A DNA stretch of 64,000 nucleotides from Balanoglossus misakiensis (GCA_040954595.2 CM082578.2:912831-976830), one strand, 5' to 3'. Shown: positions 1 to 64,000, counted from the stretch's first letter. Numbers and translations: made by a program. The notes: a model not told the origin generated them from the letters alone.

Positions 1-51
1 CATATAATCATGGGACAAGAAGGGCAAAAATTAAATTATCCAGCAGGTGTT

Positions 52-720
52 TGAATTATGCAAATTAGAACAGTTGTCTAATATTGCCATGTCAACCACG
101 TTGAAATTGTTTTAGGTACCCATATTAATTAAAACCGTGAAAATGCGATATTACACACCATATAAGACAAACCAGGGAAATTTACATGTTAGAGAAGTTT
201 GTCGGCCATTTTGGATTATGCAAATTAGAACAGTTGTCTAATATTGCCATGTCAACCACGCTGAAATTGTTTTAGTTACCCATATTGATGAAAACCCTGC
301 AAATGCGATTTTAGGCACCATATAAGACAAAACAGGGAAATTTACATTTAAGAAGAGTTTGGTGGCCATTTTGGATTATGCAAATTAGAACAGCTGTCTA
401 ATATTGCCATGTCAACGACGTTGAAATTGTTTTAGGTACCCATATTGATGAAAACCCTGCAAATGCGATATTACACACTATTAAAGACAACCATAGTAAA
501 TTTACATGTTAGAGAAGTTTGTCGGCCATTCTAGATTATGCAAATTAGAACAGCTGTCTAACATTGCAATGTCAACCACGTTGAAATTGTTTTAGGTACC
601 CATATTGATGAAAACCCTTCAAATGCGATACTACACGCTATTTAAGACGACCATAGGAAATTTACATGTTAGAGGAGTTTGGCGGCCATTTTGGACTATG
701 CAAATGAGAAGAGTTGAACA
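52..720. repeat. 160-bp tandem repeat, about 4 copies
   Basis: The motif ATTATGCAAATTAGAACAG recurs at ~55, 215, 375 and 535, with a variant at 695. About 1.5 inverted copies lie at ~53716-53945. Confidence 0.9.
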
Positions 721-2611
721 AAAAATGCCATATTTGCAATGCTGTTGTCTTGTTTTGGGTGCCTATGTTAAGGCTTGAAAATGAAAGCTTATTCACCATT
801 TTGGCACAAACAGTGGCGAGAAGGTGTTCCAATGTAACTTAGAAGAGTTGCCATATTTGCAATACAGTTATATTGTTTAAGGTATGAATGCAAATCCTGA
901 ATATTAGATTTATAACAATTTCATTGGAAAGAACATTTGTAGGTTCATCATTGACCCCATAGGACTGTCAACTGGACTACAGACAGTCTCGATGAACACA
1001 AGACATGATCCCAATTTGCAAGCTGAGTTGAAACTGACTGCTGCAGTAACTTTAGCTCTGGGAATGTCTTGTATGATTTAAAGCAATTGATGACCAAATT
1101 TAACACAGTTTCTCTGAGGTAACCACTTAGCTTTCGTGACTGGTTGTTTAAGAATCCAAAAAACATGAATTCTACCCAATGAATTCAACCCTTAGAATTT
1201 CACAACTGTAACAGAGTTTGCAGTCATGCACAAAAGTGTGTATCATACACATAAGAAATTTCTCACATGTATTTTTATAAGGGCAATGCATTTGACTGTA
1301 AACAAACATTGACATCAGTCAGTAGCGCTATTTTGTCAGTGAAATGGCTTCATCATCATCCCTCCAACCAAAGTTGAAACAGAGTTGCAAATATTGCACA
1401 GCTTGAAATCATAAAATGTTGCAAAATTGAACCAACAGTTCGGTCAATGATCAAGTTCTTACAGCTATTATTAGAACCAGACAATCTCAGCGAACAAGAG
1501 ACATGGGCCTTATTTGCAAGTCGAGTTAGAACTGCCTTTGCCTGCCCACGGACGCCCCAGTTTCAGCAAAAGTTATTGCATTAAAATGTGAGTATGGAGA
1601 ACTATGCTCTGTGTTCCTTTTGTTAGCTTACATAGCTGTTGTCATTCTAGTTTTTCCTCTGTCCTGTGAACAGAGTTTCAGTTGCGAAAACTGACAGTTC
1701 TCAAAGTACAAAAGTACACCTAAATTGCCTCGGTGATGAGCATGCAGAATTTATCTGATGCTTTTTACTTGCAGAAGGACCCCACCAGTTGCAGATTGTC
1801 AATTCCATGGCACAAGGGAATTTACGCTTTGCATTCAAATATAAATAATTAAAACCTGTTTAATTTTTCTATATGTTCTTTAGTGATGATTCAAAAATAT
1901 TATGACTGCTAGTGTGATTAATATTCTATTTTCAAAATGTGTTTCTCTTAATGATTATGAATACATCAAAATTTATGCTTTAAAATTATATCATTTTACC
2001 TGAAATATTGCAAATATTTGGAGGGTTGCATTTAATTTGAAGTTCTCGATCAAAGTTTTAGGCATAAAAAAGGTGCTACACCCCCAATAAATTGGTAGCT
2101 ATGAATTCAATTCAAAGAGTGTTGTAATGTCTGTTTTCCAACAGGGAGCCAGTTCAACAAAGCGCATGAGGATAGTAAATCACCTTTGTGAATTTTGTGC
2201 ACCACAGTAAGAATTCCCTAGAAACTGCAAACTAAATTGCAAAGCAATCAGACAAAAATGGCAGAAATTGCCAACAAAAAAAAAACAATATTGTCACTTC
2301 CATCACTGGGTTTGTTAAATTGTCATAAAATCACACCTAAGAACATGCAAACCAAATTTTAAAAAAAATGTGGGTAGAGGTTTCTGAGTATATGACGACC
2401 AAAATCACCCCAAAAATATACTTCAAAAATGAAAAACAAAATCTGTATAAAGTCTCAATAACATAAATACACACCAATTTCTAAAGCAATCTGACCAGTA
2501 CCTTCTTGAGTTTCTGAGTTTAGAACAATTTCACATTGGTCCCAATGGTATATTGACATATACAAAATTGGACCTAAAGAGTAAAACACATTTCAAAGAT
2601 TTTACAATTAA

Positions 2612-2905
2612 AGCCTCACAAGCTGCCAAATTTTACACATCTTTTACCACAATAACATTTTTCAAATCATCCACCTATCCTTTAAAATCAGCACCATTGA
2701 GCCATATTACTTGAATTTGCATGGGGTTTGTCATCTCTCTGCGATGTGTACCCTCCATATGGAGGCTGATTAAAACAGGTGTGACTTCTTTAAATTGCAA
2801 CATACAGGCACATTCATTAGTCAATAAAATGTTCATGTATACCTATCAGTCAGTTTGTTTAGATGAACAAATCTAAGATGGAAAGTAATATCATGAAAAT
2901 ACTGT
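2612..2905. mobile_element. TTAA-targeting (Kolobok-like) MITE, degenerate copy
   Basis: Begins TTAA|AGCCTCACAAGCTGCCAAATTTT; homologous to 26571-26910, ~21659-22013 and ~50289-50605. Right boundary approximate. Confidence 0.55.
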
Positions 2906-3169
2906 AAGATTGGAAACTCTGAGTTTGAGTCTAAGGATAACAAGGGAACCTCTCTACTATTTGAAGCACCAAAGCTATGAAAAACTTCCTTCTTTCCCTC
3001 AAATATTTTTTATGAATATGTTCTACTCCGTGATTAAAATTTCCCTTTTACCAAATGTACATATGTAAGAGACGAGATTTTTTCAGCAAAATTTCAAATG
3101 GCCTAGGGTGACTTTTTACCTACTTACCCATATTGGGTAGCATGAAACACAGAATGGCATACCAGTGGG

Positions 3170-4345
3170 TTAGAGATACAGCGTTTTATATTAACATGAA
3201 TTAACATGAAACTAAAAATTTGATGGTTTACTTAGGACTGCCTTGATCCATGGTAACCTCATTAAATATGTACATATCTAATTCTAGGCTATCCAGTTGC
3301 GGTAGAAACCTGGACATGGACAACTTTGGGGTCAAAATCTTTTGACAAAATGTTGGGTGATCTTGGGTAAACTTTGACCTACATTCCTATATCTTGGCAT
3401 CCGGCACAGATACATTCTTGACACTTGGAGTGATGGAACTGCATAATGGAGTATTATGTCTCAGCTAGTCACAGTGCTTTTGCTGTGTCTTTTATTCAGC
3501 CAAATTAGATGTTTTTCATTACACATTGGCTGTGTTTGCCAGTACATTTTAGCTGGTCACACTGCCTTAACACAATGTATTCTCAAAATACTCTGCAATC
3601 TTTATGAAGCATATACAGCAGACAAAGTTGTGGTAAGACTGAACTTGCCCTTCTTTGTGATTAAAGCATGACCGGCCTGTCTTAGGTGGCCCCTACCTAG
3701 AGGCTTTACCTGTCATTGGCTCACAGTCTGAGAAATCAGCTCTGCAGGGAAGTTAACGATGTAACCCACCATTAAAGCTTGGATTTCCGCTTTTTGTATT
3801 TGATGCCTGGCTGAGGCCTTCTTAGGATCTACCCAACGCTGAGTAGGCTATCCCGTCATTGGCACACAGTCTCAGGGAGGGAGTCAAAAGTTCAGTATAC
3901 CATCAAAGCCTTTATATTGTCCATTCTTTTTAGGAGAAGGCTGGCTGCTGTAGAAAAATGTTGATCTCAAATTTATCATGTCCAAAAAGCCAGACTTCCA
4001 GCCCTATTGGTTAGGCTGGCATTAGGTAAGTACATAATTAATGAGGCAAGACATAATACTCAATCAAATAGTTCCATCACTCCAAGTGTCAAGGTTGTAT
4101 CTGCTCCGGATGCTAAAATATAGGAATGTAGGTCAAAGTTTACCCAAGATCACACAAATGTTTGTCAAAAGAATTTGACCCCGAAGTTGTCCATGTCCAG
4201 GTTTCTACTTCAGCTGAATAGCCTAGAATTAGATATGCACATATTTAACGAGGTTACCATTGCTCAGGGGGGTCTTAAATTAACCATCAAATTTTAGTTT
4301 CATATTAATGCATATTAATATAAAATACTGTATCTCTAACCCTAC
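3170..4345. repeat. Foldback unit with ~290-bp inverted arms
   Basis: 3300-3440 (…CTTGACACTTGGAGTGATGGAACT) is inverted at 4070-4210. A counterpart unit lies at ~48835-49985. Confidence 0.75.
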
Positions 4346-5992
4346 AGGTAAGCCTAGAATTAGGTACATGTACATGCGTAAGTTTTTGACAAGACAGTTA
4401 AGCTGTAATATATGTACATGAACCTTGACAATTGACTTAAAATAACATAAAGGCAGAACTGATACTGATTGGAGATAGATATTACTAATGACAGTGATGT
4501 TAATTACACCAGGAATGTTTGTCTTAGTATACGGTAGCTAACCGACTGCTTGAGGTTAAGTAATGAAAGTGCCCACTTGCGATTCACCTTCAAATAGCTA
4601 CTTAGTCTTTGGTACATGTACATTGTTTTTCCAATGATTAGACAAAGGATATACATACGTGTAATTAAGGTTGTGTAGCATTTTCAATGTAATAAGCCCT
4701 GCCTTCACTATAATCTTACACCAAATCAACACTGTTCAGTAATGTGATAGGCTTCAAAGCGACGCTAGTTACATCATAATTCCCAGCAAGGGGTATTAGT
4801 TTATTGGGCAAGTGGCATGAGTGAGGCCAGACATTAGTTTTGGAAGCAAAGCGGACAGAACACTGCCGGGCATAGACTAGGTAGTTCTGAATGTGACCAT
4901 GGACATTACCACATTAGACTCTGTATTGTAAGTTTCTGAAGAATCGCAAAAAATCATCAACAGTCTACATGTACTTCAACCTTGTGAGAAGTACTGTATA
5001 ACACACAGGATATACTAGTCACTGTTGGTCAGGTTATTACACACTGTGGTCCCATCTGGGGATTACACAAAATTAGGTATGTCTGTGTTCATGGGAAAAA
5101 TCATGTGACATTGGCAAGCAGATATGACCTACTGTAAGAACATTTCAAAGGAACCAAACAAGTATTTTAGGGAAAACAACATTCAACAATGACAAAAACT
5201 GCCTCAAACCACATCTATCCAACTATCAACAAATTGTATAATATCTACTTCAATCACCACGCCTACCAAAGTTGAAAGCAATCTGACTAGTAGTTTCAAA
5301 GAATACAAATTGCAAAAATTGCCCCAAGACCACAATATGTAAATTTCACCAAAATGATATACAACATTACTTGGGTTACCTCTTGGAACAAGCATACCAA
5401 AATTTAAAAGCAATCTAAGGAGTTTCTCAGAAAATGAATTTTGACCAAAAATGACAGATTACAAATTCTGCGACAATTTAAACAAAACCAACTAAGATCA
5501 CCTACCGGAAGTGTCATACTAAATTCTAAAGAAATCAGCCAATCTCTTTAAGAGGAAAAGATTTTTTTTCAAATGGTAAAACAAGACAAAATAATTGCAT
5601 AAAAAATAGACAATTCACGATATAAACTCAAAGTATATCAGGTATAAGGACATTACCTACATGCATACAAATGTTCAAAGCAGTCTAACCAGTTGTTGAG
5701 TTTTGATCAATTCCACATATTTCACAGGTTATTTGCGTATTTTTGCAATGACAACTTCATTTAAGCAAAATCCCATCTACACACCAAATATCAAGGTGAT
5801 ACGCGAAGTGGTTTCATGTTTTGGATCAGGGCAGACATACATCCATATATACATGTAACATGCATACACACATGTACACACACACACAAACACATGCATA
5901 CATGCATACATACATACATACGTACATACATACATACATACAGAGGGAAACGGTCTGGTAATCAATGTTGTGACACTAGCATTAGGCCTTAA

Positions 5993-6432
5993 ACCCCGGT
6001 GCGGAAAGTACTGGGGTTCGGATTAACGTGTGTTTGTACAGTTGTTTATTTGGGAGTGGTCGTCGTGCATAATAACTGTGTAATTGATCTCATGTACATA
6101 GAAAATAATTGAACACTTTACACCTCTATGCGATTGACAGCTGTTTGAATGGCGTGGTTATTGTTTCCCAGGGATGCTTCTGAAAAGCACTGAAACCAGA
6201 TTTCTCCCAAAATCATCGTTGTTTCAAAAGCTCGTGTACTTTTTCATCGATAACTTCATGTTGTGTGTGTTTATAAAGCCAACCACTGTCGTTGTGTGGT
6301 GTAATTCTTTATGCTTGGATCTGTTTGGGCCGATTTTCATAGAGCCAAGTTCGTTGGTGTTGTCTGTTGTCAGTCAAACGGCATTAAGATTCGCCACTGA
6401 TTTGGGGGGTCTTTTATACCACGCATCGGGGT
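5993..6432. mobile_element. Non-autonomous TIR element at a TTAA site
   Basis: TTAA|ACCCCGGTGCG ... CGCATCGGGGT|TTAA; absent from the paralogous site in the right arm (~47186). Confidence 0.7.
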
Positions 6433-6436
6433 TTAA

Positions 6437-7415
6437 GGTAGTTGGAAAGGCTATTTTTGAAGCAAATTCTCTCAATGTTTGTGAATTTATTTTCACAAGT
6501 TAGAATAAAGATAATGACTTGAAATTTGCAGCATGTGTTCTTAACAAACTAAAAAGTGAGGGAAAAATATGACTGTAAAAATATCTGCTAAAATTATGAA
6601 ATTTGATACGCCTAAATATAAATATTCATAATTTTACAAAATATTGATTGAATCTTGACATGTTTTCACAAATTATTGAATAATTTGTATTCATTTTAAT
6701 ATGAAGCAACCCCTCCAGCAATGTATGGGACACTTTCAGCAAAAACTTATTTTTTTCAAAGTTATCACTCAGGAAAACACAGTTTTTGTTGATTTTTTGT
6801 ATACAACTTTAACGTGCTGCCAAAACACAACGGGAAAACTTATGAAAAAACTGTCCCGTAAAATTGTTCTTTGGGATGTCCCGAGCCTTTCCTGAAAGTT
6901 TCATGATAAAAAAAATATCTGGCATACCTATTCAATCACAAATAAAAACCATTACATTATGGCGAAGGGCAGAAAAGTAGCGAAATACGCAAAGTTTAGC
7001 GGCAGTTCACGGCGAAGGATCGCATTTATCTGGGTCAAACGCTTTTCCGCTGGCTTTTCGGGATCCCTAGAAATGCAAAAATGTCCATAATTTGGCAGCC
7101 TTTAATAAACAAGCAAGGTTATCTATCGTTGAAAATTGCAAGAATCAGTGTTTGCAAGTTACATTTAAATGCCCTTGGCTAGGGGAACCCGTCCTTGTGC
7201 GCATAGCCTAGGAGAAGTCTTTCCCTAGAGGGCGCTCAAATAAGGCTCCCTAGCTTCCTTGCCAGATGAATGAAATTAGGTATCATAAAACCAGCCATAT
7301 CTTGTTACACGTTTATTGCCCCGAATGAGTTTAATTTTTCTCTAATACATTTCTAGATATAAATTCAGTGTTTTTAAATGAAATTTTAACTGACGCCCTA
7401 GCCTGTCCAACTACC
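6437..7415. mobile_element. Kolobok-like non-autonomous DNA transposon
   Basis: TTAA|GGTAGTTGGA ... TCCAACTACC|TTAA; purine-purine termini plus TTAA TSD; absent from the paralogous arm. Confidence 0.75.
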
Positions 7416-9213
7416 TTAATGTTTACGATATCAGGACAATTTATATCATATGAAGTTTTATGTATTCATAATTATTCAGAGAAGCAAATTTTTAAAAATG
7501 TGAAATTGTTATCAATCGGATGTGCACTGACAGCATGCTTATATGGAATACAGGTACTCTAACACAATCAGTCATAACACTTTTGAATCATCAATAAATA
7601 ACATATAGAATAATTTTACAGGATTTAATTATTTATATTTGAACGCAAAGCGTAAATTCCCTTGTGCCATGGAATTCACAATCTGCAACTGGTGGGGTCC
7701 TTCTGCCAGTAAGAAGCATCAGATAAATTCTGCATGCTCATCACCGAGGCAATTTAGGTGTACTTTTGTACTTTGAGAACTGTCGGTTTTCGCAACTGAA
7801 ACTCTGCTCACAGGACGGAGGAAAAACTAGAATGACAACAGCTATGTAAGCTAACAAAAGAAACACAGAGCATAGTTCTCCATACTCATATTTTAATGCA
7901 ATAATTTTTGCTGAAATTGGGGCGTCCGTGGGCAGGCAAAGGCAGTTCTAACTCAACTTGCAAATCAGGCCCATGTCTCTTGTTCCCTGAGACTGTCTGG
8001 TTCTAATAATAGCTGTAAGAACATAATCGTTGACCAAACGGTTGGTTCAATTTTGCAACATTTTATGATTTCAAGCTGTGCAATATTTGCAACTCTGTTT
8101 CAACTTTGGTTGGAGGGATGATGATGAAGCCATTTCACTGACAAAATAGCACTACTAACTGACATCCATATTTGTTTACAGTCAAATGCATTGCCATCAG
8201 ATAAATGCATACGAAAAAATTCTTATGTGAATAATACACACTATCTTGCACAACTGCAAACTCTGTCACATTTGTGACATTTTAAGGAAATTCATTCATT
8301 GGGTAGCTTTATGAATTCTTAAACAAACTTAGTCATGAAACCTAAATGGTTACCTTACACATCTGGCGGCTCGACTTCTGTGATATAATAGTCTTCAATT
8401 AATGTGTATGTGATTCCATACAAATCCATATGATTACCTGAACGTACAAAATCAATTAAAAATAAAAAATAAATTAAAAATAAATAAGTATCTCATACAT
8501 ATGCATAAGTGCTTGTGATAAATATATCCTGTATTTAAATAAACCTGTCATTTATTGACCTCGTTTTCCTATTAACCCAAAGGACTAGATTGCACTGTAG
8601 TATTATTACAGCTTCATTTCAATGCAACAGGTACACTACATCATATTGGAGCAAATATGCCAGCTCAACATTGATATAAAGAGTGTCAAAATATTGGTGG
8701 CTACAAAAGCTTGTGTCCCTTCAATCCATCCTCGCACTCAGGTGAAAACGAACGTCATTAGTTTTTGGGAAAAAACCTCTGAAATCAATTTCGGTGAGGC
8801 CAAATGTGTTCCAAAGGCAAACCGTTTCTGGTAAACAAATCAATGGCAAATAATTACTTCGGCGACATACCAATCAGTCAACATGGCTGCCTAATCGTTG
8901 GATAGCCCGGTTTCACCTCGCGATCATTCTATCTTCCGATATGGCGTTGCATGGTTAAATTCGTCTCTTCTTTGCCGACATAGTCGGGCGACAGCGGTCC
9001 AGAAGCATAGGCAGCGACGCCATCTTGTTTACAATGTGAAGTATCGACTGCGCATGCTCAATAATTTTCCGCGGTTTTTTTTTTGCCAACGGCGCGCGCG
9101 CGGTGTCTGGTATAGAGAAAATAACATGCAAGTGCGCGATTATTCATTTGTAAAAAATCAGTTATACATTTGTCATCAACGTTTGAAAACTTTCAATGAT
9201 CTTACCTCGGTAA

Positions 9214-10024
9214 GGCTACATTCACAAACACCTCTGGAGGGGGGGGGGCAGGAGAATTGAGGGGGGGATTTGAAAAAATTGAGGGTATGTAAGGGGGGGA
9301 TTTGAAATAATTTAGGGACTGAAAGGGGGGGACTTGAAAACTTTGACGACTAAATATTTATTTTGAGTCCACAAAAATGCAGTTTCGCGCCCTTTATTTT
9401 ACAAAATTTTCTAATGTGGGAGGGGGACACCCCCTCCCACACCCACCCCCTACATTCATCGACACCTTTCAATCTTTGACTGGTTTATCTAGTGTCCCAG
9501 GTCAGGGGACTTGCCCCCAGCCCATGATAACTTTGAGCCCCGACGGTTAAATTTGTCCTCCCTAACATACTGGTCGTTGAGTTAATTTGCTTTTGCCGGG
9601 TTCATTTAAATGCAGCTTTGAGCTCTGTATTTTATAAAATTTTCTTACGTGGGAGGGGGACACCCCCTCCCAAACCCACCCCCTTCAATTCTCGGTTTAC
9701 AATGTCTCCCAACACAGAATACACATTCTTAAAAATTAAAAACAATGTTCAGTTTTAATACCCACTGATGAGAGGAAACATCAATTTCAAATTATTTTCA
9801 TGGGAGCGCTGTTTTTCTTTTTTACAAGATATTAGATAGATAGGTGATGTGTTTCGCTGTGTGAAAGAAAATGGGGGGGGGGGGGGATTTCAAATTTTTA
9901 GCAGTTCGGAAGGGGGGTATTTGAAAATATTTCGGGTTGTGTAGGGGGGCATGTGAAAATTAACGGTAAAAAAAATTGAATTCTCACCCCCCCCCCCCCT
10001 CCAGAGGTGTTTGTGAATGCAGCC
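9214..10024. mobile_element. PIF/Harbinger-like MITE
   Basis: TAA|GGCTACATTCACAAACACCTCTGGAGGGG ... CCCCTCCAGAGGTGTTTGTGAATGCAGCC|TAA; 3-bp TWA TSD; G/C tracts. Confidence 0.8.
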
Positions 10025-12949
10025 TAAGCATTTCAAATAGGTACAGTTTTATTTAGAACCATCGTATGTGGAAAATAATAAAACACAGAGTGGGGATTTG
10101 CCCTATGTTTGACTTGATCATACCCAGCTCGGTTTGCGTTTTGTCATTGACGAGGGTGTCAGACTTTTGCTGAGAGAGTGAGTTTCTATAGCGTAAACGT
10201 TTATCGACTGGACTTTCTGTGCGCCAACAATTACATTATTTGTGGCCGGGGAACACGTGCAACTTTTGATGACTGTTTTTCTAGCGCCGTGTTTTTATCT
10301 TACGACCTAGAATACCTGCTTGCGTCACTATGGTCTGCTCTGCACGTACTATGCTTTCCAGTTTATGTAGCTTGAAGTTGTACCACATTTTGGTTTCCGA
10401 GCTGTAGCGAACATAAAACCGAAACTAATAGCTACGTGTTGACCTCAGCGACTGCGTGTTTTTTTTGTTGAGCTCGCTAAATTCCAAGTATTCCCAACCT
10501 ACAGTTTATTCTCATGCAGCTCAGACTGAGGTCGCTTCTAAGAGAAAAAACAACAACATATTTTGGCTGCTGCCAGACCAGGAATGGAAAATCTTGAGTG
10601 GCGCTGGGCTGCATTTCTCTGTAGGACTGTAGTTCTATTGTGCAAGGGTTCGCCAGCATCGCCTTCAGACTTGTTGTCATAGTCACTGGTGGCGGTTTGT
10701 CCTGCACTACTCGTCGTTCTATTTGATGTGGTGGTATTATTCCCAGATGTCTGTGCCGAGGATCCTGCCCGTTTTCCGATTCTCTTCGTTTTGTCGGCCA
10801 TTTGCTTCACTTTTTCTGTCATTGTTGCGACGTCAGTCTCTGTTGTTGTTCGAAGGAGGCGAAAGTCCATTCACCATTAATAGCCGAATTTCCAAGATCG
10901 TCCGTTAATTACAATGCGACGTCACGCTATCATGTCCTAAGAAAGACTACAGGGCACATTTTTTTATCTCGTGCGCACGACTTACGTGTGCATGTGATAT
11001 TTTCTCGTGAACACGAGTGCGCTCGCAATTTTCTCGTGCGCACGAGATATGCACGAGATAGCATGTTTCTCGTGCACACGAGAAAACATCTCGCTGGAAC
11101 AAGATACTATCTCTTGCTCAAGAAATAGAATAACTGGCAGCCACTATGATGTCTGCCACAGGCAAATTTAAATATTCCACTCTGGATCTTCTTTCAGCCC
11201 TTCGGAAAACATGAGCATTTATGAAATCCGGCTCTCAATTTTTCGAGAAGTTCCAGCAGTTGTGGTGTCGCCAAAAACGAATGTATGCCATTCCTGGCGG
11301 AAAAAAATATGCAAGAGACGCTTGCAATACACTGCCATCTACCTGACCGCCCTACATGCCTTAATGTAAGGTAGAAGGTCGGGCGGTAGGAAGAGTTCAC
11401 CAAAAGAGGGCGCATTTTATCATCCATTGATTTATACTGTGTACGAGCAGAGAAGCCTCAGTGTTCGCGGTTAGAACCGTATCGGTAAGACAAAGACAGA
11501 AGAGTTGACAGACAACAAACTTATTCAGTTTATATCATATAATTCTTACTGTAAAACGTTCCCTGAATAAAGCCTTGTGCTCATAAGAACATTGAAGATT
11601 GTCGCATACAGACCGACACCCTTTTATCTATTGTAGGTATTGAATGGAACGCTAAATACCTGTGTATTTCTTATTCATTAAGCAATGATGTAACACAACA
11701 AGTTTCGGACAGTGTGAAGAAAGGGCCAAAGCACTCTTGCAAGTTAGTGTGGTGTACTCTTTTCCAACACTGCTGCAAGCTGTTCAGCACCTGATGCTGC
11801 TTGTATCTCCGATGACAAATGGACAGTCTGTGTGCTGTCAAAGTAAATCCATCAATTTTGCGGAGCTGAAAGGAAAATGACAGCTTGTCAAACTCAAATC
11901 TGCCAGACGAAATAGGGAAAGAAATGCATAACAGGTAATCCACCATACTATGAATTTTAGCCAGCATCCTATGAAATGCGGTGAAACGGAACTGCAATTA
12001 ATTTTAAATGAATTCTGCTCAAATAGTTTTCTTAGTTCTCAACATTGGATTGGAACCGTTAAATATAATGTACTGTATAACATTATCATACAGGTTAGTA
12101 TGTCAAATATTTTTCCATTTGGCATTTTCTTCTTGAGGTCATTTCAACAGTATGCACACCACAGTTTGTGAGATATGGACAGAAACAAACTGGAATCTAT
12201 GCAATGTTATAATAGTATATTATTGTTAACAAGAAAGCGGCAACTCTCTACCTGGCAGAGAATAATGATAGTCTTTTTGAAAAAAAGGGCGTGCTGAGGA
12301 TATGGTCAGTCAAAAACATACATGTATAAGGTATGCCTGAACTAATTTTTAACATGGTGCACAAGCGTTTGCCCCATAGTAACTTAGTTAGATTCAAAAT
12401 GGCCGCCATTTATGTAAGTGCGCCCTCAACAACTACCTTTGTGCGCATTCCCTGTAATGGGGAGGGCATTATATGCGCCTTGTTTGCATGATTTAAACAT
12501 CACTTGAAATGCACTTTCATGTATAGACTACCGATGAATTTCACTGTAATCGAACACTATATTATTTGTATTTCTATTTTGATCTTACAGTGAATAAAAA
12601 TGACCATTTGAAGCCAATCATTTACAATCACCACGTACCTGGCCTGAATGTTTGCTTTTATTATGTTCACAAACTTAACACACCATTGTTCTGGTTGTAA
12701 AGGCGGGTACAGGTTGGCTAGTAGTGAGGGGAACATGTACATTCAGTCTAGTTACTCGCTAAATTTTCAAGTACTTGGTACATTATCTGAAAGTCACACA
12801 ATTATTCACACAAGAGGCAATATGCAGGTTAAAGAGTTTTTATTATTAACATTTTACACATCAAATATATATGTACAAAATTGGCATGGTAACAATCACA
12901 AAAATACTTTAAATCTTGCATTGTGATCTATTTACATTCACATTTACAT

Positions 12950-15900
12950 TTACTTTTTATAGGGGCCTCTTGACTTGATTTCAGGTTTTGTATGTGTCGG
13001 GCTAGTCCTAATATGGTGGTCTTTCACTAGTTGCTCAAGTTTGTTCAGGCGGTCACCAGGCATACATGCATAGCTCACTGAAGCCTGGTTAAAGGCGTGG
13101 TGGATTGACTCTATCCTCTGCTCGCCGAAGAACCCTAGCCCTCGTTTAAATAATCTGATCTTCTCCATTATGTGACACTCAAGCATGTGCAATTTTGGAA
13201 ACACACTTTCCTCTGGAAAATGTGTCCTATTCAGGTTCATGAACCTGGATACGGCAGTATCTGAAATAAATTATATTTGAAAATGTCAATATTTTTTACT
13301 TCAAAGTTATAATTTAGTTATTCAATGTTACAATAGTGATGTGCCATAAATGATAAGCATTATGTATTGTACGGCATACACTTTGGGAAAGGTATGGGTG
13401 GTGGAGAGGGGCGAATGGCCGGGAAGTGAGATGAGATGCGCGTGGTGTTGATACCAAATTCAAGTCTGATTTATTGTAACTTTACGCAAGCTATATATAC
13501 ATGTTGGTGAACCTTGACTTTTGTTCACACCTGATACCGGGAGATTCACACTTGACAGTGGGCTCAAGTTTGGTGACTGACTTATTCCCTGCTTGCTGTG
13601 TGCAAGTGGAAGAGGGGGTGGGGGTGCCTGCATGCATGCTGTACTTACCCAATTCTTCAATTTCAATGTGTGTCAATTTTCTGCTGTGGGAATACTTGTT
13701 GTGGCAGTTTGCAAACTCCGTGAACAGTGGTTGGTGTTTGTGTACTATTTTCCGGGCTTTTGGGAGCAACTCTGGGCATACCTGCTCAGTCACATTTACA
13801 ACACTGTTGCATAGTAGATTCACATTTTGTGGCTGAAAAATAGGCAGTCCAATCATTAATCTTTTCATTTACAGGGCAAGTATAATGTTTGTTTTTTTCA
13901 CTATGAATTAAGCCTGTATTTCAAGACTGTAACTGATTAACTATATCAAATACTAAACACTTACATTTAACTAAAATCAAAGAATGTTATAAATGTTCTG
14001 TGAATTAAAATTTGATTAATGTATTTTTTAATTCAACCTTCGGTTACTCACCAACTAGAAAAATATTGTTAAACATCCAACCTAAAAATAAAAAAAAACT
14101 AACAGAAAAATGAAAAATAAAGATAAAATGTCCAAGGGAACTTGGCTATATATAAACTTTCAGTACAATTTATTACACAATTAGGGCAAACAAACTTCAA
14201 CAACTTCATGCATGGCAATTAAGTAACCATAACAATTATTCTTACACAGACCTTGCAGCATCGGTTTACATGATTGCCTATGAATGACTGACTATGGTAG
14301 GCTTGCAAATAGACATTGATAGAAGCAAGTGCTACTTCAAGTCCCCTATGCAAGTATCCAGCTTGATGGGGAAGCCTTTTCTGCAATATTACAATTCCTG
14401 CAGCCTAAAAGTTAAACACACCCAATGATTACATTCAAATGAAAAATTAGTCATGTTATACCTGAAAAGAAGACAAATCACATTTTTTTTTATAAATCAG
14501 TACCAAATATGATAATGCATTCACCTTTTTGTCTGCAATATCAGAGAGTTTCTTTCTTTTACGTTCCATATGTTTTACTTGTCCAAGTGTTGGTGGCCAG
14601 TCCTCATCATCACTATCATCATCACTAGTATCAGTGAAGGCAGCTTCAATGTGGGATGTCAGTAAATCATACTCAACATGTATTTCATTAATCTCTGAAT
14701 TGAGGTGAGATATCTTCGAAATGTGACTGACATATTCATCAAAGTGGGCAGGTTTCATGACTGGCACATCTATTTCCTCCCCCGCCCCCACTAAACGAGT
14801 GAAGATTTCGGCATCAAGTAGATGACAAGAATTCTGCAGGAGACGAAAGAGCCTCTGAAATATGCCCAGGGAGATGTGCAAAACTGGAATCGAAACCTAT
14901 GAGAGAAATTAAGCATAACACATTAATTATGACTTCTTGTTTTTATCTGAAATGAAGATAGAGAAAAATGAAATTGATACATCTATGAAGAACATACCCT
15001 ACACAGTGGAATTCTAAACATTTGATCCCTGACGCAATTGTAATACTCTTTAGCTTGAGTAAGGACCTTCCCTGCACTGACAAAATTATTGTGTGCATCT
15101 CTGATTGACTCTAGTGTTCTTGGTGGAATATCCGGCCGCTCTTCTGGTGGTAGCTTTGCTTGCTCTTTTGTGGTCAGACACCACAGGCAAAGTATCGTCC
15201 TGTTGATGAAACAAGGAAAAAAGCCTGGGATGTAAAATGAGGGGACAGACAGATAGAAAATAAGGTAGAAAGGTAACATTGATACTCATTTGTTTTTATG
15301 TATTTATTTTTTGTCCACAGAGATGCACAAGTTCTTGTTTGGCTTGCAGGTGACTATGAATTTCTGGTGAAGATGTACGGATTGTCTGGTCCAAGTGGTA
15401 TGTGCTGCATGCTGATTCTTTTGATTGTAACATGTTTCTAAATATTTGCATGTCATTTTTTTAATAGAAATATTTAGAAACATGTTACAATCAAAAGAAT
15501 CAGCATGCAGCACATACCACTTGGACCAGACAATCCGTACATCTTCACCAGAAATTCATAGTCACCTGCAAGCCAAACAAGAACTTGTGCATCTCTGTGG
15601 ACAAAAAATAAATACATAAAAACAAATGAGTATCAATGTTACCTTTCTACCTTATTTTCTCTCTGTCTGTCCCCTCATTTTACATCCCAGGCTTTTCTTT
15701 CTGCCCCCGTCTCTTTGTTTCACTTTGATCTGTTTGTCAGTGTATCCAATTGTGTTCTATTTTAATTTCAGTCTCTTTGTGTCTGTCTTCCTTCAGTTCC
15801 ATTTGTCTGTTGTGTCAGTCTCTCTCTTTTTGCTAACAGAGATACATGTACTATGATTAATGCTTACTTCCACCTTAGACCATTTAGTGAGTCAACTTGC

Positions 15901-18587
15901 CCACTGTTTAACTTCATGGCAGTGTTTAGGTTGGTCAATTTATCCGGAGCTTCAAAAACACTCCAACACACAGTGTTGTTGATGCTGTTGAGGTGATCCA
16001 CATTCATTATCTCAAATGCCCATTTCATGGAACCACCACCATGGTCACCTCCAACCTTTACCCAGACTTCAGAAGATGGAATAAGACCATCATGCCAGGT
16101 CAGTTTCTGTAGTCTAAAGAGAGAAAAACTGGCTCAACCCTTAAATCAAAACCATGCAGCTTTACCAAGGATGTACCTCCAGGCGATACATGTGACCTTA
16201 CATATTACAATGAAAAAAAAAAATTAAGGTGTGCTAATGCATGTTTTCCTATTCAACAAGAAAAATTTGTGAAAACTCACCACAGTGATAAGGAGATAGA
16301 AATACAAGTCTTAAAAGGCAAGCTGCTATTGTACAAAGCCAGCCAGTTATGAAACACACAATCAACTATCTATAAAGTCAATAGCAGTAAAACAAAACAA
16401 ATCTTACCTGTCTAGGGTATCAAGTCTACCTATTACTGTTTCAACAAGATTAGATACAGCTACACATGGTGCCAGCCGTATTTCACTAAGTTTACCACTA
16501 CCCGTACCATTTACTGTAAATGTGAAGGGTAGGTTCTTCATTTGGAGCTGAATCTCAAGTGACTTCATTCTCTCACGGTCTTTGTTTTCTCCTTCAAGTC
16601 GAATATTCCACATTCTTAGCCATCTGCATTTGAAATGAAACTTCATATTTGATGAAACCTACAATCAGTGACCTAAGTGATTAATGTAGCACAGCTAGGT
16701 GACAGTTTAAGAAGTTTGAAATTTAACAACATAAAACCTCATTCTTTAAGCATAGAGATTATAATAAAATGTGATAATTTTTAGTTAATCATGCAGAATA
16801 TCTCAGACAGCTATTGTAATTGCTAATAGGTATATATCATATTGTTGTTAAAACATCAATAAAACATGACAATTATTGCATAAAGAACAGATAGAAATTA
16901 AAGCTGCAAGCAGCATTGTCGGGCCCAAGCGCTGATCTCGAATTATATATGCACAGTATGAATGAGAAGAAACAGAATTTTCTATCGGGTGTATTATCTC
17001 ATGACATAACAAGGACGTGTGCGCTTGGGCCCTAACAACTTACCTTCTTATTTTCCGCATGGTTGACCAGGTGACCCCAACATCACTCTTTAAGAGAAGT
17101 CCAGCACCAGGTGGAATATCTGGACTGAGGCCGAGAGAAGATAGCGGGGATTCTTTTTCCTCCTTCTTCATCCTTTTAATTTCATTTCCTGTCTGAATGT
17201 GTGCTGATTTACCACCACCGCTTACTTGGTGCCTCACTTCAGATAAGCATTTTGATCTTAAGACCAGAGTTTGCTTTGAACACTCAGAACTTTCCTTTCT
17301 TGGCTTCCGAATTTTGGACAGCATAATTGGCTGCAAGTACAAAAAATATCTTAAGTTTCTACAAGTATCGTCTACGCATCAATTTAAGTTATATTACACT
17401 GATGTAGCAGTACGGTTATAACTAACAAAATCAATAATTGTTCCCCCTAGTCAAATCAAAAGTAAATACTCAAGGGTGAATTATTTTTAAGACAAGAATA
17501 AAGGAAGAAGTATACTCACTTGACCACCTGTTTTGAATTTAATTAAACCACTTGATTCAAATTCCAGCTTCTTCTTGACAATAGTTGTGGCGAGTTGTTC
17601 AAACATTGGCAGAGTGTGGATATCGGCTGATGTCTGCAGTAACGTTTTAGCGGCTTGAACAGGGGTTACTTCAGGTTTGCCAATCTCTTCATTTATTTGT
17701 GATTGTTGGGGACTGGGATTATCAATACTGACCTGTCCCTTGTTGACACGCATGTTGAAGGGGCATGGTGAGGCATAATTATGTTCCTTGGCGATAGTTT
17801 TGAAGGCACATTGATTTGTGTGAGAGCAAAGGTCTTGTAGTGGCACAACTTCTGAAAAACCAGCATTTGCAATGTCACACACAATATTTAGAGACGACAG
17901 CATATTTGACAATACTAATGGGACACTGACAATATCACCTGGCATAATACGTAGGCGACAGATGGGGCATGTGGTTGATTCTTCAAACCACTTACATAAA
18001 CAAGTAGAACAAAAAACATGGGGCCCACTACACAGAAGTTGAACTGGCTCGTCAACAACATCTCGGCAAACTGGACATTCAAAATCTTGACTCGCAGAGG
18101 AAAAGCGTGACCTTGACAAGTTTAATGCAGACCTTAGCTTCTTGCCAGCTTTCTGCTGTACAGCAAGGATAATGTTTTCTGATTGTATATGTCCTTGGTC
18201 TCCATCAAGTTTTTTGGTTTGTGTCATTGGAGGTCTTCCCCGGTTTTTTGCTGCTTTCCGCTTTCGTCCACTTTTGCAAAGAGTACACACACTGCATTCA
18301 CCAATTCTCGGATGTTTTTTCCAACCAGTTAACTGTACCCCATGATTGTACTGTTTACCTGTTTCTTTTGCCTTTGTAATAGATGTTATAAGCCGCTTGC
18401 AGTTACTACAGAAATGGGTTGGGTGAATGCCAGGGTCATCCGTTGAAATATCTATTCCAAAACATTCACCTAAAGCGTCTCCAATATTTGCGCACAGAAA
18501 TGGCTTCTCTGCAAATTTACGGCTGCAAATCCGACATCTATTCAGCAATATGTTATTGTGGAACTCGAGAGATTTCCGCCCGGTCAT
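12950..18587 (-). CDS. RAG1-like (Chapaev-type) DDE transposase, 10 exons, ~1040 aa, with one apparent 1-bp frameshift
   Basis: GT-AG exons: 18587-17520, 17330-17044, 16623-16408, 16113-15868, 15594-15518, 15199-14998, 14896-14525, 14404-14252, 13832-13649, 13260-12950. Motifs: Chapa finger (H-x7-CRIC...D-x4-H-x4-CxxC...WKKH...CxxC); RING (CPVC...C-x3-HVFC-x2-C...CPIC); VKVGGDHGGGS (D); LAGDYEF (D); CLWC; LHISLG; AYHSQSFIGNH; PKLHMLECH; GEQRIESIH (E). Exons total 3116 nt, one short of a whole codon count; one T is missing near 15190 (TACTTTGCCTGTGG). Confidence 0.85.
15219..15696. repeat. Near-perfect palindrome (229-bp arms, 20-bp spacer) containing transposase exon 5
   Basis: 15219-15447 is the reverse complement of 15468-15696; I could see only one mismatch. 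Confidence 0.92.
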
Positions 18588-20522
18588 CGTACTGGCTGCA
18601 GCACCCGACAAATGTGCAGACGACAACGTAGTTCGATCAAATTTGGCGCTAGTGTACACGTAAACAATACAGTAACCATGGGCACGGTCAGCTTAAGGGG
18701 TCATCGAAGCATCGAACCACACAACACATGCCGTTCAAAAAAAAAAAAAAACCCAAAGCAAGGAAAAAACACCCCGACAAAATCATCACACTCAAAACAC
18801 AAAATATTCGACAACGAACACATAAAAATCGGTTTGATTAAAATATAATTCGATTTTCGATGTTATCTTAGCTGTAAATTACAGTTCACAAAAACGGGAT
18901 TCCATGCTGTTCACTCGCCATTGTTTACATGTAGATTGCAAACGTACCTGCGTCATGATCCAAATGTCTTCCAAATCACGCGGCAAGATCCATATAAACT
19001 CCAAAAAATTACAGTTTATGCGATAAAAAAGCATATTTCTCGAGTACGAACTCGCAAAAATATCGGAAACGGCTATATTCAGTGATGTTTTTCACCGATG
19101 GCCATGCATTCGCATGGGCGCGCACATGTTGATCTTGCAAAGTCTCGCCATATCACGCAATGGAACGTGAAGAAAATGGCTGTTGCTTTGTTATTTATTT
19201 CCTCCAACTAAGTAGGGCCTGCCGCTATGGCTAAAACGCTTGTGGGTGTACATAAATATTTATGCATTGTCACAATGACTGGAGGTCTTTAAATGACCAA
19301 GCTGTATGGACACCTCATTCAATGTTACATATATTTGTTATTACATGTTTTATTGAAATTGCCAGTTGTCTGTTTTAATTCTGGCAGTTCTGCTGTGTCT
19401 TTTGTCTTGCCCTGACAGAATGCAGTAATATTTGCAGTACAAGAGGAGTGTCAGTAAATAGTGGAGCAATATCTTTCTACGAATGTACTCATGCATTGCT
19501 CCAAAGTGAAGTACATTCGCAAAACCAGTTTGGGAAATCGGGACTCTTTTCAAGATTATACCACATTTTTGTGGATGTCACATGACATGGAAACACTCTA
19601 GAATCACGATTGAGATAAGGTTTCGGTTTGATATACCACTTCCTTGTTATTTCAATCTGTATGTTTTCTTAACCCCCTCCCTCGAAAAAAGGTAATTGAG
19701 GTAATTGTAAAATTACCTGAAAACAAACAGGCTACTCTAGCCTCCATTTTATGAGGTTTGTGATGTAACATATTTTGAATTTCGTGAATCGATCAAAAGT
19801 TTCCGTGCACCAACTATCAAAACTACACCAAAAAATAATTTGGGCAATTCATAAGGAGAATCTAGTGGGTCGGCGGCTATAGAACTGACGTAAGTGTAAG
19901 TATCAGAGGATTGTGGGTACGAGGCTGGGAAGAGCAACACTCGAACACTCATGAAATCTACATGTGACGCCAAATTCTTTGTAATATGAACAGTGGAAAA
20001 CTGCCATGCCATCCCTCTAAGTGCAAACTTCCAAAGATTTCAATCTGGTGATATTTAATGAAAATATTTTATTCAAATTCATGTGGTGATATTTAAAAAA
20101 AAATATTTTATTCAAATTCATGTTATAAATTAAACTTGCATCTATGATATAGAAATGACTCTGTCTTATATAACAAAAATACAAATAACTTGGTTAGATG
20201 ACCAAAGATTTCCCATCTCGAAAAGTTTCTACCAAAATGACTAACTCCAAATCTGCTAAGAGAGCCCTAGCAAATTTAATCACTGCACATTACTCTCGAT
20301 AAAACGAAATATTGCGCATTCATTTTGTCCTTGAATTGAAATGCATGGCCAGTGTTCATAGACTTCACACACACAGGATGTTTAAGGAGTTGAATTGTTA
20401 TTGACAGCGACCAGGTCGGTAGATTCTATAGGATGAAGAAAAAATGAAAAGACAGTCAGTACATAGCTAAATTCTCCTATACAAGGGCGTCTTCAATTGG
20501 TACAGTGACTGACTGACTGACT

Positions 20523-20584
20523 GAATGGATGAATGAATGAATGAATGAATGAATGAATGAATGAATGAATGAATGAATGAATGA
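20523..20584. repeat. (GAAT)n microsatellite
   Basis: Read directly from the sequence. Confidence 0.95.
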
Positions 20585-20665
20585 TGAACGGATGAGTCGT
20601 AATAATATGCTTCAATCACAGGGGCTTTGAAAATTATTAAAAAAAATAAAAAATAATGTACTCAC

Positions 20666-21624
20666 AACCGACATTTATACAACATACAGCTCAAGAAACT
20701 CCTCCATGTGTACAATACTTTGCCAATTTAGTGACAACATCAGCTTGCAGAGCACGTGAGCACCGCTTTCGCCAGCCTGTGGTGCCCGCATATCTTTTTT
20801 GTTCAGCAGTAACATGCACGACACATGCAGAGACACAAACGTCCATGTTGCAAATTGTAGATGAAAGCATCAGCTGCGCTGGTTTTATGGTCAGCATCAC
20901 TGGCTGTTACATGAAAACTGTTTGTCACATACCTTAACCAACATATACGTGTATCTGTATGGAAAGAAAGTAGGCTCACCCCCGGTACAGTATTATTTTT
21001 TTTGCATGCACGCAATGGCCTGAATTTGCTAAACTGGGATCATCTGCGCGCATTTCAAAACGTGCTCGTTGCTTAACTTCGCGTGCTTTACTACTCACAA
21101 TTATTCCACTTGTGAACGAACACGTCACCCAATTTTACAGTGTAGCCATGTGGAAAACTGGTGACAAGGTAATATTTCATTCGAAGATCAACCTACGTTC
21201 AGAAAGTTTGCATTGTGGTGAATTCTCACTGCTCTCGCAATGCGGTCTGTGGCTCACTGCCGCAGACCGCATTACACGTAGAAATAAATTCTGTACGTCA
21301 CAGTTCGTAGGTCGCATAGGTCATGGAGTTAATCCATTATACATTGCGGCTTACAATTTCTCGTGACCCTCTTATCATGCAGCTTGTGTGTTACTGACCA
21401 CTGACGCATGTCAAAACACTCAATATTTTTTTTTAATTTGCAAAATCTTTCATTTTAAAGTCGTGATACTCACTGCAGATAGCATTCTTTTCAGTAGGAA
21501 CTATTTCTGCTGCCATTTCAATATTGTCTGTATTCCATGTAAATATATTTCCTCCAATTGAACAGTCCCCCGCCACAGCTGCAACCTCTTCTGCAGTCAG
21601 AACTTTTGACCACATGTATGTCAT
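20666..21624 (-). pseudogene. Decayed exons of a secreted protein: pentraxin-like C-terminal segment (21624-21474) and WSC-like exon (20954-20666)
   Basis: YMWSKVLTAEEVAAVAGDCSIGGNIFTW resembles the end of a pentraxin/LamG domain and is followed by a GTGAGT donor. The next exon has YVG...MDVCVSAC...RYAG...C spread over shifting frames with stops. Confidence 0.45.
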
Positions 21625-21658
21625 TTAGTCAAGACAATTTGGGAGAACTGTAGTTTAA

Positions 21659-22013
21659 AGCTGCCACTTTTTGCATTATTTTCATGATTTTATTTTCCAA
21701 CTTAAATTGGTTCATCAAAATAAGCTTACTGATAGGTATACATAAACATCTTATCGATGCCCGATTGTGACTGCATGTTGCAATTGGAACATGCTATGTA
21801 TTAAAACGGTGCCTCACCGATTTAATCAGCCTTCATACAAACAATAGCAGCTAAGCAGCTATCGTGAAATGCGACGCCAAGTGATGACAAACCAATGCAA
21901 ATGCAAGTAATATGGCTTAATGGTCACGGGTGAAGATTTTAGGGAATAGGGAATATACATATGAAGTATTTTACTCTGGAAAAAAATATGCCAATTTTAG
22001 CAGCTATAGGGTT
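21659..22013. mobile_element. Kolobok-like MITE, same family as 26571-26910, opposite orientation
   Basis: AGCTGCCACTTTTTGCATTATTTTCATG ... GCAGCTATAGGG, between TTAA-like sites. Confidence 0.65.
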
Positions 22014-22307
22014 TTTAAAGCGCGGGCGAAGTATGAAAAGATGCAGTAAATATCGATACATTGTATTTTGGAGGTTTCTCATAACCATGATTGGTTGGCT
22101 AATTATGCGGCGTTTTCTAAATAAAAGGAACAATATTAATTTATTGTTGGGGCTCACCTCCGTTAACATCTTGCCGTCTCTGCTGAGTGTTGGCCTCTTC
22201 CAGCGGCACGTGTTTGTCCTTTACGGCATGCTGTAAAATATTTAGAATAGCGCTGCCATTTGATCAAAGGATAAGCTGGCTTCGCGTGTTAGGGATGTGT
22301 GTCTGAC

Positions 22308-23601
22308 TACGGCGCGCCAAGTGTTTCAAAATTATTTATCATTATTTTATAGAAAATTAATGTCTTTTTTTAAAAAAATACGTAAAAAACACACAAAAAA
22401 CTGATTGGTGGTTCAAAAAACAACGAGTGTAAAAAGTAATCCGTCGTGGAGTAAAAAAACAAAAAAAACAAAAAAAAAAACCTAACACACACAGAAGAAA
22501 ATGTCACCTGTTGTCAAAAAAACCCCACCAAGCTTACCGAAAAAAATACGTCCACAAGGCAGTTGCTCAAAAAATCACTAATTTGTCACAAAAAAACCAC
22601 GCGCACATTTTTCACGAAAAACGCACACTTCACCCCCACAAAAAATACACACAAAGTATTAAAAAGAACACTCTTTGAAAAAAAAGAGAGACTACAACTT
22701 AAAAAAATGCACACCCCCAGAACAAGCAACACAGGCAAACATAGAAAAAACACGAACATGTTAGCCATAAAAAAACGGAGATATTTGTCACCGAAAAAAA
22801 AAACCCGCACTCATGTCACCCCAAAACTAACGGGCCACTTTTAAAAAACGCAGATGCACTGAGGTTGCAAAAATAAGCACATTTTTAATCCCCCGAAAAA
22901 AAACCAGGCAATTTGAAAAAAACGCACAGCAATTTGCAAAAAAAAAAAATATGAACATTTGTCACCCCAAAAAACCAGGCAATTTGAAAAAAAAACGCAG
23001 AGCAATTTGCAAAAAAAAAATATATAGGAACATTTGTCACCCCCCCAAAAAAACAGGCAATTTGAACAAAAAAACGCAGAGCATTTTGCAAAAAAAAAAT
23101 ATAGGAACATTTGTCACCCAAAAAAAAAACGCAGAGCAATTTGCAAAAAAAAAAAATAATAGGAACATTTGTCACCCAAAAAACAGGCAATTTGAAAAAA
23201 ATAAAACACGATATAAAATTTGAAAAAAAAATATATAGGCACATTTGTCACCCAAAATATTCAGGCAGATCCAAGTTGTAAAAAATGGTATATTTGTCAT
23301 CCAAAAAATAAAACAAGCGTGTTTAAAAAAACGAACATTCAGTTGTAAAAATAAATAATAGTCTTTAACAACTTGAAAAAAACCCGGACGCATTTGAAAG
23401 AATAGCGTATGCGCATGCGCCGAAAAAAAAATTGAGTGAGAAATCCTGGGGAATAAATGCGCATGCGCAAAAAAAAAAAAAGTGAACAATCCTGGCTGAA
23501 AAAAAAAAGTGAGAGATTTCGGTAGAGGAGTCTGGGTAATATTTGAAAAAAAAAACGGAGTCTGAAAATAAGTTGAGAAAAGAAAGGGGAAACACACAAA
23601 C
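22308..23601. repeat. Left TIR (~1.3 kb) with ~65-bp A-tract subrepeats
   Basis: Unit AGGCAATTTG(A)nCGCAGAGCAATTTGC(A)nTAGGAACATTTGTCACCC(A)n; mirrored at 39433-40765. Confidence 0.9.
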
Positions 23602-23626
23602 CGATAAGGGTCGAAGATAAGCAAAC

Positions 23627-26355
23627 ATGGCGCCGTTATGGGATTCCTTCGTGAAGGAAGTGAAGATACTTGTTCGAGACCACAGAAACAGGTTACCGTC
23701 TGGTCTAAATGACCGGCGAGTGGTGTGTAACATGGTCGAGAGAACTGTCTCTATGATACGTTACACACTGAACATAAGAGAAGCGGTGCAGCACCATGTA
23801 ATGGCCGTTTCTGTGCAGGACATTCATTTGTTACTGGATTGCTTGAACTCTGTACATATTGCGTTGCAATCTGTTTTGGAAATATGGAGCTCTAACTCTG
23901 GAAACAGTCCTCGCTCTTGTGTTACGATTGGGAATGTTAATACGTCTCGTGATGTGAACTGTGGACTATCTGAGACTGAAACTATTCGAACTGGTGAACC
24001 TGGACGTCCACCATATGATATTGATGACAAGGTACAATTATTTATCGAATACGGGTTCAAAATGAAAGATATCTCAGAAATGCTCCAAATATCTCGTCAA
24101 ACATTATGGAGAAGATTGAAATCATTAGGGTATGATTTCACAGATAAGTACAATCCCATTAGTGATGCAGATCTTGACATGCACATACGCAGAATCAAGG
24201 AATCGACTTTTAAGCATTGCGGAGAAAGAATCGTGGAAGGTATTCTGAGATCTATGAAAGTTTCCGTTCAAAGACAGCGAATAAGAGAAAGTCTCCAGAG
24301 GATTGAACCTCTTGAACGAGCCCTGCGTTGGCCACTCTTGAGAATGAAAAGTAAAAGGCATGGTGTGTACAATGTGGCGGCAGCACAAAGTTTATGGCAT
24401 ATTGGTAAGAGTTTACATTACACAAAGTTATTATGATAGATAGTATGTACGTACATGCATGTAATGTATGTATGTATGTATGTATGTATGTATGTATGTA
24501 TGTATGTATGTATGTATGTATGTATGTATGCATGCATGCATGCATGCATGTAAATATGTATGTATCATGTATCTATTTATGTATTTATCTATCTATGTAG
24601 GTGTATGCGTGTCAGTGAAATCTTAAAACCACTGCATGTTTTCAAATGGAATTATATATACGCACGAACTGGTCAAAATCTCGTGGTATACCATGGCTGG
24701 GGGTGTTTTATTGCTATTATATTATGCCAGTATATTGAAACTTTGCATAAAACATTTTAAAAAGGCATTTTCTTTGACTATGATATATGACTGTGGTATA
24801 TGGCTAATATACCATGGTCACGTGTCGTGTCTCGACCAATCAAATAGCGTGATTTACACCATCAATATACTGGTATAATATAATACTCAATATTGAACAG
24901 TTGTCATAAAGATGCTTAAGTTAGACTCAGTCTGATACAGATACATCTTCGGTTTCGAGTAACTGAGAGTAATTGTGCATCAAGAGCTGATTTGTATAGT
25001 TGTACTTTAGGAAACCCTATTTAGAATGAAAAATATTTTGATCACATTTGGCCGTGTTCATATTTAATTTACATTCCAATCAATTATGCACTTCTGAGGT
25101 ACATATTTGATGTGATAAAAAAAATAATTTTCCACATCTAAATATAACTTTAAAGTGCTAAAATGTTGTACATGTCATACATTGAGCAATTGATCATGTG
25201 TACTCGTCTTTCAGCATATTCTTTTTATACTTAAGACTAATTTGGGTGAGGAAGCTGGAAATGCAGTTTTATGAAGTGGGCCTGCATCCCACGAAACCAA
25301 AACTGAATGCCAAACTAAATCTGAAGCTAGCTTAAGCATCATTGCCATGATGCTGTTTTTCCATGTTGATTTTATTTCTTAGTGAAACATTTACCATAAT
25401 TATGTATGTGGATTGCTGCTTTTCTGAATATTGAACTTAATTAATAAGTGTGTGATATATAGTCCTCCTTGCCAATAGAATTGATCTACGTGTACATTTA
25501 TCAAGAGTTTCATAAGGCTTAATACATATTTCATTTTTTGCAGATGGCCTGGAAAAATTACAAAGATGGGGACTATATGTTCATGGTGGAATAGATGGGT
25601 ATTCTAGAGTAGTTGTCTACCTCATTGCTGCCAACAACAAGATGGCATCAACTGTTTTAGATGGTTTCCTTGGTGCAGTGCAAGAATATGGCATTCCGTC
25701 CCGTGTCAGATCTGATTATGGGATGGAAAATACAACGGTTGCAGCTTTCATGCTGGCACACCGTGGAGACAACAGAGGTTCACACATTGTTGGATCATCA
25801 ATTTATAATCAAAGAATTGAACGATTACATCAAGATACATTTAAATGTTGTTTGGAATACTATCGTGATGTTTTTCTACAGATGGAATGCCAGGGTCTTT
25901 TAAATCCTGATAATCCTATAGAGATACTGTGTCTTCATTTTGTTTTTCTTCCTCGTATAAATTATTCACTGACAGTTTTTAGGAAAGGCTGGAATGAACA
26001 TAGATTGCAAACAGAACACAATTTGAGTCCGAATCAGCTGTGGCTGCAAAGTGTTACTGCATTCAAAAATTCTGATAAAACTGCTATCAGAGAACTGTTA
26101 GATCCAGAGAACATAGATTATGCCACTTATGGAGTGGAAACTGACATCACTGTCAACAGTAATGAAGAATACATCACTGTCAACAGTGATGAAGAATCAA
26201 ATAATGAAATGCTATCACCAACATTTGAATTGTCAAATTATGAGCAATGTTTTCAGACTCTACAGGAAAGGATAGATCCATTAGCAGCAAGTGATGAAAA
26301 GGGTATTGATATTTACACTAGAGCATGTTCCTTAATCAGACAAATGTCATTGTAA
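23627..26355 (+). CDS. IS3EU-type DDE transposase, 2 exons, 529 aa, apparently intact
   Basis: Exons 23627-24404 (donor G|GTAAGA) and 25544-26355 (acceptor TTGCAG|AT) join in frame (1590 nt). Motifs: GRPPY; HTH (ISEMLQISRQTLWRRL); SLWHIDG...HGGIDGYSR; PSRVRSDYGMEN; NQRIERL (D-D-E). Confidence 0.92.
24465..24550. repeat. (TATG)n/(CATG)n microsatellite in the transposase intron
   Basis: Read directly from the sequence. Confidence 0.95.
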
Positions 26356-26570
26356 TATCCATAAAGAAATACAATCACCTCCAATTTACACATACCGGTT
26401 ACCCATGTATGGTTACAAGGGTGTGTATAAATCTTTTGATAACCATGATGAAGTGGCACACTTCTTTTCACATGGCTACCTACTGAAAACAAGAGATATT
26501 AGTGGCTAAATTTCCACTTTCCATGCTGGTAACTGTGGCTTAATTTGCATCGGAGACTGTATACCTTTAA

Positions 26571-26910
26571 AGCCCCTATAGCTGCCAAATTTTGCATATT
26601 TTTTCCACAGTAAAATACTTCAAATATATTCCCTATCCTCTAAAATCCTCACCATTAAGCCATATTACTTGCATTTGCATCAGTTTGTCATCTCTTGGCG
26701 ACATATACAAATATAGCCTCGTACTGTTTGTATGGAAGCTGATTAAATCGGTGCGGCACCGTTTTCATACATGGCGTTTTCAGATCGCTACATACAGCCA
26801 TGATCAGGCATCGATAAGATGTTTGTTTATACCTAACAGCAAGCTTATTTTGATGGACCAATTTAAATTAATTCATGAAAATAATGCAAAAAGTGGCAGC
26901 TCCAGAGGCT
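26571..26910. mobile_element. Kolobok-like MITE nested in the IS3EU element
   Basis: TTAA|AGCCCCTATAGCTGCC ... GGCAGCTCCAGAGGCT|TTAA. Confidence 0.75.
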
Positions 26911-27918
26911 TTAACATGTAATGTACTTTGGCCATTTATCAAAGAGATAAGAAGAAATGAAAATGTTTGCGACATTGTTATTATTCATTGACATTTTAAT
27001 GTATCTTTTTAACTGGCAATGCTGAACTGAAGAATGTGCTCTGATTACAGCAACAAGACATCATTGCAAAAAAAAAACCACACACTTTATTAATGGCTCA
27101 ATACACCATAGAAAAAAACTTGTAAACATTTATTGATGTCAGACTTGGTATTCCACAAAATCATATAGGTAGCAGTTACTTTGTTTTCTTGTACATAAAA
27201 AAATAACAGGGACAGTGTTTAGATTGACACCTACATTTTGACCTGGTTTGAAGATTTTTGTCAATAAATGGAAATACTAAAGTCTACTGGTGTGTACAAG
27301 TAGTGCTTATATCAATCCATTTACACCAAGGTTTCAGAAAATGCCAATTTTTTCCCCTACCACAGGTCAGTACTTTATGCCATTTTAAAGCAACATTAGT
27401 AGTAACATTTTACTGTTTTATCCGTATTCTGCTTCTGTGTATTAACAGATTCTTGTTCTACTACATATGGCCGTGTTCTGGTTGTCAACATAGCCAGTGC
27501 ATGTGTAATGACCGATGTTATTTTTGATAAATGCTTTTGTGTCCCAAGTTGAATGCAATTTATAATAATAATGCTTCTGTATACACGTCAATGTTGCATT
27601 GGTAAGCTAAATAATTTAAAAAAAAAAAACGTCAAAAGTTACAGCTATTCAAGTAACCAAAGAAAAACCTTTTTCTGAGTCAGAACCATGTGGTGCTTTA
27701 ATCAACAAAATTACATCCACATTAAAATGATCACCTATTTCTAGCATGATTTAAGGAATAATAAAACAGCTTTGAAACAAAAAACGAGTGAAAAAGATCA
27801 CTAAAACGGCTGTGATAGGAGCTATAATAGTATAGAGCTATTTTTGCATATAAGAATAATACTCATTTTCATATAAGAATATTTAAATGCTTGTAAGTGA
27901 ATTACAATATGACCTTAA

Positions 27919-28001
27919 CCCTTTCACCCCCAGTTCCCTCTAGAGGTCCAACCTTACCATAGAGAACAATGGATTTGGACGGCACCAGAGAGGTGAAAGG
28001 G
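27919..28001. mobile_element. 83-bp piggyBac-like mini-MITE
   Basis: TTAA|CCCTTTCACC ... GGTGAAAGGG|ATAA. Confidence 0.55.
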
Positions 28002-28031
28002 ATAATTGTTCACCACCTCTCTGCTCTTGAT

Positions 28032-28904
28032 GCAATCTGGTTAAAATCAGATAAGTTTGGCATTGTCTTTGGCTGTTCTGTTCTCTGTCTTTGACTTGGC
28101 TGTTCTGTTCTCTGCCGTGGCTGTTCTTGGTGTACGTGCCACACTACATCATTCTGAACCTATGCCATAGAACATCTAGTTTTGGCAAATGGATCCATTC
28201 GACCAATCACAGAGCGGCTTTCCTACCGCTTCGGAACTGGCCACGCGCTGGAAACTAACTTCTATTGTTCAAGTTTGTTTGTTTTTCCACACCTCCAGTT
28301 TTCTAAACAACCGCTCTGATAGTCTCGGTTACCCAGACGCCTTTGCTCTTCCGATGCTCTCCAGAAAAGGGTCTGGGGAAATACTATTGAAAGCTTTGTA
28401 AAACAAAATGGCCGATGTCAGGATTTTGATCATCGCCTGATTGGCTGAGCTGTCAGTATGACCCGGGTCACTGCAATAGTTTCGACAATCGTCTACTAAA
28501 GATATTTCGTATAATTTCTCCAACAATGCTAACAGAGGACGCCTTTTGCCTTTCGCATCAACCAACAAGTACCGGTCTCTTGATATGAAGATATGACAAA
28601 TAATCACACATTGTCGAGAATCAGTGACCAAGGTCATACTGACAGCTCAGCCAATCAGGCGATGATCAAAATCCTGACATCGGCCATTTTGTTTTACAAA
28701 GCTTTCAATAGTATTTCCCCAGACCCTTTTCTGGAGAGCATCGGAAGAGCAAAGGCGTCTGGGTAACCGAGACTACCGCTCTGATTGAGATCTTCTATGG
28801 CATAGGTTTAGATGTAGTGTGGGCGTCTCTTTTTAACAGAACAGCCAAGAATCAGCAAAAGTAAAGATGGCGCCCAACACTACATCTAATTTTAATCAGA
28901 TTGC
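28032..28904. mobile_element. Foldback MITE (superfamily unassigned) hosting a younger insertion
   Basis: Left end GCAATCTGGTTAAAATCAGAT vs right end (reverse complement) GCAATCTGATTAAAATTAGAT; TCTTGAT directly repeated on both flanks. Confidence 0.65.
28320..28775. mobile_element. Palindromic MITE, AcademH-like (TAG...CTA, 9-bp TSD)
   Basis: ~145-bp perfect TIRs beginning TAGTCTCGGTTACCCAGACGCC; TSD CCGCTCTGA at 28311-28319 and 28776-28784. An 11-bp TSD with AG...CT ends is an equivalent parse. Confidence 0.75.
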
Positions 28905-28979
28905 TCTTGATAATTGTACCTGTCTGGTGAGACATAATAGAAAGTCAAACTAGTCTCTGTCCCATTGTTGACCTCAGTT

Positions 28980-31481
28980 TTACATGATATGTCTGTGTCC
29001 CTTGATCATCAGTTTTGCCAGTCGGTCAGTCTGCGTCTCTTTGTTCAGAGAACCCAACATCACAGTCTGTGCATGTGTATGTGCAGTTTCCACATGGCCA
29101 GTTGTCTGTGTATTGACATTCACGCATTTCATAGATATCATCTCTGTAGTACTATCTGTCAGTTCCACATGATCAGTCTGTATCCCAATGGTTGTGTGTG
29201 TTTTGGGATCATCAACCCACTGCCCACTCAGCTGTTCTTTGACACTGTGTATGTCTTCTAGCTTTACAAGTAACAGTTCTGTCGTGTTGGATGGATTACA
29301 AACCCGATCATCGATGCTATCCTTCATGTAGTCGATAATGCGACCACAAAGTCCTGCATTTAACTTCACACGCAATCCAGGCGGTACAGCCTCTATCAGG
29401 GCCAGGATCTCACCATCAGTACCACTTTCAAACTGGAACCCCTGCATTAGCAACTTGTTGCACACTATTTGTTTCAGATCTTCAGATGTGTATGGCTGGA
29501 AGATCCATGGTTCCCTGAACCTTCTTAAGAGACCCTCATTAGCTGACAGCAACTTCTCCATTTCCATCTTATATCCTGCAAGAACAAATACTGGGGTATC
29601 TCTCATACAGTCACCAGTGAGATAGTGCATAAGGGTGTTTATTATGTCAACTCCAAAGTCCTTCGTAGATTTGCCTTTATATAGTGAGTATGCCTCATCA
29701 ATAAACAGCAATCCACCAGCTGCCTCTTCGATCTTTTTCTTCATTTTCTTCTCTGATTCTCCCAGATACTGAGCAACAACATTATCTCTCTGTACTTCAA
29801 CAACTTTCTCTTCCTTTAATATACCAACATCATATAAGCATCCTGAAATGGCAAAGCACAAAGTAGAACCATGACTAAAAATGCTTTTGAATTTACTGCA
29901 CTGATTGCTGTATCTAGAATATAGAAATTACCAGAATAGGTTTTGACTTACATGATATGGAAATACCCCCCTCACCACTTCACTGTGTACATTTCATCTA
30001 GTTATATGACAATTGTGCGTGTGTATTCAAAGACAAACATGGAAATTATTGGAGAAGCAATGGTAATTTTAGCGACAATTTTATGACCCCCCAAAAAAAG
30101 GAAATTGCTGAGTCATCCCTTCTCCCCACTTTAGATCTTCATGGTAGAAGTTTTTAGATGAGCTGACTCCAAGACTCAAGCCGGTCTGACATAAATTTTA
30201 TTTTTGCAGATATTGATTTTGATTCTCATTCTGAATTATTTCTGACAATTTCAAGAAAATGACAATATTTTATGGTGGTTTCTTGCATTTTTACACACAA
30301 TCCTATGGTATAAGATAACCATGTACAGCCTATGCAAAGTGGAAAGAAACTAGGAATACTCCCTAAACTCTCTATTTATACATTGAATAAAACTTGATTT
30401 CCTATTATGGTATCATCCTTTATATTGCACCTGGAACAAAATATTAAGTAATAAAAATGAAGGTAAAACTAATTTTCTCACAGTTCTGTGAAAGTGGTAC
30501 TCTGTGAAATGAAAACTGTACCATTAAATTACGAAGGGTGTTGACTTTTGCATTGTGTTTTTTGAAACATTTGAGAATTATAGGTTAAAGCCCCAGTATT
30601 TCTCGTGTGTATCCATTTTTCATCATCGAAAAATGCCCGTTTTTCCTGTACATTCATCATGGAATACTACATAATGAAGATATAAGAAAGTTTTGGGCAA
30701 CTGTAGCTATATGCAAGCTGTAAATATTGCCCGTAACACTTGCCCGTAACACGGGTTTGTTTACAACGGAAATGTTGTACATCTCGATCAGCAAACGTGC
30801 CACTTTGATATTTGATGTCAGACCATTTTCAGATTTGATCTGGTTCCATCGACTGATTTCTCCCATATAGTTATCTTCCCAGAATTTCGCCGATTTAGTG
30901 CGCATTTCTTCGCTGAGGTGCTAGATTTGGGGCGACCAAACCTCTTCCGCATAGATTCACATTTGAGTGCGCATGCGCAGTAGTCACGTGTGTCAACAGA
31001 GCCTGACTTTCTGTCCGGACAGAAAGTCATTCTTCACTCGTTATATTGTAAATTGTATGTGTTTATGAACAGAGCTGGGCATGATAACTGTTAGATTCAG
31101 AATCAATTATCATGTACTTTTAGAAATTGAAGATGCCGTTTCAAACAAAATTTATGCGAAAACGAGAAATACTGAAGCTTTAATATTGAAAACAAATTTA
31201 CAGCTTTAAAGTTTAATGAGTTCTATACATTGTAACAGATTGAATGGACACAAAAAGAAACATACCTGCCAGCAACCTAGCAAACATAGTTTTGCCTGTG
31301 CCTGGTGGCCCATAAAATAATAAATTTAGGGGCTCCTCTTCTTGTTTCTTAATTGTACTTCGGGCTTTGTTGTTTATTGCGCGGATGGCTAGCTTTTCTA
31401 CTTTCTTCTTAATATCCTCCATCCCAACAACAGATTTTAGTCTTCTCCCAACTCGTCTTCTGACCAATTCTCTATTCAACT
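28980..31481 (-). CDS. CbbX/CfxQ/SpoVK-family AAA+ ATPase domain (3' exons of cargo gene)
   Basis: Exons 31481-31266 and 29842-28980 join in phase 1. Motifs: VVGMEDIK; NLLFYGPPGTGKT (Walker A); VEVQRDNVVAQYLGES; GGLLFIDEAYSL (Walker B); KDFG; VFVLAGY; NEGLLRRF (Arg finger); FQPYT. Confidence 0.88.
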
Positions 31482-34400
31482 CTTTTAAAAGGAAAAAAAA
31501 ACACGTCCTGTCATATCAACTCTGTCCCTAAGCAGTACAGAAGGGAAATCTTCTAAATTAACAACATCAAATATAGAAGTCACATATTATCATTTTTCCA
31601 TGAGAAACAAGCCATTTATCCCTCCATTTTCAACAGCAAGGACAAAAATGGTTTGTTATCATATGATAAATATTTACCTAATCCACAACTTATTTGTCTC
31701 AAGTCAACAGAATCCTGAAGTCTGCAGGGAAAATAAAAGAAAAAAGTGGTAAAATAGTACATGTACACACTCAGTGACATTATGAAGCTTTGATTACGAC
31801 AATAACCTTTACCTCTTGCCAGAATGAAGAAAAACATTGGACATATCATGAAAAGTCTTCACACATACAGATCTGTGGTAACATATTAGAATGCTAGACA
31901 ATGTCGAATGAGAATATTTGATACAGTAAACACATATTGCCTGATTACATGGAATGTGCAAAAAAATGAAAGATGTTATGTTCTGTCCTTTTACATACAA
32001 CTAAAACTTTTGTTTGGATGTTTTGTCACCAGGAAAATACCTTTCTTTAGCAGATATCCTCACAGCATCACTCAGCTTTGAAGGGTAAGGACTGAACATT
32101 TCGGCCTTTGAGTACACAGCTATTAGTGAGTAATTAAGGAAGACAAACAAAACTCTATTTTCCATTTTAGAATGACTACATGTTCATCACTTTTACAGCC
32201 TTTAAAGTTTTCTTTGAAAGTACTGATATTCTATTTATTTTCAAAGTGTACGGTAGTTTAATGTTTACACAAGGACTGTGTAATAGTGATCACCTACAAA
32301 CAGACATTAACTGCAGAGCTTGTATCAATTTCTAAAATGGACTGCACTGAGACACTTGTGAAATACATCAAAAAATTATTGTGTACTGATCACTTTATCC
32401 ACTATAAAATCAACAGTTTTTTGTAACATGTTACATGAAGTAACAAGAAACGTGCGTCTGTTCTGGTTTCAAGAGAAAAAGGATATTGACACTGTCTTGT
32501 TGATTGCCTCCTTGTAGATACTTCAGAATGGCAGAAGTCATGATAAATTCAGTTACATGGTCATCATCATACATGACCCTGAACAGACAAAAACAAATGA
32601 GATGTGTTAACAATAGCAGGGAATTTGATAAGTTTTAACACATTAATATAACATGCATAGAGACTCAAACTTTATCTTTAATTGTAATTTGTCAAAGAAA
32701 GAAATTGTAAAATTATATCAATTATCACTTTTCTGCAGTCAATTACATACATGTTCTCATGAGCACCATCAATTAAGAGGCTTCACAGACTAAATTTCAC
32801 TAAAACTGATCTGTTATTGATTATTCATTCTTTTCAGTATTTAACAGCTTTACACACGAAATGATGACAAAGAAGAACATAGCAAACAGACTATATTTAC
32901 CATGTATCTGCCTCCTTCTTTACTAACAACATTATATGGCCCCTTATTTCAGAATGCACAACTATGGCAGTGACTTCCATATCAGGGGGTGACCAGAATG
33001 CAGGGAAATCTTGTGGAGACAACAGTGCTTCAGCAGTCATCGACCTCGGAATTTTTATACTCCTATTGTCCTGTAATATCACAAAAGCATCAAACTTTTC
33101 AAAGACTAATAGTATACAATTTAAATTTATCCTAAATCATTTGCTCTACCTAGGATAAAAGAAGCTACTTATTCTTTTGGTTGACTGTATTTAGAAAAAT
33201 GTAGAAGACAATACTGCACTGGCCCCAGCTACTGTATGTGCATTGATAAGCATCCTTGTGTCTCATCTCAGTTGTCAAATCATTCATGACCTAAAGCTTA
33301 TGCCCTATAGCAACTACAGCAAAAGTCACATGTTGTGGTGCAATGAATTATACTTCACTTTCTCTTGATAATTAACATTTTTATGATCAGTCTACAGAAA
33401 GTATGAAACCTACCTTATTGCCATAACCATCATTTCTGTGAATCCCCAAACATATTAAATTGGGTTCTGTTACCCAGAAGTCAACATGCTTTACGCTGTC
33501 ATCTATAATGAAGAAAACAAACAAAATGATGTTCCTTTTCCTCCCTTCTCCCTAAAGTAGAGTAAATGACAATCACTTTTTCATTTAAGGGTTTCTACTT
33601 CTGTAGTATCTCTGGGGGTAAATTGATACCGTGACAATGTCAATATTTATACAGTGACCCCTCAAAGAGAAATTATGAAAATTAACTATATTTTCAGTTC
33701 TATATTTGTAACAGTGAAACATATAGCAAAGTAACTAAGTGTACATGTATAATCAAATAAATAAAAAACATACGTTCAGAAGGTTCAGGTGCTCCGTCTA
33801 TGCTGTCTTTGATTTGGACTTTCACATTAGAAGGAATGTCTCGCCAACAATAAATCATTCTCTCTGTGAGAAAATGATTTAGCATACTGTCAATTGATGA
33901 TCCTGGGTTTAGTTGAAGAACGTACCAGGGGTGTATCAAGGTAATGTATAGGAAAACTGAATATTAAATTGACAATCATCAGCAAAATCAATGATGTCAG
34001 TATCATTTGTTATATTTTTCCCTATAAAATGATCACACCCTGAAAAGGTCTGCCCAATTTAGTTTCAAATTAATGCCCACCCCTACTTCTTGAAAACACA
34101 TTATCTCACCATCTGTTAGTTACTACCACAGGGCAGCAACCTTTTTACTTTATATATGCGTGATAAAATCACCATACAACCATTCATAGTTTCTGAGTTT
34201 GTGTACAACAGTATTTATGGATATATATGCACTTGAACACTGGTCTCGTCAACATGAAGAATCTAGTTTGTTACAAAAATATATACTTAAGTCAGGAAAT
34301 TAGCTGTAACTTTTCGATGTTTTCAGTACAGGTACTTTTGGTTTGTTTATCTCCTGCAGTTTTTTGTTCAAATCCTTATAGTATGAAGAAATGCCCCACA

Positions 34401-37400
34401 TTCAAAAATTTAATTAAAGTCTGGACAAGAATTTATTTGTCAACAATAACAATGGTCAATGTTACGTTACACACATACAGCCTATGTTGATTAGTGCAGT
34501 ACTAGAAATGGCATGCTGTTGTTAGAGGACCACAAAACTGCAATTGATTCACTGATCAAAAATACTGAAAATAGAGCAAACAGTTACAGCTTAAATCCCT
34601 TATAACAGCAGGGTCAAACAAAGGATATGACGATAACTGTCGTCTTCAAATTCCTCATCCTCGTAAATCCAGATCCGTCTCCGTGTACCTGCCAAAGTTG
34701 TCTGGATTACCTGTGCTAAATGCTATAAAACATGAAACGAATGAAAAAATCTATCAATTGGAAGAAAAAAAATCGCGTCAAGGACACGGTGGTCCCATTG
34801 AGGGATTACACAAGAAAATGTCTACACCAGAGTACATGGCCATATACAGACAGACAGACAGACACACACACACATAGAGAAAGAGAGAGATCAAAGAGCA
34901 AACACTGACTGACCCATAAGCTGCCAATGGCATATGTACTGTACATACACTAAATAGAACAGCTGGCCTCTTTAAAACTTAGCCAGTTATGTTATCATGC
35001 AGGAATTTGCTGTGTGTATAAATATCAGGAGGGGGTTCCTGCCAAATTACAAAGAACTCAATAAAGTAAATACACACACTTTGCAAAGCAATCTGACCAG
35101 TAGTTCTTGAGTCACTGAGTTTTGACCAAATTCAAATTTTTCATTTGAACAAACTCCCATTTCAGCCCAGCCTGCATCTGCACACCAAATATCAAGGTGA
35201 TACACGCAGCGGTTTTCAAGTTTTTTATGTGGACAGACATACAGACATCCATCCATACATACATACATACATACAGACGCAACCAATCCCATAAGGTCCC
35301 ATGGTATATATGTACATATAAATCAAATTGGACCTAAAATCTAAATCTACAGGCATGGTTTGTGGGGCCCAAGTGGTTCCCACGGAATTCCAAAGCTGTA
35401 TCTGAGCCAGATAATGAGATATCAGAAAGATGGTCAAGGTCACCTAAGGTCACCAAAAACTTTTTAAATAAATTTTTGCTGGTTCATGTCCGACAAACTT
35501 GACACAGTTACATTATCAGAACAAATGTAAGACTGACCTAAAATCAATTAACACAGACAAGATTGAAAATACTGTACCTCATTTTCTGTACACAACACTT
35601 TCAAGGTTTCGTCCAACACTTCTGCAGGGTCATACCCACCGCCAGCCATATCCCGTGGCATACACTTGAGGAAATGGCTTACTGCTGTTTCGTATTCTGC
35701 CAAACAATCCTCTTCACCAATCAAAGATATCATCTAGATTTAAATGGGAATGATAGATGAAAAAGTGTTTTATGAAAATTCCTGATATTATATTTTTGGC
35801 TTAATAATGTTGACACTACCGTATACTGATATCAAGTATATAACCCATCCTATGGCATAGAAGAAGGTAAATTGTTATATGCTGTGAGAGACAACTTTGC
35901 TCACTTCAGTAAAATTAGAAGTGAGAAGCTATGACTGCACACACTAACTATTTTTTAAAGAATACAGTCATAAGCTTTAATCTTTTGTAATGGAGAGTAT
36001 TTGTTAAGTTAATTTTGTAATTGTAATTATATGAAAAAAAGTATAATACATCAAAATACCTGTCAAAGGTGACATATTACCTTGAATGAATACAAACCAA
36101 TTCACTGCATGTACTGACAGAAACATAACGTCAAGAATAATAACAAATAATGAATTATCATGAAAATTGCGAAAACAATTAAAAAATCATATGTCACTCA
36201 GTAGGTCATCGTAATGCCCATTTAGTCTGCAATACCTAAAGACAATTTGCATAACTTGAAATGAAAAGTTTGACATACCTCAATGACAGCTTCAATACAT
36301 GGACCACCAGAAACCACCTCAGATAAACATTCCATAATTGGTTTTATGCATGCAAGAAGGTGTATCACCGCATTGACTGCACAGTAATTGCCAGGGTTTG
36401 GTAGACCTGTTGTGAGAAACACACTACATATAGTGGAAGCTAGTAATTTGTTTCAATTATCAACAAGGCAATATCCCCGTCACCATCCTTTTAAAGTTTC
36501 TTGTTTTCTTGGAAAGAAGGGCACAGACATTTCTAACAAGCCAAGAGTGCATGATTGAAATTACATGTAATGGCAGAATGGTTAAAGGTCAGAAGTTGAG
36601 GGGTCATAATCTGGTAAGTATTAAGGATTTGATCACACTGAGATCAACTGATTTATGCTGGAACATAAGAAATTAGGGGATCACAGAGTGCTATCAAACC
36701 TTAGGTTTTATTTTATTGAAGATCAGCACAGCTAAACTACTATTTGGATTCTAGTACATAATGGACATTTGAACAATATATGCATGTGCACCAACTGATC
36801 TTATCTTGCAAATTCAAGTAAACTTTACTGAGGGCAAGAACGTCATTTTTTTATATTCAAAAGTCATGACTCAATCTACATCAGACTACATCTCCCTTGA
36901 TCATGCATGTTTACTTTTTCTGACAAGGATGAATGTGTCTTTGCTGAATAAGTACTTAGGTTCACATTACCGTAATCTACAAGCTGCTCTGCACCATCAG
37001 TACAAATCATGTCTCTCAGTGTGCACTCCTACAAATAAGAAAATCATGGCATTAATTGTCTTTATGTGACTTTTGTCAATGTCACTTGTATGTTAACACA
37101 ATTCGACCAAAGGGGTTCACCTGTTGACATGTTAGCACCCCCTAGGAATTTGTCAGGGGGGGGGGGGGCAGGACAATATTCAAAGAAATAGTTTCCATAT
37201 TTTCATTTTTATCTTTCATAAATTTTGAATTGAAGCAGCTGTATTAAAAAATTGTGATGCGTACAGTTGATCAAACATAAACATACTCACTCACTCACTC
37301 ACTCACAAGCACGTCATCAGCCTGAGCACAGCTCTCTTATTGAAACTAAACAACATGAGAAGACTTATTGAGCAGGATACTTACATTCTTTGGATTTCCT

Positions 37401-38494
37401 TTATGTCTCTTGGCAGTACTTTCCATTTGGTGGTGTTGTCTACCAATTGGACTCTGTCCAGTGGTTGATTGAGGTCCATTGCATAGGGTGTCATGAGTTG
37501 TACTTGTTAATCCCATTGGTTCACTTGATGGAGATGGCCTGTCTTCACTCGCCTGATTGGATACACTGTCTGGGAAACTTAACGGCACTAGCTGCATTGT
37601 TGTATCATCATGTATTGTACTTGTTAATCTCATTGATTCACTTGTTGGAGATGGCACAGTGTCTTCAATGGCCCGATTAGATGTGAAACTTAAAGGCTGT
37701 ATAGTTGTATCATTTTCTGTTTGAAGAGGTTGGACAACGGTAGTGCATGCATATCTTTCATCCTCATGGCTTTGCAAAGTAGTAGTATTTCCTTCAATCT
37801 CAGTGGTGACTTCATCAAGTACCATGGATGGGGACTGGAGGGACGTGTCTGCAGTCACTGTACTGTTATATGTATCTACAACATTTGAACACCTCTGATA
37901 ATGCTGAATGCTGGCAGTTTCCTGGGTGTGGTCATGTTCTGAATCAAGCATGACATAGATGGTTTTATTCAAACTCCTTGTATCCCATACTGCTTTTGCC
38001 GTATATTTGAATGAGCGGGAAACGATTCGTAACTGGACTGAACCCTTGCGTGGAACATCCACAAACTTGAATTTTCCCATATAGTTTGGATATGCAAGGC
38101 TTATCATGTTCTGTATTTCTCGCTCCACCTGTATATCATTCCATTTACTTTCTAAGCAAATGTCACCTTTGAAAAGCCAGTCTCCATCACAGTTATGTAC
38201 AGTTCCTGTTGTGTCCATCATGACTGCTTCGTCATATTTTAGCACACACAGTTTCATATGGTACATTCTTGATTTGGGTAAATATACAGCTGTGGATCGA
38301 GGAAATACAGCAGTTTTTCTTGATGTGTCCCTAGGATTTTGTGCGCGGCTGGTGTTATGTGGTGTGTTCTGTAATTGTTGTACTTGAGCTGGCTGCCTTC
38401 TTCCCCTAAATAAATTGTTTACGGCTGTTCTTACTTCAAGTGTGTCCATTGAGTCCAATGTTCTTTGTATTTCTGACCTTTGTGTATTATCCAT
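28980..38494 (-). CDS. Putative single multi-exon cargo gene: N-terminal domain + S/T-rich linker + USP + AAA+ ATPase
   Basis: First coding exon 38494-37385 (AAT|GTAAGT), then 37028-36971, the USP exons, linker exons 32119-32041 and 31721-31678, and the AAA exons. Most junctions are phase-compatible GT-AG; junctions near 34.6 kb and 32.45 kb require weak donors. Confidence 0.55.
32452..36406 (-). CDS. USP/peptidase C19-like deubiquitinase domain (middle exons of cargo gene)
   Basis: Exons in order: 36406-36279 (Cys box GLPNPGNYCAVNAVIHLL); 35733-35578 (GYDPAEVL, like QQDAxEFL); 33956-33774 (PWYVLQL...SIDSMLNHFLTE); 33502-33414 (EPNLICLGIHR); 33070-32901 (His box AIVVHSEIRGHIMLLVK...W); 32578-32452 (VMYDDDHV...SVNILFL). 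The exon(s) near 34.3-34.7 kb are unresolved. Confidence 0.72.
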
Positions 38495-38720
38495 TCTGAT
38501 GACTTTTGGAAAGAAGATATGAAAAATATATGAAACATTATTTCACAAAGACCATAATGAGGAATAACTGTATGTTAAAATGTAACACATGAAAATATGC
38601 CATGCATCTCTATGTGAAATACTACATACAATTCAAGAATGTAAGTTAATTGTCTTGGTAAACTATCATCAACCGCTGGCGGTTGGCAGCAAGCCGCAAA
38701 GCAACACATTGCCCTGTTAC

Positions 38721-38951
38721 CACAGGGGACTCTCCCTCCGCAATTTTGTTTGTTTGTTTGTTGTTGTTGTTGATGATGATGATGATGATGATGATTTTTG
38801 GCATAATAAACAAATACATATTTCTTTATTAATAAATATGGTTTGTTGACATGTAAGTGTTAGGGTATTATCATCATCAACAACAACAACAACAACAAAC
38901 AAACAAACAAACAAACAAACAAACAGAATCGCGGAGGGAGAGTCCCCTGTG
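38721..38951. mobile_element. P-superfamily-like MITE
   Basis: CACAGGGGACTCTCCCTCCGC ... GCGGAGGGAGAGTCCCCTGTG; 7-bp TSD CTGTTAC; mirrored (GTTT)n/(GTT)n/(GAT)n tracts inside. Confidence 0.75.
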
Positions 38952-39432
38952 CTGTTACATCACTCCAGCGGCGGGAATTTAGCTACCAGGGCTGTGTGTT
39001 GTTAACGGCTACGCCTCCAATCACAGCCCTGCTAAGCTACATAGCCAAACCTGGCGAAACTCAACGGATTTGTTGCGGTATGGTTTCCTTACCAAAAACG
39101 GCCGATTTCGAACTCAAAACGTGCGTCGATCTTCGTCACACAGCCCTGTCACGCAGAGCTAACTATATGCGAAAACGATGCGAAAAGACACAACTGAACT
39201 TTTATACTTCGGAAATAGTAGAATAAGAAAGTTCACTCGAAAACATGATTTTTTAAACATGATGCAATCCATGCAAAATAACGACTTGTCATGCACTGCA
39301 GCTAGCCACGGTTAAAATAAACTTAAATATAACATACAGATGATACACACCTTTTGTGGATGTCGATTGATAACGATGATGCCCAAAAGATGCTTCGGAG
39401 TTCAGTCCCACGTATCTCGACGCCTAGCAGTT

Positions 39433-40765
39433 GTTTGTGCGTTTCCCCTTTCTTTTCTCTTCTTCAATTCAACTTATTTTCAGACTCCGTTTTTTTTTTT
39501 CAAATATTACCCAGACTCCTCTACCGAAATCTCTCACTTTTTTTTTTCAGCCAGGATTGTTCACTTTTTTTTTTTTTTGCGCATGCGCATTTATTCCCCA
39601 GGATTTCTCACTCATTTTTTTTTCGGCGCATGCGCATACGCTATTCTTTCAAATGCGTCCGGGTTTTTTTTCAAGTTGTTAAAGACTATTATTTATTTTT
39701 ACAACTGAATGCTCGTTTTTTTAAACACGCTTGTTTTATTTTTTGGATGACAAATATACCATTTTTTACAACTTGGATCTGCCTGAATATTTTGGGAGAC
39801 AAATGTGCCTATATTTTTTTTTTTCAAATTTTATATCGTGTTTTTTTTTCTCAAATTGCCTGTTTTTCTGGGTGACAAATGTTCCTATATTTTTTTTTTT
39901 TTTTGCAAATTGCTCTGCGTTTTTTTTTTCAAATTGCCTGTTTTTTGGGGGGTGACAAATGTTCCTATATTTTTTTTTTGCAAATTGCTCTGCGTTTTTT
40001 TGTTTTTTTTTTCAAATTGCCTGTTTTTTTGGGTGACAAATGTTCGTATTATTTTTTTTTGCAAATTGCTCTGCGTTTTTTTTTTCAAATTGCCTGTTTT
40101 TTTGGGTGACAAATGTTCCTATTTTTTTTTTTTTTGCAAATTGCTCTGCGTTTTTTTTTTAAATTGCCTGGTTCTATTATAAATTTGCTTATTTTTGCAA
40201 CCTCAATGCATCTGCGTTTTTTTTAAGTGGCCCGTTAGTTTTGGGGTGACATGAGTGCGGGTTTTATCGGTGACAAATATCTCCGTTTTTTTATGGCTAA
40301 CATGTTCGTGTTTTTTCTATGTTTGCCTGTGTTGTTTGTTCTGGGGGTGTGCATTTTTTTCAAGTTGTAGTCTCTCTCTCTCTCTCTTTTTTTTTTACAA
40401 AGAGTGTTCTTTTTAATACTTTGTGTGTATTTTTTGTGGGGGTGAAGTGTGCGTTTTTCGTGAAAAATGTGCGCCTCTTTTTTTGTCACAAATGAGTGAT
40501 TTTTTGAGCAACTGCCTTGTGGACGTATTTTTTTCGGTAAGCTTGGTGGGGTTTTTTTGACAACAGGTGACATTTTCTTCTGTGTGTGTTAGGTTTTTTT
40601 TTTTGTTTTTTTGTTTTTTTACTCCACGACGGATTACTTTTTACACTCGTTGTTTTTTGAACCACCAATCAGTTTTTTGTGTGTTTTTTACGTATTTTTT
40701 TAAAAAAAGACATTAATTTTCTATAAAATAATGATAAATAATTTTGAAACACTTGGCGCGCCGTA
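39433..40765. repeat. Right TIR of the IS3EU element
   Basis: Reverse complement of 22308-23601, with a different number of subrepeats. Confidence 0.9.
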
Positions 40766-40804
40766 GTCTGACGACTATGCCTCGAAGCAAAAGACACAGC
40801 CGAC

Positions 40805-43800
40805 TACGGCGCGCCAAGTGTTTCAAAATTATTTATCATTATTTTATAGAAAATTGATGTTTTTTAACAAAAAAAATACGTAAAAACACAAAAAACTGAT
40901 TGGTGGTTTAAAAAACAACGAGTGTAAAAAGTAATCCATCGTGGAGTAAAAAAAACAACAACAACAACAAAAAACCTAACACATACAGAAGAAAATCTCA
41001 CCTGTTGTTAAAAAAAAACCACCAAGCTTACCAAAAAAAACGTCCACAAGGCAGTTGCAAAAAAAAAATCACTTATTTGTCACAAAAAAACCACGCGCAC
41101 ATTTTCCACGAAAAACGCACACTTCACCCCCACAAAAAACACACACAAAGTAGTAAAAAGAACACTCTTTGAAAAAAAAAAAGAGAGACTACAACTTGAA
41201 AAAAATGCACACCCCCAGAACAAACAACACAGGCAAACATGAAAAAACACGAACATGTTAGCCATAAAAAACGGAGATATTTGTCACCGAAAAAAACCCC
41301 CGCACTCATGTCACCCCAAAACTAACGGGCCACTTTAAAAAAACGCAGATGCACTGAGGTTGCAAAAATAAGCACATTTTTAATCCCCCGAAAAAAAACA
41401 GGCAATTTGAAAAAAAAAACCACAGCAATTTGCAAAAAAAAAAAAAAAAATAGGAACATTTGTCACCCAAAAAACAGGCAATTTGCAAAAAAAACGCAGA
41501 GCAATTTGCAAAAAAAAAATATATAGGAACATTTGTCACCCAAAAAAACAGGCAATTTGAAAAAAAAAACGCAGAGCAATTTGCAAAAAAAATATATATA
41601 GGAACATTTGTCACCCAAAAAAAACCAGGCAATTTGAAAAAAAAAACGCAGAGCAATTTGCAAAAAAAAAAATATATAGCAACATTTGTCACCCAAAAAA
41701 AACCAGGCAATTTGAAAAAAAAAAACGCAGAGCAATTTGCAAAAAAAAAATATAGGAACATTTGTCACCCAAAAAAAACAGGCAATTTGAAAAAAAAAAC
41801 ACAGAGCAATTTGCAAAAAAAAAATAATAGGAACATTTGTCACCCAAAAAACAGGCAATTTGAAAAAAAAAAACACGATATAAAATTTGAAAAAAAATAT
41901 ATAGGCACATTTGTCACCCAAAATATTCAGGCAGATCCAAGTTGTAAAAAATGGTATATTTGTCATCCAAAAAATAAAAAAAGCGTGTTTAAAAAAAACG
42001 AGCATTCAGTTGTAAAAATAAATAATAGTCTTTAACAACTTGAAAAAAAACCCGGACGCAATTGAAAGAATATCGTATGCGCATGCGCCGAAAAAAAAAA
42101 TGAGTGAGAAATGCGCTCCAAAAAAAAAAAGTGAGAGATTTTGCTAGAGGAGTCTGGGTAATCTTAAAAAAAAAAACAGAGTGTGAAAATAAGTTGACTC
42201 GAAGAAGAGAAAAGAAAGGGGAAACACACAAACCGTCACACAGGACAAACAACAGTCTCCTCATCGCCGAGGCGTACGTGTGATGATATGACAAGTGTTT
42301 ACGTCTGTGAGGTGGTGTGTATGTGTCGGATAGAACGCGAGTCGACTAGAATCCGAGTCGACTGACGGTTACTGTGGTGGACGCGAATATATTGTCGCCA
42401 TTGTGGGATTCCTTCGTGAAGGAAGTGAAGCCACTTGTTCGGGACCACATATGACCGGAGCGTTGCGTTTAACATGGTCGAACGAACTGTCATTATGAAC
42501 AACTCCTGCTGTAACCTGTGATGCTGAAACGTACAATAACTTTCCATATTCTTTTGTACAGTACACAGAGTTTCAACGCGGATGACGCGGAAACGATCAA
42601 CTATAAATTATGGACTGAGCGACTCCTTTGGGGTATTTGACCTTTTACCAGCCAAATGTAAACAAACGATTTGCGGTGAATTCATACACATGACAACGAT
42701 TTCCCGAAGGTCATTCATACCTCACTTTGAAAAATACAACAAATAACAAACAGTTTCTAAATAAAATATTTTTTTCCAATATTTATAAGTTGTCAATACT
42801 GAGCTGATTTTTTGTATAGTTCGCTAGTACTGCACAGAAGACAGTATTAGTTGTGGGCACCATGCCAACTCTTGGGCAACTTTCAGTTCTGCCGTTTGGG
42901 GTTTAGATTTGTCTTACATCACAGATGATTATGCTACAAATTTCACGATTTCTGTAGACCAAATCTAGAATAGCAAACCGCGGACGTAGTGCCAGTGGTG
43001 TCATGTTTGACTGTGTGGTATCATGACGGTATCATGTTTATGTGGTCCCGAACAAGTGGCTTCTCTTCCTTCACGAAGGAATCCCACAATGGCGACCACA
43101 TATTCGCGTCCACCACAGTAACCTTCAGTCGACTCGGATTCTAGTCGACTCGCGTTCTATCCGACACATACACACACCATCTCACAGACGTAAACACTTA
43201 TCATATCATCACGCGTACGCCTCGGCGATGAGGAGACTGTTGTTTGTCCTGTGTGACGGTTTGTGTGTTTCCCCTTTCTTTTCTCTTCTTCGAGTCAACT
43301 TATTTTCACACTCTGTTTTTTTTTTAAGATTACCCAGACTCCTCTAGCAAAATCTCTCTCTTTTTTTTTTGGAGCGCATTTCTCACTCATTTTTTTTTCG
43401 GCGCATGCGCATACGCTATTCTTTCAAATGCATCCGTTTTTTTTTTCAAGTTGTTAAAGACTATTATTTATTTTTACAACTGAATGCTCGTTTTTTTAAA
43501 CACGCTTGTTTTATTTTTTGGATGACAAATATACCATTTTTTACAACTTGGATCTGCCTGAATATTTTGGGTGACAAATGTGCCTATATATTTTTTTTTC
43601 AAATTTTATATCGTGTTTTTTTTTTTTCAAATTGCCTGTTTTTTGGGTGACAAATGTTCCTATTATTTTTTTTTTTTGCAAATTGCTCTGCGGTTTTTTT
43701 TTTCAAATTGCCTGTTTTTTGGGGTGACAAATGTTCCTATATTTTTTTTTTGCAAATTGCTCTGCGTTTTTTTTTTCAAATTGCCTGGTTTTTTTTGGGT

Positions 43801-44598
43801 GACAAATGTTCCTATATTTTTTTTTTTGCAAATTGCTCTGCGTTTTATTTTTTCAAATTGCATGTTTTTTTTGGGGTGACAAATGTTCCTATTTTTTTTT
43901 TGCAAATTGCTCTGCGTTTTTTTTTCAAATTGCCTGGTTTTTTTGGGGTGACAAATGTTCCTATTTTTTTTTTGCAAATTGCTGTGCGTTTTTTTCAAAT
44001 TGCCTGGTTTTTTTTTCGGGGGATTAAAAATGTGCTTATTTTTGCAACCTCAGTGCATCTGCGTTTTTTAAAGCGGTCCGTTAGTTTTGGGGTGACATGA
44101 GTGCGTGTTTTTTTCGGTGACAAATATCTCAGTTTTTTATGGCTAACATGTTCGTGTTTTTTCTATGTTTGCCTGTGTTGTTTGTTCTGGGGGTGTGCAT
44201 TTTTTTCAAGTTGTAGTCTCTCTTTTTTTTCAAAGAGTGTTCTTTTTAATACTTTGTGTGTATTTTTTGTGGGGATGAAGTGTGCGTTTTTCGTGAAAAA
44301 TGTGCGCGTGGTTTTTTTGTGACAAATAAGTGATTTTTTTTTCAACTGCCTTGTGGGCGTATTTTTTGGTGAGCTTGGTGGTTTTTTTTACAATAGGTGA
44401 GATTTTCTTCTGTGTGTGTTAGTGTTTTTTTGTTTTTTTTTTGTTGTTTTTTTGACTCCACGGTGGATTACTTTTTACACTCGTTGTTTTTTAAACCACC
44501 AATCAGTTTTTTGTGTTTTTTACGTATTTTTTTTGTTAAAAGACATCAATTTTCTATAAAATAATGATAAATAATTTTGAAACACTTGGCGCGCCGTA
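40805..44598. mobile_element. Non-autonomous palindromic IS3EU derivative (3.8 kb)
   Basis: Same TACGGCGCGCC...GGCGCGCCGTA termini; arms ~40805-42452 and ~43041-44598; flanks GCCGAC / CCCGAC (6-bp TSD, one mismatch). Confidence 0.88.
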
Positions 44599-44722
44599 CC
44601 CGACCCTGCCACGCAGATTCATTTGTTGTGTCACACATTTTCGATCCAAGAAGAGAATATCAACCTTGACGTTGCGAAAATGACAAGAAACTTTCACTCA
44701 TATAGGTTGTGTGATTACTTAC

Positions 44723-44809
44723 CCGCAACTTGTTGGGAATTGCTGTCACCAGAGGTGCCCACAGCGTGAAAGCCAGAATGACTGCGACGCCTGCATTGGA
44801 GTTCGTCAT
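44723..44809 (-). pseudogene. Candidate signal-peptide first exon of the interrupted host gene
   Basis: MTNSNAGVAVILAFTLWAPLVTAIPNKLR followed by a consensus GTAAGT donor; same strand as the pentraxin-like and WSC-like exons. Confidence 0.4.
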
Positions 44810-45352
44810 GAATGGAAACATCGATGAACACGTTCGGTCTTCGATGAGGCTAGTGTCCACAGAATAGGCATTCTTTTATAACGCAGCTGGGAGGTGGTAA
44901 ATCCATTGTGATCACCATGCTATTAGTAGCCCAAGCAGTCAAAATTTGCGAAAAATATATAAATATGGAAAAATATATCAATGGGATCAATAGTTATTAA
45001 GCACTTTTTAAAAACAAATGACACCGTAAGATCAATTATCTTGTTTTCCGCGACAAGTTTCAACATGGTATGTCAGCGCTACCAGTGAATAATATTATTA
45101 GAAACTATGACAGCTGTAACCGTGCGATTAATGATTTGATCAATTTTAATCATATACTTGTAAATATTTGCGCGGGTGCTAGTTTAATAAACTGTGTTGA
45201 TATATAGGTGGAAGACTGTTTAGTTTTCCAGTCAATTATGTGATGTATTACGCCTGACGCTTAAATGATTTGGTCCAGGGAGAATAACCGTGTTTGGCCG
45301 GTCAAGCGAACCCTGGATCTTGCAGGCTCTGCCCACTTTCCAATCAACAACC

Positions 45353-48300
45353 ATTGAGCATGCGCAGTTGATACTTCACATTGTAAACAAGATGGCGTCG
45401 CTGTATATGCTTCTGGACCGCTGTCGCCCGACTATGTCGGCAAAGAAGAGACGAATTTAACCAAGCAACGCCATATCGGAAGATAGAATGATCGCGAGAT
45501 GAAACCGGGATATCCAACGATTTGGCAGCCATGTTGATTGAATGGTAAGTCGCCGAAGTAACTATTTGCCATTGATTTGTTTACCAGAAACGGTTTGCCT
45601 TTGGAACACATTTGACCTCACCGAAATTGATTTCAGAGTTTTTTCCCAAGAACTAATGACGTTCGTTTTCACCTTTCTGTCCCGAAGTTGCAAACGTGTT
45701 GTCTCTGAGAAAATAAATGTGATTTGTACCCGCGATAATCATAGTTCGGATTTCAACCCACAACATCAACGCCAGCCATTCACCAACATGTGCCAGATAA
45801 TGTTTATCAGTCATATTTTCTCAGTCTGAATTTACAAAAGACTAATTGTATTGTATGCACATTGCAATTTTAATATGTAACACGTTTGACCTGAGTGGGA
45901 GGATGGATTGAAGGGACACAAGCTTTTGTAGCCACTTAAATTTTGACACTGTTTATATAAATGTTGAGCTGGCATATTTGTTCCCTTATGATGTAGTGTA
46001 CCTGTTGCATTGAAATGAAGCTGTAATATTAAAGTGCAATTTAGTCCTTTGGTTTACTGGGAAAATGAGGTCAATAAATGACAGGTTTATTTAGATATAT
46101 GATATATTTCTCGCAAGCACTTATGCATATGTATGAGATACTTATTTATTTTTAACTTATGTATTTATTTTTAATTTATTTTGTACGTTCAGGTAATCAT
46201 ATGGATTTGTATGGAATCACATACACATTAATTGAAGACTATCATATCACAGAAGTCGAGCCTCCACATGTGTAAGGTAACCATTTAGGTTTCATGACTA
46301 AGTTTGTTTAAGAATTCATAAAGCACGAATTCTACCTAATGAATGAATTTTCTTAGAATTTCACAACTGTGACAGGGTTTGCAGTTATGCGAAAAAGTGT
46401 TATTATTCACATACGAAACTTTTCGTATACATTTTTCTGATGGCAATGCATTTAACTTTGAACAAATATTGACGTCAGTTAGTAGTGCTATTTTGTCAGT
46501 GAAATTGCTTCATCATCATCCCTCCAACCAAAGTTGAAACTGAGTTGCAAATATTGCACAGCTTGAAATCATAAAATGTTGCAAAATTGAACCAACCGTT
46601 CGGTCAACGATTATGTTCTTACAGCTATTATTAGAAGCAGACAAGATACGTGGGCCTGATTTGCAAACTGAGTTGGAACTAACCTTGCCTGCCCATGGAT
46701 GCGCCAATTCAGTGAATCTTATCGTATTAAAAATGAATATGGAGAACTATTCTCTGTGTTGTGATTCAATTGTTAGCCTACATGTATACATATGTACCTT
46801 GAGTGATTCCACTTTCTTCACTGTCCTGTGAATTCAGTTGCCATAACTTGCGCTTCACACAGCGCATACATGTAGGTCTAATCAATTGGGCAACTGGGTC
46901 TTACAATATTATCTGATGCCTCTTACTGGCCGAAGGACCACAAGTTGCATTTTCACATCGCATATAAATAGAAAACCCATTAATTTCTACTGTATGATTT
47001 TATTGACGATTCAGTAGTTTCATGACTGTTAGTGTTAATTACAATACCTAAATTTCCAAATGAAAGCATGCTGTCAGTTTTCATGTGATTGATATTAATT
47101 TTACAATTTCAAAATATGCTTAGCTCTGAATGATTATCAACATATCAAACTTCATGTTAAATAAACTGTCTTGATATTGTATACATTAAGGCCTACTACC
47201 AGTGTCACAACATTGATTTCCTGCATTTTTGCTCATGCCTTCTGACCAGTCAGTTGCCTCTGTATGTGTGTATGTAGTATGTATGGATGTATGTATGTCT
47301 GTCCACATCAAAAACTTGAAAACCCCTTCGCGTATCCCCTTGATATTTGGTGTGTAGATGCAGGCCAGCCTGTAAATAGGATTTTGTTCATATTAAGAAG
47401 GTTGAAGTATTTTCATGATTGGTTTTATTTGATTACTCCAGAAACATACAATACAGAGTCTGTGTGGTAAGTCTTGATATTGGGTTTTTAGATGCAGGCA
47501 CGCCTGTTCAAATGAAATATGCTAATTACCTGGAGCAATGTGAAATTGATCAAAACTCAGAAACTCAACAACTGGTCAGATTGCTTTGAACATTTGTATG
47601 CATGTAGCTTATGTCACGCCTGATATACTTTCAGCTAATATCGTGAATTGTATCTAGAATTTAGTATGCTATTTCCTATAGGTAATCTTTGTTAGTATTG
47701 TTTAAATTGTGGCAAAATTTGTAATTTTTGGGAAATATAATTTTGTCATTTTTGGTCAAAAATCATTTTCTCTGAAACTCCATGTCAGGTCAGGTTGCAT
47801 TTAAATTTTGGTTTGCTTGTTCCATGAGGTAACCCAAGTAATGTTGTATATCATTTTGGTGAAATTTGCATATTTGTGGTCTTGAGGCAATTTTTGCAAT
47901 TTTTATTCTTTGAAACCGCATGTCAGATTGCTTTCAATTTTGGTAGGCATGTTCCTTGTGGTGATTGAAGTGAGATATTGTTGGATTTGTTGATATCTGA
48001 ATTTTTGTGGTTGAGGCAGTTTTTGTCATTGTTGAAGAAATGTTGTTTTCACTGAAAATACTCCGATTCCTGTGAAATTGTATTAGGTTACCTGGTAGGT
48101 CATATCTGCTTGGCAATGTCACAGCGGTGTACACACCTATTTTTGTGTAATCCAAAGTGTCTAATAACCTAGCAAATATTTACTAGTAAATCATGTATGT
48201 TCTACTTCTTACAAGGTTGAAGTATGTTGATGTCTGGGTTAAATGGGATTCTTCAGAAACATACAATACAGAGTTTGTGGTACAGTTCATGGTCACATTC

Positions 48301-51300
48301 AGAATTACCTAGTCTATATCCAGCCGTGTTCTGTCCGCTTTGCTTCCAAAAGTATCGTCTAGTGTCATGCATGCCACTTGCCCAATAATCTGACACCCCT
48401 TGCTGGGAAATTTGATGTAACAAGTGTCCCTTAGTGAAGTTATTAACATAAACTGAACAATGTTGATTTGGCGTAAGATTATAGTGAAGGCAGGGCTTAT
48501 TACATTGAAAATGCTATCCAGCCTTAATTACACATTATGAATATCCTTTGTCCAATCATTGGAAAAACAATGTACCATAGACTTGCATAGCACTTTGAAG
48601 GTGAATCGCAAGTGGTCACTTTCATTACATTACCTCAAGCAGTCTTTTACATGTAGCTATAATAAGACAAACATTCCCGGTGTAATTAACATCACTGTTG
48701 TTATTAGTATCTATCTCCGATAAGTATCAAGTCTGCCTTATGTTATTTTAAGTCAATTGTCAGGTTCATGTACATATTTTACAACTTATCTATCTTGTCA
48801 AAAACTTTCGCATGTACCTAATTCTAGGCTTACCAGTAGGGTTATAGATACAGTTGATGTTGATGGTTAATTAAAGACCCCCTTGAGCTATGGTAACCTC
48901 ATTAAATATGTGCATATCTTATTCTAGTGGATGTGGTAACCTGGACATGGACAACTTCGGGGTCAAAATCTTTTGACAAACTTTTGGGTGATCTTGGGTA
49001 AACTTTGACCTACATTCCTATATCTTGGCATCCGGCACAGATACATCCTTGACACTTGGAGTGATGGAACTATGTAATGGAATATTATGTCTTGCCTCAT
49101 TAATTATGTACATACATAATGCCAGCCTAACCAATAGGGCTGGAAGTCTGCCTTTTTTGGACATGATAAATTTGAGATCAACATTTTTCTACAGCAGCCA
49201 GCCTTCTCTTAAAAAGAATGGACAATATAAAGGCTTTGCTGGTATACTGAACTTTTGACTCCCTCCCTGAGACTGTGTGCCAATGACGGGATAGCCTACT
49301 CAGCGTTGGGTAGATCCCAAGAAGGCCTCAGCCAGGCATCAGATACAAAAAGCGGAAATCCAAGCTTTAAATGGTGGGTTACATCGTTAACTTCCCTGCA
49401 AAGCTGATTTCTCAGACTGTGAGCCAATGACGGGTAAAGCCCCTAGGTAGGGGCCACCTAAGACAGGCCGGTCATGCTTTAGTCACAAAGAAGGGCAAGT
49501 TCAGTCATACCATAACTTTGTCTGCTGTATATGCTTCATAATGATTGCATGGTATTTTGAGAATACATTGTCTTAAGGCAGTGTGACCAGCTAAAAAGTA
49601 CTGGCAAACACAGCCAATGTGTAATAAAAAACATCTCATGTGGCTAAATAAAAGACATAAAACACAGCAAAAGCACTGTGACTAGCTGAGACATAATACT
49701 CCATTATGCATTTCCATCACTCCAAGTGTCAAGGTTGCATCTGCTCTGGATGCCAAGATATAGTAATGTTGGTCAAGGTTTACCCAAAGTCACCCAAAGT
49801 TTTGTCAAACAATTTTGACCCCAATGTTGTCCATGTTTAGGTTTCTCTCTCCACTGGATAGCCTACAATTAGATATGCAAATATTTAATGACGTTACCAT
49901 AGATTAAGGCGGTCCTAAATTAACCATGAAATTATAGTTTCATGTTAATTCTTGTTATTACAAAACACTGTATCTATAACCCTTCTGGAAGCCATACTTT
50001 GTTTCATGCTACCCAATATGTTAAAGTAGGTAAAAAATCAGCCAAGGTTATTTGAAATTTTGCTGAAAAAAATCCGGTCCCTGACATTTGGTAAAGGGGT
50101 CAAGACACTTGGCAACAAATTTGTGTCCCAGATTAGAACATATTCATAAAAAATCAGGGAAAGAAGGAAGTTTTTCACAGCTTTGGTGCTTCAAATAGTA
50201 GAGAGGTTCCCAAGTTATTTCAATGAAACCTTAATGTCAACATTACATCGTTAGACTCAAACTCATCTGGCATAAAGCTGCTAGTTAAAGCCCTAAGGGT
50301 TGTGCCACTTTTTCATTATTTTCATCTAAGATTTGTCAATCTAAATAAGCTTACTGCTAGGTATACATCTACATGAACACCTTGTTGACAGACGATTGTG
50401 GCTGTAATTTAAAGAAGTCAGATATTTAACAGGTACCACACCTGTTTAATCTGCCTCTATACAAAGGGTACACATCTATAGTGGTATGCATCACCTAGAT
50501 ATGACAAACATAAGCACTACAAGTAATATGGCTTTATGGTGGCGATTTTGAAGGATGTGGAGAAGATTTGAAAAACACTCTTGAGGAAAAAGATGTGTTA
50601 AATCTTTGAAATGTGTTTTATTCTTTGGTTCCCATTTCGTATATGTCTATCTACCACTGGGACCAATGTGAAATTGGTGGAAACTGGTCAAATTGCTTTA
50701 GAAATTGGTGTGTATTCATTTTGAGACCTCATGGATTTTTTTTCATTTTTTGAAGTATATTTTTGGGGTGATTTTGGTCAAATACTCAAAAACCTCTACT
50801 CACAGTTCTTTGAAATTTGGTTTGCAGGTTCCTAGGTGTGTTATCACGACATTTTAACAAATCCTATGATGGAAGTGTCAATATAGTTTTTGTGGACAAT
50901 TTTTGCCATTTTGTTTGATTGCTTTGCAATTTTTTGTTTTGCAGTTTCCAGGGGATTTTTTTAATGTGATATATCATAAATGTTCTGAAAATGAAAAAAT
51001 TGTATTTTGGGGGCATAAAAAAAATTCTCAGAAAGTGTATGGTTGATCACTTTAAAAGTTTAGTTGTGAGTTAATGATATGTGCTTCTTTAGAATGATAA
51101 TTGAATCAAATCATAGCTGAATTAGTTTTTTTGTTTATTTTGTTAGATATTTTTTCCTTATACCTCAAAAATTCTTATTATAAAAGGGAAATTACCATTA
51201 CATAGTTGTTTGCAATTAAGGAGGACCCCCTCCCCCACTGAAAATCGTATACACCTTGATCTCTCTATGTCTGTATTCATATCTGTATGTATGTTTTACA

Positions 51301-54003
51301 AATGTATGCTCCCAATAAGAGTGAAATGATTTTTTTTTATCGTAATACTTCTAAAGTGATTATTTCCTATGAGATATGCAGTCTTATTACCTAATCGTTT
51401 CTGAAATTCTACCTCATGCTGTGTATGAAAAGTCTAATATATGTCATTGTCAAGATCCCCAAAACAGGCTGATATAGTATCACATAACATTTGATAAAAG
51501 TATCCCAAACAGTGTGGCCATGTCTTCATAACACAAAATGTGAGTGATATACTACTTGAATATTTTTGTCATGTTTTCCACTATAATAGTACTGTTTCTG
51601 TAGATATCAGATGTTTTATGTTATTTAAATAACCGTGATAGACAACACATTTTAATGTAAGCCATCATGTGCAAATGTGATAGCCATGGCCGTGTAAGAT
51701 ACACTCCCCAATTTCACGAAATTCACACATGTGCTTTACCATTGTTATGCTATGTATTGAACTGGCACACTGCAAATTTTGAAACTACGATATTGATCAC
51801 AATCACACGCACACTCACAGCATTCTTTTTTGGAATAGAGGTACTAACACTATCAATTATTATGCTTTTGAATCCCCAATAAAGAATATATAGAATTTAA
51901 CAGGATTTATATTTGCACGCAAAGTATAAAATTCCCTTGTGCCGTAGAAATGAAAATCTGCAACTGGTGGTCCTTCTGCCAGTAAGAAGCATCAGAAAAA
52001 TTCTGCATGCTCATCGTCCAGACAATTTTGGTATACAGAAAAAAAACACTAGAATGACAACAGCTACATGTATGTAGGCTAGCAATAGGAACACAGATAA
52101 CAATTCTCCATATTCATTTTTAAATACGATAAGATTCGCTGAAATTGGCACATCTGTGTGCAGGCAAAGTCAGTTCCAACTCGGCTTGCAAATCGGACCA
52201 ATGTCTCTTGTTCGCTGAGACTGTATGGTTCTAGTAATAGCTGTAAGAACTTGATCATTGACCAAACTCTTGGTTCAATTTTGCAACATTTTATGATTTC
52301 AAGCTGTACATATTTAACTCCGTTTCAACTATGGTTGGAGGGATAATAATGGAGCCATTTCACTGACAAAATAGCGCTTAGGGACCATTCAGTTTTTACG
52401 GTGGGGGAGGCTGGCAAAATCCAGGGGGTCACTTAAATTTTGAAATCCAAAAGAGGGAGTCATCTTTTTTTCAAACGTTTAGGGGGGAGGTCATATACAT
52501 GTACCCACCGATGCTAACTTTGAGTGGAGTGGCAACAGTAAAATTGGTCCTTTCAAACATTGAGATAATTTGCTTTTGACTTCATTAAAATGCAACTTTG
52601 AGCTACATATTTTACAAAGTTTTCTTATGTGGAAGGGGGACATCCCCTCCCACACCCATCCCCTTACTTTGCCACATATAGTGTACCAGGGCAGAATACT
52701 TGCCATCCCACCCCAACTGATGTTAACTTTGAGTGGCAAAAGTCAAATTTGTCCTCCCCAACATTAAGTTAATTTGCCTTTGAGTTCATTAAAATGCATT
52801 AATTGTATTTTACAAAATTGTCCTACGTACACCCACCCCTTCCACTTTTCTTGTTTTACCAATTCTACCAACTATTGTATTGATGTGTCCTTTTAATTTA
52901 TCCATAGACTTCTTTATTGCAACGCTATACTATTATACACTTCAAATTATAAATTTCTTTAAGAAATTTAGAATTGAGGTGTGAGGAGACCCTTTACCTA
53001 GTGTACATAAGATAAGGATGGCGAATGTTTTCGGGGTGGGAGGAGGGTCATCATATTTTGGTCCTGTCAAAGGGGGGGGGGGGTCATCATTTTTTTGGTC
53101 CTGGTTGAAGGGGGTGTCGGCCTGATTTTGAAAACCAATGACACAAACTTTTGCCCCCCCCCCCCCTCCACCAAAACTGAACAGTCCCTTACTAAAGGAC
53201 GTCAATGTCTGTTTACAGTCAAATGCATTGCCATCAGAAAAAAAATGCAAACAATTTCTTATGTTTGTAGTACGCACTTTTTGTATATCTGTAAACTGTG
53301 TCTCAGTTGTGAAATTCTAAGGAAATTTGTTCCTTGGGTAGAATAAAGGATTCTTAAACAAACTTAGTCACGAAAGCTAAATGGTTACCTCAGAGAAACT
53401 GTGTTAAATTTGGTCATCATTGTTTTAAATCACACAAGACATTCCCACAGCTAAGTTACTGCAGCAGTCAGTTTCAACTCAGCTTGCAAATTGAGATCAT
53501 GTCTTGTGTTCATCGAGACTGTCTGTAGTCGAGTTGACAGTCACTACAACTGTATTGCAAATATGGCAGGGTTGGGCAACTCTTCTAATTTGCATTTGAA
53601 CACCTTTTCTGTTTGCGTCAAAATGATGAATAATGTTTCGTTTTCAAGAATGCCTTAATATGGGCACCCAAAACAAGACAACTGCATTGCAAATGGCATT
53701 TTCATTCAACTCTCCTGGGTACCTAAAACAATTTCAACATGGTTGACATGGCAATATTAGACAACTGTTCTAATTTGCATAATCCAAAATGGCCGCAAAA
53801 TTTCTCTAACATGTTAATTTCCCATATTTGTCTTAAATGGTGTGTAATATCGAATTTGCAGGGTTTCCATTAACATGGGTACCTAAAACAATTTCAACAT
53901 GGTTGACATGGCAATATTAGACAACTGCTCTAATTTGCATAATTCAAACACCTGCTGGATAATTTAACTTTTATTTTTGCCATTCTTGTCCCATGATTGT
54001 ATG
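45353..54003. repeat. Right arm of the ~9-kb inverted segmental repeat
   Basis: 45353-45540 is the reverse complement of 8875-9062; collinear inverted similarity continues to window base 1. Confidence 0.85.
52381..53188. mobile_element. PIF/Harbinger-like MITE
   Basis: TTA|GGGACCATTCAGTTTT ... AAAACTGAACAGTCCC|TTA; absent from the paralogous site at ~1322; shares an internal GGGGACA..CCCTCCCACACCCA motif with 9214-10024. Confidence 0.75.
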
Positions 54004-56220
54004 TATTATATCTCATAACAGGCAATTAAGTGTGCTAATTGTCAAGCCAATCTTAATTCTTCATCTGCACCACAAATCAGATGCAAGGTTTAGGACTGGG
54101 AGTGTATGTGGGAGCAGCATATAGGGGCCTACAGGTATCTTTAATGGCAAGTCTTCGGTTAAAGCCAGAAGGTTTTCAGGTTGTAGGCCTCTATTGTATC
54201 TGCAACAGTTTCTATCACCTCCATCCCACTGGCCGGCACCCGAGGGGGGGTGGGGGTACTTCAAAATTTTTCGGATGGTAGTCTGTCGCCCCAGTCGATA
54301 ACATCAACACGTGTAAATGCCCAAAATCTGACCTAGTTGGATTATAAGTCAAATTTTCTGGTCATTTACCCCAAGTTTTACTTAAAGACTACATACCTAT
54401 ACACCTTTGTATGGGAGAACACATCCCCCACCCCCCTGCCAACACTAATTGGACAACTTTATTCTTGTTATACTTCTTTATAAGTCTAAATGTTCAGTAA
54501 GAAAAGGCAACAAGTTATTGAAGCTGCTGACCATGCAAACTATGATGAAGTATATTTTTTTCCTAGCTGTACATGTACAGTATAATTGGCCCAATGTACC
54601 AATTGGAGATGTGTGCCTTACAAGCAACACAGGTTGTATATCCAAGCCTTGTCTGTTGGCACTATGAAGGGTATTGGAAGAATGTCTCTGCTGGCCACTT
54701 TGGCCAGCCACTTTTGGCCAGCAGACTATCAAAAGGGTCAAGAAAATAGCCCTAAAAGGTATGGCACTGTATGCAAATCTAGTGCAGGAGTGGATTGATA
54801 CATTTCCCATCACTGTACATGCATCATCCTGTATGGATGATATGTACTCTAGCATTATGCACCAGATAAAAATGGTCAAAATTGCAAAAAAAGGAGATGA
54901 AACTCCCACTGTCCTTTAACGCAATCCATAGATAAAGAGACAACATGTTCAGGCATTGGATCTAAACATGGTGGATACTGACGAGGGTGTGGTGAATGAT
55001 GGTGAATCCCTGGATGTTTTGAGGTTGGAATTCTGAAAAGGATTCCCATCGTGAGATTGAGGAACAGGATGATGCAGAGGGGCTGGCTCTTTGTGACTCC
55101 TATCAGTGGGGATAGACATATATTTGGGATACAGAGGTTGCACTTCCTTGCTTCATGATTAGTACGGTAACACTGCCAAATTTGCAACACAGTTGTATTG
55201 TTAAAGGTACCCATATGAATGTGCTAATCCTGAAAATACGATATTGCGCATCATTTTGGGAAACATGGCAAAATTTCACTTTTAGTGGTGATTGGCGGCC
55301 ATTTTTGATTATGCAAAATAGAAAAGTTGCCAAACACTGCCATACTTGCAATACATAACCAATATGGATGCAAATCCTGAAATTTTAGATATTACACATA
55401 ATTTTGAGAAAAAAGGGCCAAGTTTTATTTTAGAGAAGGTATTTGGCGGCCATTTTTGATCATGCATATTAGAAGAATTGTCCATCATTGCCATTTTGGC
55501 AACTCAGCTGGAATAGGTCTAGGCTCCCATATGAATGCCAATAAGCAAAAAACTTCATAGGAAAGAAAATTTCTAGGTAGGAAAATTTTGACTCAACTTC
55601 TGGTTCTAATAATAGGTGTAAGGATGTGATCGTTTGATTTTGCAACATTTTACAATTTCAAGCTGTGTGTCTTTAACAGTTGTTGTTGTAGGGACAAATG
55701 GCTCAAACCATTCAGCTGACAATATAGCACTACACATTGTGCAGTACCTTTGACAATGCTTGGAACAATGTTGCAACAAAGCTTTGTGTTGAAGCTTGCT
55801 ACAAGACTTGGCGTGCTGAAGCCTCTTATACTAGTCTTAGTTGAACCTCAGCTGTAACTACGTTTGTGAAACCTTAACATTCAAATCTTTGGCCAAAGTT
55901 AGGGTTGCAAAGCTTCTTCAAAGTTTTGTGAACCTCAACAATGCTTTTCTATAGAAACCTTTAAACATGCGGGGGGGGGGAGGGGGGGACACCAACATCG
56001 TAGTCAGTGAGGTCATCTATGGTGGTGGGCGCGTCTTCCACTCGGCACTCCTCTGCGCACGCTTGGGGGATAAAAAATGCATCAAAAACCCCTGGCGCGT
56101 CCTCGTTTGGCTCCTCCCACCCCTGGAAGACGCACAGGCGCTTCATCATCACCATGGACTCCGGTGAACAAAAGGATTCCGTAGGGATCCGTCCAGGTCC
56201 GCCCCTGCGGATAAAGAAGT

Positions 56221-57321
56221 CTAGCAGGTCGGGTATTTCATTTCCTGGACCACACAGCCAGTATAGGTGAGTTTCTCTAACGCCTCCACCGCGTCCCGCT
56301 CGCGGAATACTTCCGGCTTCTCAGTAAAAATAACTGGAAGGTGGCACTGAAAGGCGTGTTTCTTCAGTTTGCGCGTGGACCTCCGGCATCCCGGGAACGG
56401 ACATGGAGAAGGGCCTGATGAGTAATGTGGAACAGAGGATAGGGGGCTCCTTCGGGCCGGCCTGGCGCTCCTCCAGCGGCGTTCGTCTTCTTTGGGCGGT
56501 TCCAGCGTCGGATACCGGATCGGTGATCGACGTCTGGGGCTGAGATCTCCCCAGCGTGACAAGGATGGTCGTTCACGGGAAGGTGGGCGGTCCCGCCTTT
56601 CCTCTCGAGAACGCTCCGGTCGCGGCGACCGGGTTGGGGATCTGGACCTAGTTGGGCTGCCGGGGTGGCGTCGAAGTTCCCAGGGGATTAGATATTCCCC
56701 CGCCTCCAACGTCGCTTCCAGCTCCAATGGGTTGATCAGTGACTGCAGCGGCAGCGTTTCTTGGCGTGGGGGTGATGGCTCCTGCAGCAGCCGTTGGTTT
56801 CCCCCGTCTCTCGCTACTGCTATTGGGGGTGATACACGGGTGCGGGGTGGGTCTGGCCCTTCCGACACCTCCATCGCCTGGTCCTTGTCGCCACCGAGTA
56901 CCTGTTTTTCCAGCTGCGGATCCCGGAAGATGCTCAAAGTTTCCTCCAGGTCGACAGCTGCGGTGGTGGTTCTTGTGGGCTCTTGCGGGGAGATATGGCC
57001 AACGAATCCCCCACGTACGCGGCCTGGATTGAACTCCCGAGGTAGTGTGCAGGTTTTTATGGCTGCGTCGGATGGTACGGGCAGGTTGGCTTCGGTCTTT
57101 TCCTTCCCGTATACATGCATGGCCTCCTTCCGTACCGTGGACATCCATCCTATGTCGCCTAGAACCGTGGCTACTTGACAGTTCTCACGGAGCATCAGGA
57201 ACATTGTATCCTCGTCTACACCAAGTTGCCTCAGTCGGGGGATGACACTGATGGGGTCCAACAGTTTCCCTCGGCCGCAGCGATAGCATATCTCCTCTAA
57301 TTCGAGTTGTCTGGAATCCAT
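56221..57321 (-). CDS. Extra ORF downstream of Gypsy pol (R/P/S-rich, CxxxxC...HxxxxH finger), frameshifted and truncated
   Basis: 366-aa ORF starting 105 bp after the pol stop; contains CPFPGC...KKHAFQCHLP; continues in another frame to ~55965. Confidence 0.6.
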   Translation of the reverse strand: MDSRQLELEEICYRCGRGKLLDPISVIPRLRQLGVDEDTMFLMLRENCQVATVLGDIGWMSTVRKEAMHVYGKEKTEANLPVPSDAAIKTCTLPREFNPGRVRGGFVGHISPQEPTRTTTAAVDLEETLSIFRDPQLEKQVLGGDKDQAMEVSEGPDPPRTRVSPPIAVARDGGNQRLLQEPSPPRQETLPLQSLINPLELEATLEAGEYLIPWELRRHPGSPTRSRSPTRSPRPERSREERRDRPPSRERPSLSRWGDLSPRRRSPIRYPTLEPPKEDERRWRSARPARRSPLSSVPHYSSGPSPCPFPGCRRSTRKLKKHAFQCHLPVIFTEKPEVFRERDAVEALEKLTYTGCVVQEMKYPTC

Positions 57322-57426
57322 TCTTGGGACAAAAAGAAAAAAAAGAAAATTAACGGTTAGTGGGTCCTCGCCTGTGACGAGTCATAGCCCTACCCGATGG
57401 CATTTTCCCCTTTTCCCTGTGTTCCC

Positions 57427-60400
57427 TTAATCGTCGATCCCCTCCCCCTCGCAGTTCGGACAGTGGAAGGGATCAGTCGAGTTGACCTGCTTTTGGGTGA
57501 GATTGACGCATGTGCTGTGGAACCAGTCGTAACAGCTGTCACACTGGACCATCAGCTTCTCTGTGTCCGGCCCACGGCAGATACAGTAGGTCTGTTCCCG
57601 GTTTTTGTCCTGCGGATCAGGATCCCCACCCTTTAGGGGCAGTGACCTCTTGAATTTAACTATCCAGCTGGGCAGTTGCGCTTCCCTACACAACCTTATT
57701 CTGTCGTGGGTCGCGGTGGCGATGCGTCTCGGAAGTTTCACTCGGTACAAATATGGCGATAATTTCGCTATCACTATTCCTGGTCCTTTCCATGGGGGGC
57801 TCAGTTTTTTACATTTCCCTCTCACCGTCACTGAGTCCAGAAGGTAGACGGGATCTACGACTTCATATGAACGGAGTCGGGCCTTCAAGTCGTAGTCCCG
57901 CTTCATTCTTTCCTGGGTGACCTGCAGTTTTTCCTGAGCGAGGTCATGGGCTTCTTTGATGGCGCTCCCCAGGCTGCTCACATATTCTTCATGGTCTTGG
58001 GCTGGCGTTGGTTTCCCGAAGACCAGGTCGGCCGGTTGGTTCACTTCCCGCCCCAGCATAAGGCGATTAGGTGTGAATCCAGTATTTCTGTTTACGGAGG
58101 TCCGAATGGCTCCGGCGATTTGGGGTAGGAATTTGTCCCACTCGTTCTGTTTGCATCCATGAGGGTCCGGTTTTGCCGCTCCATCTGGCTGTTCGCGGAA
58201 CAGCTGACTTTCGAAATTACTGCCTCTATCTGTGAATATCTCGAATGGCCATCCGAATCGAGAAAAGAATTCCCCTACAGCTGCCTTAGCGGTTGCCTCT
58301 GCCGTTTGGGTAGGCAGTGGAATGCACTCTACCCACTTGGTGAATTGGTCGACCATGACTAGGATATATTCGTTTTTTCGGGGTGTCCGGGGCAGTGGTC
58401 CAAGGAAGTCCAGATGTACCCTTTCCATAGGTGATCCCACGTGGTATCGGGTCAGAGGGCACCTCGCATGTCGCTGTGGTTTCTTGTGCTTGTTGCAGTC
58501 GTGGCACGAGGCTACGTAGCTGCGTACATCATCTGCCATCCGATGCCAGTGGTACTTCATTTGGAGTCTGGCCAGCGTCCGTTGCACGCCCTGATGTCCC
58601 GCTGAGGGGATCGCATGGTTCAGTTCAATTACTTCCGATATCATTGTTCTGGGGATGACCAGTTTTCCTTCGCCATCATCCTCGGATTTCCTCCGGAGTA
58701 CTGGCATCTTCCGGTCCACATAATATATCTCGCGGTTTATCCAGGCATGTTTTGCGGCGGTGCTGAGTAGGTCCAATGCGCTTTCCGCGGGGGTTTGACC
58801 AGTATCCAGCCATTCCAGTATCGGCCGTAGATCGGCATCCTCCTGCTGTTGCCGGTGTATCGTTTCCGAGGTTTCTCGCCACGGCGTGTCGGTCTCTGGC
58901 GAGCTGCTCCTGGTCACCGTGCATACCTTGGGGTCCTCCTATTCCGCCTGTGTATCTTCACTGAAGGAGGTGTCCTCTCCCATGGAGTCTATTCCGATTG
59001 ACTTTAGTATTTCGTCGAAATCGAATCCTTCTCCTGGGTCCTCTGGGGGGTCTGCGAGGTGGTCACTCGCTTCGTCTTCTTCGCTGCCTAAGTTTACCGT
59101 GCAGACGTCTTGCCTAATGTCATTGGATGGTTGTGAGGCTAACGGTATTACTTCGTCTACCCCGGTGACGAAGTCTCCCCAATTTCTGTGCGCTCGTTGG
59201 CAATAGTCACATCCGCCGCAGGGAAGTTCGTCCGGCGTAACGCTGTGGCGGTAGTGTCCCTGCAGTTCAATTCTGGATAGGGCATCCGCGTTGAGGTGTT
59301 TGTTCCCCGGCCTATGCTGAACCGTCATGTTGTACTGGCTAAGTTCTTCCAACCACCGGGCCAATTGTCCTTGGGGCGCTTTAAACCTCAGCAGCCAGGC
59401 CAGACTGCTGTGGTCCGTCCGTGTTATGAAATGGTTCCCCAGCAAGTAGTGTCGGAATAACCGGGTAAATCGTACTACTGCTAGGAGTTCTTTTCGGGTC
59501 GTGCAGTACCTTGTTTGTTCGGGTGTTAATGCGAAGCTGGCGTATGCGCTCACTCGTTCTTCTCCATCCTGCACCTGGAGAAGTTCCGCTCCCACGGCAA
59601 TGTCCGATGCGTCCGTGTCCAATGTGAACAGGTCTTTTGGGTTCGGTAACGTGAGTACCGGCGCCGATGTTAAGCAATCTTTTAGCGCCTCGAAGGCCAG
59701 CCGTTGCTCTCCGCCCCGCTTGAAAGGCTTTTTCCCGTAACTGCGTACAGCGGGCGGCCAACTTGGCATGATCCTTTATAAACGAGCGGTGTTAATTGGC
59801 TTACCCTGCGAAAAGTTCCACCTCCTTGGTGTTTTTTGGTGTCGGCCAGTTGCGTACCACGTCAACGGAACGCGGGTCCTGTCCTATGGTTCCTTTGCGG
59901 ACAATCCGCCCCAGGAACTCCACCTCTGTCTGAAACAGTTCACACTTGCGGGGGCGTAGTTTCAACCTGTATTCCCGGATCCGGGTGAACACGTCTCGCA
60001 GATTCTGGAGATGGTTTGCAAAGTCCGCCCCAAGTACCATGATGTCGTCTAAAAATGCTAGTACTACCTCCCATGTCAGCCCACGCAGCACCAGATTCAT
60101 GGCTCGCGAGTATGTGGCAGTGGTGTTGCACAGGGCGAAGGGCATACGGGCGAATTCATACAGCCCGTACTTTGTGGTAAAGGCAGTCTTCTTGCGGCCC
60201 TCTTTGTCCACTTGTATTTGCCAGTACGCTGAATTGGCATCTAGTTTCGAGAACCACTCGTTCCCGGCCAGCGTGTCCATGCAGTCCTCTATCAGCGGCA
60301 AGGGGAATACGTCTTTTCCGATCACATTGTTCAGCGACTGATAGTCGACGCACCAGCGGACTGTCCCGTCCCTCTTCCTTACCAATACTGGTGCCGAAGC

Positions 60401-60820
60401 CCATTCTGATGTTGAAGGTTGGATTACCCCTGACCGCAGCATTTTCTTGAGGTGGGTCTCCTCCTCCCCCGCGAAGCGTAGTGGGGTTCGGCGCATCCTC
60501 TGCTTCACTGGTCGCGCGTCCCCTGTATCGATACTGTGCGCAAGGGCTGTGAAGTTCCCCAGGTCATATTCATTTGCAGCAAAGACATCCTGGAACTCGA
60601 TTAGTAGCTCTTTCATTTCATGGGACTGTTTCTCCGTCAGATTGGCTGCTGATTTTTCTGACAATTCCCTCAAGTGGTCTGGGAGCTCGTCTTCGCCATG
60701 CGGTTAAGTTTCTGTGAGTAGTTCAAGCTCGTTGACTGTGCCTGTGGCGATTATTCTCACATCCTGAAGGAACGAACCGAATTGAAGTAGCTGTCTTCCC
60801 TTGACCTCGGAGTGGACACA
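57427..60820 (-). pseudogene. Gypsy pol (RT, RNase H, integrase, C-terminal PHD finger), disrupted
   Basis: RT: WASAPVLV, RWCVDY, LDANSAYWQ, MPFAL, FLDDIMV. RNase H: LDTDAS, ELLAVV, TDH, NADALSR. Integrase: H-x6-H...CxxC, HLDF, FTDRG; the third catalytic segment is deleted. Frameshift ~59800; in-frame stops at 58939-58941 and ~60705. Confidence 0.9.
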
Positions 60821-61232
60821 TCCCTTTCAAAGAAATAACTTATAACCTATGACATGAATATTTAAATAATATCCCATATACACCTGCCTTACGGACGAGC
60901 CACCATCTTTTCCTCTCGGCTTCAAGTGAGTAGCACAGTTCCTGAAGCTCCTGGGTTTTTCTGGGAGCGTTGGTGAGTGTTTTAAACACAGGTAGGTGTT
61001 TGTATTTCATTTTTAGACCGATATGTTATCCCAATTTTTGCCTTGGACGTTGTATATTTTCCTGTTCAGCTTTTTGATGGATGTATTTTTTTTCCTTTGT
61101 CAGTTTTCATACACATGTGTCAACCATTTTGGATTTGTGGAGCACATGTGTGGTGAAATGTTGAGAATTTTTTCTTGCTATTTTTGTCTAATACGTTTTA
61201 GTGTAGGCATGCTTCTGTGTTCTTGCAGAACC

Positions 61233-62565
61233 ATGACTGACTTGCTTGCTGCCGTTGTCGAAGATAGTTCTGCAGACATGAGTGCTAATGACTCTGTGAA
61301 TGTTACACCAGGCCAGCATAGTGGGACAGCAAATCGTTCTTCTGTTCCGTAGTCTCAGGTCCTTACGGAGATGGTGTCAGGCCTGGCCAAGTCCGTCCAA
61401 CAGTTGACTGAAAATCAGAAGAAATGGTTAGGTCCTGCCAGAGATGGTCGCCGTACCAGTGAAATGGACCTGGAAGCGAACGCAGCGGATGGCATTCCCC
61501 TTGCTTGCATTGGGGTAGCAGGTCCTTCGGGTGCACACGAGGTGCTTCCTCCATTGAGTGACTGTACCTGTCGCCAAGGCCCAGTTTCTGTGGCCCCTGA
61601 GTCTCTTCGAGACGTTCGTGCACAGGATAAACACGCTGGTCGTGTTAATTTCCTACTGGATGTGGATTCAGACGACTCTTCGGATGTCGAGTCACCACCT
61701 CATCGCCGTTCATCGTTTCGGAAAGAGAAATCCAGAAGAAAGAAAGGTAAGAAGAAAGACAATAAGTCTAAGGCGTCACCAGTTTCATCAGGCAATTCTT
61801 CTTCTACTGGAAGTTCAGATTGTGAGTTTGATAACCCACATGACAGAAATACTGGTGTGGAGTTTTCCAAGTCGGTCCGGTCTTGGTTTATACAGCAACG
61901 TACAAATGCTCTGAGTGCAGATGACAAAAAGGAAATGAAGGAACGTTATGAAGTGTCTTCAAAACATGAGAAATTATTCTTATCTCCTGCTCTGCCTGAA
62001 AATCTGGCTACTCATTGGGAGAAGCAACCAGTTACTAAACCTATGATGCAGCAGGACCATAGAATTCGGAAAGCTGCTGATAATTTATTGTTGTCGCAAC
62101 TTCCGTTGTTGGAAATTTTGCAGACGGCTCATGATGGTGTCAATTGATCCACAAATTCTTCTAACTACCATTCAACTTAGTATTACTCTGTTCGGTAGTG
62201 CTTTTCGTGGTCTACAGATAGCAAGACAGAAGGCCTTTGAATCTGTGCTTCCAAATATGTATGCTTCTTTGAAGAAATTGGAACCATCCATGGCTACATT
62301 ATTTGGAGATGAGCCACTGAAGGAGGCAAAGAAGGCAAAGCAGGCCCATAATGTTGTGGTTGATATGACCTCTAGGGGTCAAGGGTCAACTGGAAGTGCA
62401 GCAGGCCAGTTCCGCAAACGCCCCATGTCTACCTACAAGTCCAGGTATGGCCAAAGTGGATATGGTAAGCGGTCTCAATACTCCAAGTTTATACAGTATG
62501 GTTCTTCACCCAAGTTTGCGAGAACTGATGGCGCTGGTCAGTCCTTTCGTGGCAAAAAACAGTGA
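61233..62565 (+). pseudogene. DIRS ORF1 (gag-like)
   Basis: ATG at 61233; in-frame TAG at 61350; frameshift ~62140; LFG motif and basic tail just before pol. Confidence 0.6.
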
Positions 62566-64000
62566 TGTTTTCCCTCATCAAGAGCAGTTACTTACTCATC
62601 CCCAGGTAGGGGGTCGTCTAGCTTTATTTCTTCACCAGAGTGGCGGCAGCTAACTTCAGACCCATGGATACTAGAAACAGTGCAAGGTTACAAGCTGGAA
62701 CTCGTGTCAACACCAGTGCAGTCGCATCTACCAGTTACGGCTGTTCAGTCATGCCATGTAGATTTGATCGACACAGAAATACAGTCTTTGTTACAAAAGG
62801 CGGCAATACATCCAGTGGTACCAGTTCAAGGTCAGTTTGTGTCAACAATATTTCTAGTACCCAAAGTGTCAGGAGGTTGGCGCCCGGTTTTCAACCTGAA
62901 ATCACTCAATCGGCACATTGCTTATCAGCACTTCAAGATGGAGGGCCTTCAGCATGTCAAGGCGCAACTTCGTCCAGGCGACTTCATGGCCACAGTAGAC
63001 CTGAAGGATGCATATTTCACTATCCCAATTTTTGTAGATCACAGAAAGTTTCTTCGGTTTATTTGGAAGGAGACGATGTTCGAATTTGCAGTTCTGCCGT
63101 TCGGCATTGCCAGTGCTCCTCGAGTTTTTACGAAAATGTTGAAGCCAGTCGTCGCTCAGTTTCGTCGCCAAGGTATTTGATGTGTAATTTATATAGACAA
63201 CCTCCTGATCCTGGGGGAATCCAGGAAGTTTGGCCAAGCGAATGTAGAGACAGCTGTGCAACTTCTGCAGAGTGTAGGTTTCCTCGTAAATTGGGAAAAA
63301 TCCAAACTTCAACCAAAACAGCAAGTTCAGTTTTTGGGTATGATGATCAACTCCATAGACATGACGATCAGTTTCCCACAGGAAAAGGTACAGAAACTCC
63401 AATCAGAATGTTGCTGGGAAAAGAAGTGGTCACTGTGCGTTGCCTAGCAAAGGTGTTGGGGCGAATGACAGCAGCTCTGGAGGCGAAAACTGTGGCGCCA
63501 CTTCATTACCGGGCTCTTCAGAAAGATCAGCTGAAGGTGTTCGCTCTGACAGGGTGCTTCGATTCCCCATTGAGTCTCTCTCGAGCAGCAAAGACAGAGT
63601 TGAGATGGTGGGTAGAATGTCTTCATGCGTGGAATGGCAAGTCCCTACTACCAAATACACCGCAACTGATAGTTCAGACAGATTCGTCCATCAGAGGATG
63701 GGGAGCAGTATGCGGGCACAACTCGGCACAGGGACAGTGGAACCAGAGTCTCCACATAAATCAGCTGGAGATGCTGGCAGTTTGCAGAGGATTGGAGCGT
63801 CCGGCAAGTCATCTGCAGGACATCTGTGTCGAAGTCCAGTGAGACAATACATCAGTAGTGTCTTACATCAACCGTCAGGGAGGCACTCGGTCTTGGCCTC
63901 TGAGCGAGTTGGCGGCCAGTCTATGGTTGTGGTGCCTGAAGCGCAACATTATACTATCAGCAGTGCATCTGCCGGGGAGAATCAATTAAGAGGCGGATTA
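62566..64000 (+). pseudogene. DIRS pol (RT and RNase H), disrupted
   Basis: VGGRL..F; DPWILETVQGY; FLVPK..GGWRPVFNLKSLN; HFKME; DLKDAYF; LPFG..SAPRVFTK; YIDN; TDSS.RGWGA; HINQLEM; DNTSVVSYINRQGGTRS. Stops at 63178, 63840 and ~63987, plus frameshifts. Confidence 0.9.

Follow-up and report, generated by a model that had tools for sequence, protein, structure and literature searches.

An 18.5-kb DNA transposon of the IS3EU/GingerRoot superfamily, structurally intact, occupies positions 22308-40765 of the window, the 64,000-nucleotide stretch of Balanoglossus misakiensis DNA analysed here. Its second gene is predicted to encode, after splicing, a single protein joining a deubiquitinase of the C19/USP type to an AAA+ ATPase. 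We are confident in this fused architecture and in its status as cargo of the element family. The cargo is likely spliced via rare minor-class introns, an addition to the earlier note on this sequence, which missed them. The best overall explanation, to which we give about even credence, is that the USP-AAA+ cargo serves the element's own transposase.

Anatomy and classification of the element

The element starts with TACGGCGCGCC at 22308 and finishes with its reverse complement at 40765, giving TACGG...CCGTA termini of the TA..TA type. It is flanked by two exactly matching copies of the 7-bp target site duplication (TSD) GTCTGAC (22301..22307 and 40766..40772). The left terminal inverted repeat (TIR; 22308..23601, plus strand, ~1.3 kb) contains subterminal tandem units of ~75 bp and, near its inner end, two TGCGCATGCGC motifs (23410, 23458), and the right TIR (39433..40765, minus strand) contains two more (39578, 39625). 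Six of the seven TGCGCATGCGC sites in the window lie within TIR arms, with 0.00 expected. The two TIRs align over 1,358 columns with 25 mismatches and 89 gap columns, and their outer 160 bp are identical. The TIRs are far longer than the terminal motif alone.

The transposase and cargo genes are convergent and both open, and a nested MITE-like inverted repeat (28320..28775) lies between their 3' ends. Next to the transposon is a non-autonomous element (40805..44598) with the same ends and a 6-bp duplication with one mismatch; both of its arms terminate in remnant sequence from the beginning of the transposase.

The transposase is encoded on the plus strand by two exons. Exon 1 (23627..24404) encodes a helical N-terminus and an HTH and reaches the first catalytic Asp codon, and exon 2 (25544..26355) encodes the rva_4 DDE core with D317 and E352, followed by the stop. 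Together they specify 529 aa with a single terminal stop and the triad D260/D317/E352, matching Pfam rva_4 at E=8.7e-67 (225 bits). HTH matches occur solely upstream of the DDE core, and the protein is without an HHCC domain. The TIRs, 7-bp TSD and intact DDE transposase described in the earlier note were all confirmed, in the element's ends, the GTCTGAC pair and the 529-aa frame.

IS3EU/GingerRoot elements are recognised by TA..TA TIRs, a TSD usually of 6 bp (6-8 accepted) and an integrase-like DDE transposase with no HHCC domain (for the termini, PMC10045372; PMC12730594, in part). The TIR ends, TSD size and DDE core of the element all agree with this definition, and D260 falls inside its 100-300-residue range for the first Asp. 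Compared by eye with the supplementary alignment of a published paper, the motifs WHID, GGIDGYSR, RSD and NQRIERL fit IS3EU-1_CVi and IS3EU-1_SK.

The predicted cargo protein and its introns

Thirteen modelled exons on the minus strand give, by predicted splicing, a single open frame of 1,083 aa, ordered as an N-terminal domain, a divergent USP (Cys398/His639/Asp655), a SpoVK/CbbX/EccA-related AAA+ domain and a TQT-rich tail. Exon 1 (37385..38494) carries the start codon, a ~110-aa globular domain that was matched to no named family, and a Ser/Thr-rich linker; exon 2 (36971..37028) is short and known from the model only. The predicted USP Cys box (Asn393, Cys398) is in exon 3 (36279..36406), and thumb helices with a degenerate motif that we take to be the QD box are in exon 4 (35578..35733). 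Exon 5 (34629..34710) and exon 6 (33774..33932) follow, the 5' edge of the latter being the preferred model among alternative in-frame acceptors. Exon 7 (33414..33502) would form a fingers/palm strand, exon 8 (32901..33070) holds the His box (His639), exon 9 (32487..32578) the catalytic Asp655, and exon 10 (32041..32125) the last USP strand and a linker. The linker continues in exon 11 (31678..31721), in which 8 of 16 residues are identical to P0270, a partial Ptychodera flava model that begins after intron 5 and ends inside the ATPase. Exon 12 (31266..31481) encodes the AAA+ N-terminal helices and Walker A (K788), and exon 13 (28980..29842) Walker B, the GY sensor-1, the Arg finger motif, the lid with Gly960 at the sensor-2 position, the TQT-like tail and the stop. 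Cys-box, His-box and Asp exons were found in USP order ahead of the AAA+ part, as had been claimed before.

When only strong GT donors were allowed, exons 5 and 9 ran into stops, and the U12 donor ATATCCTTT follows each of them. This donor occurs twice in the gene's sense strand against 0.116 expected, and at least two occurrences were seen in 0.4% of 1,000 simulated sequences. The U12 AT-AC consensus comprises a ATATCCTT donor, a TTCCTTRAY branch site near the 3' end and an AC acceptor (PMC3291851; PMC8848931, in part). Intron 9 (32126..32486), which links the USP with the ATPase half, agrees with it throughout, with the ATATCCTTT donor, TTCCTTAAT at -16 to -8 and a CAC end. Its AT-AC join was the best of 49 open joins against P0270, with 58 of 58 residues of the homologue's length, and was the only one with that length among the joins listed. 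Judged by its perfect ATATCCTTT donor, intron 5 (33933..34628) is a probable U12-type AT-AC intron; its branch site is imperfect (one candidate scores 7/9 at -22 to -14, another 8/9 at -11 to -3), and two in-frame AC acceptors are accompanied by several GT-AG alternatives. No homologue spanning intron 5 was found, and a USP sub-profile did not discriminate among 32 joins there. Frame-keeping GT-AG joins are present at both introns, one of them, at intron 5, with a fair donor. Minor introns are usually rare and ancient; carried in a mobile gene, they would be spread by it and would account for piecemeal mis-annotation of such genes. Our literature search did not find minor introns inside a transposon's own gene.

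The USP domain was scanned against Pfam UCH in pieces, and both pieces score below the cut-off of 23.9 bits: the Cys-box exon matches profile positions 1-30 (E=0.033, 14.2 bits) and P0270 matches positions 148-239 (E=0.013, 15.6 bits). We also built a profile from 74 giant-virus USPs; among the 60 PDB rows shown for its seed alignment, every one was a USP. It gave 18.0 bits for the joined protein, with 500 shuffles reaching at most 2.8. Cys398, His639 and Asp655 fall on catalytic positions of this profile, and Asn393 is aligned along with Cys398. Asn393, Cys398, His639 and Asp655/Asp656 are all present in the cargo, and the His and Asp are retained in P0270; several conserved USP positions are changed, and the middle of the domain is unaligned to the USP profile. 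An Atlas model of P0270 residues 1-165, covering the C-terminal half, matched UCH domains at TM 0.70-0.75 in six of six rows, with predicted models on both sides. All five PDB sequence matches of the His-box half at E<=10 were to USP14, each with E of about 1. Profile and fold searches point to C19/USP, and we consider the domain to be probably an active DUB.

The ATPase has Walker A GPPGTGKT at 782-789, Walker B D845 and E846, and R904 within N-x-G-L-x-x-R-F. Its AAA+ signatures are GPPGTGKT, FIDEAY, LAGY and NEGLLRRF, with G161, Y162, N173 and R179 (numbering of alignment A3) invariant. The Walker motifs, GY sensor-1 and Asn ahead of the first Arg finger are features of the SpoVK/CbbX/EccA clade. 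However, the sensor-2 position reads N-A-G at 958-960 instead of N-A-R, with an Arg four residues further on, and since this arginine is replaced we filed the ATPase as related to the clade rather than as a member. The Walker motifs and Arg finger given in the earlier note were confirmed, and the module departs from the canonical form at sensor-2. N-A-G is also found in P0122, a partial P. flava model of the ATPase only, and recurs in 119 of the 630 clade domains retrieved, a set that includes redundancy; P0255 has N-G-S. P0122 matches the EccA, SpoVK and CbbX profiles with E-values of 8.5e-45, 6.1e-43 and 4e-35, and is below all the NCBIfam equivalog cut-offs, at 146.8 against 422.95 bits for SpoVK, 121.5 against 459.25 for CbbX and 153.3 against 466.65 for EccA. 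The best PDB matches of the ATPase are 9lur and 3syk (E 1e-32 and 6e-30). Pfam IstB matches the cargo ATPase at E=0.015-0.14, against 1e-43 to 1e-45 for the SpoVK/EccA profiles, and we therefore placed it among the dedicated protein remodellers and apart from the DNA-loading ATPases of transposition. Characterised members of the SpoVK/CbbX/EccA clade are dedicated chaperones whose N-termini recruit substrate (PMC11513918, in part).

Copies in Ptychodera flava and the client of the cargo

P. flava protein XP_070533303 aligns with the cargo over 302 columns at 73%, with a single gap that lies elsewhere than at the intron-9 junction; it reads continuously across intron 9, linking the USP His box to the ATPase, so that the two halves are joined in an independent gene model. 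The closest of 189 transposase matches is P. flava XP_070533302 (81%), which precedes XP_070533303 in accession order; both are on a 40,314,384-bp contig. From accession order and shared contig size, rather than from DNA or TIRs, P. flava appears to carry the transposase-cargo pair side by side. The shared part of the ATPase is identical between XP_070533303 and XP_070556525, which lies on a 48.2-Mb contig, and a 37% paralogue is on a 47.3-Mb contig. The span across intron 9, the adjoining transposase and the identical ATPase stretch on a second scaffold therefore support fusion and co-travel in a second genome, and the pairing makes the cargo likely a working helper rather than a stray passenger. 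No full-length fusion was found among 120 listed of 360 matches of 502-2000 aa or among the best 150 of 16,027 representatives and, since both P. flava models are partial, the Cys box is known from this window only.

Identity varies between exons from 49 to 94% (chi-square p=0.0003), with exons 12-13 at 82-94%. The catalytic motifs are retained, and 3% of 300 neutral simulations at comparable divergence remained stop-free. The gene pair persists across about 20-27% amino-acid divergence, and the best non-hemichordate ATPase domain scores 145 bits versus 233-414 for the P. flava copies (880 domains). The earlier note had proposed an element-encoded ubiquitin-editing and remodelling enzyme that might counter silencing or degradation or disassemble the transpososome. 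Three of the four refuting conditions that it named were examined, and none overturned it. Its C19/USP identity, fusion and co-travel are supported by the profiles and P. flava models, and the neutral one-off capture that it weighed is countered by uneven, motif-preserving divergence; its IstB/TnsC analogy proved weak.

We propose that the same promoter sequence in both TIRs drives both genes inward, so that transposase and cargo would be co-expressed. The dose of the helper would be limited by the slow minor spliceosome, on which its mRNA would depend for removal of intron 9 and probably also of intron 5. By analogy with CbbX and SpoVK, the AAA+ domains would assemble as a ring working on a single dedicated client brought in by the N-terminal part, while the attached USP would remove the client's ubiquitin, a single-chain form of host ATPase-plus-deubiquitinase pairs. 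The client would most likely be the transposase, which would escape the proteasome and be freed from the strand-transfer complex or recycled, allowing repair of the 6-7-bp gaps; that it is the main client we regard as evenly poised. We suggest only tentatively the complete picture, in which an acorn-worm IS3EU lineage encodes a single-chain 'segregase plus deubiquitinase' that rescues and disassembles the transpososome and whose dose is gated by two introns of the minor spliceosome. This protein would be the first of the SpoVK/CbbX/EccA ATPase lineage to be fused to a peptidase. Such gating, if true, would tie transposition to cells with efficient U12 splicing.

The same fused protein may instead be aimed at the host, which we consider possible but rather doubtful: the USP would deubiquitylate a factor that acts at the element in silencing or repair, and the ATPase would evict it, amounting to counter-defence or repair-steering rather than a transposase chaperone. 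A ubiquitylated histone or repair protein would be an example of such a target. All the architectural evidence applies equally here. Other IS3EU cargo (TET/JBP) is taken as anti-silencing (PMC12730594, in part), Ulp1, OTU and C19 proteases of DNA transposons have been proposed to target DNA-repair factors (PMC2836005, in part), and the variety of second genes among IS3EU lineages is compatible with arms-race cargo. However, characterised clade ATPases serve one dedicated partner, often co-encoded (PMC11513918, in part), and the strong conservation of the core ATPase in exons 12-13 is in itself no sign of an arms race. Against the transposase-directed reading, many IS3EU elements carry other second genes, such as alpha-kinase or TET (PMC12730594, in part), and a USP-AAA+ helper is therefore not required superfamily-wide.

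It is improbable that the USP is a weak or dead ubiquitin-binding scaffold for a working ATPase or, conversely, that sensor-2 loss has reduced the ATPase to passive oligomerisation in the service of the USP. The sub-threshold UCH pieces and unaligned middle would fit the former and the shared sensor-2 changes the latter, but the catalytic positions are occupied, with His and Asp kept in P. flava, N-A-G recurs within the clade, and Walker A/B and the finger Arg are retained. Least probable is a role-less passenger, whether host gene pieces captured at the DNA level or two genes annotated as one. In its favour, intron-bearing fragments of host genes are frequent in GingerRoot (22 of 77, in Selaginella; PMC6839031, in part), minor introns typify old host genes, mouse Usp14 having one (PMC8848931, in part), the His-box half has no PDB match other than USP14 (E about 1), and the P. 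flava models are partial. Against it, GingerRoot passengers are fragments 79-98% identical to their donors, usually with transposase loss (PMC6839031, in part), whereas this element has two open frames, no close host donor by the bit scores above, and a pair that persists with its motifs preserved.

Relation to known systems

How eukaryotic cut-and-paste transpososomes are protected and disassembled is the question on which this element bears, and the role of the IS3EU second gene is described as unexplored (PMC11934779, in part). Because a single intact element provides both a transposase and a two-enzyme helper whose catalytic residues can be named (Cys398, Glu846), the long-standing proposal of a ubiquitin function in transposition (PMC2836005, in part) can be tested by point mutants. 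USP domains in DNA transposons have already been published (PMC2836005, in part; PMC11417382); our literature search did not find a USP-AAA+ fusion as transposon cargo. Ginger1 (OTU, Ulp1), Mutator (Ulp1), Helitron2 (OTU, UCH) and the Trichomonas transposase-C19 protein XP_001314237 likewise combine a DNA transposon with a cysteine hydrolase of the ubiquitin/SUMO system, for which a like role in transposition or repair has been proposed (PMC2836005, in part; PMC11417382). In contrast to these, the hydrolase here has a gene apart from the transposase and is fused to an AAA+ motor, not to a transposase or Rep/helicase.

With IS3EU/GingerRoot the element shares TAYGG..CCRTA-type ends, the rva_4 DDE core and an oppositely oriented second gene, and the earliest hosts named for IS3EU included acorn worm (PMC11934779, in part). 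It differs in having 1.3-kb TIRs, where those of Selaginella GingerRoot measure 100-150 bp, in a length of 18.5 kb against 3.9-12.9 kb, and in a 7-bp TSD, a minority class seen in 5 of 77 GingerRoot elements (PMC6839031, in part). Published second genes are alpha-kinase, TET/JBP or unnamed, whereas this one is a USP-AAA+ fusion with AT-AC introns.

A peptidase fusion now appears in an ATPase clade in which the survey of PMC11513918 states that it found none. The cargo shares with the clade its best profile and PDB matches, GY sensor-1 and the Asn before the finger Arg, but is far under the cut-offs for SpoVK, CbbX (the red-type Rubisco activase) and EccA, lacks the sensor-2 Arg, and is peptidase-fused and in an animal transposon. 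IstB, TnsC and MuB are transposition ATPases and ClpX acts in Mu; like the cargo, ATPases of this kind are encoded beside a DDE transposase, and ClpX is a functional analogue for complex disassembly, but all of these either load onto DNA or belong to the host, and none carries a DUB. Host cells pair ATPases with DUBs in the 26S proteasome with USP14 and in p97/Cdc48 with its DUBs. The cargo resembles USP14/Ubp6 and these pairs in USP fold, catalytic triad and the joint action of AAA+ and DUB, and the weak USP14 match of its His-box half does not imply descent; unlike them, it is one polypeptide, of another AAA+ clade, and mobile.

Anatomy of the element and its transposase

The IS3EU/GingerRoot-type element occupies 22308-40765 (18,458 bp), starts with the terminal sequence TACGGCGCGCC, ends in the reverse complement of TACGGCGCGCC, and is bordered on either side by GTCTGAC. 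Its terminal inverted repeats (TIRs) each extend for about 1.3 kb and contain tandem units of ~75 bp; their alignment covers 1,358 columns, of which 25 are mismatched and 89 are gapped, and the outermost 160 bases are identical. The transposase gene, on the plus strand, has two exons encoding 529 aa with a single terminal stop and the residues D260, D317 and E352, and its product matched Pfam rva_4 at E=8.7e-67. The TIRs, 7-bp target site duplication and intact DDE transposase described in the earlier note were therefore all borne out. The closest relatives of the transposase in a protein search (189 matches) were from the acorn worms Ptychodera flava and Saccoglossus, pointing to a probable enteropneust host, and viral contigs provided no transposase relatives (0/5). 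The element fits the IS3EU/GingerRoot description published in the accessible portions of PMC10045372, PMC6839031 and PMC12730594.

A 3.8-kb non-autonomous sister element with the identical end type and no intact gene lies 40 bp downstream (40805-44598). Each of its arms consists of a TIR and a remnant of the transposase start, as in a fold-back of the left end, and GAC terminates the target sites of both elements. Because the sister element bears the same ends, we conclude that this end type is mobilised. The motif TGCGCATGCGC was present at seven sites in the window (23410, 23458, 30968, 39578, 39625, 42078 and 43400), where none is expected by chance, and six of the seven are in TIR arms; we take it to be an NRF1-type promoter site. 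The transposase ATG is 26 bp from its inner TIR end, and the cargo ATG about 940 bp. A MITE-like inverted repeat is nested between the two genes (28320-28775), and host repeats with 69-86% identity to flanking DNA are nested at 26565-26901, 35057-35292 and 38721-38951, indicating that this lineage has gathered insertions outside its exons.

Other elements were also apparent in the window. A multi-exon transposase-like gene on the minus strand (12950-18692) encodes a RAG1 importin-binding match (E=1.1e-9), a RING finger and a DUF1280 match (E=3.1e-11), and presumably belongs to a Chapaev- or RAG-related element. Fragments of LTR-retrotransposon pol, spread over several reading frames (56224-60703, minus; 62566-63177, plus), include reverse transcriptase (RT), RNase H and an integrase with a C-terminal PHD finger, with a second RT fragment on the opposite strand. 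Large inverted repeats of about 80% identity flank the region (2209-5528 with 47655-50960, and 7414-8747 with 45885-47191) and are probably other repeat families.

Predicted splicing and domains of the cargo gene

The predicted cargo gene has 13 exons on the minus strand. Eleven exon borders showed ordinary GT/AG sites with consistent phases, and exons 5 and 9 lacked a strong GT donor and read into stops. Directly after each of these two exons is ATATCCTTT, a U12-type AT-AC donor by the consensus in the accessible part of PMC3291851; this 9-mer is present twice in the sense strand of the gene, against 0.116 expected. One of the 15 AC-acceptor pairs tried with these donors produced an uninterrupted 1,083-aa frame; in a wider acceptor scan, intron 5 gained one further in-frame AC acceptor and each of the two introns had GT-AG alternatives. 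When the 49 open joins at intron 9 were compared with the P. flava homologue, the AT-AC join ranked top, had the exact homologue length and scored 211 versus 185 for the best GT-AG join; the intron also contains a consensus branch site (consensus from the accessible part of PMC8848931). Intron 5 is a candidate AT-AC intron, the one feature pointing to this being its donor; a USP sub-profile did not separate its 32 open joins. A frameshifted, dead cargo, as the stops after exons 5 and 9 might indicate, was dropped on the evidence of the AT-AC joins, which give an open frame, and of the P. flava protein P0270 (XP_070533303).

Residues 390-688 of the cargo are predicted to form a divergent USP. 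Weak Pfam UCH matches fell, in the correct order, on the Cys-box exon and on the His-box half. The joined protein scored 18.0 bits against a profile of 74 giant-virus USPs (top of 500 shuffles, 2.8), with Cys398, His639 and Asp655 aligned to its catalytic positions, and an Atlas model of the P. flava USP half matched UCH domains at TM 0.70-0.75. A phmmer search of the PDB with the Cys-box exon found no USP, and a single-sequence AlphaFold model of P0270 residues 1-165 had a mean pLDDT of 40 and no Foldseek match at E<=0.001. The Pfam order, viral profile and Atlas fold match together support the ordered USP boxes read from the DNA.

An AAA+ domain follows at residues ~735-975, nearest to the EccA, SpoVK and CbbX families and scoring under the cut-offs of all three. 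The full AAA+ module claimed earlier held for Walker A/B and the finger Arg, accompanied by a GY motif, but not at the sensor-2 position, which is Gly. An IstB/TnsC identity was rejected, as profile searches placed the ATPase nearest EccA/SpoVK/CbbX. Searches of long proteins and of representatives with exon 13 were dominated by multi-domain bacterial ATPases; metagenome contigs contained two distant ATPase loci among 588 stretches, and viral contigs searched with the P. flava ATPase-only model P0122 as single query gave no relatives (0/15). The N-terminal domain matched no named family in Pfam or NCBIfam, its Atlas look-alikes (0.90-0.93) were unnamed animal proteins, and its single-sequence AlphaFold model had a mean pLDDT of 40 with no Foldseek match at E<=0.001. 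The cargo tail (28983-29260, minus) has four [T/I/A]QT boxes, and the P. flava paralogue P0255 has fifteen (residues 427-535). We assume that these TQT-like boxes resemble LC8 dynein light chain sites.

Recurrence in P. flava and origin of the cargo

Searching with the His-box exon identified one protein from two candidates, XP_070533303, which extends past the USP half into the ATPase and has 73% identity to the cargo over 302 columns. The top transposase match was P. flava XP_070533302 (P0271; 81% over 366 columns), the accession directly preceding XP_070533303 and placed on a contig of equal length. On a different P. flava contig, XP_070556525 was identical to P0270 wherever their ATPase sequences overlap, and a third contig carried the 37% paralogue XP_070559078. 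From these accession neighbours and further copies we infer that another genome or subfamily, 20-27% diverged, also has the transposase-cargo pair and that the cargo is multicopy in P. flava; co-occurrence beyond one copy, raised in the earlier note, is thus upheld on accession evidence. The P. flava models are partial (P0270 begins just after intron 5, P0122 at the ATPase, and the N-terminus of P0255 looks unrelated), as would be expected if the annotation broke at non-GT introns.

In trees built from 87 and from 40 of the 880 domains, the three hemichordate-type ATPases formed one clade (100%). They joined three viral domains in 31/60 bootstrap replicates (UFBoot 49), and a viral sister of the cargo ATPase does not have tree support. 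A USP scored above cut-off in four of seven records searched, all giant-virus bins (G001-G004; L038, L059, L014 and L057) that encode a SpoVK/CbbX-like ATPase and a separate stand-alone USP gene elsewhere. For USP14 as donor, an E of about 1 gives only a hint.

Proposed mechanism and comparison with known systems

With the element's anatomy, open frames, catalytic residues and recurrence observed, we propose that both genes would be driven inward from the TIRs, based on the ATG distances and the presence of TGCGCATGCGC in both TIRs. Minor introns are inefficiently spliced, according to the accessible portion of bioRxiv 2020.10.12.336362, and for this reason would limit the dose of the cargo-encoded helper. 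Characterised relatives of the cargo ATPase form a ring working on one dedicated client (PMC11513918, accessible portion); by analogy the cargo ATPase may act as a ring on a single client, from which the USP would strip ubiquitin. We rank the transposase first as this client, at roughly even odds. A host silencing or repair factor, ranked second, is a possible but less probable client. That one cargo domain is dead ranks third and seems unlikely. Per-exon identity between the cargo and P. flava ranged from 49% to 94% (p=0.0003), and the 475 compared codons stay stop-free under neutral change in 3% of simulations per branch; a cargo that is simply a passenger ranks last, as the least probable reading.

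Second genes in IS3EU elements (PMC10853768, PMC12730594) and USP/C19 domains in DNA transposons (PMC2836005, PMC11417382) are already known from the accessible portions of these papers. The earlier note knew of no USP-AAA fusion as transposon cargo, and this stands: neither such a fusion nor a transposon-encoded gene with minor introns was found in the literature searched, Repbase Reports and most subscription journals excepted, although a USP/C19 domain alone is already published. The text of bioRxiv 2021.09.26.461848 does not contain 'ubiquitin', 'peptidase' or 'AAA'. The accessible part of PMC11934779 mentions Repbase Reports on IS3EU families of acorn worms; these reports may describe the second gene. 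The survey of the SpoVK/CbbX/EccA ATPase clade in PMC11513918, in its accessible portion, found no peptidase fusion; in contrast to that clade, the ATPase of the cargo is predicted to be fused to a peptidase.
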